64,000 bases of DNA from a virus. The notes under the pieces were generated by a model that saw only the letters and a program-made list of their open reading frames with translations, was not told where the DNA came from and did not search any database. The stretch lies in IMG/VR virus record IMGVR_UViG_3300037851_000572, positions 1 to 64,000 of that record, one strand, 5' to 3'. A program made the position numbers and the translations under genes. Numbering within the stretch: the stretch's first letter is position 1; the number at the start of each line of letters is the position of its first letter. Positions 1 through 64,000 of this stretch are shown here, one piece after another.

Positions 1-397
1 TCTCGCCGGCTGCCGTCGGGGCGCGCTTCGCCCTCTTACCCGGGACCGGCTTGGAGGCCGCCTTCTTCTTCCGCCCACGACCCGGACCCACGACGGCGGG
101 CGCCGCTTCCGCAGCGACGGGCGCCGCTTCCGCAGCGACGGGCGCCGCCTTCTTGGCGGCGAGGGCAGCGCGAGCCGTGGTGGCCTTCTTGGGAGCCTTC
201 TTGGCCGTCTTCTTGGCCGCGGGAGCGGGGGCACCCTCGAAGTGCTTGTTGGCCAGCGCGTTGGCCGCCTCCTTCTCCTTCTCCGTCCACCCCTGCACCT
301 TGCCGAGCGCCCTCCGCGCCCCCGTGAGGGTTTCGTACTCGCCGTTCTTCAGCTTGGCCTTGAACGAGGCCACATCCACCTTGGTGTTCTTGGGCAT
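1..397 (-). CDS. Lys/Ala-rich histone-H1-like / AT-hook-like DNA-binding protein, N-terminal part only (C-terminus runs off the window start)
   Basis: Absent from the ORF track because there is no stop in the window. ATG at 395-397 (revcomp) is preceded by AGGAGA. Translation MPKNTKVDVASFKAKLKNGEYETLTGARRALGKVQGWTEKEKEAANALANKHFEG, then AAKKTAKKAPKKA, AAPVAAE x2, GPGRGRKKKAASKPVPGKRAKR. Confidence 0.6.
   Translation of the reverse strand, partial: MPKNTKVDVASFKAKLKNGEYETLTGARRALGKVQGWTEKEKEAANALANKHFEGAPAPAAKKTAKKAPKKATTARAALAAKKAAPVAAEAAPVAAEAAPAVVGPGRGRKKKAASKPVPGKRAKRAPTAAGE
100..149. repeat. 21-bp tandem repeat gcgccgcttccgcagcgacgg, 2 full copies plus a partial third
   Basis: Copies at 100-120 and 121-141 are identical; 142-149 restarts the unit. 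In-frame inside the H1-like CDS, where it encodes AAPVAAE repeats. Confidence 0.9.
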
Positions 398-426
398 GAT
401 TCTCCTGAATGGTTGAGAACCTCCTA

Positions 427-463
427 GCTATAGAGCAACCCCAAGGACGGTTCAAGGGGGTTG
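427..463 (+). promoter_or_regulatory. Divergent-region element: TATAGAG variant of the plus-strand motif followed by a 7-bp hairpin
   Basis: GCTATAGAGCAACC (427-440) resembles GGTATAAGAGAACC at 59994-60007. CAACCCC (436-442) pairs with GGGGTTG (457-463). Lies between the divergent starts at 397 (-) and 513 (+). Confidence 0.3.
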
Positions 464-512
464 TTCTGCCCTAGTTCTTTTCACCGACGCCCGCGTGTTG
501 TACCATCTCAGT

Positions 513-827
513 ATGCTGACGCGTCTACTACCCCTGGCAGCCCTGCTTTTTGTAGGGTGCGCCTGCTCCCCCAGTCCTGAGCCAGAACCCCCCGGTCCCA
601 TGCCGGACGTCACCGGAACCGAGTACTGCCAGGCCGCCGAAGGCAATCTGGAAAGCCTGCAGTGCTTGAACCCCGACGGTACCCCCATGTGGGTGAACGC
701 TGATGGAGAACCCTTCCACGTGACGTGCGCGCGCGTACAAGAGAGCGGCGGGGTCTTCATCAACCCTCGGTGCATCGCCGACGCCACAACGTGCGAGGAG
801 GCAAACGCATGTCCCAGTACACCGTGA
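513..827 (+). CDS. Cys-rich, Pro-rich secreted lipoprotein
   Basis: MLTRLLPLAALLFVG|C is a signal peptide plus lipobox. The mature part starts CACSPSPEPEPPGP and has 8 Cys. Overlaps the next CDS by 19 nt. ATG at 513 chosen over the upstream alternative start at 495. Confidence 0.6.
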   Translation: MLTRLLPLAALLFVGCACSPSPEPEPPGPMPDVTGTEYCQAAEGNLESLQCLNPDGTPMWVNADGEPFHVTCARVQESGGVFINPRCIADATTCEEANACPSTP

Positions 828-1615
828 AGGGCTGCCTGCCCGACAAGGAGTTCAGCAACGCCAAGGCTCCCGTCGTCCGGGTCTTCGGCAGCTTCATCGA
901 CAAGCTGGAGCGCACCGCCGGCGCTACGTCCGCGGAGCACCGCATCCCGGAGCACACCCCCATCGGCAACCAGGGCGGGGCAGGCACCTGCGTGGCCAAC
1001 GCGATGTGCGACGGCTTGGAGATTCTGTTGGGGCTCGAGCACGGCCCTGACGCCGTGGTGCAGCTCAGCCGCCGACACCTCTACTGGACGGCCCGCGCAA
1101 CACACAAGGCCACCAACGTCGACTCCGGTACCCATCTACGCGCTGCCGCCTGGCAGCTGCAAGAGATAGGGGTGTGCAGGGAGCAGTACTTCCCCTACTC
1201 CGACTCCCTGAAGAAGCTGACGACTGCGCCTCCGGTGAGCTGCTACACGATGGCCAGCGAGAACCGGGTAACGGGGCACTTCCGCATCACCACCCGGGGG
1301 CAGAACCGACTCGACGACGTCGAGCGTGCGGTGCGTGCCAACCACCCCGTAGCGTTCGGCACCGCAGTCGCGCAGCCCTTCATGGACGCTACTGGTAAGG
1401 CGGTGCTCAAGCCCACCAAGAGCAACATAGTCGGGCGCCACGCCATGCTCGTAGTCGGGGTGCGCAAGTCAGGGAGCCGACGGGAGTTCCTCTGGCGCAA
1501 CTCATGGGGCATGGGATGGGCGGACTTCGGACGCGTCTGGGTCGACGAGGACTTCATGACGTGGGGCCAGACCGAGGACCTCTGGGTGCTCACCCGCATG
1601 CAAGAAATCGATTGA
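809..1615 (+). CDS. Papain-like (C1 family) cysteine peptidase
   Basis: GAGGAGG lies 7 nt before the ATG at 809. Motifs in order: NQGGAGTCVANAM (oxyanion Gln plus catalytic Cys), GRHAMLVVGV (His), FLWRNSWGMGWADFGRVWV (Asn-Ser-Trp block). No signal peptide. Confidence 0.85.
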   Translation: MSQYTVKGCLPDKEFSNAKAPVVRVFGSFIDKLERTAGATSAEHRIPEHTPIGNQGGAGTCVANAMCDGLEILLGLEHGPDAVVQLSRRHLYWTARATHKATNVDSGTHLRAAAWQLQEIGVCREQYFPYSDSLKKLTTAPPVSCYTMASENRVTGHFRITTRGQNRLDDVERAVRANHPVAFGTAVAQPFMDATGKAVLKPTKSNIVGRHAMLVVGVRKSGSRREFLWRNSWGMGWADFGRVWVDEDFMTWGQTEDLWVLTRMQEID

Positions 1616-1618
1616 AGC

Positions 1619-1640
1619 GGGGATAAGAATAGTGGAAGGG
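1619..1640 (+). promoter_or_regulatory. Plus-strand promoter-like motif copy 1 (GGGGATAAGAATAGTGGAAGGG)
   Basis: One of six to seven intergenic plus-strand copies of GGGATAAGA(R)(T)AG..AAGG. TGnGATAAG resembles an extended -10. Confidence 0.4.
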
Positions 1641-1673
1641 ACCGGGTCACACGTGACGTCGCCGAACCACAGG

Positions 1674-1763
1674 ATGTCAACCACTCGCAAGAGTGAAGCA
1701 TTGCTACAGCAGGTACTGCTTGCTGTGGGGTGGTACGCCTGTGCGCTGGCTCCGGCCTTCTAG
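1674..1763 (+). CDS. Possible 29-aa hydrophobic peptide (MSTTRKSEALLQQVLLAVGWYACALAPAF)
   Basis: Short ORF just downstream of motif copy 1 (alternative GTG at 1653). Weak RBS and moderate GC3. Below the ORF-track cutoff. Confidence 0.2.
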   Translation: MSTTRKSEALLQQVLLAVGWYACALAPAF

Positions 1764-1985
1764 GGAGTGGGAAGACTTGAGTGGGTGGATACACTCAAGA
1801 GTAACCCTTACAAACCCACCGGTGATGGCGGCCGTTAAATCAGCCCGCTGGTGTCGTAACACCCCGTCAGCAGCGGCGCGAGTCGCTGCGACGCTCAGCT
1901 ACCGGCGTAAGATATGCTGAGCAGGTCGGTAACGCCGAGGAAGAAACCATCATTCTTCCTAACCCGCAAAAACGTAGGGGGGTCT
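1764..1985 (+). ncRNA. Candidate structured non-coding RNA region (unknown class)
   Basis: No convincing ORF, and GC looks lower by eye. Perfect hairpins: CTTGAGTG/CACTCAAG 1776-1799, GCTCAGC/GCTGAGC 1893-1922, AGGAAGAA/TTCTTCCT 1938-1960. Just upstream lies CACTC-GCAA-GAGTG at 1682-1695. Confidence 0.3.
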
Positions 1986-2008
1986 GGGATAAGAGTAGTG
2001 AAAGGAGG
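1986..2008 (+). promoter_or_regulatory. Plus-strand promoter-like motif copy 2 (GGGATAAGAGTAGTGAAAGGAGG), includes the RBS
   Basis: GATAAGA starts 26 nt before the ATG at 2014. Copy 3 has the same spacing (25 nt). Confidence 0.45.
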
Positions 2009-2013
2009 CACCC

Positions 2014-2226
2014 ATGTGCTTCGTGCTACTCGATACCCGTAGTAATAGACGCAGCTCGCAGGTCTACGCTGAAGAGTCGTGCGCGGACGCGCTCAACGAC
2101 TACGTTGAGCGGAACTGCGGCCTCAGGCCCTTCCTCGCCGTGCCTGCGACGGAGGAGGAGGTTCGCCGCTGGGATGGTGGATACGTCGGTGGGTCCGTTC
2201 TCATCATCAACGGCACCGACCTGTGA
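2014..2226 (+). CDS. Hypothetical 70-aa protein
   Basis: AAGGAGG RBS and ATG start. The amino-acid composition looks plausible. Confidence 0.55.
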   Translation: MCFVLLDTRSNRRSSQVYAEESCADALNDYVERNCGLRPFLAVPATEEEVRRWDGGYVGGSVLIINGTDL

Positions 2227-2284
2227 AACCGGGGGACGACTGCGGTCATTCTCCTTAGCTTAGGAAAGCGTGGGCGCACGTTAC

Positions 2285-3079
2285 CTAAAGGATATTCGCT
2301 ATTTCGAAGTGCATCCCATCAACTCTATTTGGAAACCAGCCGCCCCAGAAGAACCCACACTCCACGGCGATGTCCACGAGCTCGCGCACGCTACCCTGCT
2401 GCCCCACCAGAGCCGGGCGGCGTCCGTAGCCGTTCCAGGCAGCGTTGATGTCGAAGGCCGTCCCCCACGCGTGGGAGCTGAGGGTGGTGCGGCTGCCGCG
2501 CACGAAGCGCGGCACCCAGCTGCCGGCGTAGGACAGGATGAGCTCCTTGTACCCGTGGTCTTCCCAGGCCGTGAAGAGCCCCTGTACTTGCGTGGCTATT
2601 AGCGTGTGGAAGGGGAACCTGCGGGCCTTCACGGCACCGGAGACGCCGCGCAGCTGCGGAATCTCCACCTGCACGATGTTCTTCTCCCACCCGTTGGTGA
2701 TGCGGATGGCCTCAGGATTGCTGACCACCCCCGCCGGCTCGAACTTGATGAGCCCGAAGAGCTCGTGCTTGTCTCCCGTAGACAGCGGGCTCACCCCCAT
2801 GGGGCATGTGGGCCAGGCGGGGTTGGTAGTGTCCCCGAACTCCGGCTCCTCGTAGTTCAGGGGGTCGAAGCCCTGATGCAGCGCAGCGGCGTAGGTATCC
2901 GTACCCACCCAGCCGTCGCTGTCCAACCCTGCCCTCTTCTGGAACTTTCGGGTGGCGAGGTCCGTGTCGGGGGTGAACACCCCGTCCACCTCGCCCTTAA
3001 AAAGGCCGAGGCCTAGCAGAAAGTACTGCCAGGCCTCTACCGACTCACCCGAAGAACCGAGCTTGATGCTCTCCAGCAT
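2285..3079 (-). CDS. Endolysin: peptidoglycan-binding domain plus M15 (VanY-like) zinc peptidase
   Basis: Start trimmed to MLESIKLG (ATG 3077-3079). PG_binding_1-like GESVEAWQYFL..DGVFTPDTDLATRKFQ. M15 motifs SSHAWGTAFDI and VDGMHFE. Confidence 0.85.
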   Translation of the reverse strand: MLESIKLGSSGESVEAWQYFLLGLGLFKGEVDGVFTPDTDLATRKFQKRAGLDSDGWVGTDTYAAALHQGFDPLNYEEPEFGDTTNPAWPTCPMGVSPLSTGDKHELFGLIKFEPAGVVSNPEAIRITNGWEKNIVQVEIPQLRGVSGAVKARRFPFHTLIATQVQGLFTAWEDHGYKELILSYAGSWVPRFVRGSRTTLSSHAWGTAFDINAAWNGYGRRPALVGQQGSVRELVDIAVECGFFWGGWFPNRVDGMHFEIANIL

Positions 3080-3098
3080 GCCCTGGAGAATACACCAA

Positions 3099-3800
3099 TC
3101 ACGACGCCGGGTCGAACTCGTACATGAGGGAGTAGTCGTTGGTGCCGTTCGGAGCGGCGTTCGGGGCGTAGAGGCCGTTGGGGGCACTGGTCTCCGCCGT
3201 CGTTAGCACCCCATTCGTAACCACCGTGCCCGCCGCGTGTTCCTTGATGATGGAGACCGCACCGGCGCGTGTCTTGAGCTTCTTGCCTAGGCCCAACTTG
3301 GCGCCGATACCGATGGCCACCGTGGCCCCGGTACCGTCTGCCGATGGATAGGAAACGGTGAGGTCATCGTCGACGTAGGCCTTCACGGTTTCTACCGCGG
3401 CCGCCGTCTGCGCCAAGTTCAGAGTCTCGGACTGTGCCGCCCCGTTGATGTCCTTCCCCGTGACGGTGACGGTGGCGGGAGCGTCTGCGGGCGTCGTACC
3501 ACCCGTGGTGAAGATGAGCGTCCGCGGGTACTGCGCGAGTACCGCTAGCCCCCCAGCGAGAAGCTGAGAGTGCGCCACCGTCACGGGCGCGGCCACCGTG
3601 GCCGTCGCCGCTTGAAGTAGGGCTGCGCCGCCGGCCGCCGGATTCGTGAACTCTTCGACGGTGAGCGCGGCCAGCGGAGAGAGCACGGACTTCACATCCT
3701 GGCGCAGGTCCGCAACCTCACCAGCGACGCCGCCCTTACCCTCGATAAACCGCGGCTGAACCGCGCCCTTGTTGCTGAAAAGACCGGAACCAGTCGTCAT
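3099..3800 (-). CDS. Hypothetical Ala/Thr/Gly-rich protein, possibly a virion protein
   Basis: Start trimmed to MTTGSGLF (ATG at 3800) with an AAGGAGA RBS. The upstream extension in the track looks spurious. Confidence 0.6.
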   Translation of the reverse strand: MTTGSGLFSNKGAVQPRFIEGKGGVAGEVADLRQDVKSVLSPLAALTVEEFTNPAAGGAALLQAATATVAAPVTVAHSQLLAGGLAVLAQYPRTLIFTTGGTTPADAPATVTVTGKDINGAAQSETLNLAQTAAAVETVKAYVDDDLTVSYPSADGTGATVAIGIGAKLGLGKKLKTRAGAVSIIKEHAAGTVVTNGVLTTAETSAPNGLYAPNAAPNGTNDYSLMYEFDPAS

Positions 3801-3852
3801 CTTTGTCTCCTTGGTAGACCAGAGGTAGTACGGGCATTCTCCTTCAGATGCT

Positions 3853-3877
3853 GGGATAAGAGAAGCGCAGGAGGAAG
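3853..3877 (+). promoter_or_regulatory. Plus-strand promoter-like motif copy 3 (GGGATAAGAGAAGCGCAGGAGGAAG), includes the RBS
   Basis: GATAAGA lies 25 nt before the ATG at 3880, in the divergent gap 3801-3879. Confidence 0.45.
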
Positions 3878-3879
3878 CT

Positions 3880-4230
3880 ATGGCCAAAGCCACCATCATC
3901 GACATCATCCTCAAGGAGAGGGTGGTTGACATCCCGATTAAATGCCCACATTGCGGGGCAGACCTGACGGAAGAAGGAGCCCTGACGGTCTGGGAATACC
4001 AGGCTCAGAACTACCACGCCAGGGTGGAGGTCAGAAACAATGAGGAGGATGTCATTGATACCGGTGACATGAATGAAGGTGCTGACATCTTCTACGTGAC
4101 CGGATACAAGTGCAGCGCGTGCGACAAGTACGTCCACGAGGAGGGCAAGGAGGTGTTCATCGACACCACCGCCGCCCAACTATTCGACCACGTAGTTGAG
4201 GCTGTTGAAGCCAAGAGAGGCAAGGGCTGA
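3880..4230 (+). CDS. Small zinc-ribbon-like protein
   Basis: CPHCG ... CSACD cysteine pairs, AGGAGGA RBS. Confidence 0.65.
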   Translation: MAKATIIDIILKERVVDIPIKCPHCGADLTEEGALTVWEYQAQNYHARVEVRNNEEDVIDTGDMNEGADIFYVTGYKCSACDKYVHEEGKEVFIDTTAAQLFDHVVEAVEAKRGKG

Positions 4231-4436
4231 TGGACCCGACAGTCTGCCTGAAAGAACTACTGGAGCTGGCGGAAGAGCTGGTGGCCGCCATCGACAACCC
4301 TCAGCGCTCGGAGCTGTCATCCTCCGTCATCGAAGATACGGCCTCCGACCTCGCCGACCACGTAAGGAACCTAGACGAGTGGTTGAAGAAGGGAGGGTTC
4401 CTGCCCGAGCAGTGGCGGGTTGCTGGTCGAGGGTGA
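4230..4436 (+). CDS. Hypothetical acidic 68-aa protein
   Basis: TGATG stop-start overlap with the previous gene. Confidence 0.55.
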   Translation: MDPTVCLKELLELAEELVAAIDNPQRSELSSSVIEDTASDLADHVRNLDEWLKKGGFLPEQWRVAGRG

Positions 4437-4454
4437 CCCCGCTACAGTTGTCGG

Positions 4455-5214
4455 GTGCAGGAGCTAGTAACCAAGTCCATCAAGGTGACCATGAGCCCGG
4501 CGATGTGGAAGCTGCTGGGCAAGTACTTGGTCGATGTCGACTACCGCGCGCACCGAGCAGGGAGAAGCTACACCAACCTCTCCCTGCTCATCGGTGCCAT
4601 CCTGACCTCGTTCCTTAGCTCTGACGCCCAGGCCATCTGCGAGGGGTTCGAACATGCCCGACTTCAAAATGCCAAGTGGAGGCTACCTCGGTTCTTCTCC
4701 CCTGAGCATCTTGATGCCATTGCAGCCTCTTCCGGTCACGACATACCTGAGCTTAGTAGCATCAGCCCAAAGCGCCCCTACTGCGCCGCACGCGTCGAGC
4801 GTATCAACCGCCGGGAGAAGGAGCGGGCTCTTCGAAACCTTACTCGGCGACCCCCGGGTCCTCTACCAGGAGGTCCTCGAGGACCCAAGTCGCTTCGAGC
4901 CGGAGGCGATGGACCTGATACAGCGACTGGTGGCCGGAGCCGTCAGCTTGGATGCCTTGACATCGACGGAGAGGGAGATGCTGGACAGAGCGGTCTTGGA
5001 CTGGTCCAGGCCCAGGCACTCTTCTCGTGGGTCCAGCACATCGCCCTCGACAATCTCGAGCGACTTGCCCGAGGAGGTTGAGCGCTCCTACCAGGAGGCC
5101 CTCGAGGACCCGGACGTCGAGCTCGAGTACCGAGAAGGCGGGCCACCGGTGCCCGTTTCTCTAGCCCCGGAAGTCCCCACGGACCCCGTGCCCACCTTCT
5201 GGTGGCGTCAGTAG
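4455..5214 (+). CDS. Hypothetical protein(s); the coding signal appears to switch reading frame near 4830
   Basis: The frame of ORF 4455..5081 looks protein-like only up to about RINRREKERALRNL. The frame of ORF 4654..5214 looks protein-like only from about LFETLLGDPRVLYQEVLEDP. There is no in-frame start codon near the switch. Confidence 0.3.
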
Positions 5215-6239
5215 GTCACGTCCTGATAGCCGTACTCGTTGACCCCGCCGGTAGGCATCATGCCTGGCGGCCCCCAAGAGCTGCTCATGTAGCTGGGCTG
5301 CATCATGTAGTCCTTGGCCGTCTGCAGCCCCTTGTAGCCCGCGTAGCCCGTCCCGCCGAGGACGGCGGCGCCGCCACCGTATAGCAGCGCCTTGTTGCGG
5401 GCGGAGCGTAGCCCTTGTCGGATGTCGAGCGGTGCGGGGGCAGCAGCCGGCGCCCCTGTGGGAGGCGGCGCAGCGGGGGTCTTGGGCACGCCCTTGGAGG
5501 GCACGGCCGGAGCGGTGAGCGCCCCGCCAGGACGCTCCACCGAGCGGCTGAACAGCCCCTGGGCTGCCCCTGGGTCCACGTCCGTGCCTACGACCTGGGG
5601 CCGAACCGGGGGCCGAGGCGGGGTGGGGCGCGCGCCGGCGGCCGGTGGAACCACTCCCTTGGTGTTGGTGCCCACGGTGGATACGGCGTTGCGGAAGGCG
5701 CCACCAGGCCCCACAGCCCCCATCCCGGCCTTCCCAGCCGCCGTGGTGGGCTTCACGTTGGCCGCTAGACCAGCCACCCCCTGACCGCCCCGTCCGAACA
5801 GCTTGCCCACCGCCTGCCGTCCCGCGCGCACCGCGCCGCCGATAGCCGAGCCCAGGCCTGCATCCTTCTCGAGCTCCCCCCGCATCGCTGCCACGCTGGC
5901 GTACTTTAGCCTCATCATCGCCTCGTATGCGGCCATCGCCCGCAGTTGCTGAGCTGCGTTCCCGGCATCGCTGAGCATCGGACCATGCCCCCGCAGCCCT
6001 GCCTGTACAGGAGCCATGCGCCCCGACTCCATGCTCCGGAACATCTCGGTGAGAATCTGCGCCTCGAGGAGCTGCCGGGCCTCCCGGTGGTGCTCGTGCG
6101 CCATCAACCCCATGAAGGCGACCGGCGCCGCGGCCCGCGCCAGCAGGGCGGGGTCGAAGGCGGTCTTCTCCAGGCGCTCCAGCCAGAAGTCGTCGGTCCC
6201 GAAGGCCTTGAGGAGCGCGGGGTTGGGGGCGTCGACCAT
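5208..6239 (-). CDS. Hypothetical Gly/Ala/Pro-rich protein with a C-terminal glycine-zipper segment
   Basis: TGATG coupling to the upstream gene. Contains LLYGGGAAVLGGTGYAGY. Confidence 0.6.
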   Translation of the reverse strand: MVDAPNPALLKAFGTDDFWLERLEKTAFDPALLARAAAPVAFMGLMAHEHHREARQLLEAQILTEMFRSMESGRMAPVQAGLRGHGPMLSDAGNAAQQLRAMAAYEAMMRLKYASVAAMRGELEKDAGLGSAIGGAVRAGRQAVGKLFGRGGQGVAGLAANVKPTTAAGKAGMGAVGPGGAFRNAVSTVGTNTKGVVPPAAGARPTPPRPPVRPQVVGTDVDPGAAQGLFSRSVERPGGALTAPAVPSKGVPKTPAAPPPTGAPAAAPAPLDIRQGLRSARNKALLYGGGAAVLGGTGYAGYKGLQTAKDYMMQPSYMSSSWGPPGMMPTGGVNEYGYQDVTY

Positions 6240-6805
6240 CAGAACCCCTCTGCCGCCGGCAAGGGAATCTCCGCCACGGCCGATGCGCTGGCGGAGGGTA
6301 CGAGACTAGCCGATGGCACTGGCAGCGGCGCCTGCACCGGGGGCAGCACCCTGAGGCGCACCGGGGTCCTTCGCGCCTTCACCGGGTCCGGCTCGGGCAC
6401 GAGCTCGAGCTGAGGCCGGGCATCCTGCTCCTTCTTCACCGCCTCCACCACCTCCTCGGTGTTGGAGGTGCTGGTGCGCACCTTCCGCAGCTCCTCCACG
6501 GTGGCCTGCACGCTGCCCTGCACCTGCTGCAACTTCTCGGTGTTGTCCGCGAGCTGGAGCAGCGCCTGCTGCATGTGCTGCGCGGCCAGCCCCAACAGCG
6601 CCAGGCTGCCCAGGCTCAGCAGGAGGAGAAGTAGCTGGAATCGGAGGACGTGCTTCAGCTGCCGGTTCGACACCGTCCAGTTGTTGTTGAGGGCCTTCAT
6701 GTGCTGAAGGACCTCACACAGCGGACGCATCGACTTCTCGAACGTGTCCCCCAACTTCTTGAGGTCTCGCCGTCGGATGGTCTGCTCTGCCTCTTCCTCA
6801 GACAT
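6239..6805 (-). CDS. Membrane/coiled-coil protein
   Basis: Central TM segment LLLLLLSLGSLALLGLAA followed by a Gln/Glu-rich heptad-like stretch. ATGTCTGA overlap with the upstream gene. Confidence 0.6.
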   Translation of the reverse strand: MSEEEAEQTIRRRDLKKLGDTFEKSMRPLCEVLQHMKALNNNWTVSNRQLKHVLRFQLLLLLLSLGSLALLGLAAQHMQQALLQLADNTEKLQQVQGSVQATVEELRKVRTSTSNTEEVVEAVKKEQDARPQLELVPEPDPVKARRTPVRLRVLPPVQAPLPVPSASLVPSASASAVAEIPLPAAEGF

Positions 6806-7016
6806 GGGGCTTCATCTCCGGCGGCAAGGATACATTGGCGGAGCTGGCTCGGTCCACCTCGTCGAGTATCTCGTCCAGCTCGTAGCCCAATCGCTCGAGC
6901 TCAGCGTTGTTGTCCGCCATGCCCCGAAGGTTACGACTCAGTCGCTCCTCTTCCGCCGCGGTCTCATCGTCCGTGCCCACCAGCCTGCGATACAACGCCA
7001 CTAGGCGCATGGTCAT
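6798..7016 (-). CDS. Hypothetical acidic 72-aa protein
   Basis: ATGA overlap with the upstream gene. Confidence 0.5.
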   Translation of the reverse strand: MTMRLVALYRRLVGTDDETAAEEERLSRNLRGMADNNAELERLGYELDEILDEVDRASSANVSLPPEMKPHV

Positions 7017-7462
7017 CCCCCCTTCTTAGGTGGGAGAGACGACGTAGGCGGCGTAGGCCGGCGATACCCGGCAACCTGTGCTGCCGTTCGGGCGTGCTCC
7101 CGAATGACGGAGTCCAAGGTGCCCTCCACTTTTCGGAGCACCTCGGTGTTGCTATCCGTGGCCTCGGCTTGCTTCTCCCCCACCCTACCCAGCGTATCCA
7201 AGGAGGACTTCACCTGCTGGAAGGCCTCGGTCATCTTGTCGACCAGCTTACGGGTGCTGTCCTCCCGAGCCTCGACGCGCTCGTTGAGCTTCTGCAGGTC
7301 GGTGACCCGCTTCTCCTGAATGCGGAGCAGCTGCACCGTCAGCAGATACAGTGCGAAGAGCGCCAGGATGAGCAGGGCGCCGAAGACGCTGTCCCGCACC
7401 ACGATGTACGCAACAGTCTCGGTGACCGACTTGGCTTCCGTGGCTGTTGCGAAGGTCATCAT
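7013..7462 (-). CDS. N-terminal TM plus coiled-coil protein (i-spanin-like topology, function unproven)
   Basis: VFGALLILALFALYLLTV followed by a long charged helix. Coupled starts. Confidence 0.55.
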   Translation of the reverse strand: MMTFATATEAKSVTETVAYIVVRDSVFGALLILALFALYLLTVQLLRIQEKRVTDLQKLNERVEAREDSTRKLVDKMTEAFQQVKSSLDTLGRVGEKQAEATDSNTEVLRKVEGTLDSVIREHARTAAQVAGYRRPTPPTSSLPPKKGG

Positions 7463-7851
7463 CCGAAGACGTGGACGCGTACGGTGGCGGCTGAGGTATG
7501 GGCGATTTCCATGCTCAGCACGCCGCCGACGGCTGGGTTGGGGTTGACGTAGACGAGGAACCCGCCAGCGGAGAGCTGGAGGGTGTCGGTGCCCCCGTTG
7601 AACGTGAGGTTGATGGGGAGCGCCGCCGGGCTCGGGTCAGGGAGCACCTCCACGACGATGCACTTGGCCCCCGTCGTGGCGATGGTCGAGAAGTCCACCG
7701 CGCGCGTTCCCGCCCCCGCGAGCTCGTACTTCGACGAGGACTGATGCTGGTACAGCGAGTTGAGCGCCAGCAGCACGGAGCTGTTGGGCTGCCCATCATC
7801 GACCGGGAAGGCCAGCGTACCGTTGAACGTGAAGGGGACCTGTACTGCCAC
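7459..7851 (-). CDS. Hypothetical beta-rich 130-aa protein (tail-associated by position)
   Basis: GTG start with a GGAGG RBS. Immediately downstream of the tube candidate. Confidence 0.55.
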   Translation of the reverse strand: MAVQVPFTFNGTLAFPVDDGQPNSSVLLALNSLYQHQSSSKYELAGAGTRAVDFSTIATTGAKCIVVEVLPDPSPAALPINLTFNGGTDTLQLSAGGFLVYVNPNPAVGGVLSMEIAHTSAATVRVHVFG

Positions 7852-7862
7852 GAGAACCTCCG

Positions 7863-8624
7863 TCAGCTGCCCGGGTAGCCCGTGAAGGTCTCACCCAGAT
7901 TGGCACCGCCGGCGTTGGGGGAAGCGCTGCTGATGAGGGTCAGAGCGCTGATGGCGACCGGCACCATGCGCTCGAACTGCATCCCCACCTGCTCCTGCAC
8001 GAGAACGCCTTGGGCGTCCGTCGAGATGGTGTGGTTCGGGAGGTAGCACGCCTCGAAGTAGCACGCGCCGAGGGCATCCTGATTGATGTCCCGGATGTAC
8101 ATCAGCATGCCGACCGGCTGAGCGAAGAGGTCCGACGCCAGGTTGATGAAGATGTTCTCGTACCCCGGCGGGATGCGGACGTCGTGGGGGTTGGACATGC
8201 TGGCCGCCCCGGAGTTCGGCCACATCGCCGGCACCACCGTCGGCGGAATGAGGTTCTGGTAGTAGGCGTACAGAACCCGCAGCAAGGAGGCACCGTGGTA
8301 GTAGATGCGCCCCAGCCCAATCTGCCCGACCGTGCGCCCCGAGATGAAGTAGCTCCGCTCGGAGCCAATCTCGAAGATGCGGGAGAAGGTGCGGTCGTGG
8401 CTGATGTTGAAGTTCTGGATGATGCCCACGGGTAGCACGATTTGGTTCGCGCTCTGCCCGGTGCCCTTCACCGCCTGCGCGAACGCCGCGGTGCCGCCGA
8501 TGTTGGCGAGACGTGGGGGGCCCGCGGCGAGCAGCGTATGCCCCGCGTTGACGTACTGACCATCGACCAACCCCGACTGGACGTAGTTGGTGTATGGGCT
8601 CCAGTCGCTGAAGTTGCCGGCCAT
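7863..8624 (-). CDS. Tail tube protein candidate
   Basis: Assigned by position downstream of the sheath, size (253 aa), beta-rich sequence and AAGGAGA RBS. No motif I can name with certainty. Confidence 0.45.
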   Translation of the reverse strand: MAGNFSDWSPYTNYVQSGLVDGQYVNAGHTLLAAGPPRLANIGGTAAFAQAVKGTGQSANQIVLPVGIIQNFNISHDRTFSRIFEIGSERSYFISGRTVGQIGLGRIYYHGASLLRVLYAYYQNLIPPTVVPAMWPNSGAASMSNPHDVRIPPGYENIFINLASDLFAQPVGMLMYIRDINQDALGACYFEACYLPNHTISTDAQGVLVQEQVGMQFERMVPVAISALTLISSASPNAGGANLGETFTGYPGS

Positions 8625-8673
8625 GAATCTGTCTCCTTCTTCCTGCTAGTCTACCAGAACCCAGGATTGCCCC

Positions 8674-8925
8674 TCACACCGCGGGCGCGCGCATCGTGGG
8701 AGCGAACATCGACATCCTTGCGGGAGCTGCCATCGTCGGAGCATTGCCCATCGGGTTCACGGACTGAGCAACGCGCCCCAGCGCCCCCTTGCCCGCTGCG
8801 GGGCGCAATGACTTTCGCAGCCCCGCCCCCACAGACCGAGCCACCCCAGAAGGGGGTGGCAGCATCGCGAGCTTCAGCTGAAGAAGCTCGTCGCGCATGG
8901 AGCGGAGGACTGCGCTCAGCATCAT
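8674..8925 (-). CDS. Small protein, paralog of 8930..9244
   Basis: N-terminus MLSAVLRSMRDELLQLKLAMLPP aligns with MLNAMLRELVEIKLAALAP of its neighbour. Confidence 0.5.
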   Translation of the reverse strand: MMLSAVLRSMRDELLQLKLAMLPPPSGVARSVGAGLRKSLRPAAGKGALGRVAQSVNPMGNAPTMAAPARMSMFAPTMRAPAV

Positions 8926-8929
8926 CAGG

Positions 8930-9244
8930 TCACCCCGTCTGCGCGAACTGACCCCAGTCTACGCTGCCCCCTCCGCCCCCCACCGCCGGGTGTGAGGCGC
9001 CGACGCGCTGAGCGCGACGGAACACCCCGGAGGCGGGGCCTGCATCTCGAATGCTAGAGTAGGCGGACGGGTCCAGCTTGGGACCACGCTTGGCCACGTC
9101 CACCAGCGGCTTCGCCCCCTTGCGGGCTGCCCCCAGCGCAGCCTGAGCCACGCCGGGGACGCTGCTGATGATGTTGGGGGCCAGCGCCGCGAGCTTGATT
9201 TCCACCAGCTCGCGGAGCATCGCGTTGAGCATCGTCCTGTTCAT
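8930..9244 (-). CDS. Small protein, paralog of 8674..8925
   Basis: See the neighbouring gene. Lies between sheath and tube. Confidence 0.5.
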   Translation of the reverse strand: MNRTMLNAMLRELVEIKLAALAPNIISSVPGVAQAALGAARKGAKPLVDVAKRGPKLDPSAYSSIRDAGPASGVFRRAQRVGASHPAVGGGGGSVDWGQFAQTG

Positions 9245-9250
9245 GGGACC

Positions 9251-12200
9251 TCACACAACCAGCGTGATACGGAGGTAGTTGCAGGGATACGGTGGGTCGA
9301 GGGTGCAGTCCACGAGCACCGTATCCCGGGCGTTCTCGTCCTGAACGATACTGTTCAGGGTGAGGCCGATGAGCACCCCGGTCTCCACGAGGAACCCACC
9401 GAGGCCCTGGATGACGGACCCTAGGGTGTCCAGGAAGCCCTGGGTGATGTTGAAGCGCCCGATGAAGTTGCGGAGGCCACGGCGCAAGAACTTCGCCGTG
9501 AAGTCCACCACCTTGGTGATGGAGTCGGTGCGCGTCTCGATGGACGTCATGTTCGTCGTGAGGGCCATGCGGGCGGTGAGAGGCCCGCCCTGGACGTCCT
9601 GCACGATGATGTACGCCCCACCAGCGGCCATCTGGTTCAGCTGTCGCTCGTTGAAGACGTTGTTCGACCCGACCACCCGGGTGTACCCGGTCATCGGGAA
9701 GTTGGTGAACGACTGCTGTGGCGGCTGCTGCCCAATCATCCCGGCGATGCCGGCGTTCAGGTAGTAGCCCTCGATGAGCTGCTCGAGCCCCTCGATGGTG
9801 GCGGCCGTCTTGTCCGGGAAGGTCATCCAGAACCGACGGTTGCCGAAGGCCTGCCCGAGTCCCGCCACCGTGGCCGCCACGGCGTTCTTGTCCTGCTGCC
9901 CCGTCGAGGTGACGAGCGCGGCGCCCCGGATGCGGATGGCGAACGAGGTGCTGATGATGGGGAGCGTGAGCGCCGTGGTGGAGTAGTAGCCGTCCTCGTT
10001 CGTGCCCGCCTGGAAGACGATACGAAGGGTGACGACGCCGCCCGAGATGCTCTCGACGCTGTACCGCTTGGAGTCCCCCGCGATGTCGAGGAACACGCCG
10101 GCCGAGGTGGGGATGGTGCCGACGGGGTTGACTCCGGCGTTGCTGAGCAGGGCGCTCAGGTTCACCACCTTGGTGTCGAACGTCAGCGTGGTCAGCCCAT
10201 CGCCGTCGGTGCCGCTCGCCACGAGCTTGTCGAGTGCGTGCGTGGGCATCGTCGGATTCCACAGTACGATGCGCTCCCCCTTGCTCGTGGGCTCGCTCAT
10301 GAACGTGACGTGGGTGTTGAACACCTCCGCCACGCTCTGGTCGTGCGTCATCGGAGCGATGGCGTAGACCTCGTACCCCTCGAGGTACTCCGCGGCGCGG
10401 GTGAAGGCCTCGACCGTGCCATCGGGGGCGTCCGCCGTGACCTCGTCTACGCCGAGCCCGGTCACCTGGATGCCAGGGGCGTTGATGAGAGCGAAGAACA
10501 GCCCCAAGCCCAACGGATTGTCGGTGTTGAGAGGGGAGAGCGCCTCGGAGACGGCGGTCGTGTTGTCGAAGCGGAGCAACCCCGGCTGACTGGCGAGGGC
10601 GGTCACGTCCTGGCGAACGGCGTTGTAGCTGATGTACAGCGGCGCCTTGCCCGGAACCGTGGCCCCGGTGATGTCGCGCAGCTGACCCTGTTGCAGAAGC
10701 ACGTTGCCCGCGAGGTCGACCTGCATGTTCGGGTACGGACGGGAGACCCCGTTGACGGATGCGCCCGCCACCAGGTTCTTGGCCACCACGTAGAAGTACT
10801 CACCGACGTTGGTATCGATAGGCACCTGCCGGTCGATGCGCAGCACGTTGGTGAGCCCGCCCGGAGAGCGCTTGGTGATGGTGGCGTAGAAGGCACCGTC
10901 CAACCAGAGCTCGTCGCCCGGCTCCGGCCGGAAGGGGGTGCCGCGCGCGGTGGCCCCAGCGACGATGGCTTCCCCGTTGCCAGCGAAGGTCTCGTCGACG
11001 GGCAGACCGAACAGCACATCTCCCGGTCCGTTCGTCTCGATGAGCAAAGTAGAGGCAGTGCCCGTACCCGCTCCCGTGATGACCACCCCACCGTTCGGTC
11101 CCTGCGTCGCGGTGACGCCTACGACAGCCGCCTCGATAAGAGCCTTCAGGGCAACCCAAGTGGTCTCCCCACCAACTGCTGTCACCGTCCCCACAGTAGG
11201 GGTTGCCCCCGGCCCGGAGACGTAGGTGAGGTCGAAGAGCGCTCCTGCAGAGAGCGCCGCGAAGGTGGTAGCGTCTACCGTACCCTCGGTCGTGACGGCG
11301 GGGTTCGTTCCCTTGTCCAGCCACTGGAGGGCAGTGCCTCCCAGAATCTCCACGAAGCTGCTGTCACCGAGCCAGTAGTTGGTAAAGCGCAGGCGCACCG
11401 CGCCACCAGGAGGGACGTCCGTGGCGTAGAGCCTGCCCCCCGCCGGTACCCCCACGATGGCCTCGATTGCCGTCTGCAGAAGGGAGAACGTGGTCTCCGT
11501 ACCTGCGAAGGTGATGACCTGCGGCTGCTGGCCATCGCTGACGATGAGGGTGGAGTTCGCCGGTGGAGGCAGCGTTGCGTCTCCCGTAGCGGTGAGCGTC
11601 GCGTTGGTCGGAGACGCCTCGAAGTTCACACCCGAGAACTGCAGCAGCGGGGTGACAGCGTCGCCATTGCCGTCGTCGATGGCAGCGATGCTGACGCCTG
11701 CCACCAGCTCGGTCGTGAGGCCCAGCAAGGTGTTGGCAGGGAACGCCGGCGGCAGGAGGATTTCGATGGTGTGCTCCTCTCCGCCCAGCGCATGCGTGAA
11801 CACCAGCCCCCAGTTCGGGGCTGCCGCCGAGGCGACGATACCGGTAAACCCACCGACACCATTGAGGAGCGTCAGGAGCTGCACGGTGTTAGTCACCGTG
11901 CCCGGGATGATGACCGACTGGGTCTCCCCACCGTCGACCTTCACCTGCAGCACCTCGTTGGCGAAGGTGGGGAAGGACGTGTTGAGGTTGACGGTACCCT
12001 CCGTCGTAGCGGCTGGTAGCGCGACCTCTCCCCGCTGCAGGAAGGCCTCGGTCCGCTTGGCCTCCTGCAGGTTCGACCCGGACCCCGTGAAGAGGAAGGC
12101 CCGAATGGTGTCCTTCTCGATGGCCAGCTCCTCGAGGTTGTCTCGAGGGTCCGGCATCGACGTCGGGGGCACCTTGACCTCGTACTGGTTGTACGAAGTC

Positions 12201-12730
12201 AGGCCCCTGTACGTCTTGCCGATGCCGATGCCGAACGTCGTGGCGACGGCCGGCGCCGTGGCCACGGAGATGAGGATGCTCTGGAACTCGCCAGTACCCA
12301 CCGTCCGCAGCTGCCAGGAGTCGTCTCCCACCACCTCTGCGACGACCGAGGTCACGAGCTGGGCCGCCAGCACCTTGTTGACCTGGTCGACGACGGTGGC
12401 GGGGGTCAGCCCGTACGCCGTGGGGTCTGCGAAGGTGACGGAGACGTCCGTGCCGTCGTTCGGCGAGAACACGAGCGCCAGACCGTCCAGACCGGTGTAG
12501 CGCTTCGGGGTTCCAGTAGCCGCCGTCGCGATGAAGAAGGCGGGCATCTGAATGAGCGAGTCGGGGTTCAGCTGCGTCCCCCCAGCTCCATCACTCTCCA
12601 GAACCTCAACCACCTGCCGGCAGACGCCGACGATACTCGGTAGAAGAGTGGGAGTGATGACCGACGGGGTGACCGTGCGGAACTCCTGGATTACTTCGAC
12701 GCCCGGTCGAGCGAGTTCTTCTGCTGCCAC
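9251..12730 (-). CDS. Tail sheath protein, unusually large (1159 aa)
   Basis: N-terminus ...RPGVEVIQEF. The C-terminal domain AGGAYIIVQD...IETRTDSITKVVDF...NFIGRFNITQGF...CNYLRITLVV is typical of contractile sheath C-domains. The long middle is Thr/Gly/Val-rich. Confidence 0.85.
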   Translation of the reverse strand: MAAEELARPGVEVIQEFRTVTPSVITPTLLPSIVGVCRQVVEVLESDGAGGTQLNPDSLIQMPAFFIATAATGTPKRYTGLDGLALVFSPNDGTDVSVTFADPTAYGLTPATVVDQVNKVLAAQLVTSVVAEVVGDDSWQLRTVGTGEFQSILISVATAPAVATTFGIGIGKTYRGLTSYNQYEVKVPPTSMPDPRDNLEELAIEKDTIRAFLFTGSGSNLQEAKRTEAFLQRGEVALPAATTEGTVNLNTSFPTFANEVLQVKVDGGETQSVIIPGTVTNTVQLLTLLNGVGGFTGIVASAAAPNWGLVFTHALGGEEHTIEILLPPAFPANTLLGLTTELVAGVSIAAIDDGNGDAVTPLLQFSGVNFEASPTNATLTATGDATLPPPANSTLIVSDGQQPQVITFAGTETTFSLLQTAIEAIVGVPAGGRLYATDVPPGGAVRLRFTNYWLGDSSFVEILGGTALQWLDKGTNPAVTTEGTVDATTFAALSAGALFDLTYVSGPGATPTVGTVTAVGGETTWVALKALIEAAVVGVTATQGPNGGVVITGAGTGTASTLLIETNGPGDVLFGLPVDETFAGNGEAIVAGATARGTPFRPEPGDELWLDGAFYATITKRSPGGLTNVLRIDRQVPIDTNVGEYFYVVAKNLVAGASVNGVSRPYPNMQVDLAGNVLLQQGQLRDITGATVPGKAPLYISYNAVRQDVTALASQPGLLRFDNTTAVSEALSPLNTDNPLGLGLFFALINAPGIQVTGLGVDEVTADAPDGTVEAFTRAAEYLEGYEVYAIAPMTHDQSVAEVFNTHVTFMSEPTSKGERIVLWNPTMPTHALDKLVASGTDGDGLTTLTFDTKVVNLSALLSNAGVNPVGTIPTSAGVFLDIAGDSKRYSVESISGGVVTLRIVFQAGTNEDGYYSTTALTLPIISTSFAIRIRGAALVTSTGQQDKNAVAATVAGLGQAFGNRRFWMTFPDKTAATIEGLEQLIEGYYLNAGIAGMIGQQPPQQSFTNFPMTGYTRVVGSNNVFNERQLNQMAAGGAYIIVQDVQGGPLTARMALTTNMTSIETRTDSITKVVDFTAKFLRRGLRNFIGRFNITQGFLDTLGSVIQGLGGFLVETGVLIGLTLNSIVQDENARDTVLVDCTLDPPYPCNYLRITLVV

Positions 12731-12734
12731 TGCT

Positions 12735-13607
12735 CTAGCCTTTCTGCTTGATGGCTGGAACCGATGCGCACGATTGTTCCATGCTGCGCCTGGTTATGGG
12801 AATAGCCGCGGGGCTGCTCCCTAGCCGGCTCCCTGCCCTATTGGGGTACACAACCCGTACCCGAACCATCCGAGCCGGATTCAGTGGATGTGGCTGAAGC
12901 ATGTCCGCGCGGGGCGGTACATCAACAGCTGCACCTGCGGATGTTGGCGCGCCGCGCGCCATCCCTGCAGGAAACGCCGCGTAGTACCCGAAGGGGTACT
13001 CATGTAGCTGCGCAGGAGCGCCGTTGCTGCGCACACAGCGCTCGGAGGTAACGGTCAGCGACTGCTCGATGCTCTTGACCACCTCCCTACCAAGCGGTGT
13101 GAAGGAGGACAGACGCGCGAACTGGTAAGGAACGCTCACGGCTGTGACGAAGAACTCGTCTCCGCGGTCGTTGGCGATGATGCTGCCCGCTGGACTGGGG
13201 GAACCAATCTGAATGCCGCGCCCCACCTCGAAGAAGCCCGCTCGCATCAGCAGGTCACGCAAGAGCCAGATGTGGTCGGCGATGACGAAGGCCAGGTGCT
13301 CGCTCTCCACGGACACCCGAGAGCAGGCGTTGATGGTAATCGTACCGGGTAGGAGCACCCCCTTGGTCTTCTTGTCGAGCGAGAAGTCGTACGCCTCCAG
13401 GTCGTCGAGCCCCAGGTTGTAGAACTGGATGGGCCCGCGCACGATGTTGACGGCGGGCACCTTCTCCACGACCGTGGGCTGAATCGACTCCTCGTCGCTG
13501 ACGTAGAGCTCCGTCGTCTCGTCGTCGGGGGTCCAGTGGAAGGAGCCGGCGGGGGCGGCAGCGAACAGACCTCGGATGAAGTTCAAGAACAACACCCGCA
13601 CGTGCAT
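12735..13607 (-). CDS. Hypothetical virion/neck-associated protein
   Basis: Start trimmed to MHVRVLFLNF (ATG at 13607), since the upstream gene stops at 13669. No clear RBS. Confidence 0.5.
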   Translation of the reverse strand: MHVRVLFLNFIRGLFAAAPAGSFHWTPDDETTELYVSDEESIQPTVVEKVPAVNIVRGPIQFYNLGLDDLEAYDFSLDKKTKGVLLPGTITINACSRVSVESEHLAFVIADHIWLLRDLLMRAGFFEVGRGIQIGSPSPAGSIIANDRGDEFFVTAVSVPYQFARLSSFTPLGREVVKSIEQSLTVTSERCVRSNGAPAQLHEYPFGYYAAFPAGMARGAPTSAGAAVDVPPRADMLQPHPLNPARMVRVRVVYPNRAGSRLGSSPAAIPITRRSMEQSCASVPAIKQKG

Positions 13608-13668
13608 CAGCGGGTTGTACTTGAAGCTCGACTCCGGGAAGGCCGGGGTAGGCTGAGTCTCTGGACTC

Positions 13669-14085
13669 CTAGCCGCCACTGAGCTCCCTCCGCTTGGCCT
13701 CGTCGGCCCGCATCCGGTCGAAGAGCGTGTTCTGCGCGTGGTCGAAGGCCACCGTGCCGATGCCCACCAGAGCGGGGACGGCATGAGTGATGACGCTGTC
13801 GGGTTGGAACAGCTCGGTGGGCGGGAGCCCCTTCCTAGCCCGGACCACGTTCCTGATGGCGCGCGCGCCCATGAGCCCCCCGTACCCCAACGCCGTGCCG
13901 CCGGCGTAGAGCCCGAGCGTCTTACCTGCCGTCAGCAGTGGGTGCGGAGGCTTCGCCGGCTCTGGGGTCGGCTGCTCCAGCTGCTGGCCCTCTTCCCCAG
14001 CCACGTGCGAAGGCTCCGGCCGCACGTCAGCCAGCTTGGCGAGGGTGTTGGGGAGGAGCTCGAGATAGAAGCGCGCGCTCAGCAT
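13669..14085 (-). CDS. Hypothetical protein with a glycine-zipper segment
   Basis: Contains GKTLGLYAGGTALGYGGLMGA. Confidence 0.5.
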   Translation of the reverse strand: MLSARFYLELLPNTLAKLADVRPEPSHVAGEEGQQLEQPTPEPAKPPHPLLTAGKTLGLYAGGTALGYGGLMGARAIRNVVRARKGLPPTELFQPDSVITHAVPALVGIGTVAFDHAQNTLFDRMRADEAKRRELSGG

Positions 14086-14086
14086 G

Positions 14087-14983
14087 TCAGCTCCGAACTT
14101 GGTACAGAGAGAAGATACCGTCGGGAACCTCCGAACCCAAAGCCTCGAGCTGCTGAGGGTTGGTGAAGTTGCGCTCCGGCTTCAGGAAGATGTTCCTCAA
14201 CGCCTCGTCGAGCTGGATGGGGATGCTGTTCTCGAGAGCGCTCTCCGGTATCTGATGTAGCTGAATCTCCTGGTGGACGGACGACCCCACATGCGCCGTC
14301 TCATTGACCTGCGTCACCTTGTACCGAGTGCGCCGGGCACCGCACACCAGAAGGTCCCCCACCTTGCATGGTGGGTAGTACGTCAAGCGCGCCGTGGTGT
14401 CGTTCTGCTGCAGCTTCCCCTGACTCGACATCTGCTCCGCGTTGGCACTGGGGTCGATGGAAACCCAGGCTTCGATGGGGTGCATGTACCCACGAACGAA
14501 ACTGGTCTCCCAGCAAGTACGACAACCCGAACGCGTGCGCTTCTTCAGGCTCTCGCTCCAGCAGGAGGAGCAGCGCTGCCCAAACGTGCGGACAGGTAGC
14601 AGCCAGCAACGCTCCCCGATGAACTCCCGCATCAGGAGGGTGATGTGGCTGCGGACCTCCTTGGTCACGAGGTCGTCGTCGTGCCCTATCTCCGCCGGAC
14701 CGAAGTCCTCGAACTCCCCCGTCACCTTGTTCCGAACCCGCACCTGGTAGTGCAGCTGCCGGTACCGGTGCAGGCTCTTTATGGAGTCGTCGAGGAACAG
14801 GTAGCGGTCGTCGAACTCGGCGCTGATGGTGTCGTAGGGGCCCTCCGACCCCTCCGAACGCAACACCTGGAAGGTGTAGTCCAGCACGTCAGCCAGCGTC
14901 GGCTCGAGCTCCCACGAAACCTCGTTGTGCTCGACCGTCAACGAGCGAACCTTGAGAGCCCGAATCGTGAGCTGGCAGCCCAT
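14087..14983 (-). CDS. Hypothetical structural protein with a 4-Cys cluster
   Basis: Contains RCSSCW...SGCRTCW. The beta-rich N-terminus looks FN3-like. Confidence 0.6.
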   Translation of the reverse strand: MGCQLTIRALKVRSLTVEHNEVSWELEPTLADVLDYTFQVLRSEGSEGPYDTISAEFDDRYLFLDDSIKSLHRYRQLHYQVRVRNKVTGEFEDFGPAEIGHDDDLVTKEVRSHITLLMREFIGERCWLLPVRTFGQRCSSCWSESLKKRTRSGCRTCWETSFVRGYMHPIEAWVSIDPSANAEQMSSQGKLQQNDTTARLTYYPPCKVGDLLVCGARRTRYKVTQVNETAHVGSSVHQEIQLHQIPESALENSIPIQLDEALRNIFLKPERNFTNPQQLEALGSEVPDGIFSLYQVRS

Positions 14984-14986
14984 AGA

Positions 14987-15880
14987 CTACCTTGCCGTGC
15001 CTCGTCCCATACCGAAGCCCAAGGCGCCTCCGCCTAGTGCACCAGCACCTACCAGCCCAGCAGCACCCAACCCGGCGGCACCAAGAGCTGCCTTCGGGTT
15101 CTTCCTGGTGTACCCCACTAGCCCTCGACCTACATTGCTGAGAGCCCTACCGGCACCATCCTGGCGTAACCCCGTAACCGCTGCCCTACCGAGTCCTCGA
15201 AGCATGCCGAAAGCACCGATGGCGTGCTTCTGAAGACCCAACGTGGTGACCGTTTGCACAGGAGCGGCGTACTGCGCCGCAACCTTCTGCAGCCTCTGTC
15301 GCATCCGAGCCGCGGCCTTCTTGACCTCTTCGTCCGACTTCTCGGGCTCCTTCCTGGTGGCTGCTGGCGGCTCTTCTTCCTCAACCTGCTCCACCTCCTC
15401 AGGCTCTCCCGGCTCCTCTTCTTCGCTGGCGGGCTCCTCCTCGACTTCTTCATCTTCGACGACCGGCTCCTCCTCCTCGACCTCCGGCTCGCCGGTGGAC
15501 GCGACGAGTCGTAGCTTGTTCAACTCAAGGTCGAGGATGCGCTTCTTCAACCGGATGGCGTCGTCTGCGCGGTACTCCGCGTCGTGCTCAAGCCGCTCCG
15601 CGTCCTCCTCCTCAGTCCGAGCCAGGCGCCTCTGCTCCTTGGCAATATCATTCTCCAAGCTCTCCTGCTCGAGCACGAGCGCCTGCTCGTGGAGGGGGGT
15701 ACCTTCGAACTTGTCGAGCCAGCTCTCGTCGTCTCCGCAGAGGGACGCGAGCTTGCTGCGGCCCGCGGCCAGAGCCTGAAGCTCCGCCTTGGGGAGGCGC
15801 CGAAAGTCCGACACCAACGACTGGTAGGCCGAGGCCTTCTTTTCGTGCTCACAGGCAACTTCGAGGAATGAGTCCAGCAT
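14987..15880 (-). CDS. Acidic coiled-coil protein with a C-terminal glycine zipper
   Basis: AGGAGA RBS. Poly-Glu run EVEEEEPVVEDEEVEEE. C-terminus GAAGLGAAGLVGAGALGGGALGFGMG. Confidence 0.65.
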   Translation of the reverse strand: MLDSFLEVACEHEKKASAYQSLVSDFRRLPKAELQALAAGRSKLASLCGDDESWLDKFEGTPLHEQALVLEQESLENDIAKEQRRLARTEEEDAERLEHDAEYRADDAIRLKKRILDLELNKLRLVASTGEPEVEEEEPVVEDEEVEEEPASEEEEPGEPEEVEQVEEEEPPAATRKEPEKSDEEVKKAAARMRQRLQKVAAQYAAPVQTVTTLGLQKHAIGAFGMLRGLGRAAVTGLRQDGAGRALSNVGRGLVGYTRKNPKAALGAAGLGAAGLVGAGALGGGALGFGMGRGTAR

Positions 15881-15888
15881 GATGTCTC

Positions 15889-17280
15889 CTAGCCGAGAGG
15901 CCTCAGGTGGTTGGCGATACGGCCGATGCTCGGCCCCGCGCTAGCGCCCACCGCCGCACCGCCCACCGCCCCTGTGAGGGCGCCGTAGGCGGTAGCGGCA
16001 GTCGGGTGCTGCTCTGCAACCTCAGCTCCTGCCAGCCGCCCCTTGAGGGCGGCCAGCTGCATGGCCTGACGGAAGCCCCCCTGCTCCTGGGCCTCCATCG
16101 CCTGGACGCGGCTGCGCAGCTCGGGGGCCCCGAGGCCTGCTCGATACGCGCTCAACCCACCCGTCAGCGCGCCGACGCCGGCGCCTACTCCTGCGCCGAT
16201 GAGCTGAGGGCTCACGGCGCCTTGCTTCAAGCCCGCCGTCGGGTCCATCACCCCGAGGTCCGCTCCCCCTGACGGGCCGGGGGCGGCGCCGAGCGCCGGG
16301 GAGCCCTGTGGCTGCGGAGCTCCCGCTGCCTGCTGGGCCTGCGAGGTCTGGATGGCGGCCTCATCCTGAGCCCGACCCGCTTCCTGCACCTCCTTGCCTG
16401 CCTCGGAGGGGGAAGCCGGAGGGGCGCCGCCGGCGGCAGCAGGGTCACCGTCCTGGGGCGCGGCGGCCATCTGGGCCTGCTGGCCCTGGAGCTCGGCAGC
16501 TGCCACCTCGGCGGGGTCCTGACTGGCCACCTCGAGCATCTGCTGGCGGAGCTTCTGCATCCCCAACCGGAGGTTGGCCGCCACCTGGGTCTGCTTCAGG
16601 GCGTCGTCCCGCGCGGCCAGGGCTTCCTGCATGCTCGGCTCGACCTGCATCTGCAAATCCTGCAGCTGCTGCTGGACCTGGGCCATCTGTTCCTGCACCG
16701 ACTGGGCCATCTGCTCAGCCTGCTGAGCTCGAGCGCGGTAGAAGGCGCCCTCCTGTGCGTTCTGCGCCTGCTGCGCCATCTGCTCTGCCTGCAGGTAGTT
16801 CACCGGCTGAAGCTCCTGTCCTGCCGTAGGGGAGGTCATGGCCCCGCCCATCTCAGCCATGGGCTCCTCTGCCAGCTTCATGCACGCCAGCTTGAAGCGC
16901 ATGCGGACGGCCGCGTGCTTGTGCCGGGCGATGTCCCGCCCCCGGCCGACTTCCTTGCCGGCAGAGCCCCCAGTGGCGTACCCCAAGGCTCCCCCCACGA
17001 GGGCGCCCGCGTGCCCCTTGAGCAGCTTGTGTCCCGCCACCGCTCCGCCGATGGTACCGACGGCCTGACCGACAGCACGCCCCGTGCGCTCCCCGCGGTG
17101 GGCGCGGTCGACGATGGCATCCTTCGTGGACTGGGTGATGCCGGACAGCACTCCCTTGCGGGCGGCGTCCTGCACCTCCGGTGGGGCCTCCGCAGCCTTC
17201 CGAATGCCGAGGTAGAAGTCAGCGGCGTCGGTGAAGGGGATGCTGGCATCATCCAGGAGCGCGCGTTCGAAGTCGGTCAT
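15889..17280 (-). CDS. Gln-rich coiled-coil protein with several glycine-zipper segments
   Basis: Start trimmed to MTDFERALL (ATGA overlap plus GGAGG). Contains GTIGGAVAG..GALVGGALGYATGGSAG, MKLAEEP and GAGVGAGVGALTGG. Confidence 0.65.
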   Translation of the reverse strand: MTDFERALLDDASIPFTDAADFYLGIRKAAEAPPEVQDAARKGVLSGITQSTKDAIVDRAHRGERTGRAVGQAVGTIGGAVAGHKLLKGHAGALVGGALGYATGGSAGKEVGRGRDIARHKHAAVRMRFKLACMKLAEEPMAEMGGAMTSPTAGQELQPVNYLQAEQMAQQAQNAQEGAFYRARAQQAEQMAQSVQEQMAQVQQQLQDLQMQVEPSMQEALAARDDALKQTQVAANLRLGMQKLRQQMLEVASQDPAEVAAAELQGQQAQMAAAPQDGDPAAAGGAPPASPSEAGKEVQEAGRAQDEAAIQTSQAQQAAGAPQPQGSPALGAAPGPSGGADLGVMDPTAGLKQGAVSPQLIGAGVGAGVGALTGGLSAYRAGLGAPELRSRVQAMEAQEQGGFRQAMQLAALKGRLAGAEVAEQHPTAATAYGALTGAVGGAAVGASAGPSIGRIANHLRPLG

Positions 17281-17720
17281 GGAACCTCCACCCATGCGAA
17301 GTAGCTGTCCACTCGCGCACCCGGAGACACATCGAGTACGCGTGGGGCGGAACCTGCTGGGAAGGCGTAGACCACCCCAGTGATATCGGCGGCCTTGCCG
17401 AAGCCGAAGATGGCGTTGGCCGTACCGTCCTTGTCGACGACGACACCGCTGGCGTGCTTGAGGCCGAGGCATCCGTCGACGAACACGACGGTGACCCCCG
17501 CAACCGCTGCCTCGATGGCAGCCTTCACCTGCGCGTAGGTCAGCCCCACACCGGTGGCGTCACTGAAGGTGACCGTGGTCGACCTGATGATGAGCGTGAG
17601 GCCGTGCAGGCCCATCATCTTGCCGGAGCCGTTGACGACCTTGACCCCACCCAATACCCCGCCGTTCAAGGTGAACTTCAGGGACTGCAGGGTGGGGGCT
17701 TCGATGAAATGGTGAGGCAT
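17277..17720 (-). CDS. Hypothetical 147-aa beta-rich protein
   Basis: GAGGAA RBS, ATG start. Confidence 0.6.
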   Translation of the reverse strand: MPHHFIEAPTLQSLKFTLNGGVLGGVKVVNGSGKMMGLHGLTLIIRSTTVTFSDATGVGLTYAQVKAAIEAAVAGVTVVFVDGCLGLKHASGVVVDKDGTANAIFGFGKAADITGVVYAFPAGSAPRVLDVSPGARVDSYFAWVEVP

Positions 17721-17744
17721 GATTCCTCGTGTCTGAACACACGC

Positions 17745-18251
17745 TCAGTAACTGAGGTAAACTTGGTTGGTTGCCCAGTACTCGGAGTGCAGCCCAATCT
17801 GGGAGGGGCCCAAGATGCTGCCGATGTTCATGGCCACCTTGACCCGCGACTTCTGCTGCTCGGTCACACCACGAAAGTACTGCAGCCAGTTCATGAGCAA
17901 GGGCGTCTTGTCGTTGATGCCCACGTTGAGGCCGCCCGTCGAGTAGTTCAGGTGGTTGCGCGTCTGCAGTAGGCCCACGGATTCGATGATGGCGATGACG
18001 GTGAGCCGCAGCATAAGGGCGTGCTGCTGCTGCTCGAGGAGCTCATCGAGGGAGAAGTAGGTGAACTGCGGGGTGCCGTTGAAGTCGCTGACCGCGTCCA
18101 TCACGGCCCAGGCAATCATCCGGTCGCTGGTCTCCTCCCCTGCGATGAGTCGGTTGAGCTCGGAGAAATCCCGGATGTACAAGCGGACCATCTGCACGAA
18201 GTGCTTCGTGGCCTCGCTGACACCCGGGATTCCTTCGAGTACCTGCGACAT
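17745..18251 (-). CDS. Hypothetical head-tail joining-type protein (assignment by position only)
   Basis: 168 aa, downstream of the capsid genes. No motif I can name. Confidence 0.5.
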   Translation of the reverse strand: MSQVLEGIPGVSEATKHFVQMVRLYIRDFSELNRLIAGEETSDRMIAWAVMDAVSDFNGTPQFTYFSLDELLEQQQHALMLRLTVIAIIESVGLLQTRNHLNYSTGGLNVGINDKTPLLMNWLQYFRGVTEQQKSRVKVAMNIGSILGPSQIGLHSEYWATNQVYLSY

Positions 18252-18253
18252 GA

Positions 18254-18892
18254 TTACCGCCTCCGGTCCCGCTTGCTCTCACGATGCGAGGACTTCGCCT
18301 CGGGCACTGCGGCTGCCGTCTCCGGCTCCGGAGGAGCGGCTGCGAAGCTGGTGGAAGGCTCCTCGGGAACCGGCTCCGGCTCCAGGAAGCTCGGGGTGGC
18401 CTCGAGCTCGACGTCGGGCAGTGCGTCTTCCGATGGCGGAGGGAGCTCGTCTTCCACCGGCCCCCCGACGAGACCACGGGCTGCCGCAGGAAGGGGGAGG
18501 GGGACGTTCTGCGGGATGAACTTCGGGTCCCCGTGCTTCAGGACGACGTCGCCGACGTTGGCGTTCTTGTCCCGGTCGGCCGAATCGAGCGGGGGCTTCG
18601 GCAGCGGAGGCGACACGGCGGGCGCCTCGAGCACCTTGAAGGTGCTGACGTCGACCCGCAGACCTGCCAAGGTGGTGACCTTGAGCCTGCCCGCCGTCTC
18701 GAGCTTCAAGAGCTCGGGGAGGAGCCGCCGCAGCATGCTCTCCGTGACCGCCTGCGGCCGATTCCGCAGAACGCGCACGGAGCCGCCCCCAAGCATCAGG
18801 GTCATGCGCGGAGGCTCCGGGGCCGTGCGCCGCTGAAAGCGGGTCTCGACCCCGCGGGTGGTGTTGTGAACGAGGTACTGGGTCTCGGGCAT
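18254..18892 (-). CDS. Hypothetical Pro/Glu-rich protein
   Basis: GGAGAA RBS, ATG start. Confidence 0.55.
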   Translation of the reverse strand: MPETQYLVHNTTRGVETRFQRRTAPEPPRMTLMLGGGSVRVLRNRPQAVTESMLRRLLPELLKLETAGRLKVTTLAGLRVDVSTFKVLEAPAVSPPLPKPPLDSADRDKNANVGDVVLKHGDPKFIPQNVPLPLPAAARGLVGGPVEDELPPPSEDALPDVELEATPSFLEPEPVPEEPSTSFAAAPPEPETAAAVPEAKSSHRESKRDRRR

Positions 18893-18925
18893 GAACTTTC
18901 TCCAGTGGGGAGTCTAACAAGAGGA

Positions 18926-18959
18926 AAGGGCGCCAGCACGCGGTGGCGCCGGCGCCCTT
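18926..18959 (-). terminator. GC-rich hairpin after the HNH gene
   Basis: AAGGGCGCC (18926-18934) pairs with GGCGCCCTT (18951-18959). On the minus strand it is followed by TCCTCTTGTT. Confidence 0.35.
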
Positions 18960-18984
18960 CACTCCGGGCCGACCAGGAAGTGGT

Positions 18985-19530
18985 CTACGTCATCTTTCCG
19001 TACCGACGTCGGCTCACGGTTTGAGTCCAGCCATGGTGCGGACAATAGCCGTGGTAGCCAAGGGCGAAGTTGCAGTTCATGCAGAGCACGCGGAAGCCCG
19101 GAGGGAAGTTGTTGCGCTCGAGCCATCGATAGATGTCCTCGTTGTTGGTTTCGCGGCGGTGGTCCGCCCCGTCGCCATTGACGTGGTCGATGGTGAGGAA
19201 CTCGTAGTGACTCTCACCGCAACACACGCATCGAGGGCCCCCGTAGGCGTCAAACACGCGAAGTCGCTGCCGCCTACGTGTGTCCCTGGCCCTCGCACGG
19301 TGCCTCTCCCGATTTCTCGATTCGTACGACAGCTCCCGTGCTCTGCAGGACTCGCAAGAAGAGCGCCCCGGGGCCGCCAGATTAGGGCAGTCGGTGCGAC
19401 TACACACTCCAGGCGGCTTCCCTTTACTCCTATGCTTCGCACGCGCCGTCCGCATGTACTCGGCGCACGCACCGCAGAGGAGGATACCGGGAAGGGATTC
19501 ATGCTTCTTACATCTGGAGCAGGAGGCCAT
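18985..19530 (-). CDS. Free-standing HNH endonuclease
   Basis: CVCCG...IDHVNGDGADHR...N...VLCMNCN, plus N-terminal Cys pairs. Confidence 0.85.
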   Translation of the reverse strand: MASCSRCKKHESLPGILLCGACAEYMRTARAKHRSKGKPPGVCSRTDCPNLAAPGRSSCESCRARELSYESRNRERHRARARDTRRRQRLRVFDAYGGPRCVCCGESHYEFLTIDHVNGDGADHRRETNNEDIYRWLERNNFPPGFRVLCMNCNFALGYHGYCPHHGWTQTVSRRRYGKMT

Positions 19531-19565
19531 GCTACGGCATGGCCTCCATGTTCCCGCAGGTCAAC

Positions 19566-20696
19566 CTAGAACTGGATTACCTGCGGGAACTTGAGCCCCT
19601 GGTCGACGCGGTTGTTGATGGCCCCGAGCTCTTCCTCCGCCCGCGGGATGAAGTTGGCGAGCAGACCGTCGGCGTTGGTCGTCGGGTTGGCGTCGCCACC
19701 GTACAACTCGGTCTTGCGGACCGACGCGATGTTGGCGATGAGCATCGAGATGTCCTCCCACGCCTGCCAACTGATGAGGTTCGCCACCTTGTCGATGTAG
19801 AACTTCGTGTTGTTCAGGATGTAGAACTTCCCAAGGAACTCCGGCCGCGTGAAGACGTACAGGTTGCCCGGACGGAGGATGTCCGTCTTCACCGTGCGGA
19901 TGTACGCACGGCCGAGCAGCACATTGTACTTGTAGCCGTCGACCGTGGTCTCCGACTGGATGCGGTCGCCGTTGTCGTCCACCGTCCACTGCAGGACGTC
20001 GTCGAAGTCGACCTCGGTCATGAGGATGCGCTCGGCGCGCAGCCGGTTGCCGTCCAGCATCTTGAACAGCTCGACGATGTCGGGCCGTTGGAGCGGACGG
20101 ACGGTGGCGTCGTCGGCCGCGCCGGTCGCGCGGGCGAGGGTGCCCTTGCGGATGGAGAACTCCACGACGGAGCCGCCGAGCACCGAGGTGTTATTCAGCG
20201 CCGTCGGGGTGCCGCCGTTGGCCTCCGTCTGGAGAGCCTGAACCGCCGCCTCGATGTGGAGCAGGAACTCGCGGTCCTCGATTTCCTGGATGTCCTTCAC
20301 CGAGTTCTCCTCGATGATTTTCGTGATGGGCATCTCGTAGGCGAGAAGCTCCTGCTCGGTCTTCTGGAAGATTTCCGAGGTGATGGTGAAGAACGCAGCC
20401 TCGGCGCGCTCCCCGCGGATGAACCGCGTGGTGGGCTGCCCGCGGAAGCTGATGGCCATGGCCCGACTCTTGGGCTCGATGTCCACAATCTTCACGAGCG
20501 TGTCGTGACTGGTCGAACGCTGGCAGTCGGTGCGGGTCAGCTGCTCCGGGGGCAGAATCTTGCGCGCGAAGCTCACCTCGCGCAGGCGGTCCCGGATGTA
20601 GCTTCCACCGTACTGCGCGAGCTTCTCCTTGCCCTCAGCCGAGTTCAGCTTGGCGGTGAAGGCATCGTTGAGCATGCGCGGCGAAATGGCACTCAT
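19566..20696 (-). CDS. Major capsid protein candidate (HK97-fold type)
   Basis: 376 aa with an AAGGAGA RBS. The N-terminal GGSYIRDRLREVSFARKILPPE pattern is one I associate with tailed-phage major capsid proteins. Position follows the protease, scaffold-like and decoration-like genes. Confidence 0.7.
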   Translation of the reverse strand: MSAISPRMLNDAFTAKLNSAEGKEKLAQYGGSYIRDRLREVSFARKILPPEQLTRTDCQRSTSHDTLVKIVDIEPKSRAMAISFRGQPTTRFIRGERAEAAFFTITSEIFQKTEQELLAYEMPITKIIEENSVKDIQEIEDREFLLHIEAAVQALQTEANGGTPTALNNTSVLGGSVVEFSIRKGTLARATGAADDATVRPLQRPDIVELFKMLDGNRLRAERILMTEVDFDDVLQWTVDDNGDRIQSETTVDGYKYNVLLGRAYIRTVKTDILRPGNLYVFTRPEFLGKFYILNNTKFYIDKVANLISWQAWEDISMLIANIASVRKTELYGGDANPTTNADGLLANFIPRAEEELGAINNRVDQGLKFPQVIQF

Positions 20697-20748
20697 GATT
20701 GGTCTCCTTGTGGTTCCTGGTTGATTCCTCGTTCAGGCCAGCCACTTC

Positions 20749-21261
20749 CTAGAAGAAGATGCCGCCGCGAATCCGGAGCTTGCCGCCGTTGGTGGCGGGC
20801 AAGCGGGTGATGATACCGACGGTGATACCGGAGCCGGGGGAGGCGACGGTGCCGTTGGCGACGAGCCCGGAGTACTGCTTGCCTCCGAGCGCGATGACCG
20901 CCACCGAGACGCGGCCCAGGAGGACCATGCTGGTGGCGTTGAAGATGCGGGTGTCGAACTCCCACTGCCCGAGGTAGAGCAGGGTGGAGGCGCGCTCACC
21001 GCGGGCCTGCACGTCGGTGCGGCCCCGCTCGGCCCACAGGGGCCAGCTCGGCAGCGTCGCAGCGTCGCCCGGCGAACCACCGACGACGTCGACGGCGCGC
21101 TGCATCTTGTTGGCACTGGTGAGGGTCATCCACTCGCCGTCGACCAGGGCATTCGCGTTGAAGGGATTGGCCAGGTCGGGGTCGACGAGAGGGAAGTCCC
21201 GGGTTTGGAGGTGCATCAAGTTCGAGACGGTCTCGAAGTTGACCTTCTGCACGGTACTCAT
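20749..21261 (-). CDS. Possible head decoration/auxiliary capsid protein
   Basis: 170 aa, beta-rich, AAGGAGAA RBS. Sits immediately upstream of the MCP, as in lambda D-E order. Confidence 0.45.
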   Translation of the reverse strand: MSTVQKVNFETVSNLMHLQTRDFPLVDPDLANPFNANALVDGEWMTLTSANKMQRAVDVVGGSPGDAATLPSWPLWAERGRTDVQARGERASTLLYLGQWEFDTRIFNATSMVLLGRVSVAVIALGGKQYSGLVANGTVASPGSGITVGIITRLPATNGGKLRIRGGIFF

Positions 21262-21293
21262 GGTGTGTTCTCCTTACGTCCTTGGGGATTCTC

Positions 21294-21665
21294 TCAGCCG
21301 ATGGAGCCGAGGAGGTAGCGCTCGAGGTCCATCCCCGCTGCCCCACCCATCGGCGTGTCGTGAATCGAAGCGGTCTTGAAGCTCATGTCAGGACCCACCA
21401 TATCGACCGCCTCTTCGATGGTGGCCAGCCTGCCCTCCTCAGCCGCCTTTTCGAGGCTGCTGACGAGAGAGGGGAACTCGATGTCGGTGTTGATGCCCTT
21501 CTGGTGCATCTGCATCGCGACCTTCTCCGCCTGGGTTCGGCGGATGTAGGCCGCTTCCTTGAGTTGCGCCTCCGCCACCTTGGCGAGAGCAGCATCCCGC
21601 TCGTTGGTGAGCGTGCGCACCAGCCGAGCGGAATCGAGCAGAACTTGGGCCGTCTTACTTCGCAT
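21294..21665 (-). CDS. Small helical scaffold-like protein
   Basis: Start trimmed to MRSKTAQVLL (ATG at 21665). Confidence 0.5.
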   Translation of the reverse strand: MRSKTAQVLLDSARLVRTLTNERDAALAKVAEAQLKEAAYIRRTQAEKVAMQMHQKGINTDIEFPSLVSSLEKAAEEGRLATIEEAVDMVGPDMSFKTASIHDTPMGGAAGMDLERYLLGSIG

Positions 21666-21672
21666 GTCGTCC

Positions 21673-23259
21673 TCACATGGTGGGGCGGGCTTTGGCACCC
21701 TGAGGCGCCATACCGGCGGCACTCATGCCGCCCATCTGCGACTCGGGGGTGCTGAGATTGGAGGTCTTGACCTTCTTCGCCTTGTCCGCGCAGGCCTCCT
21801 CGGCCAGCTTGAGAATCAGGGCGTGGGCCGCCGCGGTCTTCGTCAACCGGGAGGCCGGGGTTGGGGCTGCGGGGCGTCGCGCCGAGGCCTGCTTGGTGGT
21901 CGGCTTGGCAGCGGGCTTCGCAGCGGCCTGCTTGGTGGTCGGGAGCTTCGCCGCCAGCTGCTGGGCGAGCTGGCCGAAGCGGGTGTGCGCCACCTTGGCC
22001 CCCGCCTCGTTGGTGTGCTCGAAGGCCTGCGCGAGAGCCTGGTCCGTCGAGGCGCTGAGCGCGGGCTCCACCAGGAGCTGCCCGAGGTCCCGCTTGGGGT
22101 CCATCTTCGCTTGCCGCTTGGTGTAGGCGATGGCGGCCTCGTTGGAGCCGATGAAGGACTCCTGCCGGCTGACGTCGCTCGGGACAGCGGGGACGGGCCC
22201 CTCCTCCGCCGCGCTCACGCCCATCGGCGCTTCCTCACCCTCTGCACTGGCGGGGCCAGCCGAAATCTGGGCGGGGTTGATGGCATCCTCCGCCTGCTTG
22301 CGCAGGCCGAGAGCAGCGAGGTTCTTGGCGAGGATGCCGGCCTGCTTGGGGGCGTCGACAGCGGCACTCGCACGGTCATCTCGGATGCCCTTGAGTGCGG
22401 CCAACCGATTCCCGTAAGCGCCGCCCGCTGCCCCACCCGCCATCGCCCCGAGACGGCCTCCGAGCACCATGCCAAGCTCAGGGTTGCCCACAGCCATTCC
22501 GCCGAGAGTGCCTACACCTGCGCCCACGCCAGCCCCACCGAGTTCTCCCAGTCCCGACCCCAGGAACGTATGACCGGCACCTCGCCACCCCTCAGTCACC
22601 CCGCCACCGACTGCTCCAGCGCCAGGGAATGGGATAGCGCCTCCGATACCGCCGGATAGCATAGCTGAGCGCACCCGAGCCTCCTCTTCAGGAGTGAGGT
22701 CCGTCGGTAGCCCACCAGCCATCTTCTTCAGCAGAGCGAGATTGCGCTGCGCGAGCTTGGCAGCCGAGGTCTTCAGCGCGTCGTTCGACGTGGTCTCGTT
22801 GTTCATGGGGTCAACCGGCTGCTCGCCGTGCTCCATGTCGAGGTTCGTCGCCAGAGCGTTGGCCGGGCCCTTGGAGTCCGGGAAGGACACCAGCGGCGGG
22901 TTCACCGGCACCTGATTCGCCGACGTGGCCGAGCCCGTGGTGCCGGCATCGAAGGGGTTCTCCCCATCGGGAGCCTGCGACACCTCGAGGGCGTTCGGGC
23001 CATCACCCGGCCCCACACCGGACGAGCCGCCGGGGAGCTGGATGTCGGCCTGCTTGGCCAGGTACTCGAGCGCCGAGGCGTACTTCTCGCACACCTCGGA
23101 TGGAATGTGGGGGCTCGTCGGCCGCACGGCGGCCGTCTTGGCGACAGGGATGCCCAGCTGTCGATGCGCCTCGACGGCGACGTTCGCCTTCGCGACGGTC
23201 GCCTCCATGGCGGTCTTCACCAGGTCCTGCAGAAGGGGTCGTTGCATGATGCTTCCCAT
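21673..23259 (-). CDS. Hypothetical protein with a long central glycine-zipper region
   Basis: Start set at MGSIMQRP with an AGGAGA RBS (alternative GTG at 23529). Contains GGIGGAIPFPGAGAVGGG...GGAGVGAGVGTLGGMAVG and LKLAEEA. Confidence 0.55.
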   Translation of the reverse strand: MGSIMQRPLLQDLVKTAMEATVAKANVAVEAHRQLGIPVAKTAAVRPTSPHIPSEVCEKYASALEYLAKQADIQLPGGSSGVGPGDGPNALEVSQAPDGENPFDAGTTGSATSANQVPVNPPLVSFPDSKGPANALATNLDMEHGEQPVDPMNNETTSNDALKTSAAKLAQRNLALLKKMAGGLPTDLTPEEEARVRSAMLSGGIGGAIPFPGAGAVGGGVTEGWRGAGHTFLGSGLGELGGAGVGAGVGTLGGMAVGNPELGMVLGGRLGAMAGGAAGGAYGNRLAALKGIRDDRASAAVDAPKQAGILAKNLAALGLRKQAEDAINPAQISAGPASAEGEEAPMGVSAAEEGPVPAVPSDVSRQESFIGSNEAAIAYTKRQAKMDPKRDLGQLLVEPALSASTDQALAQAFEHTNEAGAKVAHTRFGQLAQQLAAKLPTTKQAAAKPAAKPTTKQASARRPAAPTPASRLTKTAAAHALILKLAEEACADKAKKVKTSNLSTPESQMGGMSAAGMAPQGAKARPTM

Positions 23260-23554
23260 GGGTTCTCTCCTATGCGCCACCTTCTGCGGCAGGAACTCCA
23301 TGCCGCGCGGGGCTGTGGCTTTCTGCTCCCCACCGTAGGAGGGGGTGGGGGCGCCGCCCGTGTTGACTCGGGAGTACGTTGTGCGTGGAGAGAGTCCGCG
23401 CGGACCGAGCCGACCCGGCGCGGACTTGTTCTCGACGGCCACTGGTGCCGTGGGCATCCCGGCCGCCGTCGACTTCACGGGGTCGGGAAGTGCGGAGCCC
23501 AGGGAGTCTGCTTGCTTGCGCCACGTCACCAGTGCCTCGTCGAGCGCGTTGGGG

Positions 23555-24397
23555 TCAGCTGCCGAAAACCTCTTCCCAGTTCACGGGGTAGCCCGCCCGC
23601 TCGAGGTACTCGAGGGAGCGAACGTGGATGGCGTGGGAGGTGTCCTCGACGTAGGCCACCTTCTCGCTGTCCTCGAGCCCGAGGTTGTAGACCGACTCGA
23701 CCAGCTTGAGCGCCTGGTCGGTATCGTAGCCGGCCGCACCCGCCACCTTGACGGCGTTCTGCGCCGCGAGGAGCTCGAAGGCCGAAGCCTCCTTCTTGGA
23801 GTGCCGCCCCAGGGCGTAGCCACCCAAACCCGCGGTACCGATGGCCGCAGTGCCCCCTGCAACAGCTCCGATGGTCTTCTTGTGCTTCTTCGCGAACTCG
23901 ACGCCCTGCCCGGCGCGCTCCTTGGCAGACGACGCGACAGACGACGCCGCCGCGCCCACCCGCTTCTTGGCCGCGCTGTACCCCTTGCGCAGGAACTCGG
24001 GCATCGCCGCCTGCTTCTCGATGTCACTGAGCTCCCGGACGAACGAGTGGGCCATGACCTGCCCCATCAGCTCCGCCTCGGCGAGCTTGGCCACCTGAGC
24101 CTTCTTCTCCTCGTGCTCCTCCTTGGCAGCCTCTTCTACCGCCTCCTCCTCGGGGGTCTCCCCCTCCTCGTGCTCCTTCTGCTCCTCCGACGCGGACTCC
24201 TCGCCCTCCTCGGCATGCTTGCCGAAAGTCTCGCGGTAGAGCGCGTCCACCTGCTGAGGACTGAGGGTGGTGAGGTCAATGCCCTCGTCGGCAGCCAGCT
24301 TGGCGAAGAGCTCGAGCTGGGCGGTCTTCGTCTGGCCAGCGGGGGCGGCGGAAGCGGTCTTGGTGGTGCCGAACATCTCTGCGAGCCACGTATTCAT
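23555..24397 (-). CDS. Acidic scaffold-like protein with a glycine-zipper segment
   Basis: Glu-rich block EEGEESASEEQKEHEEGETPEEE, AKLAEAE, GAVAGGTAAIGTAGLGGYALG. Confidence 0.65.
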   Translation of the reverse strand: MNTWLAEMFGTTKTASAAPAGQTKTAQLELFAKLAADEGIDLTTLSPQQVDALYRETFGKHAEEGEESASEEQKEHEEGETPEEEAVEEAAKEEHEEKKAQVAKLAEAELMGQVMAHSFVRELSDIEKQAAMPEFLRKGYSAAKKRVGAAASSVASSAKERAGQGVEFAKKHKKTIGAVAGGTAAIGTAGLGGYALGRHSKKEASAFELLAAQNAVKVAGAAGYDTDQALKLVESVYNLGLEDSEKVAYVEDTSHAIHVRSLEYLERAGYPVNWEEVFGS

Positions 24398-24445
24398 GGG
24401 TTCTCTCCTGGTCCTTCTTCGTGTTGGTCGACGTCGTGCCTCACA

Positions 24446-27400
24446 TCACGTGTTCCTGGAGGGGTGACCCCTCTTCACGCTGGCAACTGACTGGGTTCCT
24501 ACTTTTACCACCCCCGTGGCCGAATCCACAAACGGTACCTCTTCTAGGAACGCGTCTCTGAAGTAGGCGTAGGAGAGCGGAGTGAACAACGACTCCGGCG
24601 GCGCGGCCGCGAGCTTCTGCAGCTCAACGTCGGATGGTGCCGACAGAGGAAGCAGGTCTTGTACGCTCGCCACCAGTTCCATCAGTGCTTGCCGATAGCC
24701 GTTGTAGGCAGCACCAATCTTACGGAAGTCCTCGCGCGGATGGGAAGCAGATGTTTCATCCTCCCCATTCTGAACAATGATGACCCTCTTTTCGGAGTAG
24801 GGGGCAAGACCTGAACGCCCCGCGAGAAGCGGGCGCAGTATGCGCGCCAAAGCAGGCAGGAACGAACCCGCCCCGAGACTGCAGGGAGAGCACTCTTCAG
24901 AGCTAGGAAAGAGCTCCCCGCGTTCATCCGCCTCATCCGCGAGGTCTCGACTCCCCATACGGATAAGCGTGATGCGCTGGAACTCCCGGGGCTTCAACAC
25001 GATGCCCATAGCTCCCGTAGTCCCGAGCGCCTTGTCCTCCGGCACCGAACTCAACGCGTTGATGGCCCAGTCGGGGAGGTCCTTGTCGGTCTTCGAGAGG
25101 AGAGGCACAGCCTTGTCGGCAGGCAACTCCTTGTCGATTTCCCCCTGCTTGAGCTCCGCCCCCTTGAAGCCGAAGGCCGACTTCAGGAGAAGGTCGGCCG
25201 ATGCCTCCTTCGTATCCTTCAGCAGCTCCTTCTTCAACTCCGCCTTGGTGTCGACATGAACGATGTGGTCCTCGACCTTCGACGGGGTCACCTTCTTCAC
25301 AGACAGGGGCTCCACCTCGTTCTTGATGTAGGCCTGCCCCTCGTTGGCCTTTCCCTTCCCGTACACGGCGCCGTCACTCGGGAGCTTGTGCAAGAACCCT
25401 GCCCTGGGCTCCTCATCCCCCACGATAATGAGCCTATCCTTGGGCGTCACCGCGTAGTCCGTCTTGCCCTTCAACGTGCTGCCCACCGCGTACAGCATCG
25501 CCTCCAGAGGCTCAGTGGACGCGTACACAGCATCCTGATTCTGGAAGGTGTTCTGACCCTTCGCTGGGCGGGGCTCGAGCACCTCCCGCTTCTCGGCGGA
25601 GCCGTGGAAGAGCGCAGCAGCGCTGGCAACCTTGGCGTCCGATACGAACCCCTCCTCCATCTTCTCCCCCGCCTCGGCGCTGGGGACGTACCGAGGAGTA
25701 CCGTGGCGCACGATGAAGACCATCACCTTGGCGGTACGGTCGGCGCCGATGAACACGAAGCTGATGTCGAAGAAGCGCGGGTACGGGTTGTAGACGAAGA
25801 CCTTCCTGCCATCAGGCAGGATGCGGTTCATGTGGTTCGCGGTCCACTCGTCGTAGTCCGCGCGGGTGATGCTGAGCCCGCGGATGCCTACGCCATCCTT
25901 CTCCTTCAGCTTCTTGTGGTACTCGACGACGGCGAGCCCGGGGTAGGCGTACTGCGTGGGGTTGAAGGTGGCGAGCGCCTTGTTGTACGTCTCCCAGTCC
26001 GTCGTGATGGAGCTGAGGTCGTAGCAGACCTTCGAGTTGTGAACGGCTAGCCCCTCAGCAACGTAGCTCTCATCCCCCTCAACGGAGAAGTTAAAGACGT
26101 CGTCGTCATGCGGGGCTTCATCAATCTCTAGGATGGGCGCCATCAGATATGTGACGCCACCACTCTCGTAGAAGAACCGCTGCCCGCGAACCTTTATCGA
26201 GTGACGTACTGGCTTCGAGATGTAGCGCTCCAACTTCCAGGAGAAGTCGGTACCTACCCAAACTTGGTACTCAGTTGTCTCCTTTCTAACAACTGACTTC
26301 TCCGAGGGCTTGTGCTCATTCTTGTTAACGGAGGCAACCAAGCCACAGCGGGCAAGAGCTATGAAGAGCTGATGAGCGAGCTGCTCTGACGACGTGGAGA
26401 AGTACAAGGAACCCTTGTATGTGCCCCCGTCTCCGTTCAGGTAGGCCCCAAGAAGTTCCAGGAGCAGAGCGGGGTCCTCATGAAGAACCTCTTGTGACAG
26501 CACCTTGGTTTTCGCGCCGTCCCCGCAATGGAAGGAGCATAGGTACGCCAGCGTCTTTGAAACGATGGATACAGTACGCGAGCCAACTTCCGGCTTCTCG
26601 TGGTGCCATAGCACCTCAACCCCAAAGGAGCGGGCGAGTTTCTCAATCTCCTCCGCGAGTTCATTCTCCTCGTAGTTAAGAGAGAAGTTCACTTGCTCTC
26701 GAGGGCGGTCGTTGTAGTTCGAGACATGTCCTTCCGCCAGGTAATAACCGAGTAGACGAGCGAGGGAACGATTACCCTGTAGAGCACCGCTGGTACTCAG
26801 CGTAGGTACCGGAAAAGCTAGGTAGTCGCCCACCTGCGCCTCGTCAGCCCTACGCCACTCAAACTCGTACGAGGGCGTCACCGAGCAGCTAGAGCACCCC
26901 TTACTTACGCCTTTGACGAAGGGCGTACAGTGACGCTGCTTACGCCCCTTGTTAACGATGTGCGGCTGCGGGTCGCACCGAAGTTGCTCACCGTCTACAA
27001 GCCATAGTGGGTGGTTACCCGTGACAACAAGCTCCCGACGAAACCCATAGACGTTGAAGCGGAAGACGCTGCCCGGGTGATGCCGCCGCATCGTACCGGT
27101 CACCCGCCGGTGCGCTCCTGTGTGCGTCAGCACCATCTCCGTTTCGCGCACGAGCTCGATGGGTTTCTGCGTTCCATCGGACATCGTGATGAGGGAGCCG
27201 GAGGGGAGGCAGCCCATCGAGACGTCGGGGAACTGCCCAGCCTTCAGCTTGTCCCAGACGGGCACGCCCCCGAACTGCTCGCACTTGTCGTAGTCGACGC
27301 GGCAGACGAGCTCGACGCGCTTCATCAGCTCGTTCCACACCGCGAGCTCTACCTCGCCGTACGCGCGGGAGGGGTCCTTGTTCCGGTGATGAGCGTAGGG

Positions 27401-27739
27401 CAATGCGTTGTAGAAAGTGGGGTAGCCGTAGGTCCAGCCCTTCCCCAGTGTCTTGTCGAGCAGGGGGTTGCCCGACCAATTGGGCGGGGTGTGTACGAGA
27501 CCAGACTCCTCGAACCAGTCCCCGTTGATATTACTCGAGTAGTACTCCCCCGCCCCCATAGCGTTGACGAGGACGTACTGACTGCCCGCCTTGGGCTTCA
27601 GGTCCTTGATGTACGACAGCACCTCCGGCAGCAGCGTGACCGACGCGCTCTTCTCGAACACACCGTCTGCAGCCCCAAAGAGCGGTACGGCTGAGTACCC
27701 GTAGTCGCTCTCCGAAAGGAAGGTGCTGACCTTGTACAT
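24446..27739 (-). CDS. Prohead protease candidate (T4 gp21-like N-domain), interrupted by an intein and carrying a long C-terminal extension
   Basis: From memory, LPYAHHRNKDP...VELVCRVDY...WDKLKAGQFPDVSMG aligns with T4 gp21 GELNHPPRANVDP...ANIRAGWIPGVSSRG. The later FDISFVFIGADRTAKV aligns with the gp21 Asp block. Position is upstream of the scaffold-like genes and MCP. Confidence 0.55.
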   Translation of the reverse strand: MYKVSTFLSESDYGYSAVPLFGAADGVFEKSASVTLLPEVLSYIKDLKPKAGSQYVLVNAMGAGEYYSSNINGDWFEESGLVHTPPNWSGNPLLDKTLGKGWTYGYPTFYNALPYAHHRNKDPSRAYGEVELAVWNELMKRVELVCRVDYDKCEQFGGVPVWDKLKAGQFPDVSMGCLPSGSLITMSDGTQKPIELVRETEMVLTHTGAHRRVTGTMRRHHPGSVFRFNVYGFRRELVVTGNHPLWLVDGEQLRCDPQPHIVNKGRKQRHCTPFVKGVSKGCSSCSVTPSYEFEWRRADEAQVGDYLAFPVPTLSTSGALQGNRSLARLLGYYLAEGHVSNYNDRPREQVNFSLNYEENELAEEIEKLARSFGVEVLWHHEKPEVGSRTVSIVSKTLAYLCSFHCGDGAKTKVLSQEVLHEDPALLLELLGAYLNGDGGTYKGSLYFSTSSEQLAHQLFIALARCGLVASVNKNEHKPSEKSVVRKETTEYQVWVGTDFSWKLERYISKPVRHSIKVRGQRFFYESGGVTYLMAPILEIDEAPHDDDVFNFSVEGDESYVAEGLAVHNSKVCYDLSSITTDWETYNKALATFNPTQYAYPGLAVVEYHKKLKEKDGVGIRGLSITRADYDEWTANHMNRILPDGRKVFVYNPYPRFFDISFVFIGADRTAKVMVFIVRHGTPRYVPSAEAGEKMEEGFVSDAKVASAAALFHGSAEKREVLEPRPAKGQNTFQNQDAVYASTEPLEAMLYAVGSTLKGKTDYAVTPKDRLIIVGDEEPRAGFLHKLPSDGAVYGKGKANEGQAYIKNEVEPLSVKKVTPSKVEDHIVHVDTKAELKKELLKDTKEASADLLLKSAFGFKGAELKQGEIDKELPADKAVPLLSKTDKDLPDWAINALSSVPEDKALGTTGAMGIVLKPREFQRITLIRMGSRDLADEADERGELFPSSEECSPCSLGAGSFLPALARILRPLLAGRSGLAPYSEKRVIIVQNGEDETSASHPREDFRKIGAAYNGYRQALMELVASVQDLLPLSAPSDVELQKLAAAPPESLFTPLSYAYFRDAFLEEVPFVDSATGVVKVGTQSVASVKRGHPSRNT
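26036..27211 (-). mobile_element. Intein with LAGLIDADG homing-endonuclease domain (392 aa) in the protease gene
   Basis: Starts CLPSGSLITMSDG (Cys codon 27209-27211) and ends AEGLAVHN|S (Asn codon 26036-26038). Block B-like LTHTGAH. LAGLIDADG motifs LLGYYLAEGHV and LLGAYLNGDGG. GC visibly lower than the flanks. Confidence 0.85.
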
Positions 27740-27742
27740 TGG

Positions 27743-28213
27743 TCAGAAGTCGTGGCGATAGCTGAGCGGTCCGATGTTACCGGACACACCAAACGTGGTG
27801 CTGGCTCCCGGGGCAGAGGGCTCCTTCAGCGTACCCGTGAGGATGGTCCCGGCGCTCTCCGGACTCTCCATCATCCGTCGCATGAGCGAACCGGCGACGA
27901 TAGGGTCCCGCCCGTACGTAGGGTTCAGGCGCCGGATGGAGCTGTAGCTGGCGTTGAAGAAGCGAGGGTTGCCCTCCTGATGCGGAGCCAGGTCAGGGTT
28001 CAGCTCCATCATCTCCTTGAAGTCGTGCCGCTTCCTGCCCGCAGAGATGAGCTTCTGCGCGCCCACTCCCACCCCAACCATAGCGGCGGCGCCCAAAGCT
28101 CCTGTCGCACCGTGAAGCATGGAGGACCCGAGCTCCTGCCCTGCTTGCCCAAGCATGGAGCCGAAGTTCAGCGCTTCCTTCGCCATCAGTGCTTCGTCGA
28201 GTGGATTGCCCAT
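27743..28213 (-). CDS. Hypothetical protein with a glycine-zipper segment
   Basis: Contains GATGALGAAAMVGVGVGA. TGATG coupling. Confidence 0.6.
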   Translation of the reverse strand: MGNPLDEALMAKEALNFGSMLGQAGQELGSSMLHGATGALGAAAMVGVGVGAQKLISAGRKRHDFKEMMELNPDLAPHQEGNPRFFNASYSSIRRLNPTYGRDPIVAGSLMRRMMESPESAGTILTGTLKEPSAPGASTTFGVSGNIGPLSYRHDF

Positions 28214-30606
28214 CAGAATCCTCCCTGCTGCATCAGTCGTGCCTCTCGCTGCTGGTACGGCAGCGAAGCCGGAGCGAGCCGGCTCAGAGCGAAGTTCTTG
28301 GTCTGCTGGTACGGACGATTGTACTTGAGCCGGTCGTGCGCCTCATCGGCGAGCAACAGCCCGCCCGTTATGCCGCCGGCAGCAGGCGTCGCTCTGGTGA
28401 CGGTGTTCACCACGCTCCCGATGCGCGCTGCTGTCTCCGGGTTGTCCGTCAGGACAGCGCGGGCGGCGCGCTCGGCGCCACCACCAAGCACGTCACCGGC
28501 TCGGTTGGCTCCCGACTGCACCGCCCGGATGGCTTTTGGGATGAGGGCCGCCGCTTCCTTCAGGAAGAAGTCGAGGCGGCTGCGCTCCTGGATGAGCTCC
28601 TCACGCGCCTCCCTCGTCTCGGCCAGCTTGCCCAGCACCATGCAGTAGTCCGCCATGGTGCTGATGAGTGGATGCTCCGTGTTGACCATGCCCACGTGCG
28701 CCGTCTTCTCGAGCGAGGCGCCGATGGCGTCCAGGCTGTCGAACACCCCCTCCTCCTGAAGACGGGGTCCGATGTGCAGGAAAGCGGTCTTCACGTACTC
28801 CGCCGAGGGCACCACCTGCTGCCACGCAGCCAGCACCTGACCAAGGGAAACCCCGTCGAGCGCAGCGACCTTGACCTCCTGGTACACAGCGTCGAGCGTG
28901 TCGAAGAAGGCGGTCTCCAGCGCGGAGAGCTCGCTCGTCATGTGGTCGGCGGCCCCTGCCAGCTTCTCCCGGAGCTCGAGGCTGTCCTGCAGCGGCTCCG
29001 CGTAGGGATAGGGCTCGTCCACCGCCGAGAAGGCCTGCTCGAGCATCGTCTCCGCCGGGTAGAAGTCGAAGGCTGCGGCCAGCGCCATCTTCGGCTCCTC
29101 CGGAGCAGCTGCAGCAGGGGCAGGCTGTGGTGCCTGCGCGCCAGCCCGACTCTGCATCAGCTTCATATGCTGCGCCATCAGCTTCATGTGCTCCGGCAAC
29201 GGGTCGTACCCGGGCTCCCCCGGCGGGGCGTTCGGGTCCATCACACCAGGACCAGACGAGGCGAGCTCGCCCCCCGTGCCCCCCATCATGGAGCGCGTCT
29301 CGTCGCTGAGCGAGGGTTGCTGGGGAACGATGCCCGGGTCCACCGGGATTTCGGCGTACTTGTGCACGACGGGCTGCCGCCCGGTCATGGCGCTGAGCAT
29401 GTGCACCTGGACCTTTCTCTGGTGGTCCCCGAAGGGGTCGAAGCCTGCGTAGGGCGGGACTTGGTACCGCTTACGCGCATCTGAGGACATGTCGTCGAAG
29501 ACGTCGTTCATCGTGGCGACGCCCATACGAGCCGCCGCCGCCGCCTTGAGAACCTCGCCCGCTACCGGAGCCGCCGCCGCAGCTTGTGCTGCCGCCCGCT
29601 CCTTCTCCGCCTTATCCCTCGCCCTATTCTCGAGGTAGTCGTCCAAAGCCACCGCGCCCACCATACCCGCGGTGAGGGTGCCCGCCATTCCCAACGCCGC
29701 CACGTTCCGGGAGGCACGGACCCGCCTGTCAATCTCATCCTGAAGGTCGCGCGCGCGCGCGCGCTCGGCGAAGTAATCGTCCTCGTCTGGGCTAAACCGC
29801 GACCTCCGTGAAGCAGGTCGAGCCGCTGCCTCCGCCCGAACCTTCTTCGCTCGACCAGGATTGGGATTCTCCCCTGCCGCCCTCCTCTTCTCCAGCTTCT
29901 TCTGCGCCCCCATGCGGAACGCTTCTGTCTGCGCCCCCTCCTCCGACACAGGAACGCCGAGCCGCCCTTGACGACTAGTGCGTGCCCGCAGCGCATCCTT
30001 CAGGCGGGTCACACGCCCTAGTTGTTCCGCGACGTCCGGCGCATCTTCCACGGGCATAGGAACACCAGAACGCCTCACGCGCATACGATGCGTGGGGGCG
30101 CCCTTCACTGCCCCGACAAGTGCGCGCTGAATGCGGCCCTCACTGATGGCTTCCTTATCGAGCCCTGCGGTCTTCTCCAGACCGAGCTTGTGCGCAGCTA
30201 CCCGGTTCTTCTCCAGCAGGGAGGCGGTCTTCGGAGCTTCAGGGTCGTAGGAGTAGTCCGCGGACCCACGGTCGAAGACGCTGCCACCTCCGCCATCGTT
30301 CAGGTCGTGCAACACCTCAGCGGGGCTCGCCGGTCCACCGTGGAACTCGATGTACTTGTGCGCAGCCCCCTCCTTGCCGAACTCGGACAGGTAGGCGTTG
30401 ACGTTCGCGAACTCTACAACCCGACGCACCTGCTCAGGGCTGAGGCCGGCGTGCTTGACCGTGTCGACCACCGCTTCGTTCAACGTCGCGGCTCTTCCGC
30501 TGGCGTACTTCTTCGAAGCCGACTTGCCCAAAACCTCGAGCTCTTCCCCGGACTTGGGCACGGCGTGGCTCTGCTGAAGGAGGGCGATGGATGGTAGCTC
30601 GTGCAT
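28213..30606 (-). CDS. Large hypothetical head-module protein (797 aa)
   Basis: Start set to MHELPSIA (AAGAGG RBS; alternative GTG at 30630). Contains GKLAETRE and a C-terminal Gly-rich segment. Confidence 0.65.
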   Translation of the reverse strand: MHELPSIALLQQSHAVPKSGEELEVLGKSASKKYASGRAATLNEAVVDTVKHAGLSPEQVRRVVEFANVNAYLSEFGKEGAAHKYIEFHGGPASPAEVLHDLNDGGGGSVFDRGSADYSYDPEAPKTASLLEKNRVAAHKLGLEKTAGLDKEAISEGRIQRALVGAVKGAPTHRMRVRRSGVPMPVEDAPDVAEQLGRVTRLKDALRARTSRQGRLGVPVSEEGAQTEAFRMGAQKKLEKRRAAGENPNPGRAKKVRAEAAARPASRRSRFSPDEDDYFAERARARDLQDEIDRRVRASRNVAALGMAGTLTAGMVGAVALDDYLENRARDKAEKERAAAQAAAAAPVAGEVLKAAAAARMGVATMNDVFDDMSSDARKRYQVPPYAGFDPFGDHQRKVQVHMLSAMTGRQPVVHKYAEIPVDPGIVPQQPSLSDETRSMMGGTGGELASSGPGVMDPNAPPGEPGYDPLPEHMKLMAQHMKLMQSRAGAQAPQPAPAAAAPEEPKMALAAAFDFYPAETMLEQAFSAVDEPYPYAEPLQDSLELREKLAGAADHMTSELSALETAFFDTLDAVYQEVKVAALDGVSLGQVLAAWQQVVPSAEYVKTAFLHIGPRLQEEGVFDSLDAIGASLEKTAHVGMVNTEHPLISTMADYCMVLGKLAETREAREELIQERSRLDFFLKEAAALIPKAIRAVQSGANRAGDVLGGGAERAARAVLTDNPETAARIGSVVNTVTRATPAAGGITGGLLLADEAHDRLKYNRPYQQTKNFALSRLAPASLPYQQREARLMQQGGF

Positions 30607-30641
30607 CAGAACCTCTTTCGGGCGTGCCACAAAGAAGTACC

Positions 30642-31367
30642 ATGTGGCGAGAGAGCATGGGAAGAGAAGGGCTAGTCACCCGCGGCCAAGCCGCGAAGAT
30701 ACTGGGGGTATCTCCCCGCCACGTGTCCCGCCTGGCGCGTAGTGGAAAGCTGACTCGTACCTTCGAGGACGGCCAGCCCATCGGCGGAGAGGAGCTGTTC
30801 TCCGAGGAGGAGGTCAGCGCCTACGCCGAGCTGAGGGAGAAGGGTAGCAACCCCGCCGAGGTGGCGGCGATGGCACAGCAGGCCTGGGCGGCAGCCCGAG
30901 CGGCCCAGCGCAGGGTGGAGCTTCTCGAGAAGCTCCTGGGGCTGAATGTCTCCCCACTGGAGAACTCGAGGGAGGCCATCCTGGCCCTCCGCGCCCTCGC
31001 CGAGGAGGACCTCGGCAGGCACATCAACGGTGAAGCCAAGGTGAACTTCTGGGCCGACCAGCTCTTCCGTATGTGCGACATCTACATCGAGGACGTGCGG
31101 GAGCAGGGCTTCGAGGTGCCGTACGAACCCTACCTCTCCCTGTGCCACCAACTGCTCATCGCAGAGGACCACACGGACGACAACCCGGTGAACAAACTGG
31201 CGTACAAGCGCTTGCGCCTGGCGCGGGTGAAGTTTCGGGAGAGCATCTTCACCTACTACCTGCGGACCGAAGGCAAGAAGCGCGCGCTCGCCCGCTTTCC
31301 CTCCGAGTTCCAGGGACTGCACTACGACGTCATGATGCTGGCTACGACAGCTAGCTCTGGTCGATAG
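30642..31367 (+). CDS. Helix-turn-helix (MerR/excisionase-type) DNA-binding protein
   Basis: VTRGQAAKILGVSPRHVSRLARSGKL. ATG at 30642 (alternative 30657). The 3' end overlaps the TerL 3' end by 17 nt. Confidence 0.65.
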   Translation: MWRESMGREGLVTRGQAAKILGVSPRHVSRLARSGKLTRTFEDGQPIGGEELFSEEEVSAYAELREKGSNPAEVAAMAQQAWAAARAAQRRVELLEKLLGLNVSPLENSREAILALRALAEEDLGRHINGEAKVNFWADQLFRMCDIYIEDVREQGFEVPYEPYLSLCHQLLIAEDHTDDNPVNKLAYKRLRLARVKFRESIFTYYLRTEGKKRALARFPSEFQGLHYDVMMLATTASSGR

Positions 31368-34300
31368 GCCCCGGCCACTGCTTCTTGCGCCGGCCGTGCG
31401 CGTCCTCGGTATCGGGGAGGATGATGTCCGGTCGCGGGTGGTCCATCATCGACGCTAGCCAGCAGTAGAGCAGCGCGTGGAAGCTGTCATCCGGCTTGTC
31501 CACTCCGTGCTTGTACTGAATCATCCGCAGCTGCTCATTCATCTCACTGAAGATGTTGAGCATGTCCTGCCCGTGCGGCTGCAGGAACTCCTCGATGCGT
31601 GGGAACTCGCACTTGCCCTGCTTGATGGCGTTGAAGATGTCGCTCATCACCTCAGTGCGCGCCACCTTGTACCGCTGCAGCCCCTTGTCCCAGACAATCT
31701 TGCCCTTGGTGCTACGCGCCAGATACTGGAAGCGGCGCAGGCGCTGGGTACCGAACTCCTTCAGCAGCTTGTAGTTCCGGTCGAAGCCGCCACCGTAGTC
31801 GGAGCCAATGAAGCGCACGTTGAAGTAGCGGACGAGCTCGATGATTCGAGTCATCTGCACTTCGGGGTCTTCCTCCTCCCCCATAAACCGATGGGCGAAG
31901 AAGATGCGGAACTTCATGTCGATGTACGTACCGAGCACGATGACCGTGTAGGTGTGCTCACCGGTTCCGTAGTCGATTCCAGCGTAGATGTGCTGGGCGT
32001 GCCCAAGAGCTCGGTACGTCTCGAGCTCCGCCTCCTTCATGCTGAGCTGCGGGTTGCACACAGCCTTCAGCTGCCCGAGCGTCAGCGGCCGGAGGCCTGA
32101 GTCGTACGACAGCCCGAGACACTCGTTGTAGAACTTCTCCCGAGCGTAGTGCTCGTAGTTGTAGAGGATGTCGTGCTCCCAGTCCACCCAGGGCACCATG
32201 AGCTGAGGGATGCGGTAGCTCTCCCACTGTGCGCTCTGGACCATGAACGCCCACTGCGCGTCCGGGTGCATCGGGTTGATGGGGCGGTGGCACTTCTCGC
32301 ACACCAGCCCCTTCTTACCGATGTTCTTCTCCCCCAGGACGTTCCAGAACCGTCCCGTCTCCCCGCCGTGGGCATCGCAGGGAACCACCCACTCCCCCTG
32401 CGTGCTCATGTTGGCGCGGTAGTACTCGAGGTGGTTGTCCAGGCTCTTAGGGGTGCCCGCGTACACCTGCCGCTTCAGGTGCTTAGGGGAGTGGCTCAGG
32501 CACTGCTCGATGACTGGGACGTTGTCCTGCAGCACGTCCTGAAACTCGTCCATCTCGAGCATGTTCGCCGGCACACCTCGAGTACGGTCAGCGTTCAGGT
32601 ACGCGTACCGCAGAGTAATCTTCGACCAGTTGACGAACTGCTTCTCGAAGATGTTCTGACTGAGCATGCTCGTCGTGAACTTCTTCAAGACAGGACTGGT
32701 CTCTAGGGGCTCCTTGATGCGGTCGTTCGAGAAGGTCTTCGTCTGCGTCGCCGATGGGCTGACGTAGAGCACCTTGAACTGGGGGATGAGACTCATGTAG
32801 CAGAGCCCGATGTTCCCCAGCAGGGTCGAGTTGTGGGTGATGAACCCATCACAAACGAAGTTGTGCGTCCCCTCCACCTCGAAGTCGACGCAGTCCTGCT
32901 CCCCTATATCCTCAACTTTGACGACCCGGTCCCAGTACACGTCGGTGTCGAGGTGCTGGGCCAAAGACTCAACCAGGTTCTGGTCTACCCCAGGCAGCTG
33001 ACGTAGAACGCTCACGTAGCTCTCTAGCTTACCCCTGGTCAGAGGATACTTTGGCTGCTCACGTAGCCCAAACGAGCGCATGCTGTAGGTAGCGTTGCGA
33101 CCCGAGCGCTTGGTCGACCTAGACGATGTCATCCTCTTGATGACGTCGCCGACTTCTTCTGGATACGTATCCCGATTGTTGTTCTCGGACGCGTCGGGGA
33201 TATGAACACCTTCAGATTTACCCAGGCAACTAACCTCCGTTAGGAATCGACGAACTCCTTCCTGCGTCTCCACCCGTAAGATGTAGGCGTACTTGAGCTG
33301 TCCGCGCTTCTTGTAGATGTTGGGCCAGTTTCTTCGTATGCGGGAGGGTATGCCGAACTTCCAGAGCAGGGACTGAACGTCCCGGACAAGCTGCCGGGAG
33401 ATGGAGCAGTACTCCAGCGAGTACTTGCTCCTGCTGTTCTGCTTGACGTGCCCATCCGTAGACCAAAGCCGGTTCAAGAACAGGGCCGTATGCTCCCGGC
33501 ACAGACTGAACACCCAACGCGGTACAACTTTGGTAGCGGAGCGCCTGCCCCTCAGGTCGTCAGCTTCAAACCAAATCGCCACGCTACTGTTCCAGCCAAA
33601 GTGAACCGCCTTAGCCTCCGTGCCCTTCTTGTCGTAGACGCAAGACTCCACACCAAAGTCCGACAGCAGGGACAGAAACTCAGCTAACTTTGGACCTGGG
33701 AGGGATGTGAACGATAGCTTCCTCCCGAAGTGACCGTCCCCCAACATGTACGCCAACAACTTAATGCGCGCACTGCTCGCAGGTGTTGAGGAGAACTCCC
33801 CAGCCCGTCGTACGACCGCAAGACGGTCCCCTAGCCGCACCTCGCCAGCTTCCCGCCAGCTATCCCAAATCCGCATGGGGTGGGTTGTGGCCACGTCGCA
33901 CACGTGCCCCTGCCTGGTAGTAATCCGGACGCAAGGCTTTCGGTATACCTTGGACACCCAGGAGACCCTTCCAGAGGTCATTGCGTGCCCTCCCCCGGGA
34001 ACATCCAAGGTAGCGACAGCATCCCCCAAGCGAACGTCCCCGGCTAGACAGCGCGCACCATCGGACAGAAGAACGTTGCTGCTAACCACAACGGTCTTCT
34101 CCACCTGCCTCGCGCAGAATAGGAGCAGGCGCTTCGCCGGCGTGTCATAGCAGCGGACCATGTGCCGCCGCCCCTCGAACGAGAACTTGTCGATGACTAC
34201 GATGGCGCTCTCTTCACCCTCGGCATCCACGGTCTTCTCGACGCGCGGCATCCGGAACGCGTACTCCGTGAACTGCGAGGGGCGCAGCGCCGGAAGACGC

Positions 34301-34455
34301 CCCACGTCAGCGTCAGCCAGTCGCTGTACTAGCGGCTCCTCACTGGGCACTTCCCCGGGAGGGGACCACACCCTATCCTCCGCCCAGGTGTCATCCCAAT
34401 CCTCATCTTCGTAGAGGAGCTCAGCCGCCATGTTCCCCCCCGCTGCTGCTGACAT
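31351..34455 (-). CDS. terL: Terminase large subunit, interrupted by an intein
   Basis: P-loop FCARQVEK[T/S]; Walker B-like NMLEMDEFQD; nuclease-domain Asp blocks IYAGIDYGTG and FIGSDYGGG. Alternative start ATG at 34431. Confidence 0.9.
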   Translation of the reverse strand: MSAAAGGNMAAELLYEDEDWDDTWAEDRVWSPPGEVPSEEPLVQRLADADVGRLPALRPSQFTEYAFRMPRVEKTVDAEGEESAIVVIDKFSFEGRRHMVRCYDTPAKRLLLFCARQVEKTVVVSSNVLLSDGARCLAGDVRLGDAVATLDVPGGGHAMTSGRVSWVSKVYRKPCVRITTRQGHVCDVATTHPMRIWDSWREAGEVRLGDRLAVVRRAGEFSSTPASSARIKLLAYMLGDGHFGRKLSFTSLPGPKLAEFLSLLSDFGVESCVYDKKGTEAKAVHFGWNSSVAIWFEADDLRGRRSATKVVPRWVFSLCREHTALFLNRLWSTDGHVKQNSRSKYSLEYCSISRQLVRDVQSLLWKFGIPSRIRRNWPNIYKKRGQLKYAYILRVETQEGVRRFLTEVSCLGKSEGVHIPDASENNNRDTYPEEVGDVIKRMTSSRSTKRSGRNATYSMRSFGLREQPKYPLTRGKLESYVSVLRQLPGVDQNLVESLAQHLDTDVYWDRVVKVEDIGEQDCVDFEVEGTHNFVCDGFITHNSTLLGNIGLCYMSLIPQFKVLYVSPSATQTKTFSNDRIKEPLETSPVLKKFTTSMLSQNIFEKQFVNWSKITLRYAYLNADRTRGVPANMLEMDEFQDVLQDNVPVIEQCLSHSPKHLKRQVYAGTPKSLDNHLEYYRANMSTQGEWVVPCDAHGGETGRFWNVLGEKNIGKKGLVCEKCHRPINPMHPDAQWAFMVQSAQWESYRIPQLMVPWVDWEHDILYNYEHYAREKFYNECLGLSYDSGLRPLTLGQLKAVCNPQLSMKEAELETYRALGHAQHIYAGIDYGTGEHTYTVIVLGTYIDMKFRIFFAHRFMGEEEDPEVQMTRIIELVRYFNVRFIGSDYGGGFDRNYKLLKEFGTQRLRRFQYLARSTKGKIVWDKGLQRYKVARTEVMSDIFNAIKQGKCEFPRIEEFLQPHGQDMLNIFSEMNEQLRMIQYKHGVDKPDDSFHALLYCWLASMMDHPRPDIILPDTEDAHGRRKKQWPGPIDQS
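32830..34095 (-). mobile_element. Intein with LAGLIDADG domain (about 422 aa) in the TerL P-loop
   Basis: The C-terminus GFITHN|S (Asn codon 32830-32832) is unambiguous. Block B VATTHPM. LAGLIDADG motifs LLAYMLGDGHF and FLNRLWSTDGHV. The N-terminal boundary, inferred by alignment to the other three inteins, is T121 (codon 34093-34095), which is non-canonical. Confidence 0.8.
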
Positions 34456-34987
34456 CCAAGAAGCGGTGGCCGGCTTGGGACAGAGCCTGGCAAGGGCTGG
34501 TGACCAGCTGCACGGGGACTACGCGGTGTGGGAGGACGAGCAAGGAGAGCACGCGGCCTTTCGCCTGAAGGAGAAGATACCGAAGGAGCTACGGAGGTAC
34601 GTAGCGGACTACATCAAGATGTACCTCTTGGAGTGCGGGTGGCTGGTGATGGGAGAGGTCACCTTCCACGGCTTCAGGGTGGACTTCAGCTTTGTGCCGT
34701 GGTCAGGGCGAGCGCCAACGCCTCGTTCAGACGAAGCTCGAACCCCTCCGCCAGCGCCATCGGCGCCACCGAGTCCCCATACCCCCGAGCTCGAAACCAC
34801 CAGCTTGCCACCTCTTCCGTGTACTTCGCCACGAGGTGCGGGTACTCCGCATGGAAGTAGCTCTTCGCCACCGGGCTCAGCTGGTCACGGAACGTCTCCA
34901 GCCAGAAGGACTCCCATTTCCGCTGAGATGTGGCATCTCCTTTTTTCGCAGCCTCCACCGCCACCTTTGGCAGGAAGAACTGGATGA
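34430..34987 (+). CDS. Possible small plus-strand gene; only the first 90 or so codons look coding
   Basis: High GC3 and a natural-looking sequence (KEKIPKELRRYVADYIKMYLLECGWLVMGEVTFHGFRVDF) up to about 34703. After that the frame reads antisense through gene 34686..35168 with no stop until 34987. Confidence 0.35.
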   Translation: MFPPAAADIQEAVAGLGQSLARAGDQLHGDYAVWEDEQGEHAAFRLKEKIPKELRRYVADYIKMYLLECGWLVMGEVTFHGFRVDFSFVPWSGRAPTPRSDEARTPPPAPSAPPSPHTPELETTSLPPLPCTSPRGAGTPHGSSSSPPGSAGHGTSPARRTPISAEMWHLLFSQPPPPPLAGRTG

Positions 34988-35168
34988 CCAGGTCCCCCGC
35001 CACCACGCCGTGCCGAGCTGTGAAGTAGGTGTACGCCTTCTCCTCGAACTTGGGGATGGCGCTCTCCACATCCGACGCCGTGCTCTCCCGCCCGCTCTCC
35101 TGTCCCAACAGCCCTACGGCACGCTCTGGAGCCACCTCGCCCAAGGACACCTGCTTCTCGTTAGACAT
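34686..35168 (-). CDS. Hypothetical 160-aa protein (small-terminase candidate by position only)
   Basis: Start trimmed to MSNEKQVSLGEV. Overlaps the stop of the upstream gene. Confidence 0.55.
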   Translation of the reverse strand: MSNEKQVSLGEVAPERAVGLLGQESGRESTASDVESAIPKFEEKAYTYFTARHGVVAGDLVIQFFLPKVAVEAAKKGDATSQRKWESFWLETFRDQLSPVAKSYFHAEYPHLVAKYTEEVASWWFRARGYGDSVAPMALAEGFELRLNEALALALTTAQS

Positions 35169-36087
35169 CGTGCGCCTCCTTTGCCGACAACGGCTGAACG
35201 TCCACGGTGTGCGCACCTGCGGACAGCTCTCCGATGTGCGGGGGTGTTGTAACGTCCGTCTGCAGCGCCAGCTTCTGCAGCTCCCGCTGCAGGTCCGCGT
35301 CTGGCGTGCCCATGTTGGTCAGTAGCTCGTTCGTGATGTTCGCCGCGGTCATGAAGTCGCGAGCTTCCATCGCGCTGCGCGAACCACCAATCATGGCGGC
35401 GGAGTGCGCCTGCATCATGCACAGCGCGCGCACGGAGGCGGCCAGCTTCGACAGCTCGAGCGTGCTGGGCAGGTTCCCCATCCGCATCTGATTCAGCAGG
35501 CTTGCCAGGGGGCGCACTGGGTGATTCGCCACCAGGCGCCTGGCGTCCCTGAACCCTACCTTCTTCAGCGCCCCACGAATCTGGTCCTCGTACTCATCCG
35601 AGTTCGGGTCCACGAAGTCCGTGCGCAGCTGCATCAGCGCGCGCATCTCCGTCTCGTCCACCCGGTCCGTGTCGAAGAAGAAGCAGCGGTAGCGCTCGAT
35701 GGTCTTCGTAGTGCAGAGGCGCCCCGCCCCCCGCATCCGGTGCGCGATGAGCCCAGGCGGGTCGTCCGTGATGAGCATCGACTCCATGACCTCCTTGGCC
35801 TTCGGGTCGTCGAGGATGGAGAACGCCTGCCCCATCGCCTCATCTGGGTAGAACAGGTAGTAAAACCTGTGCGCCGTGAGGAAGTGCAGGGAGGTACGGT
35901 GCCCCTTGTCAAACGGACGGAAGGGTACTGGAGGATGCAGCTCCCGCCGCAGCCGGTTGACGTAGGAGGGGCTGAGGAAGTCTAGCTGCTTCAGCTGCAG
36001 CATGCCCACGATGGTTTCATCGCCGTACCCATCGGGGTGGACAATCAGGTACTGGATGTAGAGCTCGGCGGGGGAGTGCCGAATCAT
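35161..36087 (-). CDS. Hypothetical 308-aa protein
   Basis: ATG start and clean protein-like composition. No recognisable motif. Confidence 0.6.
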   Translation of the reverse strand: MIRHSPAELYIQYLIVHPDGYGDETIVGMLQLKQLDFLSPSYVNRLRRELHPPVPFRPFDKGHRTSLHFLTAHRFYYLFYPDEAMGQAFSILDDPKAKEVMESMLITDDPPGLIAHRMRGAGRLCTTKTIERYRCFFFDTDRVDETEMRALMQLRTDFVDPNSDEYEDQIRGALKKVGFRDARRLVANHPVRPLASLLNQMRMGNLPSTLELSKLAASVRALCMMQAHSAAMIGGSRSAMEARDFMTAANITNELLTNMGTPDADLQRELQKLALQTDVTTPPHIGELSAGAHTVDVQPLSAKEAHDV

Positions 36088-36125
36088 GCACAGAAAGTGG
36101 CCGACTTCGGCCCCCGGGTCAAGAG

Positions 36126-36506
36126 CTAGTCGTCCGCAAGAGCGCCGATGGCGGCTCCACCAAGCCCCAGCGCCCCCAGACCACCAACTACTCCACCCAC
36201 AACCCGGGTGCCCTTCACGTGCGACTTCTCCTTCTCCAGAGCAGAAGTCAGGTGCTCCTTACGACGCTCGGCGGCGCGCATCTTAGCCACCGCATCCCCG
36301 CGCGACTTGTGGAGCTTCCTCGGCAGCGCGCTGAAGTGTCCCGCATGCCGTGCCCGAACAGCGTCCATGCCCTTCAGCTCCCGCTCCATCGCTCTGGCCC
36401 GGGAACCCGTGAGGCCTTGGAGAACACGCCCGAGCCCCCTGGCCTTACCGACCCCGGCTGCCTTCTCAATCTCCAGCAGTTCACGAAGTGTGTGCATCTC
36501 ACCCAT
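36126..36506 (-). CDS. Small basic protein with a C-terminal glycine zipper
   Basis: Start MGEMHTLREL overlaps the upstream stop. C-terminus VVGGVVGGLGALGLGGAAIGA. Confidence 0.55.
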   Translation of the reverse strand: MGEMHTLRELLEIEKAAGVGKARGLGRVLQGLTGSRARAMERELKGMDAVRARHAGHFSALPRKLHKSRGDAVAKMRAAERRKEHLTSALEKEKSHVKGTRVVGGVVGGLGALGLGGAAIGALADD

Positions 36507-38718
36507 CCTGGAACGCGAGGACCTTGAGCCCCTCGATGACCTCTTCCGTGGAGCGTACCGCGCGCTCGAGTGCGGTTGAGGAGACATCACTGACGCCGAC
36601 GCGGCTGGCGAGCAGGAGGTCGCACAGCTTCGTCTGCGAGTCCTCGAGCGTGGGCAGGTAGCTCACGAAGGTCATGAGGTTCTCGGGGTTGATGAAACCC
36701 AGAGAGAGCACCGTATCGACCGCCGTCGGGTCTGGGATGACCGCCGCTTCCTTCATCAGGTCCTTGCGGAACAGGGGGACCATATCGTGCAGCTCCGCAG
36801 CGCGTCGCTGCGCGTACGCCTCCTGCTCCGCCGCCAGCTTGATGGACCGCTTGGTGACCACCTTCACCGGCTCGTTGAGCGAGTGCCCGAGCTTCTCCAC
36901 CCCGTACCCCTGGTGCACCCCAAGGGCTGCCAGCAGGAACATGGCATCGTCGAGCCCGAGCATCTCCCGCTCCGCCGAGGCGAGCTTCGCCACCCCAGGG
37001 CCCGTGAAGGTGAAGCAGTCGTGGTCGCCCCGCACCCACACGTGGCTCTGCTTCTCCCCGCCGCCCTGACCCTCCCCGATGTCGGGCTCGTTGCTCTCCA
37101 TGTCTTCGGGGACCGCCTCCGAGGCGCCCTCGTGCCAGTCCTCCGGGGCCTCCTCCCCACCTTCGCCGCCCACCAGGGACACGGCGTTCGCGGTGCCCAA
37201 CGGCGTCCACTGCCAGTGGTCCGGCACGAGCACCTTACCCTCAGGCGACTGCATCACCGTCTGGATGTTGGGCTGCACGCTGACCTGGACCGGGCGGCCG
37301 TCGAACGTCTCCCCGATGAAGGTCGCGGGCTCCCCTGGGCTGGTGTAGGAGCCCCCGCCCAGCTCGAGCGGGATGGTGGCCTGCAGCTTGCCCTCGTCGG
37401 TGTGGCTGAAGAAGGCGCCGGTGCCGCCCACCATGCCGGTCGGAAGGCTCGCGCCGTCTCCCGCCGGCGTCCCGAGGATGTCCGGCTGTACGGCCGAGTG
37501 GGAGCCGTTGGTGAACATCGCCAGGGGCAAGGGCTGCCCGTCGACGTCGAGAAGGTTCGGGATGACGTACCCGATGAGCTCCTTACCCGACTCCTCGTCG
37601 ACGACCTTGTAGAGGCCGGATTCGTGCACAGGGAGCGCCTCCGGCGCATCGAGGGGGCTCCCCTCCTGTGCGTCCGCCCCATCCGCCATAGTGACCTGCC
37701 CCGCCTCATCAGCGGCCAGCGCTACCTTCTCCCCGAAGGACTGCACGACATCCCTGCGGGTGAGCGGGACGGTCATGGGACGCCAGTAGACGTGGCTCGC
37801 CGTCTTCATCAAGTAGCCGTCGTTGGTGCGCAGCAGCTGCACCACCGTCGGTTTGATGTGCAGAGCCAATGCCTCCGCCGTCTTCTCCACGCTCACCGGT
37901 TCGCGGTTCGCGAGCAGACCAAGCGGGCCCACCAGCGCCTGCGCGTTCACGCTGTACGCCGCCTGCAGCCCGCGGTCCCCCGCGAGCTTCTCGAAGAACC
38001 GGTCGATGTCCTCACGGTAGTAGGTATCGAACGTGGCCTGCAGCAGCGACGCCGTCTTGCGGAAGGCCACCTTCGAACGCGACGCCGTCTTCTTCATACT
38101 CGGCTTGGCGGCCTTCGCCTGCTTCGTGTAGCGGAAGCCCTGGTCGTGCCGCTCGAGCTCCTTGATGAGGAACTCCTCGAGGACGGAGCTCTGCTTGCCC
38201 ATGCCGCCGCCCATGCCGACGGTCATCCCACCACCGCCGAAGCCGTAGTTCTGGCGGTACGGCGGATAGAGCTGACCAATCATCGACTGGTCGCCCGGCG
38301 TCTGGCTGGTGACGTCGAAGGACTGCGGGCGGAAGAGCGACTGCCGCAGCCGGTTCTCCGTCAGGGGGAGCACCTTCGACTGGTCGCTCACCAACAGGTC
38401 GAACGGAGAGAGCTTCCGCTCCTTGATGACCACAGGGATGCGCACCGAGCGCATGCCCGCCGCCGCGAGCATGTCCGGGTCCGCGCTGTCCTGCGCCTCG
38501 GTCTTGTTGGTGAGCTCCACCTGCCCCAAGCCGTAGCCTCGCTCGCTGTCCACCTTCTCCATGGTGACGTGCGGCTGGAAGTCGGCGATGTACGGGACCT
38601 GCTGGTACAGCTCCTGGAGTACTTCCTGCGGCCACTGGTTGGGGTCTTCCGAGAGGTCGACCTCCCCAGCGGTCTTCTCGAACTCCACTTCCGGCTGAAT
38701 GAACAGGGGCTGCATCAT
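36499..38718 (-). CDS. Large hypothetical protein (about 740 aa)
   Basis: ATG at 38718 after GAGGAA (alternative GTG at 38730 in a GTGA overlap). Contains GFGGGGMTVGMGGGMG and VAKLASAE. Confidence 0.65.
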   Translation of the reverse strand: MMQPLFIQPEVEFEKTAGEVDLSEDPNQWPQEVLQELYQQVPYIADFQPHVTMEKVDSERGYGLGQVELTNKTEAQDSADPDMLAAAGMRSVRIPVVIKERKLSPFDLLVSDQSKVLPLTENRLRQSLFRPQSFDVTSQTPGDQSMIGQLYPPYRQNYGFGGGGMTVGMGGGMGKQSSVLEEFLIKELERHDQGFRYTKQAKAAKPSMKKTASRSKVAFRKTASLLQATFDTYYREDIDRFFEKLAGDRGLQAAYSVNAQALVGPLGLLANREPVSVEKTAEALALHIKPTVVQLLRTNDGYLMKTASHVYWRPMTVPLTRRDVVQSFGEKVALAADEAGQVTMADGADAQEGSPLDAPEALPVHESGLYKVVDEESGKELIGYVIPNLLDVDGQPLPLAMFTNGSHSAVQPDILGTPAGDGASLPTGMVGGTGAFFSHTDEGKLQATIPLELGGGSYTSPGEPATFIGETFDGRPVQVSVQPNIQTVMQSPEGKVLVPDHWQWTPLGTANAVSLVGGEGGEEAPEDWHEGASEAVPEDMESNEPDIGEGQGGGEKQSHVWVRGDHDCFTFTGPGVAKLASAEREMLGLDDAMFLLAALGVHQGYGVEKLGHSLNEPVKVVTKRSIKLAAEQEAYAQRRAAELHDMVPLFRKDLMKEAAVIPDPTAVDTVLSLGFINPENLMTFVSYLPTLEDSQTKLCDLLLASRVGVSDVSSTALERAVRSTEEVIEGLKVLAFQDG

Positions 38719-38726
38719 GTCGTTCC

Positions 38727-39398
38727 TCACGGCGGTACTCGGATTATGGCATCGAAACCGACCTTAGCAGAAGGCGCGGCCCCGAAGAGCAGGACACCGA
38801 AGACCCCGGGGGTGTCTACCCCGAGAGTAGCCGAGTCGGCCACAGCCTCTAGCTGCCCATTTGCAACCTCCCCGTCCAAGTAAGCGGAGACGGCGCGGAC
38901 TGTGGTGTCTGAGAACGCGATGCAGAAGATGGGACCGGCGTTAAGCGCAGCAGCGAAGCCGGCCGCCGCCTTGATGGCTGGAATCTTGATGGCCAGCGCC
39001 AGCTTGATGAGTACCTGGATGGAGCCGAGCTGAAGGGACAACGAAGCGGCAAGAGCCGCCGCCGCGGAGAGCTCCGCACCCAGCGATAGTTGGATGGGGG
39101 GCAGGCCGAGGGATAGCGCTGCCGCCAGAGCCGCCTGTAGTGAAGCCAGCGCAGCTATCGACGCCTTCAACGAGGCCACCAACCCGAAGTCCCCGATGCT
39201 CAGGCTGAGGGACAGGGAGGCCTGTAGCGCGAGAGCCGCATTGAACTGCGCACCGAGGGAGAGCCCGAAGGGCCCCAGCCCCAACGCGATGAGCGCGTCT
39301 ATCTGCGCCCCCAACGGATTGAGGAACGCCACAGCAGCTGCCGCCCCGATGTTGAAGTCGAGCAGCTTGAGGGCGCGGTATGCGTCGGGTAGCGGCAT
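38727..39398 (-). CDS. Ala/Leu/Ser-rich repeat protein
   Basis: Imperfect repeats of about 28-30 aa: LGAQIDALIALGLGPFGLS / LGAQFNAALALQASLSLSL / LKASIAALASLQAALAAALSLGL / LGAELSAAAALAASLSLQLG. Follows the spike gene directly. Confidence 0.6.
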   Translation of the reverse strand: MPLPDAYRALKLLDFNIGAAAAVAFLNPLGAQIDALIALGLGPFGLSLGAQFNAALALQASLSLSLSIGDFGLVASLKASIAALASLQAALAAALSLGLPPIQLSLGAELSAAAALAASLSLQLGSIQVLIKLALAIKIPAIKAAAGFAAALNAGPIFCIAFSDTTVRAVSAYLDGEVANGQLEAVADSATLGVDTPGVFGVLLFGAAPSAKVGFDAIIRVPP

Positions 39399-39399
39399 G

Positions 39400-40623
39400 T
39401 CAGACGAGGATGGTGGGGTTACCGGAGCTCACGACACCCGTCAGTATTTGTCCCGGGGTGACGGTGCCAGGGCCTGCCGGGGTGACTACAGCGAGGGGCA
39501 GGTCAATCATCACGCGAACAGTGGAGCCCACAGAAGCCACCGGCTTACCACCGCTGTTTAGCACCAAGCCTCCACCGCCGGTACCAAGCTCGGCGCCCTG
39601 CTTGCCCACGAGCCTGACCGTGCCCTCCGCCTCGAGGGAGACGTTCTTCCTGCAGAAGATGGTGATGTCGTCGTCGACTGTGAGGCGGAGCTTCTTCTTC
39701 ACCCGCAGGTTCACCGAGCCCTCCCAGCGAGCCATCATGCCGCCCGCGCGGTCAACGAAGATGCGCAGCTTCACATCGGCGGGGTCCGCCTTGAACTCCC
39801 CCGAGTCCGTCTCGAAGCCGTTCCTCGCCAGCGCGAGCTCGTACACCACCTGCTCCGACGTCCCTATCTCGAGCTGATTGTTGTTCGAGTCCTCCCCCGC
39901 ATCTCCCACTGGCTCCCCCGTAGGGGAGCGCACATACCCTACAGCGACACGGAGGTCAGCGTACTCGTCATTGGCGTAGACGCGGTACGTGCTCCTGCAC
40001 TCTGCCGTGGGGGCTTCGCTTCCTCGGTCTTGAATCCCCCAGTTGACGGAACCAGCCCCATTGAAGTGGTTGTAGTTCTGGCTGATGTCCGTCACCAGAT
40101 TCTGCAGCGGGATGCAGATGCGCTGCGCCAGCGGGCCCGAGCCGAACTGAGCCACGCCCCCTCGGTGCAGAATCATGAAGTTGCCGTCTCGCCCACGCGC
40201 AACGATGTCCCCGGGCTTGCCCCGCTTCCTACCGCCGGCGTAGGTGAAGTTGCTCTTCTCCGTCGTATCCTCACCCGAAGACGGCGTCTGCTGCGTGACC
40301 ATCGGCATGATGAACGCGAGCACGAAGGGAGGCGGACCGTCGGATGGGATGCAGATGAGGCACTTGGACCCCACTTCCGGAACGGCGTAGATGCCCTCCC
40401 CTTGATTGGGGTTCATGTACGGGCTCGCCACCTGAAGGTCGAGCATGGTCTTGCGGTCGAAGATGGTGGAGACGTCGACCGTCCAGTTCACCATGTTGAC
40501 GTTGAAGACGCGCGCCTCGTGGATGTAGGCGGGTACGGACCCCTCAGGCTGCACCCACCCAGAACGGCCGAAGCTCGTCCACGTGAGCGGGTTGAAGTAC
40601 GTTGTTAGTCCCTTGAGCGGCAT
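39400..40623 (-). CDS. Baseplate central spike (gpV / gp5-OB / VgrG-like)
   Basis: OB-fold pattern VFNVNMVNWTVDV...GEGIYAVPEVGSKCLICIPSDGPPPFVLAFI, then a beta-helix-like C-terminus. The ATG directly abuts the RNAP stop (TAGATG). Confidence 0.65.
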   Translation of the reverse strand: MPLKGLTTYFNPLTWTSFGRSGWVQPEGSVPAYIHEARVFNVNMVNWTVDVSTIFDRKTMLDLQVASPYMNPNQGEGIYAVPEVGSKCLICIPSDGPPPFVLAFIMPMVTQQTPSSGEDTTEKSNFTYAGGRKRGKPGDIVARGRDGNFMILHRGGVAQFGSGPLAQRICIPLQNLVTDISQNYNHFNGAGSVNWGIQDRGSEAPTAECRSTYRVYANDEYADLRVAVGYVRSPTGEPVGDAGEDSNNNQLEIGTSEQVVYELALARNGFETDSGEFKADPADVKLRIFVDRAGGMMARWEGSVNLRVKKKLRLTVDDDITIFCRKNVSLEAEGTVRLVGKQGAELGTGGGGLVLNSGGKPVASVGSTVRVMIDLPLAVVTPAGPGTVTPGQILTGVVSSGNPTILV

Positions 40624-43600
40624 CTAGTAGCTCCACGAGGGGAGGCCGGCGATGTGCGGAGGCTTGAACAGGCTCTTCTTCTTCGCCAACCCGAACTCTG
40701 CCCCGTACGCCATCCCCGGCGTGGGGTTGAGTCCGTGCAGGTCGGAGACGGCGCCCTCAGCTGCCGCGTCCGTCAGCGTCTTCGTCAACCGCTCGTGGTT
40801 GAGCTTCGCCATCCAATCCTCTTGGACGACCAGAGGCATGACGTCGATACCCTTGAGGACCGGTGTGTAGTCCGCCGGTCGCCGCCCCTGCTGAACCAGC
40901 GCCCGATTTGTGGCGCGCATCTCGGACGTAGGCTGAAACTCCCCCTTCAGCACGCCTTCCACGTCACCGGGGTGGGTCACCCTGGACACATTACCCAGTG
41001 CCCGCACCACCGTCTCGATGTGCTGGCGGCGAACGCCCTCTGGTTTGAAGATGGAGTGCAGCTCCGACGCCAGGTAGTTCTGCACCTTCTCGATGTTCCG
41101 CGTAGCTCGGTAGAGGTCGTGGGGGTTCACATGCGAACGCGTGGGGTCGCTGAGGGAGTGCCCCGCCTCCACCTTCATACCCACCACCGGGGGCGCCCAG
41201 CTGCCAACCGGTCCTACCGGAGAGAGCAGCGAACGGCCCGCGCGGTCGAATGGTACGAAGTGCTTCACGTCGTTGATGTAGACGTTGTGCCCGGTGCGCT
41301 CCGGCTCAATCTTGGTGATGGTACCTGAGGTCATCGCCAGCGCAGCCGCGTCCGGAATCTTCTTGGGCAGCAGTGTCAGCTGCTGCGTACGCTCGAAGGC
41401 GCCCAACGTCCCCGCACCACCAGTGCCCTTCACCCCACCCGAGTGGAACGCCTTGAGGGCTAGCTGCACCGAGCGCTCCCCGAGTGCCTGCGCCCCCAAG
41501 ACCCCCACGTTCGAGCCCAGGTCGTAGTACGTACCGTTCGGACTCAGCCCTGCGCACTTCTGGCACAGACCCTTCCCGTGCTCGCACTTCATCGCGGAGC
41601 GGACCACGACCTGCGCTCCCTTGTCCAAGCGGCGCATCTGCCCCACCACGTCGGGGCTGAGAACGGTGCCCGCTGGGAAGGTGCGGCCCTTCACCACAGC
41701 GTCAGCAGCTAGCTCTCGGTCGTAGACCTCCTCCTTACCGACGGGCATTCCGATGCCGCGGGAGGTACCGCAGTCGTGCCCTGTGACCACCAGGTTCATC
41801 GTGCTGTGGACCAACCGCTTGGAGAAGTAGCCCGGGTCTCGCACCTCCTGCACCTTCTGGATGGCGCCCTTCCTCGCACCGCTGGACTGAATCCAGTACC
41901 CGGCGAGGTCGAGGCCTTCGGAGTACGACTTCGTCACCGGCATCGGGATGGTGCGCCCACGCGCATCCTCCAGAAGCATGGGAGCGAGGCGCATCTGCTG
42001 GTACTGCTTCCAGCTGGGCTTGACGCCGGCGTCGAGCATCTTGAACAGGTTGTCCGACTTGGCTCCCGCCTTGGCCCGGTGCTCCTTCTCCATCTGCTCG
42101 GTGGCCTTCGTCCACTCCTCGATGGTGCGCACCTCCTTCTGCTCCGGGGTCAAGCTCCCACGACGGATGGCGTCGACACGCTTCTGCGTCTCCTGCACAA
42201 CCCGGTCCCGAACCTCACGGTCTGGACGGAAGTCCTCCAGCCCCAAGGAGTGCGTGCCCACGGGCACCACCTGCGACTGGGCGGGATTACTAGGATTGCG
42301 GAGCGTGATGTGCCCGTACGAGGCCTCGAAGCCGTAGTCCTTCAGCTTGTTGGCCGCGTCTGCGAAGTCCGCCTTGTGCTCCTTCGCGAGCTGACCGTAC
42401 AGCTCCCCCACCCCACGTGCGCTGAGCTTGAAGTCGTGGTCGTGCAACACCTTCGCCTGCATCGGCTTGGGCAGCGCGTCGGCAATCAGCACCCGACCTG
42501 GGGTGGTCTTCCCGTACCCTTCGATGTGGGCCAGCTCATCGATACGATGGGAGCCCGCCTGCACTGCCTTCATCGCATCGGCTGCGTTGGCGAAGCGCTT
42601 CTTCCCGCTGCCCGTCACCTGGGTCATCTTGTAGAGACCGAGCGCGCTGTCGAGCGTGGGGGTGAACGTCACCCTACCCGTCGCCTCGTTGAAGAGGTTG
42701 CGGGTGGGCATCATCCTGCGCGCCTCCTCCACCGCGTCGTCGCTGATGGGCACGTACATACTCATAGCGTCCCCATCGAAGTCAGCGTTGTATCCGCTGA
42801 CGACGAGCGGGTGCACCTTGATGGCCTTGCCTTTGGTGGGGCGCACGGTGAACGCCTGCACGTTGTGCTTGTGCAGAGCCGGGTCACGCTTCATCAAGAC
42901 GGGACGGTCCGCCACTGCCGCCTCGAGCGCCTTCTGCACACCAGCGTTCGTGTACGCCCCCTTCTTCGCCAGAATCTCCTGCGCCTCGAGGGGGTGCTTG
43001 GCCATCCCCAACGACACCATCTTCTGCACGACGAAGGGACGGTAGAGCGTGATGGCCTGCTCCCGAGGAACGGCCACCTCGTCCAACCCAAGCGCCGGCT
43101 CAGGGACAATGGTCGAGCGCATCGTCATGTCCTGACGACGGGACAGCAGCGTCTTCTGGAAGTAGCCCTCCTTAGGGGAGTTCCCAGAGATGAGCTGCAT
43201 GATGCCCTTGTTCTCGCCCTCCGACTCCGCCTTGGACCTGCCCACCCCAATGAGTGCCCGGAGCCCATCGTACTGGGCCCGACGCGACTCCCGGAGCTCC
43301 GCGTCGTCCACACCCAAATGCGACCGCTTCTTGTAGCCCTCCAACTGCCCGTTGTTCGCAGCGAAGTCCTTGTACAGCCCGTTGAGGTCCTCCCACCGGA
43401 CGCTGCCGTCTTGCATGACGCTCGGTGGACGCATCGCCGGGGGCAGCACGGGCACATTCCGCAGGACGTACGCCTCGTGCGGACGGATGTCCTTGGCGTG
43501 CAGCAGCCCCAGGTACTTGACCTTCTTCAGTGCCGTATCCAGCTTCTGCGTGGCCGCGCCGTGAGCGATGCCCGCTGGGATGCGCGCGTCGTCTAGCTCC

Positions 43601-46600
43601 TTCTGCGCCTTGGCTAGTTCCTTAGCCACGTCCAGCCGCTCGAGCGCGGCAGCGATAGCAGGACCGCCTGTCTCTCCCTTGCCCAGTGGGACCACCTTGC
43701 CGCGTGCATCCAGTGCGCTATCCCCACTGACAACCGCGTTGAACTGCGTCCCCGTCAGCCCGAGTACCTTCTTGATGGGCTCCTCGTAGACGGGATTCGG
43801 CATCGGCTCCGCCAGCTTGAAGTGCGACCACCGCTTGCCCCCTATCCCGCCGGTGGCTCGCTCATCGAACAGGCCGCCAGGGATAGGCTTCAGGCTACCG
43901 TCCCTGTCCAACGTGGTCGACGTCAAGCGGCTCGGCTGACGCAGCTCCCCGGCTGACATGGCAAGGATGTCCTTGTCGGTGAGGGGGGACAGCTGCAACT
44001 TGCTGCCCTTCTTCTCCACGTTGACGCCCGCCGCCCGCAGCATGTCGGTGAACTTCTGAAAGGCGAACGTCGGACGAGGAGCGGGCAGCGGCAGCCCCTG
44101 CTGGATGTTGTTCCACACCTCGTGGTGCTGACTGGGCCACTTCTTGCCCTCGGGTGCTGGGTCGGGCCCCTCACTCTTCCACGTCTGCATCTCCCGGATG
44201 TTGGCGGTGGCGCCGTGCGCCAGCAGCACGTTGATGCCGAGACTGCCGATGGACTGCCCGCTCGCCTTGCCGCCACTCGTTGGCTGCAGGTTGATGTCGT
44301 AGGTCTCCGGTGTCTCTCCACGCAGCGTCATGCCCGAGCGCGCCAACGCTTTCTTGTCGACCTGATGGTGGAGCTTCAGCATGTGCTGATACCCCACGAG
44401 CGCCTTGCCTAGCGACTTGCCCGTTGCTGGGTCGATGAGCTCCTCTTGGTCCTGAAGACCTCGCGCCGCCAGCTCCTTCTGCATGCGACCGACCTGGTCG
44501 ACCCCGTGCTCGAAGTTGTCGATGATGAAGGGCTTGCCGTCCTTCTTCGCTATCTTGGACGCGACGGTCTCCAACACCTGCCCGATGTTCATGCGACCCG
44601 GGATGCCAGACGGGTTCAGCGCTACCTGGATGCGCTCGCCGCCTTTGGTGACCGGCATCTCCTCGTCCGGCACCACCTTCGTGACGATGCCCTTGTTGCC
44701 GTGCCTGCCCGTAATCTTGTCGCCCACCTGCATGGGCTCCACGGTACGGACGTGGACGCTGACCTCTCCCCGCTTATTCCGATACACGCCCACCACTTCA
44801 CCGGCGTGGCTGCTGTCCCAGCGAAGGGACGCGTCGGTCTGCTGCCCCGACAGACTGCGCCGGATGCGGGCGATGCCAGACCGGTCGTTTATCTGAACCT
44901 GGCGCGTGTTCAGAACGAGCGGGTCGCCCGGCAGCACCTTCTGCCCGACGCGCACCACGCCATCATCCCCTAACTTCTCGTACTGCTCCTTGCGGTACGC
45001 CTCCGGGTGCTGAATCTGGAACTTCTTCGGGTTCCCTACGTCCCCCTCCTGCACCTTTAGCTGGGGCTTGTGCATGTGCACGGAGCGGAGGCTGTGCGCG
45101 GCGCTCTCGCTGATGACCACGCCGTCCTCGAAGTTGTACCCCTTGTACGGAATGTAGGCGACGGTGAGGTTCTTCCCCAGCGCCAGCGTGCCCCCGCGCG
45201 TGTAGTTGTTGTCGGCGACGTTCTGCCCCGCACTCACGCGGTCGCCGACCTTCACGGTCGGCGTGGAGTCCATCACGCTCTTCGAGTCGTTGAGCGGGAA
45301 GTTGTTGTACAGTTGCACCCTGTGCTGCTTGCCATCCTCACCCCGGATGACGACACCACGCTCCTTGTCTGCGTGCAGCACCGTCCCCGCCACCGGCGCG
45401 CTGTGCGCTGAGTGGCGCCCCACGAACTCCTCGTAGGAGCGCACGCCCTTGCCACCCGTCCCCACCTGAACCAGCGGAACATCACGGTCCTCCAGACTGA
45501 TGGCCTGCTCGAGGTGGCTCGTGGCGTAGGTGGCGCGGTTGCCCGAGTTGTTCCCCATGAACGGGATGAGGTTGGACGTCATGGAGAACGCCTGCGACGG
45601 GTGGTACATCGCGTAGTCGGCGTCCTTGAACGGTTGCTCCTCGAGCTCGTTCTTCACAGACGACACCTTCACCGTCGAAGAGACGGGACGGGGGCGCTGG
45701 TCGTCCCCCCACTTCACCTGGTCGGGGAGCACGACGCTGGAGCGCATGAACGTCCGCGGCCCGATGAGCTCCTTCTTCCCCGTCCGCAGGTTGTAGACGG
45801 GAATCATCGGCTCCTTGCCCACCTTCTTTACGCCGATGGGTAGGTGCAGAGTCACCCCCGTCTTGCTGTTCCCGAGCCACACCGGCCTCTTTCCGTTACG
45901 ACGCACGTACAGAAAGGTCCCCGGAACGGAAGCGCAGTACACGTCACCGGCGTAGTCCACGGTGTAGTAGGGAGAGTGTCGGGTTCTCGACGAAGTCTGG
46001 GAAGAACACTCTGACTTCCGAAGTAGCCGTACCTCGTACACGTCTAGGTAGCGCTCCTGCCTCTTGTCCTCGTACCTCTTGAGCGTCGTGGGATACCCCA
46101 AAGAAATGGCGAGCTGCTCCACCTCAGTAGCCAACCGAGCGGAAGTGGTGGTGTACGACGCGGAGTTCTGCTTTACCCGAGCGTGCGTGGTCGTCAGCCT
46201 GCCATCCCCCCACAGCAACGCGTCAAGAAGACGGCGACGTGCGGTCAGAGGCCACTGAAGAAAGCCAGACGGAAGCCTCTTCTCGGAAGCGGTGGTGCCA
46301 AGCTGCTGCATGTAGTGCGCTAGCTGCTTCACCCCTATGGTGTACCTGTTCCGACCCTCCTCCCTCTTCGAAACACTCCAAGAGTAGGGGAGCTGACTAA
46401 GCAACCAAACAATACGACTGCAGCAGTCCGCGTTGCAGTCGCTCTGAAATAGGTGGACGTGGTACGTGGAAGATTCCTCGTCGTAGCGGCAGTGGCCCTC
46501 GCTAACGAACCATCCCACCAACTCTGCCCACAGCTCAAAGGGCACGGAGTCAACATTGACGCTAGAGTTATTCCCCTCAACAACCGGCACGTAGAACAAC

Positions 46601-48102
46601 GGTTGCTCAACCGTCTCTAGCGGGTCGTGCGCACTCCTGAACTTTCGAGGCTTGCCGTGCATCTCCGCAGCACTGACCACCCTGTATGCACTACCCTTAT
46701 CAAAGGGGCGGCACAACATTCGGTGGTTGGGGGTAACCAGATACTCAAGCTGCGGGCGACGCAGCCCGTACATCCGTCCCTCGTACTTGTAGCGCTGTAG
46801 CTCCGTGGCGGGGTGAAACTCCAGCTTCCCCCCGATTAGACATGCGAATCGCGTGCTCTCCGTGACATGCGGCCAAAGAACCCACCCCGTCTCCGTAAAC
46901 ACCTCGGTCTGCTCGTCGAAGCAGCCTTCGGGTGTGTGGAGAGGGTCGAGGAACCCAAGGTGGCTCGGGTTGATGAGCTTCGCCTCGTCCACGATGGCAT
47001 TCTCGCTCTTGATGCCACCGGGCCCCATGATGGTCGTGGCCATGGAGGAGGAGACCATCTCCACCGGATTCAGTTGGTCTGCCGTCCTCACCGCGGCATT
47101 CTTCTTGAACGTGTCGAGGAGCGGCTTGTTGAACAACTCCGTGCGGACCACGTCGCGCGGAGAGCTAGCGGTGTTTATCTGGCGCAGCATCTTGGCCTTC
47201 AGGCTCCGCTGCACCCGCCAGTCCGTCAGCTTGTCGTAGGCGTAGTCGCCCACGCTACGCAGGTCCTTGAAGACCAGATTGTCCCGGTCATCTTCCGGAA
47301 CCTTGCCCGCCTGTACCTGCAGCATCTTCGCAGTGGCGCGGGTCAGAACGTCACCGTCGACAGCCCGAAAGGGCTTGCCCAGCGTCAGCTCCGTAGAGTC
47401 CGGGTGTAGCTCCGACCCCGCTAGCACCTCTCGAGCATAGGAGGCTGCTACCTCCCTGGACGAGGGTGCGCTCTTGCGGTCCGCCTTGTAGAAGCGCTCG
47501 AGCGCTGTGGAGGCACCGCGCGCCTGCCGGTTCGCCTCCAGCACATCCTTGCCCCAATGCTTCTCCAGAGTGTCGTCGTCGACCCCCATCGCCTTCATCA
47601 ACGGGTAGACAGGAATGGCCTTCGACTTCCCCCGCTCCATCATGAAGTGCTTCGTGGCTGGGTCGAACGTCACGTCGAAGTCGGGGCGGTTGGTGATGTT
47701 GAACCGCGTCTCGAGCTCTCCCGATTCACGACGCTTGGTGTACACCCCCGGCTTCAGCTGCCACTGGCTGTCGACTTGGTACTCCTGCCCGCCAACGATG
47801 TAGCTGTACCTGCGCGTGACGAGCGGCAGCTCGCCTACGTGCAGCTTCTGCACCACCTCTTTGCCCGTGTCCTTGTGCTTCAGCGCCAGGGTTGCGTAGA
47901 TGGGTCGGCTGAAGGTGCTCCCCTCCACCTTCGCCTTGTGCTGCCCCTCGATGTCGTCGTGCGCCCCCTTGTCAGCGGCTACCTCCAGCCCCTTCAGCAC
48001 CAAGGTGTGCTCGCGTCCCTCCACTGGAAAGTGCGCGCGGATACCCGCCAGAGCGCGCTCTTTAAGGTCCTCGAACGCCTCCTCGTGGTCCAGGTACGCC
48101 AT
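40624..48102 (-). CDS. Single-chain multisubunit-type RNA polymerase: beta-like and beta-prime-like modules fused, with an intein in beta
   Basis: Beta blocks: DPLHTPEG, NLIPFMGNNSGNRATYATSHLEQA, KGYNFEDGVVISE, GRHGNKG (44689-44709), LNPSGIPGRMNIGQVLE, MLKLHHQVDKKALARS. Beta-prime blocks: VLPPAMRP, PVLMKRDPALHKHNVQAF, NADFDGD (42769-42789), GARKGAIQKV..GYFSKRLVH. Junction near residue 1370 (about 43990). Confidence 0.9.
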   Translation of the reverse strand: MAYLDHEEAFEDLKERALAGIRAHFPVEGREHTLVLKGLEVAADKGAHDDIEGQHKAKVEGSTFSRPIYATLALKHKDTGKEVVQKLHVGELPLVTRRYSYIVGGQEYQVDSQWQLKPGVYTKRRESGELETRFNITNRPDFDVTFDPATKHFMMERGKSKAIPVYPLMKAMGVDDDTLEKHWGKDVLEANRQARGASTALERFYKADRKSAPSSREVAASYAREVLAGSELHPDSTELTLGKPFRAVDGDVLTRATAKMLQVQAGKVPEDDRDNLVFKDLRSVGDYAYDKLTDWRVQRSLKAKMLRQINTASSPRDVVRTELFNKPLLDTFKKNAAVRTADQLNPVEMVSSSMATTIMGPGGIKSENAIVDEAKLINPSHLGFLDPLHTPEGCFDEQTEVFTETGWVLWPHVTESTRFACLIGGKLEFHPATELQRYKYEGRMYGLRRPQLEYLVTPNHRMLCRPFDKGSAYRVVSAAEMHGKPRKFRSAHDPLETVEQPLFYVPVVEGNNSSVNVDSVPFELWAELVGWFVSEGHCRYDEESSTYHVHLFQSDCNADCCSRIVWLLSQLPYSWSVSKREEGRNRYTIGVKQLAHYMQQLGTTASEKRLPSGFLQWPLTARRRLLDALLWGDGRLTTTHARVKQNSASYTTTSARLATEVEQLAISLGYPTTLKRYEDKRQERYLDVYEVRLLRKSECSSQTSSRTRHSPYYTVDYAGDVYCASVPGTFLYVRRNGKRPVWLGNSKTGVTLHLPIGVKKVGKEPMIPVYNLRTGKKELIGPRTFMRSSVVLPDQVKWGDDQRPRPVSSTVKVSSVKNELEEQPFKDADYAMYHPSQAFSMTSNLIPFMGNNSGNRATYATSHLEQAISLEDRDVPLVQVGTGGKGVRSYEEFVGRHSAHSAPVAGTVLHADKERGVVIRGEDGKQHRVQLYNNFPLNDSKSVMDSTPTVKVGDRVSAGQNVADNNYTRGGTLALGKNLTVAYIPYKGYNFEDGVVISESAAHSLRSVHMHKPQLKVQEGDVGNPKKFQIQHPEAYRKEQYEKLGDDGVVRVGQKVLPGDPLVLNTRQVQINDRSGIARIRRSLSGQQTDASLRWDSSHAGEVVGVYRNKRGEVSVHVRTVEPMQVGDKITGRHGNKGIVTKVVPDEEMPVTKGGERIQVALNPSGIPGRMNIGQVLETVASKIAKKDGKPFIIDNFEHGVDQVGRMQKELAARGLQDQEELIDPATGKSLGKALVGYQHMLKLHHQVDKKALARSGMTLRGETPETYDINLQPTSGGKASGQSIGSLGINVLLAHGATANIREMQTWKSEGPDPAPEGKKWPSQHHEVWNNIQQGLPLPAPRPTFAFQKFTDMLRAAGVNVEKKGSKLQLSPLTDKDILAMSAGELRQPSRLTSTTLDRDGSLKPIPGGLFDERATGGIGGKRWSHFKLAEPMPNPVYEEPIKKVLGLTGTQFNAVVSGDSALDARGKVVPLGKGETGGPAIAAALERLDVAKELAKAQKELDDARIPAGIAHGAATQKLDTALKKVKYLGLLHAKDIRPHEAYVLRNVPVLPPAMRPPSVMQDGSVRWEDLNGLYKDFAANNGQLEGYKKRSHLGVDDAELRESRRAQYDGLRALIGVGRSKAESEGENKGIMQLISGNSPKEGYFQKTLLSRRQDMTMRSTIVPEPALGLDEVAVPREQAITLYRPFVVQKMVSLGMAKHPLEAQEILAKKGAYTNAGVQKALEAAVADRPVLMKRDPALHKHNVQAFTVRPTKGKAIKVHPLVVSGYNADFDGDAMSMYVPISDDAVEEARRMMPTRNLFNEATGRVTFTPTLDSALGLYKMTQVTGSGKKRFANAADAMKAVQAGSHRIDELAHIEGYGKTTPGRVLIADALPKPMQAKVLHDHDFKLSARGVGELYGQLAKEHKADFADAANKLKDYGFEASYGHITLRNPSNPAQSQVVPVGTHSLGLEDFRPDREVRDRVVQETQKRVDAIRRGSLTPEQKEVRTIEEWTKATEQMEKEHRAKAGAKSDNLFKMLDAGVKPSWKQYQQMRLAPMLLEDARGRTIPMPVTKSYSEGLDLAGYWIQSSGARKGAIQKVQEVRDPGYFSKRLVHSTMNLVVTGHDCGTSRGIGMPVGKEEVYDRELAADAVVKGRTFPAGTVLSPDVVGQMRRLDKGAQVVVRSAMKCEHGKGLCQKCAGLSPNGTYYDLGSNVGVLGAQALGERSVQLALKAFHSGGVKGTGGAGTLGAFERTQQLTLLPKKIPDAAALAMTSGTITKIEPERTGHNVYINDVKHFVPFDRAGRSLLSPVGPVGSWAPPVVGMKVEAGHSLSDPTRSHVNPHDLYRATRNIEKVQNYLASELHSIFKPEGVRRQHIETVVRALGNVSRVTHPGDVEGVLKGEFQPTSEMRATNRALVQQGRRPADYTPVLKGIDVMPLVVQEDWMAKLNHERLTKTLTDAAAEGAVSDLHGLNPTPGMAYGAEFGLAKKKSLFKPPHIAGLPSWSY
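45868..46923 (-). mobile_element. Intein with LAGLIDADG domain (352 aa) in the RNAP beta module
   Basis: Starts CFDEQTEVFTETG immediately after TPEG (Cys codon 46921-46923) and ends PVWLGN|S (Asn codon 45868-45870). LAGLIDADG motifs LVGWFVSEGHC and LLDALLWGDGRL. GC lower than the flanks. Confidence 0.85.
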
Positions 48103-48104
48103 GG

Positions 48105-48121
48105 GCTAGAGGGATTCTAGC
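48105..48121 (-). promoter_or_regulatory. Inverted repeat GCTAGA-GGGAT-TCTAGC 3 nt upstream of the RNAP start codon
   Basis: Perfect 6-bp arms. No Shine-Dalgarno between it and the ATG at 48102. Minus-strand TAGAAT lies within it. Confidence 0.3.
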
Positions 48122-48164
48122 GTACTCCCCAACGAGAACCAGACGCAAGGACAGAGAGCGGAGC

Positions 48165-48187
48165 GCGATAAGAGCTGTGAAGGAGCC
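48165..48187 (+). promoter_or_regulatory. Plus-strand promoter-like motif copy 4 (GCGATAAGAGCTGTGAAGGAGCC)
   Basis: Lies in the divergent gap between the RNAP gene (-) and the plus-strand block. Confidence 0.4.
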
Positions 48188-48213
48188 ACATCGGCTCAAC
48201 CCAAGGAGGAATC

Positions 48214-48336
48214 ATGGGAAACAGCGGGCGCGAGATGGAGAAGGACCGGGACGAGCTTTTTGGTGGTCCCCTCGAGACCAGCGAACCCGACGACGACGAA
48301 GAGGAGGACGAAGAAGAGGAGGGGGACGTCAGCTAG
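48214..48336 (+). CDS. Possible 40-aa highly acidic peptide
   Basis: Very strong RBS CAAGGAGGAATC before the ATG. MGNSGREMEKDRDELFGGPLETSEPDDDEEEDEEEEGDVS. Below the ORF-track cutoff. Confidence 0.4.
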   Translation: MGNSGREMEKDRDELFGGPLETSEPDDDEEEDEEEEGDVS

Positions 48337-48455
48337 TGTATTGGGCAGCCTTCATCGCGGGGCTGTGCAACGGCCTAGTCATCTTCATCCTGGAGACAAT
48401 CGCGCGTGCTTCTAAACCCAAGCCGCCAGCCACTCCCGGTGTGGCCGGGGACTAG
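48336..48455 (+). CDS. Possible 39-aa single-TM peptide
   Basis: GTG start overlapping the previous stop (TAGTG). VYWAAFIAGLCNGLVIFILETIA... Confidence 0.3.
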   Translation: MYWAAFIAGLCNGLVIFILETIARASKPKPPATPGVAGD

Positions 48456-48456
48456 G

Positions 48457-49017
48457 ATGCTGTCCGAGTTGTTCGGGCTGGTGGGGGTCTCCATCGAGGA
48501 CCCTCACCAACCTGACCGGCAGTGGACCATCTCTAATCTCTTCGCCCCCGTTTCCGGGAGGGCACTGGGAGGAATCCGAGCGAAGCTCGTCGACGAGCAA
48601 GGCTTCATCACGTTCGTGAACCAGCGCGACCTCGAGTTGCTACTAGACCTCGCTCGTCCGGGAGCGTGGTGCGAGTGGTCGGGGAGCCTCTATCCAGGCG
48701 TGACCTGCGCGGACGAGGGGTGGTTCGGCTTCTGCGTCGACGATGTCGACCTCGCAGACGACCTGCAAGAACGGGAGCTAGTTCTGCGACAACAGTATGG
48801 CGGAGTACTCCCGAACAACATTGAGCTCTCTCGACTCGTGCACGCTGAGCACGACCTCGATTACTCCGAGCTCCTGCTGTTGCTCTGGGACCGAGACTTC
48901 GACACCGGATACAGCCCAGACCCACGAGTGGAAACCATCAACCGCCGCTGGGTACAGGTAGAAAGGACCAAGGTCAGATGGAAAGCCTCGGCGTGCCGCA
49001 GCCCGTGGGGCCGCTGA
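48457..49017 (+). CDS. Hypothetical 186-aa protein
   Basis: Start trimmed to MLSELFGLVG. Confidence 0.55.
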   Translation: MLSELFGLVGVSIEDPHQPDRQWTISNLFAPVSGRALGGIRAKLVDEQGFITFVNQRDLELLLDLARPGAWCEWSGSLYPGVTCADEGWFGFCVDDVDLADDLQERELVLRQQYGGVLPNNIELSRLVHAEHDLDYSELLLLLWDRDFDTGYSPDPRVETINRRWVQVERTKVRWKASACRSPWGR

Positions 49018-49577
49018 ACTCGCTGTACTACTCGGGGAAGATTTGTGCTGACTGCGAAGAGGCCCTTCTTCTGGGAGAAGGCGTCGTTGTAGTGCAGGTG
49101 GTCATCCCGCAGACGACCGAAGGGCGCATCAGCTTCGCCGACTTCGAGAACCCCGACGGCTCGTACGCGTACGAGCCCTTCATCTTCCACAGCCACTGCT
49201 GGGAGGTGAACTACGAGAGATTGACGGAGGAGCTGGAGGAGCAGGCCTGCGAAGCCGTCGCGGACCCCCGCGCCTTCAGGAAGTGCAGCGCCTGCAGCAG
49301 CGGTCTGCTGCTCGGGGAACCCGTAGGTCTTGCCACCTACGGGCTCCTGTCCACCTCCAAGCGCACGCCCAACGGAGACCCCAGCATCGTGTTCGAGCGG
49401 AGCCAGGTGCAGAAGTGCCTGTGCCTATCTTGCCTCCGCACCCTGAACGAGGAGGTCATCGAGATGTGGGAGACCCTCTCCTACTCCGGTGAGTGCTCCC
49501 TCTGTACTTACGAACGACGATGGCGCACGGGGACCCCGTGTGACCACGAGGAAGAGGAAGAAGATGGCGACACTTGA
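48978..49577 (+). CDS. Cys-rich (multi-CxxC) putative zinc-binding protein
   Basis: Contains CADC, HSHC, CSAC, CLCLSC and CSLC, with an acidic tail. Confidence 0.6.
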   Translation: MESLGVPQPVGPLNSLYYSGKICADCEEALLLGEGVVVVQVVIPQTTEGRISFADFENPDGSYAYEPFIFHSHCWEVNYERLTEELEEQACEAVADPRAFRKCSACSSGLLLGEPVGLATYGLLSTSKRTPNGDPSIVFERSQVQKCLCLSCLRTLNEEVIEMWETLSYSGECSLCTYERRWRTGTPCDHEEEEEDGDT

Positions 49578-50751
49578 GCAACTCATCGTGACCGCGCTCA
49601 TGACCCCGAGGACCGACCCCCAGTCCACCACCTGCGTCTGGGGGCTCCCGGTCAACATCGTTGGGCTGTCCGGCTGTGGAAAGTCGGAGCGCGTCGTGGA
49701 GGCGTGCAGAATCCTGCAGCTCCCCTACCAGGTACTGTTCCTCGCCTCGAAGCAGCCCGAGGACATCGGTGGCGCCCCCTGCCACACCCCCGACGGCATC
49801 GTGATGGAGTGCATCCTCCCGCAGGCCAACAAGCTGATGCACGCTGGAACGGGGGTGCTGTTCATCGACGAGCTCAGCACCGCCCGTCCTGCGGTGCAGG
49901 CCGCTGCTCTGGGGCTCGTCAACGACCGGCGGGTGGGCGACCACCTGCTGCCGCCAAGGGTGCGCATCCTCTGCGCGATGAACCCGGCCGAGTACGCCGC
50001 CGGCGGCTTCACCCTCGAGGCCCCACTGGCGAACCGCATGCTGCACTTCTCTTACGAGGTGCCGACGTCAGACCAGTGGGTGGACTGGCTCATCGAGAGC
50101 ACGCCACAGTCGCTCCCCACCATCACCGGCGCGGAGCAGATGATACTCAGCGGCTGGGGCCAGCAGTGGTCCCACGTCCGTGGGCTGCTCGTGGGGTTCA
50201 TGAAGGCGAAGGGCAACCTGCTGCACATGCAGCCGAAGCCCGACGACCCCAACGCAGGAGGCCCCTGGCCCAGCCACCGCATGTGGAACTGGGCTGGTCG
50301 AGCCGTGGCCGCTGCCCGCTGCCTCAACATGCCCCCCGACCTGGACAACCAGCTCGTGCAGGGCTGTGTTGGCGAGGGCGTGATGGTGGAGTGGGCCACC
50401 TGGGTAGCCAACAACGACCTGCCGGCTCCAGAGGACATGCTCACCAAGGGGTGGAAGCCAGACCGCTCGCGTCTGGACATCACCATCGGTGCGCTCGCCT
50501 CGATGTCGCTGTGGATTAAGGGGCTGCAGGACAAAACCAAGCAGACGAACCTGCTGCCGGCGGCGTGGGAGCTCATCCAGCGGACCATCGACGAGAAGAT
50601 GCCTGACCTCGCCGTCCGGCCAGCGGCGACGCTGGTCACCGCTGGCCTGGCAAACACGCACAAGGACCCCCGAGTGAAGGAAGCGTGCAAGGAGCCCATC
50701 CGAAACTTGGGCAAGGGCGGCTTCTCCCGATTCCAAGGGGTCGCCGTATGA
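49564..50751 (+). CDS. MoxR-like AAA+ ATPase (AAA_5 type)
   Basis: Walker A GLSGCGKSE and Walker B VLFIDELS. Start at MATLEQL. Confidence 0.8.
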   Translation: MATLEQLIVTALMTPRTDPQSTTCVWGLPVNIVGLSGCGKSERVVEACRILQLPYQVLFLASKQPEDIGGAPCHTPDGIVMECILPQANKLMHAGTGVLFIDELSTARPAVQAAALGLVNDRRVGDHLLPPRVRILCAMNPAEYAAGGFTLEAPLANRMLHFSYEVPTSDQWVDWLIESTPQSLPTITGAEQMILSGWGQQWSHVRGLLVGFMKAKGNLLHMQPKPDDPNAGGPWPSHRMWNWAGRAVAAARCLNMPPDLDNQLVQGCVGEGVMVEWATWVANNDLPAPEDMLTKGWKPDRSRLDITIGALASMSLWIKGLQDKTKQTNLLPAAWELIQRTIDEKMPDLAVRPAATLVTAGLANTHKDPRVKEACKEPIRNLGKGGFSRFQGVAV

Positions 50752-52109
50752 CCGACCAGCAGGAGCTCACCCAAGAAGAGATGCAGCGGTTGACCGACCG
50801 CTGCTACGAGATGCTGGCGAAGGCCCGCCTCGAAGTACTGAGGAGAGCACCCTACTTCGGCAGCCTGCTCTACGCCCTGGTGCCCGTCATGGCACCAGGG
50901 CTCGGCACGATAGGCGTCACGTCGGACCTGCTGCTCGTCGTTGACCCCATCCGGGTGGTGAACGACCCTGAACTCGGGGCACTGGACAGCCAGGGCATAC
51001 CTCAGAAGCTGGCGGGGGCGCTGGCGCACGAGTGCATGCACCCACTACGGGACATGCAGCGCATCCACGAGCTGATGCAGATAGACCGCGAGCTCGCCAA
51101 CATCGCGGCGGACCTCCCCATCAACTACGACCTGCGGGAGGCGAAGTGGGAGCTCCCGAGCTGGGGGGTCTTCCCCGAGAAGTACAACTTCCCCGTTGGG
51201 CTCACGATGGAGGAGTACTTCGACCTGCTGCGGAAGGACCCGGAGCAGGCCAAGGCGACCACTCGCGCCATCGTAGCCGAGGCGAAGGGGCAGGACCCAG
51301 GGGGCACCAGCCCCGACGTCTGCGCTGGTCAGTGCGGCAGCGTGGCGGGGAACCCCTCCCCCAACGAGGCTGCCGCAGCGGCCGGCGCCGGCGCTCCGGG
51401 CAGGCACCAGGGCGAGGTGACCGCAGCGAAGAAGTCGTCGCTGCAGGCCGCCAAGCAGCACTTCGAGAAGGTGAACGGGTGCGGCAACGCACCCGGCTGG
51501 ATTGAGGAGCAGCTGGGCACGCTGGAGAGAAGGAAGGACCGGGACTGGGTGCGCGAGTTGAGCATCCTCGTCCGCCGGCGCAGCGGCATCATCCAGGCCG
51601 GCGGCTCCGACTTCTCCCTTCGGCGCCCGTCGAAGCGCTCCATGGACATCAGCCCCTTCATCCGCCCCGGGATGGTGGAGCAGCAGTACGAGGCCGCCAT
51701 CTACATCGACACGTCGGGGTCGATGGGGGAGGAGGAGCTCCAGTACGCGAAGAACGTCGTCTGCAACATCATGGAGCAGACGGGCGTCGACACCGTGTGG
51801 CTCGGGCAGTGCGATAGCAAGATGCACGGAGCCAAGCGCGTGCGCATCCGAGAGGTCCCCACCATGACCATGAAGGGTCGAGGTGGTACCAGCTTCATCC
51901 CCATCTTCGAGCACGTGAGGGAGCTGAAGCCCAAGCCCGACATGGTCGTCGTCATCACCGACGGGGACGGTCCCGCCCCAAAGGTGGCGCCACGTGGGCT
52001 ATGCGTCATCTGGGTCATCGTCCCCTGCGGGTACCGACGCCCGGCACCATGGGGTCACCTCATCGTGGCGTCCAACGACCACGCGCTGGCCGACCCGTAC
52101 TACAAGTAG
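50748..52109 (+). CDS. VWA-domain protein with an N-terminal HExxH metallopeptidase-like domain (DUF2201-type)
   Basis: HECMH; MIDAS-like IDTSGSM...GGTS...VITDGDG. ATGA overlap with the ATPase gene. Confidence 0.8.
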   Translation: MTDQQELTQEEMQRLTDRCYEMLAKARLEVLRRAPYFGSLLYALVPVMAPGLGTIGVTSDLLLVVDPIRVVNDPELGALDSQGIPQKLAGALAHECMHPLRDMQRIHELMQIDRELANIAADLPINYDLREAKWELPSWGVFPEKYNFPVGLTMEEYFDLLRKDPEQAKATTRAIVAEAKGQDPGGTSPDVCAGQCGSVAGNPSPNEAAAAAGAGAPGRHQGEVTAAKKSSLQAAKQHFEKVNGCGNAPGWIEEQLGTLERRKDRDWVRELSILVRRRSGIIQAGGSDFSLRRPSKRSMDISPFIRPGMVEQQYEAAIYIDTSGSMGEEELQYAKNVVCNIMEQTGVDTVWLGQCDSKMHGAKRVRIREVPTMTMKGRGGTSFIPIFEHVRELKPKPDMVVVITDGDGPAPKVAPRGLCVIWVIVPCGYRRPAPWGHLIVASNDHALADPYYK

Positions 52110-52111
52110 GT

Positions 52112-52133
52112 GAAGGCGCCCTCGGGCGTCTTC
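52112..52133 (+). terminator. Hairpin after the VWA gene
   Basis: GAAGGCGCC-CTCG-GGCGTCTTC (one G:U pair). No clear U-tract. Confidence 0.3.
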
Positions 52134-52161
52134 ATCTAACCGCAAAAAGCTGCAGAAAGGA

Positions 52162-52184
52162 GGGACAAGAATAGCGAAGGGAAT
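52162..52184 (+). promoter_or_regulatory. Plus-strand promoter-like motif copy 5 (GGGACAAGAATAGCGAAGGGAAT)
   Basis: Near-identical to copy 1 and upstream of the gene at 52215. Confidence 0.4.
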
Positions 52185-52214
52185 CTTCCCTTCCAACAAC
52201 CAGAGGAGATACCG

Positions 52215-52505
52215 ATGTCCAAGAAGACCGAGATTGCCGAGTACGTTCGCGAGATGAAGGCCTCGAAAGGGCTAGTCGAGCGCGACATCCTCGCCGCCGC
52301 GCAGGCGGGCGAGACGGTCGCGCGGACCCTGGGCACGCGCGTGGCGCTGCCCGCAGCCAAGTTCTACGCAGCGGCTTACGAGGTGACGGCGGTAGTCACC
52401 TCTGTCCTGCGCGAAGCCGTGGTCAGGGCGAGCACCGTCGAGCCGGACCTCATCGACCTCGTCCAGAAGGGGGCGTACACCGTCCACAAGACGGTCGAGG
52501 CGTGA
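52215..52505 (+). CDS. Hypothetical 96-aa protein
   Basis: GAGGAGA RBS. Confidence 0.55.
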   Translation: MSKKTEIAEYVREMKASKGLVERDILAAAQAGETVARTLGTRVALPAAKFYAAAYEVTAVVTSVLREAVVRASTVEPDLIDLVQKGAYTVHKTVEA

Positions 52506-52507
52506 CC

Positions 52508-52539
52508 CCCACTGCGCAGTGGGCCCCCTTTGGGGGCCC
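52508..52539. terminator. Two adjacent GC hairpins between convergent genes (bidirectional terminator candidate)
   Basis: CCCACTGC/GCAGTGGG (52508-52523) and GGGCCCCC-TTT-GGGGGCCC (52521-52539). Confidence 0.45.
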
Positions 52540-52563
52540 GGCGACCGTTGAGCTAGCCCTGTA

Positions 52564-52881
52564 TCAGGCAGCCTGCAGCGCCAGGGGAAGCGACCGCACC
52601 AACGGCGTCGCCCCTTCCCGACAGGCGATGGCTGTGAGCTCCCCACCAAGGTCAGGCTCCGTGAAGTGGACGGTCTTCACGCCCCGCTTCTCGAGCTTGT
52701 ACAACAGCTCCGCCAGCGTCTCCTTGGTGGGGGACGAGAGAAGGATGAGGTTGTTCTCCTCCCGCCACTCCTTGGCGAGCTCCCCTTCCTCCAGGCAGAA
52801 CGCTGCAGCAGCGTGGCAGGCCTGCGCTGCAAGCAGGCCAGGTTTGAGGTCCGCGCGTGCGATGACGTACAGCTTCTTCAT
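52564..52881 (-). CDS. Pth2-like (peptidyl-tRNA hydrolase 2 fold) protein
   Basis: YVIARADLKPGLLAAQACHAA and the later ILLSSPTKETLAELLYKLEKRG..TEPDLGGELTAIAC follow the Pth2 pattern. The canonical DAG.T block is replaced. AGGAGGA RBS. Confidence 0.55.
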   Translation of the reverse strand: MKKLYVIARADLKPGLLAAQACHAAAAFCLEEGELAKEWREENNLILLSSPTKETLAELLYKLEKRGVKTVHFTEPDLGGELTAIACREGATPLVRSLPLALQAA

Positions 52882-52983
52882 GCTATCCTCCTGTCAGAGC
52901 GACGGGCATGGTGTCCGGGGAGAGCCCGGAACGGGGTATTGCTGTTCAACCCTCATGAAACACCCGCCGCTCGCATTTTCTAG

Positions 52984-53058
52984 TGGGGACGGATGGACTT
53001 GAACCACCGCCCTCCCACGCGTTGCCGCGTAGGCGCTCTACCCCTGAGCTACATCCCC
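52984..53058 (-). tRNA. tRNA-like gene 1: canonical acceptor, D and T arms, but an 8-bp anticodon-arm hairpin capped by GCAA (no 7-nt anticodon loop)
   Basis: Hand fold: GGGGATG TA GCTC AGGGGTA GAGC G CCTAC GCGGCAACGC GTGGG AGGGC GGTGG TTCAAGT CCATC CGTCCCC A. No encoded CCA. Confidence 0.6.
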
Positions 53059-53103
53059 TGGTCGTAGGGGCGGGCGAGCCGAAGCCCACCGCATCCCCCA
53101 CGG

Positions 53104-64000: not shown

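Follow-up and report, generated by a model that had tools for sequence, protein, structure and literature searches.

A single-chain bacterial-type RNA polymerase gene at the head of a putative morphogenesis operon in a large uncultured phage, and its possible packaging into virions

In N4, phiKZ/AR9, crAss-like phages and P23-45, the genes for the virion RNA polymerases (RNAPs) all lie within or alongside the late virion genes. In an uncultured contractile-tailed phage with a genome of ~190 kb (G+C 64%), an RNAP gene lies directly against a spike gene on the same strand as the structural genes, which raises the question of whether this enzyme too is carried in the particle and injected. An initial annotation had proposed as much from gene order. 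We examined a 64-kb stretch of this genome (the window, to which all coordinates refer) and compared it with 79 related IMG/VR loci; homologue counts are given out of 80.

The RNAP ORF joins beta and beta' modules in a single chain (Table 1). It was matched by the Pfam models Rpb2_6 (2e-63, aa 904-1256), Rpb1_2 (6e-26) and Rpb1_5 (1e-17), with further matches to Rpb2_2 and Rpb2_3 (both weaker than Rpb2_6), Rpb1_1 and Rpb1_3, and by PHROG RNAP beta families. The beta' module is collinear with residues ~150-514 of bacterial beta' without large gaps (phmmer against Francisella and E. coli, E-values 1e-46 to 1e-48), and the aligned stretch includes the clamp-helix segment, the place where sigma would dock. 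It is a multisubunit-type enzyme of the bacterial beta/beta' lineage in which both double-psi beta-barrels are recognizable, and the Mg-binding NADFDGD motif of the beta' barrel is intact. Extra terminal domains comparable to the encapsidation and injection domains of the N4 virion RNAP (vRNAP) were not found in it. Full-length homologues with no internal stops are present in three related loci (L077, L074 and L001), and all three lack a 352-residue insertion that interrupts a conserved beta-module motif (HTPEG/C...N/SKTG) and that we identify as an intein; its removal would leave a protein of about 2,140 residues. The intein has a weak LAGLIDADG_3 match (aa 623-694), while Pfam splicing-domain models fell below threshold for this copy.

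Table 1. Features of the RNAP locus and its surroundings, in window coordinates
Feature	Position	Strand	Basis or remark
Sheath	9251-12730	-	
Major capsid protein	19566-20696	-	phrog_2522 only
Large terminase (TerL) with LAGLIDADG-endonuclease intein	31351-34455	-	phrog_675 9e-50; Pfam
~176-aa protein directly upstream of TerL	34686-35216	-	synteny in 27 loci
Conserved 308-aa protein, no assigned function	35161-36087	-	homologue in 42/80 loci
Small ORF, ~126 aa, Gly/Ala-rich with hydrophobic C-terminus	36126-36506	-	sequence reading
Clade-specific 739-aa protein, no assigned function	36499-38718	-	homologue in 68/80 loci
Ala/Leu-rich 223-aa protein, no assigned function	38727-39398	-	conserved in closer subclade
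Central membrane-piercing spike (gpV/gp5/VgrG-like), 407 aa	39400-40623	-	AF2 and Foldseek; weak profile matches
Single-chain beta-beta' fusion RNAP, 2,492 aa	40624-48102	-	Pfam, PHROG, NADFDGD, alignment; first gene of operon
Catalytic NADFDGD of beta' module (aa 1772)	42769-42789	-	regex on translation; aligns with bacterial NADFDGD
Intein, 352 aa (aa 394-745, Cys1 ... Asn/Ser junction)	45868-46923	-	insertion relative to intein-free homologues
Putative sigma70-like promoter of RNAP operon: TTGCGT (48143-48148), 18-nt spacer, TACGCT (48119-48124)	48119-48148	-	
Divergent GGGATAAGA-class promoter-like element: CGCAAG, 17 nt, GATAAGA	48144-48173	+	
Portal-like 1,108-aa protein with LAGLIDADG insertion	53310-56636	-	tblastn to Arash Gp204; LAGLIDADG_3 match
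Second putative promoter of the sigma70-like class (TTGCTC-17-TACGCT)	59948-59976	-	13 nt ahead of the first ATG of the portal operon (59934)

The RNAP stop codon had been described as running straight into the start codon of a tail spike gene, and the junction reads exactly so: CATCTA on the plus strand at 40621-40626 is TAG/ATG on the minus strand, the two ORFs have a 0-nt gap between them, and the GGAG ribosome-binding site of the downstream gene falls within the final RNAP codons (W-S-Y). The name given to the downstream product needs one correction: judged by its fold, this 407-residue protein is a central cell-puncturing spike, and a receptor-binding tailspike was rejected on that ground. 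Its AF2 model (pLDDT 67.6, a moderate confidence) suggests an OB-fold at the N-terminus with a beta-helical or needle region behind it at the C-terminus, and a Foldseek search with it returned ten different central-spike structures at probabilities of 0.85-1.0 and E-values of 4e-4 to 3e-2, the top matches including the phi812 baseplate, the Algoriphagus eCIS spike, VgrS, phi92 gp138, the Mu and P1 baseplates, P2 gpV and the R2 pyocin spike. The TM-scores were low, as expected for a single chain of an intertwined trimer. Profile searches of the PDB gave weak VgrG matches (E-values 0.011-0.022), and hhalign paired the spike with gp0283 of Vibrio phage D69, whose gene stands two places ahead of a PAAR gene, at 85% probability and an E-value of 6.5e-6. 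A PAAR gene was not found in the 64-kb window. A spike homologue follows RNAP in 57/80 loci, and the stop and start codons overlap or lie no more than 5 nt apart in 14 of the 15 loci that could be scored; the arrangement is, by these sequence comparisons, conserved beyond chance. The adjacency is limited to this lineage, the D69 homologue lying ~15 kb further down the structural block.

Every recognizable virion or packaging gene of the window (major capsid, sheath, TerL and the portal-like gene) is on the minus strand, so the RNAP gene, as had been claimed, is co-oriented with a virion module within which it lies. The claim that one coupled block extends from RNAP to the terminase also held. 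The packing is tight, the successive intergenic spacings toward TerL being 0, 1 and ~8 nt, an overlap (the start of the ~126-residue ORF overlaps the stop of the 739-residue gene), 38 nt and a further overlap; the block is interrupted only by a weak hairpin (36099-36112) and by a 230-nt gap before TerL. Because abutting stop and start codons are common throughout this block, the RNAP-spike junction on its own shows only that the RNAP gene is an ordinary operon member. Pfam matches in TerL were to Intein_splicing, LAGLIDADG_3, GpA_ATPase and Terminase_6C, and the position of the ~176-residue protein, which matched no family, suggests a small terminase. The major capsid protein had no Pfam match, and the 223- and 308-residue proteins had none in Pfam, PHROG or the PDB. 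The 739-residue protein is the most widely conserved neighbor of RNAP and has 518 database relatives; its AF2 model (pLDDT 69.5) gave no informative fold match in the PDB or BFVD.

The order portal, RNAP, spike, 739-residue protein, terminase was found in most of the 79 related loci, and with the 308-residue protein placed before TerL it is kept even where RNAP identity is below 40%. A portal-like homologue was found in 66/80 loci; among more distant relatives it sits immediately ahead of RNAP and is read in the same direction. The nearest cultured relatives are Salmonella phage Arash, whose Gp204 is annotated as the portal protein, and Vibrio phages D69, D181 and D148. In Arash and D69, as here, a bacterial-type beta/beta' RNAP heads the structural block, there directly after portal, and the placement of RNAP between portal and terminase is thus conserved across a large uncultured clade and in these distant cultured relatives.

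A conserved promoter-like motif, TTGCnn-N18-TAcgCT, ends about 8-16 nt before the RNAP ATG; in the window 16 nt lie between its -10 element and the ATG, and no Shine-Dalgarno sequence is present. In its looser form, TTGnnn-N18-TAnnnT within 40 nt of the ATG, it occurs in 30/58 homologous upstream regions, whereas shuffled sequences gave 3.3 on average and 9 at most. The strict motif (TTGCnn-17/18-TAcgCT) is found only twice in the window, before the RNAP operon and before the portal operon, and 13 of its 25 matches in related loci are directly upstream of RNAP. At the portal-operon position TTGnnn-17/18-TAnnnT occurs in 14/20 loci, and in low-GC relatives the motif before RNAP nears TTGACT-16-TATAAT. 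We infer that the motif before RNAP acts as a promoter, in which case the RNAP gene would head its own transcription unit, a feature that is new here. Its sigma70-like form means that the gene could be transcribed by host holoenzyme, possibly early.

A different class of element precedes genes on the other strand. Its two-block form is cGCAArrA-N13-GGGATAAGA, and it is limited to the strand opposite RNAP, before small ORFs and MoxR/VWA, helicase and UDG genes; 22 of the 24 exact GGGATAAGA copies in related loci are on that strand. The two promoter classes are thereby split by strand and by gene type, one preceding the RNAP and portal operons and the other the plus-strand non-structural genes. 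The earlier observation that no GGGATAAGA-type site is directed toward RNAP was borne out, with the nuance that a variant, GCGATAAGA (48165-48173), occurs on the opposite strand 63 nt ahead of the gene and is directed away from it. It belongs to a divergent element that faces small plus-strand ORFs and MoxR/VWA genes, and the upstream block of this element occupies the same base pairs as the -35 element of the RNAP promoter. The motif before the portal operon is likewise back-to-back with a GGTATAAGA element (59994-60002, plus strand). The two-block, sigma-type architecture of the GGGATAAGA class suggests recognition by a sigma-dependent holoenzyme rather than by a sigma-free enzyme in the manner of N4 or phiKZ.

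Taken together, the layout fits an RNAP that is packed into particles and injected, a plausible reading to which we give a probability of about 55%. The gene-order argument for it in the initial annotation holds and is strengthened by the conserved portal-terminase position and by an operon promoter class distinct from GGGATAAGA. What follows on timing of expression, packaging, injection and the pairing of enzyme with promoter is our inference. RNAP comes first in a long minus-strand morphogenesis operon, ahead of the central spike, three conserved proteins without known function, the probable small terminase and TerL, after which come the genes for head and tail. A sigma70-like promoter, of a type shared with the portal operon, would drive this unit and yield an almost leaderless mRNA. 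RNAP would then be made late and, since it would be synthesized alongside virion components, with its translation coupled to theirs, incorporation into particles would be its most likely use. Delivered with the DNA, it could start transcription of the non-structural genes from the phage-specific two-block promoter. The clamp-helix region kept in beta' and the -35/-10 geometry of both promoter classes suggest that it would work as a holoenzyme with sigma-family factors and not sigma-free. Experimental support for packaging comes solely, by analogy, from the distant relative Arash, whose RNAP is ~33% identical and split in two genes. The RNAP protein Gp206 gave more spectra (3,516) than any other protein in purified Arash particles, the C-terminal beta' piece Gp216 gave 1,210 and a sigma factor, Gp10, was also present (PMC10585845). 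Among the 116 proteins of that sucrose-gradient preparation were ribonucleotide reductases, ligases and kinases (PMC10585845), and with so many non-structural enzymes carry-over of abundant cytoplasmic proteins is possible.

The same promoter data could be read as a cascade in the style of T7, in which host RNAP with sigma70 would make the phage RNAP early or continuously, and the new enzyme with a phage sigma would then transcribe the GGGATAAGA-class genes without being packaged, its place before spike and terminase reflecting operon economy or read-through. The canonical -35/-10 geometry directly before the RNAP ATG in 30/58 regions, which comes near TTGACT/TATAAT in low-GC relatives, suits this, as do the first place of RNAP in its unit (it would be made first), the weak hairpin after the fifth gene of the unit (the ~126-residue ORF) and just before the 308-residue gene, and the lack of an obvious packaging domain. 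We nonetheless consider it rather unlikely, if a serious contender, because the portal operon is headed by the same promoter class, so that helicase and UDG would appear only after portal, spike and terminase, an inverted programme; the conserved translational coupling of RNAP to spike and the richness of Arash particles in RNAP and a sigma factor also tell against it. That the gene merely landed beside the spike at random, the abutting codons being usual phage packing, is the least credible explanation. Abutting or overlapping stop/start pairs are indeed common throughout the block and the spike does not adjoin RNAP in D69 or Arash, but the synteny data already disfavor it, as the portal-terminase placement persists in the cultured relatives and in loci whose RNAP identity is as low as ~33-40%, and the dedicated promoter-like motif before RNAP is conserved.

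Two further possibilities would extend the packaged-enzyme reading. In one, which refines that reading and does not contradict it, the packaged RNAP would serve the first round and, with a late sigma, would also read the sigma70-like structural promoters including its own, so that one polymerase with exchangeable sigma factors would run the whole programme largely independently of host RNAP. D69 and Arash carry sigma-factor genes but only one RNAP locus apiece, and the retained bacterial-type clamp-helix region and the two distinct two-block promoter classes would suit such a scheme; no sigma gene was found in the 64-kb window, and we regard it as improbable. It is scarcely likely that RNAP is cargo of the puncturing device, held in a physical complex with the spike or in the tail lumen and not simply packed in the head. 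The stop/start overlap would then reflect an RNAP-spike complex, by analogy with the effector-VgrG gene pairs of type VI secretion systems (T6SS) and the tape-measure-fused RNAP of P23-45, and if so the DNA would be preceded into the cell by a sigma-dependent holoenzyme of bacterial type.

Returning to the packaged enzyme, we compared the locus with known systems. The Arash/D69 group are myoviruses of ~180-187 kb with one RNAP locus per genome (D69, Arash). RNAP identity to them is only ~31-33%, their enzyme is divided into beta plus N-terminal beta' and C-terminal beta' whereas here it is one chain, and their spike homologue is far downstream beside the PAAR gene instead of adjoining RNAP; the 739-residue neighbor was not detected in them by tblastn. 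The mReC phages of Weinheimer & Aylward 2020, several of which have large genomes, are Caudovirales whose beta/beta' homologues are likewise detectable by cellular models (COG0085/COG0086 there, Pfam here). In the listed mReC contigs beta and beta' are separate genes, G+C is low, the capsid is of T4 type (PF07068/VOG11186) and the terminase matches PF03237, unlike the fused enzyme, 64% G+C, phrog_2522-only capsid and GpA_ATPase/Terminase_6C TerL found here; the phage thus lacks the mReC combination of a PF07068/VOG11186 capsid with a PF03237-type terminase.

Among established virion polymerases, those of phiKZ/AR9 (Chimalliviridae, PBS1-like) share the multisubunit-family architecture with two double-psi beta-barrels and are made late, packaged and injected to read early genes from phage-specific promoters (PMC7598289, PMC7824862). 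They consist of four or five polypeptides, are highly divergent and sigma-free, and have a second, non-virion RNAP as partner; in contrast, the RNAP of this phage is a single chain, is easily detected by Pfam cellular-RNAP models and keeps the clamp-helix region, and the cultured relatives of its phage have a single copy. The crAss-like phi14:2 gp66 is, as here, one very large polypeptide with both barrels and with its gene in the virion module, and it is packaged (10.1101/2020.03.07.982082; PMC7481178), but it has no HMM-detectable beta/beta' similarity (PMC7481178), whereas the RNAP here reaches 2e-63 on Rpb2_6. The vRNAP of coliphage N4 (gp50), an analogy already drawn in the initial annotation, is also a giant enzyme encoded among late virion genes; after packaging it is ejected and reads early promoters (PMC13434306). 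It has a single-subunit T7-like palm fold, unrelated to that of the RNAP here, and dedicated N- and C-terminal domains for injection and encapsidation. In Thermus phage P23-45 a two-barrel RNAP is tied, both physically and genetically, to a tail component that is first out of the virion (PMC10770324). There RNAP and tape measure protein form one in-frame fusion; here the RNAP is a protein of its own, tied to the central spike only by the translational coupling of its gene.

The 2,492-residue RNAP of the window (64% G+C) matched beta-subunit domains of Pfam in its first half (Rpb2_2, Rpb2_3 and Rpb2_6, the last at 2e-63) and beta'-subunit domains in its second half (Rpb1_1, Rpb1_2 (6e-26), Rpb1_3 and Rpb1_5). 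Since the beta domains are followed by beta' domains and the PHROG matches were consistent with this assignment, the protein is a single-chain beta-beta' fusion, in which both large subunits of a cellular-type RNAP are joined in one polypeptide. Our first guess from the size of the protein had been an N4-like single-subunit vRNAP; this was ruled out by the beta and beta' matches in Pfam and PHROG, and the enzyme is neither N4- nor T7-like. The catalytic motif NADFDGD was intact at residue 1772, and the beta' part aligned collinearly with residues ~150-514 of bacterial beta', including the clamp-helix segment, which in the bacterial subunit is the docking site of sigma. Relative to three intein-free homologues, residues 394-745 form a 352-residue insertion, which is an intein because it begins with Cys and ends in Asn followed by Ser, interrupts the conserved motif HTPEG-SKTG between its two halves, and contains a weak LAGLIDADG match. 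This single 64-kb window has four insertions of intein type that bear LAGLIDADG endonuclease signatures (see table), and homologues differed in length by 1-3 kb among related loci, which suggests that the inteins are mobile across the clade.

The initial annotation had the RNAP gene abutting a tail spike gene, and the junction was as described: plus-strand CATCTA at 40621-40626 reads TAG followed by ATG on the coding strand, so that the 407-residue spike ORF begins one base past the RNAP stop, and the GGAG ribosome-binding site of the spike sits within the final RNAP codons. The spike had no match in Pfam or PHROG; it had 421 database relatives, and an AlphaFold model built on 32 relatives was of moderate confidence (pLDDT 67.6). 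Foldseek matches to this model were nearly all central membrane-piercing proteins (probability 0.85-1.0), among them the phi812 baseplate, the Algoriphagus contractile-injection-system spike, VgrS, VgrG1 and phi92 gp138, with further matches to the Mu and P1 baseplates, P2 gpV and the R2 pyocin spike. Searching the PDB with the sequence profile gave weak VgrG matches (E-values of 0.011 and 0.022), and hhalign gave a probability of 85% against gp0283 of Vibrio phage D69, a distant cultured relative in which this gene lies two genes ahead of an annotated PAAR gene. From the model and these matches we conclude that the 407-residue protein is a putative central cell-puncturing spike. A receptor-binding tailspike was ruled out, as the fold matches were to central piercing spikes only, and in that sense the earlier label "tail spike" does not hold.

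The same-strand block that had been described from the RNAP to the terminase was also confirmed, and it continues into the genes for the major capsid protein and tail sheath farther downstream. After the spike come genes for an Ala/Leu-rich 223-residue protein and for proteins of 739, 126, 308 and ~176 residues, then the large terminase (phrog_675, 9e-50), which has an intein inside. Spacing from the RNAP to the 176-residue gene ranged from overlap up to 38 nt, and the sole breaks in the block were a weak hairpin (36099-36112) and a stretch of 230 nt ahead of the terminase. An apparent 411-nt non-coding gap 3' of the 739-residue gene turned out to be filled by the 126-residue ORF, which is missing in the closest relative (L077), where the spacer is ~70 nt. 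In fold searches of PDB and BFVD the 739-residue protein had no informative match, and profile searches of the PDB with the 308- and 223-residue proteins gave none.

Full-length relatives of the fused RNAP were found on 172 IMG/VR stretches at 33%-68% identity, many on contigs of 175-200 kb (the contig of the window is 190,441 bp). We searched all window proteins by tblastn against 80 loci (79 from IMG/VR plus the region of Salmonella phage Arash) and found a conserved order of portal-like protein, RNAP, spike, 739-residue protein, 308-residue protein and terminase. The spike followed the RNAP in 57 of the 80 loci; the 739-residue protein was found in 68, the terminase in 55 and the upstream portal-like protein in 66. 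For 15 loci both gene ends were placeable, and in 14 of these the stop of the RNAP and the start of the spike overlapped (TGATG or TAATG) or lay no more than 5 nt apart. In a closer subclade the portal and RNAP genes are separated by an opposite-strand MoxR/VWA cassette restricted to that subclade, whereas in more distant loci the portal lies 5' of the RNAP on the same strand. The nearest cultured relatives were Vibrio phages D69, D181 and D148 and Arash (RNAP identity ~31-33%), in which the RNAP directly follows the portal gene and heads the structural block, but is split over two genes rather than forming a single chain. A 20-kb part of the window was without a megablast match among GenBank phages, and tblastn of the spike and the 739-residue protein against GenBank phage isolates detected no homologue. 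One scan of genome contigs was without a match and the other returned only three MAG contigs, with relatives of the 739-residue protein; their bins (Deltaproteobacteria, Myxococcales and Anaerolineales) are a weak hint to the host range of the high-G+C clade.

We infer two classes of promoter. The motif that precedes plus-strand non-structural genes, GGGATAAGA, is genuine: allowing one mismatch, it had 16 matches where 6.7 were expected. Seven of its plus-strand sites (1620, 1986, 3853, 48165, 52162, 59994 and 63615) are intergenic or at a gene boundary (3853, 63615) and stand 15-45 nt ahead of a plus-strand start codon. Because cGCAArrA lies exactly 13 nt 5' of five of the seven, the element is a promoter-like signal of two blocks (CGCAAG, 17 nt, GATAAG). 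Exact copies in related loci were on the strand opposite the RNAP in 22 of 24 cases, and, in agreement with the initial annotation, no site in the window is aimed at the RNAP; however, the copy at 48165, the variant GCGATAAGA, lies 63 nt 5' of the RNAP start on the other strand. The first gene 3' of this outward-facing element is a very acidic ORF of ~40 residues.

The RNAP start itself is preceded, at 16 nt from the ATG, by the end of a sigma70-like signal (TTGCGT-18 nt-TACGCT), with no Shine-Dalgarno sequence. Among 58 homologous upstream regions, 30 had TTGnnn-N18-TAnnnT no farther than 40 nt from the RNAP start (shuffled sequences: mean 3.3, maximum 9), the spacer in relatives being 18 nt with one exception and the -10 end mostly 8-16 nt from the ATG. 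The window has one other copy of the strict motif, which stands 13 nt ahead of the ATG that opens the portal operon (59934), a position at which 14 of 20 related loci carry a similar signal and a low-G+C relative carries TTGACT-16-TATAAT. In both divergent control regions the base pairs that make up the TTGC of the sigma70-like promoter also make up the GCAA of the GGGATAAGA-class element facing the other way; the two predicted classes are built back-to-back, an arrangement kept in relatives. A late-promoter candidate, TAGAATCCC, showed no enrichment (5 matches, with 6.5 expected), and a scan of 34-53.5 kb for generic sigma70 promoters and terminators stayed at background, save for weak hairpins.

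Coordinates of features in the window
Feature	Position	Strand	Remarks
RNAP	40624-48102	-	
Spike	39400-40623	-	
Intein-type insertion, RNAP	45868-46923	-	LAGLIDADG signature
Large terminase with intein-type insertion	31351-34455	-	LAGLIDADG signature
1,097-residue structural-block protein (homologue of Arash Gp222) with intein-type insertion	24446-27739	-	LAGLIDADG signature
Portal-like protein with intein-type insertion	53310-56636	-	LAGLIDADG signature
126-residue ORF	36126-36506	-	Gly/Ala-rich hydrophobic C-terminus; overlaps stop of 739-residue gene
Divergent control regions	48103-48214 and 59935-60042		Predicted sigma70-like promoter toward structural genes, GGGATAAGA-class toward non-structural genes
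Acidic ORF, ~40 residues	48215-48337	+	Strong AAGGAGG ribosome-binding site
Portal-RNAP cassette	48978-52109	+	199-residue protein, MoxR-type AAA_5 ATPase, VWA/DUF2201 metallopeptidase-like protein
Two tRNA genes	52983-53058 and 53102-53178	-	End of portal operon; ARAGORN, both confirmed by Rfam
Papain-family cysteine protease homologue	725-1615	+	Peptidase_C1, 3e-13; window end
Probable endolysin	2285-3187	-	PG_binding_1 and Peptidase_M15_4

That such a gene order marks an RNAP that is packaged and injected, as the initial annotation proposed, is partly supported, and we put it at a probability of about 0.55: the virion-operon layout and the RNAP of Arash particles speak for it, and the sigma70-like promoter and a possibly contaminated Arash preparation against it. 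The RNAP would be expressed from a promoter class common to the portal operon and translationally coupled to a baseplate component, the spike; for a polymerase made alongside virion parts, the next infection is the only point at which it would be of obvious use. The virion RNAPs of N4, phiKZ/AR9, crAss-like phages and P23-45 have the same made-with-virion-parts arrangement (PMC7598289; PMC10770324). In gradient-purified Arash particles Gp206, one of the two pieces of the RNAP, gave more spectra (3,516) than any other protein, the other piece, Gp216, had 1,210 spectra, sigma factor Gp10 was also detected, and the authors themselves propose an early-transcription role (PMC10585845). However, that preparation comprised 116 proteins, clearly non-structural enzymes among them (PMC10585845), and Arash is only distantly related.

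The sigma70-like promoter ahead of the RNAP would also suit a T7-style cascade, in which host holoenzyme might transcribe the RNAP gene early, but this would place expression of the portal, spike and terminase before that of the helicase and UDG genes. A sigma-dependent holoenzyme appears likelier than an enzyme that works without sigma, as in the N4/phiKZ type, given the -35/-10 geometry of both predicted promoter classes and the bacterial clamp helices that the RNAP keeps. No sigma-factor gene was seen among the window ORFs scanned, gene content here covering the 64-kb window, or about one third of the genome.

Virion-delivered RNAPs are known in four unrelated designs, those of N4, phiKZ/AR9, crAss-like phages and P23-45. 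If packaged, the RNAP described here would be a fifth: a single chain, close to bacterial beta-beta' and probably sigma-dependent, carried by widespread, wholly uncultured ~190-kb myoviruses (172 IMG/VR loci, hundreds of protein clusters). This would bear on phage independence from host transcription and on how a ~240-kDa cellular-type polymerase could be packaged and ejected; the back-to-back promoter classes offer concrete in vitro templates, and with Arash and D69 in culture the question is open to experiment. When we searched the literature for accounts of a phage RNAP that is fused and of bacterial type, or of how it is packaged, only two papers came up, the one on mReC and the one on Arash with its proteome table. 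The mReC phages (2020) have cellular-like beta and beta' genes; in the listed contigs beta and beta' are encoded separately, G+C is low, the capsid is of T4 type and the terminase is PF03237, and membership is not established since the window phage, with its fused RNAP and 64% G+C, is without those features.

Of the tRNA pair that closes the portal operon, one has a four-base anticodon, 'gcaa', with no identity called by ARAGORN, and the other is a tRNA-Val(AAC).

Follow-up and report, generated by a model that had tools for sequence, protein, structure and literature searches.

A predicted single-chain β/β′ RNA polymerase of bacterial type in an uncultured phage and its relatives

Results and discussion

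Architecture of the fused RNA polymerase

Judged by its sequence, the product of one phage gene is a two-barrel DNA-dependent RNA polymerase (RNAP) of bacterial type that is made as a single polypeptide with all catalytic elements intact. The gene lies in a stretch of 64 kb (hereafter the window), which represents about a third of the ~190-kb genome of an uncultured phage, and homologous sequences indicate that the single-chain, near-canonical layout is common to hundreds of related phages. Here, we propose, with a probability of about 0.6, that the product is catalytically competent as a single chain, requires neither α nor ω, and is probably carried in the virion and injected to transcribe early genes. 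The features of the gene are as follows.

40624–48102, (−) strand: whole RNAP precursor, in the order β N-terminal part, intein, β C-terminal part, β′.
46924–48102, (−) strand: N-extein (aa 1–393), comprising the β lobes and the rifampicin-pocket region (aa 336–363) and terminating in ...LHTPEG.
45868–46923, (−) strand: LAGLIDADG intein (aa 394–745, 352 aa), delimited by Pfam, NCBIfam, motifs, and an intein-free allele.
43999–45867, (−) strand: β C-terminal part (aa 746–1368), including the β double-psi β-barrel.
44689–44724, (−) strand: GDKITGRHGNKG (aa 1127–1138), within the β double-psi β-barrel.
43942–44052, (−) strand: β/β′ junction (aa 1351–1387), ...FTDMLRAAGVNVEKKGSK followed directly by LQLSPLTDKDILAMSAGEL..., from the Escherichia coli alignment and a structure model.
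40627–43998, (−) strand: β′ module (aa 1369–2492).
43804–43878, (−) strand: loop GGLFDERATGGIGGKRWSHFKLAEP, in place of the β′ Cys4 zinc ribbon (E. coli residues 64–88), from the alignment.
43246–43449, (−) strand: β′ lid and clamp helices, retained, with weak conservation across the fused family.
42769–42789, (−) strand: NADFDGD (aa 1772–1778), the catalytic Mg2+-binding Asp triad of the β′ double-psi β-barrel.
41431–41901, (−) strand: bridge helix (41803–41901), second zinc site (41755–41781 and 41548–41589), and trigger loop (41431–41496).

The ORF listing and translation gave a single frame with an ATG start, 2492 codons plus a stop, and no internal stops, in agreement with an earlier sequence-only reading of this DNA that had described one unbroken ORF of this length. 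A motif search located GRHGNKG at aa 1132–1138 (nt 44689–44709), VNVEKKGSKLQLSPLTDKD at aa 1360–1378 (nt 43969–44025), and GGLFDERATGG at aa 1409–1419 (nt 43846–43878); the positions given in that reading for GRHGNKG and NADFDGD proved exact on recheck. In the Pfam search, Rpb2 domains 2, 3, and 6 (aa 144–1256) were followed by Rpb1 domains 1, 2, 3, and 5 (aa 1424–2228). Together with the NCBIfam profiles, this result bears out the earlier claim that true β and β′ homologues are joined in one chain.

The alignment with the E. coli enzyme covered 2022 positions with 27% identity. The GDK..GRHGNKG and NADFDGD motifs, bridge helix, trigger loop, second zinc site, lid, and clamp helices are all retained, whereas βSI1, βSI2, β′SI3, and the zinc ribbon are missing; the region of the bridge helix and trigger loop (41431–41901) contains no SI3-type insert. 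The segment GDKITGRHGNKG pairs with E. coli β 1063–1074, and its conserved basic residues correspond to K1065 and K1073 of GDK..GRHGNKG. The β flap-tip region is poorly conserved. In the rifampicin pocket, H526 is changed to S and R529 to M, and the enzyme is therefore predicted to be insensitive to rifampicin.

The β C-terminus and the β′ N-terminus lie together in bacterial RNAP. In the window RNAP, the β C-terminus corresponds to aa 1368, and aa 1369 already corresponds to residue ~19 of E. coli β′, with no linker between them; the linkerless transition that had been placed near residue 1370 is thus located at aa 1368/1369. An AlphaFold2 model spanning the junction (pLDDT 81.4, pTM 0.64) shows it as a β-hairpin (VNVEKK / KLQLSP), with block-mean pLDDT values of 79–90 on the flanks, and the top PDB matches of this model were bacterial β′ chains (E~1e-32). 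The N-terminal zinc ribbon of β′, suspected earlier to be missing, is indeed absent: E. coli β′ residues 64–88 are deleted, and TGGIGGKRW stands in their place. The alignments show the same deletion throughout the fused family and in the cultured phages Arash and D69.

Genomic location and the cultured relatives Arash and D69

The window carries genes for a large terminase, a portal, an HK97-fold capsid protein, a sheath-like protein, a tail spike, and an endolysin, which corroborates its previous assignment to a phage. Three of its genes define the neighborhood of the RNAP gene.

53310–56636, (−) strand: portal gene with its own intein at about aa 321–762, the conserved upstream neighbor of the RNAP gene.
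39400–40623, (−) strand: gene for a 407-aa tail central-spike (membrane-piercing) protein, the conserved downstream neighbor, with its start directly next to the RNAP stop codon.
31351–34455, (−) strand: large terminase (TerL) gene with an intein, the downstream end of the conserved portal–RNAP–spike–TerL block.

The order portal–RNAP–spike–...–TerL was seen across 80 loci. The 407-aa gene was also considered as an RNAP accessory or sigma-like factor, and this assignment was rejected since its model matches membrane-piercing central spikes.

Arash (a Salmonella phage) and D69 (a Vibrio phage) are cultured myoviruses of ~180–187 kb with finished genomes. Their RNAPs (Gp206 and Gp216 in Arash, VPHD69_0261 and VPHD69_0264 in D69) have the same linkerless β/β′ junction as the window RNAP, share the zinc-ribbon deletion, and are 31–35% identical to it; in both genomes, the portal gene is located just upstream of the RNAP, as in the window. 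Their β′ is split into two polypeptides, whereas the window RNAP is continuous throughout and contains an intein. The position of the break was mapped by alignment.

42469–42525, (−) strand: break position of the Arash and D69 chains (aa ~1865), at which the window chain is unbroken.

The resulting pieces are a 1525-aa protein of β plus the N-terminal part of β′ and a ~606-aa protein of the C-terminal part of β′, encoded by two genes that lie 0.6 kb apart in D69 and 4.8 kb apart in Arash. The Arash proteins are annotated only as "RNA polymerase subunit beta" and those of D69 as "hypothetical protein"; the fusion at the junction was already present, unremarked, in cultured phages.

In purified Arash virions, Gp206 had the highest spectral count of all proteins and Gp216 the fifth highest; in spectra, the RNAP polypeptides exceeded the major capsid protein (PMC10585845). 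The abundance of the Arash enzyme in virions and the location of the gene among portal, spike, and terminase genes suggest that the window RNAP is probably packaged as well. The same enzyme could instead be a non-virion polymerase, like T7 RNAP or the phiKZ nvRNAP, that leaves the early genes to the host RNAP and then takes over middle and late transcription. This is the strongest of the alternatives, and we regard it as rather unlikely. The Arash proteome may hold contaminating non-structural enzymes: carry-over from the lysate is possible, since 116 of the 252 proteins were listed, ribonucleotide reductases and ligases among them, and the authors themselves raise this point and offer high expression as an alternative (PMC10585845). 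Moreover, a tblastn search found only one RNAP gene set each in Arash and D69, as in phages that use the host RNAP first. On the other hand, in all of the 80 loci, the RNAP gene had the portal gene on one side and the tail-spike gene on the other, all on the same strand; such a location is typical of late products destined for the virion and would be odd in a polymerase that is needed before the late genes. The spectral counts of the Arash polypeptides also speak against a non-virion role.

The preferred reading, a packaged and injected polymerase, would involve the following. The covalent join between β and β′ would replace assembly on an α dimer. The RNAP gene would be co-transcribed with the virion genes, namely, the portal gene upstream, the abutting spike gene downstream, and the terminase gene beyond. 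The enzyme would then be loaded into the capsid and injected with the DNA, and its transcription of the early genes would not depend on the host. With both halves in a single chain, a 1:1 stoichiometry would be assured, and no subunits would have to be reassembled after passage through the tail. A more far-reaching version is offered tentatively, at less than even odds: a self-sufficient core RNAP without need of α or ω is stored in the capsid and passes through the tail with the genome, the fusion is an adaptation by which a cellular-type polymerase withstands ejection and refolds with no subunits to reassemble, and the Arash and D69 pieces are secondary splits of an ancestral single chain. 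If it were true, the enzyme would be the smallest near-canonical bacterial RNAP that occurs naturally as one gene.

Partner subunits and promoters

No α, ω, or sigma homologue was detected by Pfam, PHROG, and NCBIfam scans of the 40 ORFs in the window (64 kb of the ~190-kb genome), which upholds what had been said of their absence from the window. The enzyme may still make use of host subunits. Nine small ORFs of the window, scanned with lenient settings, gave no sigma match, whereas Arash Gp10, the positive control, was recovered. When Arash gp1–gp17 were compared with the window (tblastn and phmmer), TerL was the only match, and no sigma was found. A homologue search with Gp10 reached only Arash-like phages, and a Gp10-based profile yielded no sigma match among the 11,909 ORFs of 80 related loci. 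Around the RNAP gene, sigma-70-type promoters did not score above the shuffled expectation, and no obvious common motif was apparent when the intergenic regions were inspected by eye.

The clamp helices are the docking element for sigma region 2 in bacteria. These helices are retained in the window RNAP, and its relative Arash packages a sigma-like protein: Gp10 was detected in the virions together with the RNAP polypeptides (PMC10585845).

Inteins and integrity of the catalytic motifs

The insertion in β is, by its sequence features, a class-1 LAGLIDADG intein, and its predicted splicing would leave a chain of 2140 aa. It interrupts β between TPEG and SKTG (TPEG/S) and has Cys1 (Cys394), block B TPNH (aa 455–463), two LAGLIDADG motifs (aa 524–537 and 622–636), a terminal Asn745, and Ser746 at the +1 position. 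The Pfam LAGLIDADG_3 match is weak, and NCBIfam intein-containing models match as well. The GC3 value is 0.73 in the intein and 0.86 in the extein, which indicates a foreign composition. The intein ends in ...VWLGN, with Gly as the penultimate residue in place of the usual His (block G "HN"); the inteins at the same site in relatives also end in GN (8/8 inspected). An intein-free allele (P0002, 2140 aa, 84% identical) reads LHTPEGSRTGV and lacks exactly the 352 intein residues. Since the 2492-aa precursor contains a 352-aa intein, the mature enzyme would therefore have 2140 aa. The sequence-only reading, which described a plain fused ORF of 2492 codons, was right about the fusion but did not report the intein, and the functional product is expected to have the length of P0002.

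The catalytic motifs in the fused family are rich in inteins, with up to six per protein, and the family is a rich natural set for intein biology. Some members have NADFDGN in place of NADFDGD, beside an intein; these site-c inteins read NADFDGN|C...WD|T.

Such NADFDGN variants, and the position of the gene among structural genes, would suit a catalytically dead relic of a polymerase kept as a structural or ejection protein. We consider this very unlikely, as NADFDGD, GDK...R...KG, GAR.G of the bridge helix, FH.GG of the trigger loop, and the second zinc site are kept in the window RNAP and in at least 80% of the family (NADFDGD was counted among the aligned members). Inteins typically target functionally constrained sites, and those of the fused family target exactly the conserved catalytic motifs.

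Distribution of the fused family

The fused homologues form more than 120 full-length clusters with 52–84% identity, and 150 representatives were retrieved at E<1e-177. Relatives in IMG/VR (n = 147) were found on contigs of up to 226 kb. Members of the fused lineage include a 190,441-bp JGI contig and IMGVR_UViG_3300037361_000044. A megablast search of 50,697 phage records revealed no near-identical phage genome, and tblastn against the phage records gave distant relatives only. We found no description of a near-canonical fused phage RNAP in the open-access literature. The architecture is unusual relative to the literature, as the earlier reading had held, but it is common in metagenomes.

The best NCBIfam models for the window RNAP were those of fused β/β′ (PRK09603 and PRK14844), followed by rpoC and rpoB models (TIGR02386 rpoC, 2e-132; PRK00405 rpoB, 1e-107), while phiKZ-type PHROGs matched at 1e-28 to 1e-17. 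These top models, and the bacterial β′ chains that head the PDB matches, might be expected of a cellular gene, whether the window is bacterial DNA or the phage recently captured a fused rpoBC like that of Helicobacter or Wolbachia. Against such an origin, which we judge highly improbable, the window RNAP scored far under every NCBIfam equivalog cut-off, and its 493 and 450 bits did not reach the cut-offs of PRK09603 (5372) and PRK14844 (4632), amounting to about one tenth of them. Its identity to the E. coli and Mycoplasma enzymes is 27–28%, whereas these two bacteria share 47%. The gene is surrounded by phage structural genes, and only two relatives, both on MAG contigs, occurred in 185,579 species-representative genomes. 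The description of its blocks as near-canonical holds in that they are closer to bacterial than to phiKZ-type sequences, but it has to be read with the identity of only ~27–28% to E. coli.

An error in assembly or sequencing, by which a lost stop or a frameshift merged adjacent rpoB-like and rpoC-like genes, is conceivable in that cellular rpoB and rpoC are adjacent and a single error could fuse them, but its probability is negligible: in 271 of the 272 retrieved homologues, which come from independent assemblies (JGI, ENA, NCBI, and Logan) and lie on phage contigs of up to about 200 kb, a single chain runs across the junction; the junction peptide is kept among relatives down to 36% overall identity; the intein-free lengths cluster tightly (median 2142 aa); and Arash and D69, whose genomes are finished, have the same junction. 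Because the fused state is kept in these independently assembled homologues, the fusion does not stem from a junction error (a stop or frameshift) of the kind that the earlier reading had named.

Comparison with other RNAPs

Phage RNAPs of the cellular type figure centrally in discussions of how the transcription machinery arose and are potential tools. If the fused enzyme is active alone, it would offer a natural test of which parts of bacterial RNAP are dispensable and a one-gene route to a bacterial-type polymerase. Arash and D69, which are cultured and have a partial fusion, provide an immediate experimental handle on the lineage.

Bacterial fused rpoBC enzymes (Helicobacter and Wolbachia types) are likewise one polypeptide with β followed by β′, and they work with α, ω, and sigma. 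They are cellular and have ~2840–2890 aa, whereas the window RNAP is phage-encoded, has 2140 aa after predicted splicing, and is devoid of the zinc ribbon.

Among phage enzymes, the mReC RNAPs comprise β and β′ that are recognized by cellular COG HMMs, branch apart from cellular RNAP, and are encoded close to structural genes on metagenomic contigs of Caudovirales (PMC7481178). The accessible rows of the supplementary table of that study hold separate genes only, for β of 1000–1487 aa and β′ of 887–1391 aa, and crAssphage is the sole case for which the text speaks of a fusion (Weinheimer and Aylward 2020; PMC7481178). Of six metagenome IDs with fused-type contigs, one appears in these rows, as an unfused 80.8-kb contig only. 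An identity of the window RNAP with a published mReC was rejected on this basis: as far as the accessible rows go, the two are set apart by gene layout, with separate subunit genes (at least 800 aa each) in mReC and one fused gene in the window.

The RNAPs of phiKZ and AR9 are two-barrel enzymes without α or ω, and one set is packaged in the virion for early transcription (PMC7598289, PMC7824862). Their β and β′ are highly divergent, and each consists of two or three separate polypeptides, in contrast to the wholly fused window RNAP. The enzymes crAss-like gp66, YonO, and the P23-45 vRNAP, which is fused to the tape-measure protein, have both barrels in a single polypeptide, like the window RNAP, and gp66 and the P23-45 enzyme are virion-packaged; the three are without most cellular domains, whereas the window RNAP has the full bacterial set in canonical order. 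The crAssphage and YonO enzymes are too divergent for the cellular β/β′ HMMs (PMC7481178). The described variants are thus fragmented and divergent (phiKZ and AR9), single-chain and barely recognizable (crAss gp66, YonO, and P23-45), or near-canonical with separate subunits (mReC). The fused lineage fills the remaining corner, with a near-canonical core in one chain of a predicted 2140 aa, without detectable α, ω, or zinc ribbon.

Reading frame, domain content, and intein of the RNAP gene

The RNA polymerase (RNAP) ORF begins with ATG and runs for 2492 codons with zero internal stops at 40624..48102 (−), where the sequence-only reading had placed it; the positions that reading gave for GRHGNKG (44689-44709) and NADFDGD (42769-42789) are exact. 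Its codon-position GC content (0.63/0.43/0.84) is the usual coding pattern in a window of 64% GC. Amino acid numbers below refer to the precursor.

Features of the RNAP ORF
43969-44025 (−): junction peptide VNVEKKGSKLQLSPLTDKD, translated ORF
43846-43878 (−): GGLFDERATGG, translated ORF
45868-46923 (−): intein of 352 aa (aa 394-745), with Cys1, block B TPNH, two LAGLIDADG motifs, and a terminal Asn followed by Ser+1
47014-47097 (−): rifampicin pocket, aa 336-363
40627-40704 (−): C-terminal tail, aa 2467-2492

Pfam placed Rpb2 domains 2, 3, and 6 at aa 144-1256 and, after them, Rpb1 domains 1, 2, 3, and 5 at aa 1424-2228. The top NCBIfam models were two equivalogs for fused beta/beta-prime, with rpoC (2e-132) and rpoB (1e-107) next; every match lay far under its curated cut-off. 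The phiKZ-type PHROGs reached only 1e-28 to 1e-17. These values bear out the earlier impression that the blocks are much closer to cellular RNAP than known jumbo-phage enzymes are.

The proposed fusion stands, but the ORF is not plain beta/beta-prime, and the intein inside beta had gone unreported. The precursor reads ...LDPLHTPEG/CFDEQTEVF... and ...VWLGN/SKTGVTLHLP... at the two intein boundaries (slashes). With the intein cut out in silico, 2140 aa remain and the universal beta motif TPEG-x-x-G is whole again. P0002, the homologue nearest in sequence (84% identity) and taken from a separate assembly, is exactly 2140 aa long and has LHTPEGSRTGV at the insertion site. The intein DNA is compositionally foreign (GC3 of 0.73 versus 0.86 in the extein). 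Its penultimate residue is Gly, without the usual His, as in 8/8 same-site inteins inspected among relatives. As read from its sequence, the intein probably splices itself out.

Anatomy of the spliced enzyme

The spliced RNAP and 50 family members were aligned with E. coli beta and beta-prime (27% identity over 2022 aligned positions for the spliced RNAP). The end of E. coli beta (...SLGINIELEDE) aligned with ...AAGVNVEKKGSK, whose last residue is aa 1368, and beta-prime ~19-38 (IKIALASPDMIRSWSFGEV) aligned with LQLSPLTDKDILAMSAGEL from aa 1369. The two parts are thus directly joined, as the claim of a linkerless junction had it; the first ~18 beta-prime residues are missing, and the junction peptide is conserved family-wide. 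The supposed loss of the beta-prime zinc ribbon also holds: the Cys4 residues 64-88 are gone, with TG-G-GGxKW in their place. GDK..GRHGNKG, NADFDGD, switch 2, the lid, clamp helices, bridge helix, trigger loop, and second zinc site are retained, whereas none of bSI1, bSI2, beta 1127-1180, and beta-prime SI3 was found in this alignment. In the rifampicin pocket, H526 is replaced by S and R529 by M relative to E. coli, with D516 unchanged; because of these two replacements, the enzyme is predicted to be insensitive to rifampicin. The C-terminal tail (...GAEFG...PH(I/L)..(L/V)P...Y) is conserved, its final Tyr nearly invariant, and nothing equivalent lies at the C terminus of E. coli beta-prime; the tail may serve as a signal for packaging or for binding a partner.

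An AlphaFold2 model of aa 900-2000 (mean pLDDT 81.4, pTM 0.64) shows the beta/beta-prime join as a beta-hairpin (VNVEKK/KLQLSP) with a surrounding block-mean pLDDT of 79-90. The top PDB matches of the model were bacterial beta-prime chains (E~1e-32), so that structure prediction, like the profile HMM order of Rpb2 then Rpb1 domains, agrees with the proposed homology. A PDB sequence search with the RNAP returned ordinary bacterial beta-prime only and no solved fused phage enzyme.

Distribution of the family

A word-indexed protein search recovered the RNAP of the window, on a 190,441-bp JGI contig, and >120 further clusters, most of them full-length (52-84% identity, ~2120-2170 aa) on contigs of up to ~200 kb. 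A query spanning the junction, searched exhaustively, retrieved 150 representatives at E<1e-177, mostly as a single aligned stretch across the junction. Among the retrieved proteins, 248/272 are full-length and 271/272 cross the junction in one chain, which answers the concern about a stop or frameshift there. Intein-free members measure 1935-2214 aa (median 2142). IMG/VR holds 147 relatives, and the only carriers among 185,579 species-representative genomes were two MAG contigs, one of 204 kb. The fused RNAP is neither an assembly artefact nor a cellular gene.

Large insertions with intein hallmarks occur at at least six sites, all within catalytic motifs: TPEG/S, before AY.PYKGYNFED, GDKL/SGRHGNKG and neighbouring positions, after LLAHGA, after NADFDGD, and in the trigger loop (FH/SGG), in spliced-protein coordinates ~394, ~628, ~779-820, ~948-960, ~1426, and ~1869. 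With at least one such insertion in 82/248 full-length proteins, and six in P0172 (4739 aa), the family is an intein hot-spot. In three homologues (P0041, P0126, and P0127), the intein at the catalytic-triad site follows NADFDGN, not NADFDGD, and ends in ...VWD/T, not Asn; canonical splicing would yield a polymerase without the third catalytic Asp. The window has four LAGLIDADG-intein genes, the RNAP and three others.

Other intein-containing genes (intein limits approximate)
31351-34455 (−): large terminase, intein ~aa 167-545
53310-56636 (−): portal, intein ~aa 321-762
24446-27739 (−): 1097-aa protein, homologue of D69 VPHD69_0270, intein ~aa 178-624

Cultured relatives

A tblastn search against phage records matched Vibrio phage D69 and Salmonella phage Arash. 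In both, an ORF of ~1525 aa aligned to aa 10-403 and ~773-1870, straight across the junction, and a separate ORF of ~606 aa aligned from aa ~1867 (Arash) or ~1951 (D69) through 2471.

RNAP genes of the cultured phages
Arash: 130093-134670 and 139441-141261
D69: 143288-147871 and 148510-150339

Arash and D69 have the same linkerless junction and zinc-ribbon deletion, so both features are older than the separation of the two groups; their enzymes are broken at a point matching aa ~1865, where the window chain is unbroken. The halves lie 4.8 kb apart in Arash, with nine genes between, and 0.6 kb apart in D69, with two small ORFs between, a spacing that points to DNA having been inserted into a gene that was formerly continuous. 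In a crude neighbor-joining analysis of 1885 ungapped columns, the window RNAP shared 28% identity with E. coli and 31% with Arash (E. coli versus Mycoplasma, 47%). A clade of fully fused proteins without Arash and D69 appeared in only 15/200 bootstraps, so the Arash-type split may, tentatively, be secondary. Public annotation hides this architecture: in Arash, "RNA polymerase subunit beta" is the label of Gp206, a protein made of beta plus the N-terminal half of beta-prime, and D69 carries its counterparts as "hypothetical protein" entries.

Genomic neighbourhood

The window is phage DNA, as had been assumed, encoding the large terminase and portal (each with an intein), an HK97-fold capsid protein, a sheath-like protein, an endolysin, and a helicase. 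The order portal, RNAP, 407-aa gene, 743-aa gene, 308-aa gene, TerL is kept in 80 related loci. A four-gene opposite-strand cassette between portal and RNAP (48406-52109 (+)) is restricted to the close subclade of the window (15-17/80 loci); in the other loci, it is absent and the portal is nearer the RNAP. Window-wide domain scans detected an AAA_5-type ATPase and a DUF2201 VWA-like/metallopeptidase protein, which may belong to this cassette. Directly 3′ of the portal gene, ARAGORN called two tRNA genes (52983-53058 (−) and 53102-53178 (−)), one a tRNA-Val(AAC) and the other with a four-base anticodon (gcaa) and no amino acid assigned by the program; the latter may be a tRNA of a frameshift-suppressor-like kind or simply miscalled.

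Gene directly 3′ of the RNAP
39400-40623 (−): 407-aa gene, whose first base directly follows the RNAP stop codon

The 407-aa protein has 421 homologues (46-84% identity among the best 120 of 421), and neither a Pfam domain nor a PHROG match was found. Its model (pLDDT 75.7) consistently resembles membrane-piercing central spikes (P2 gpV, phi92 gp138, the R2 pyocin spike, eCIS/PVC spikes, and VgrG). The protein is thus a predicted cell-puncturing central spike of the tail, of the gpV/gp138/VgrG type, and the RNAP gene sits inside a virion-structural block. On these matches, the idea of an RNAP accessory subunit was rejected.

Proposed function and comparison with known systems

The RNAP is one chain with all catalytic elements intact, an intein at a conserved motif, a conserved family, and a structural gene neighbourhood. 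Here, we propose that the enzyme is packaged, injected, and used for early, rifampicin-insensitive transcription. The main rival is a non-virion enzyme serving middle and late transcription. In purified Arash virions, Gp206 was the most abundant protein and Gp216 the fifth, and a sigma-like Gp10 was reported; carry-over into this proteome is possible, as the authors caution (PMC10585845). Pfam, PHROG, and NCBIfam found no sigma, alpha, or omega within the 64-kb window (about a third of the genome), nor did targeted sigma searches with a working positive control, in line with the earlier reading. The covalent join may replace alpha-mediated assembly; alpha and omega are likewise missing from the phiKZ and AR9 enzymes (PMC7598289, PMC7824862).

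Reviews of jumbo-phage RNAPs cover split enzymes and divergent single-chain enzymes, and the fully fused near-canonical form is absent there. Public records label the fused RNAP "beta-prime subunit" or leave it without a name. In the open-access library searched, a fully fused near-canonical phage RNAP is undescribed. Among published concepts, the mReC clade of phage RNAPs comes nearest; its tables, in the rows examined, list separate beta and beta-prime genes only, and its text mentions fusion only for crAssphage (PMC7481178).
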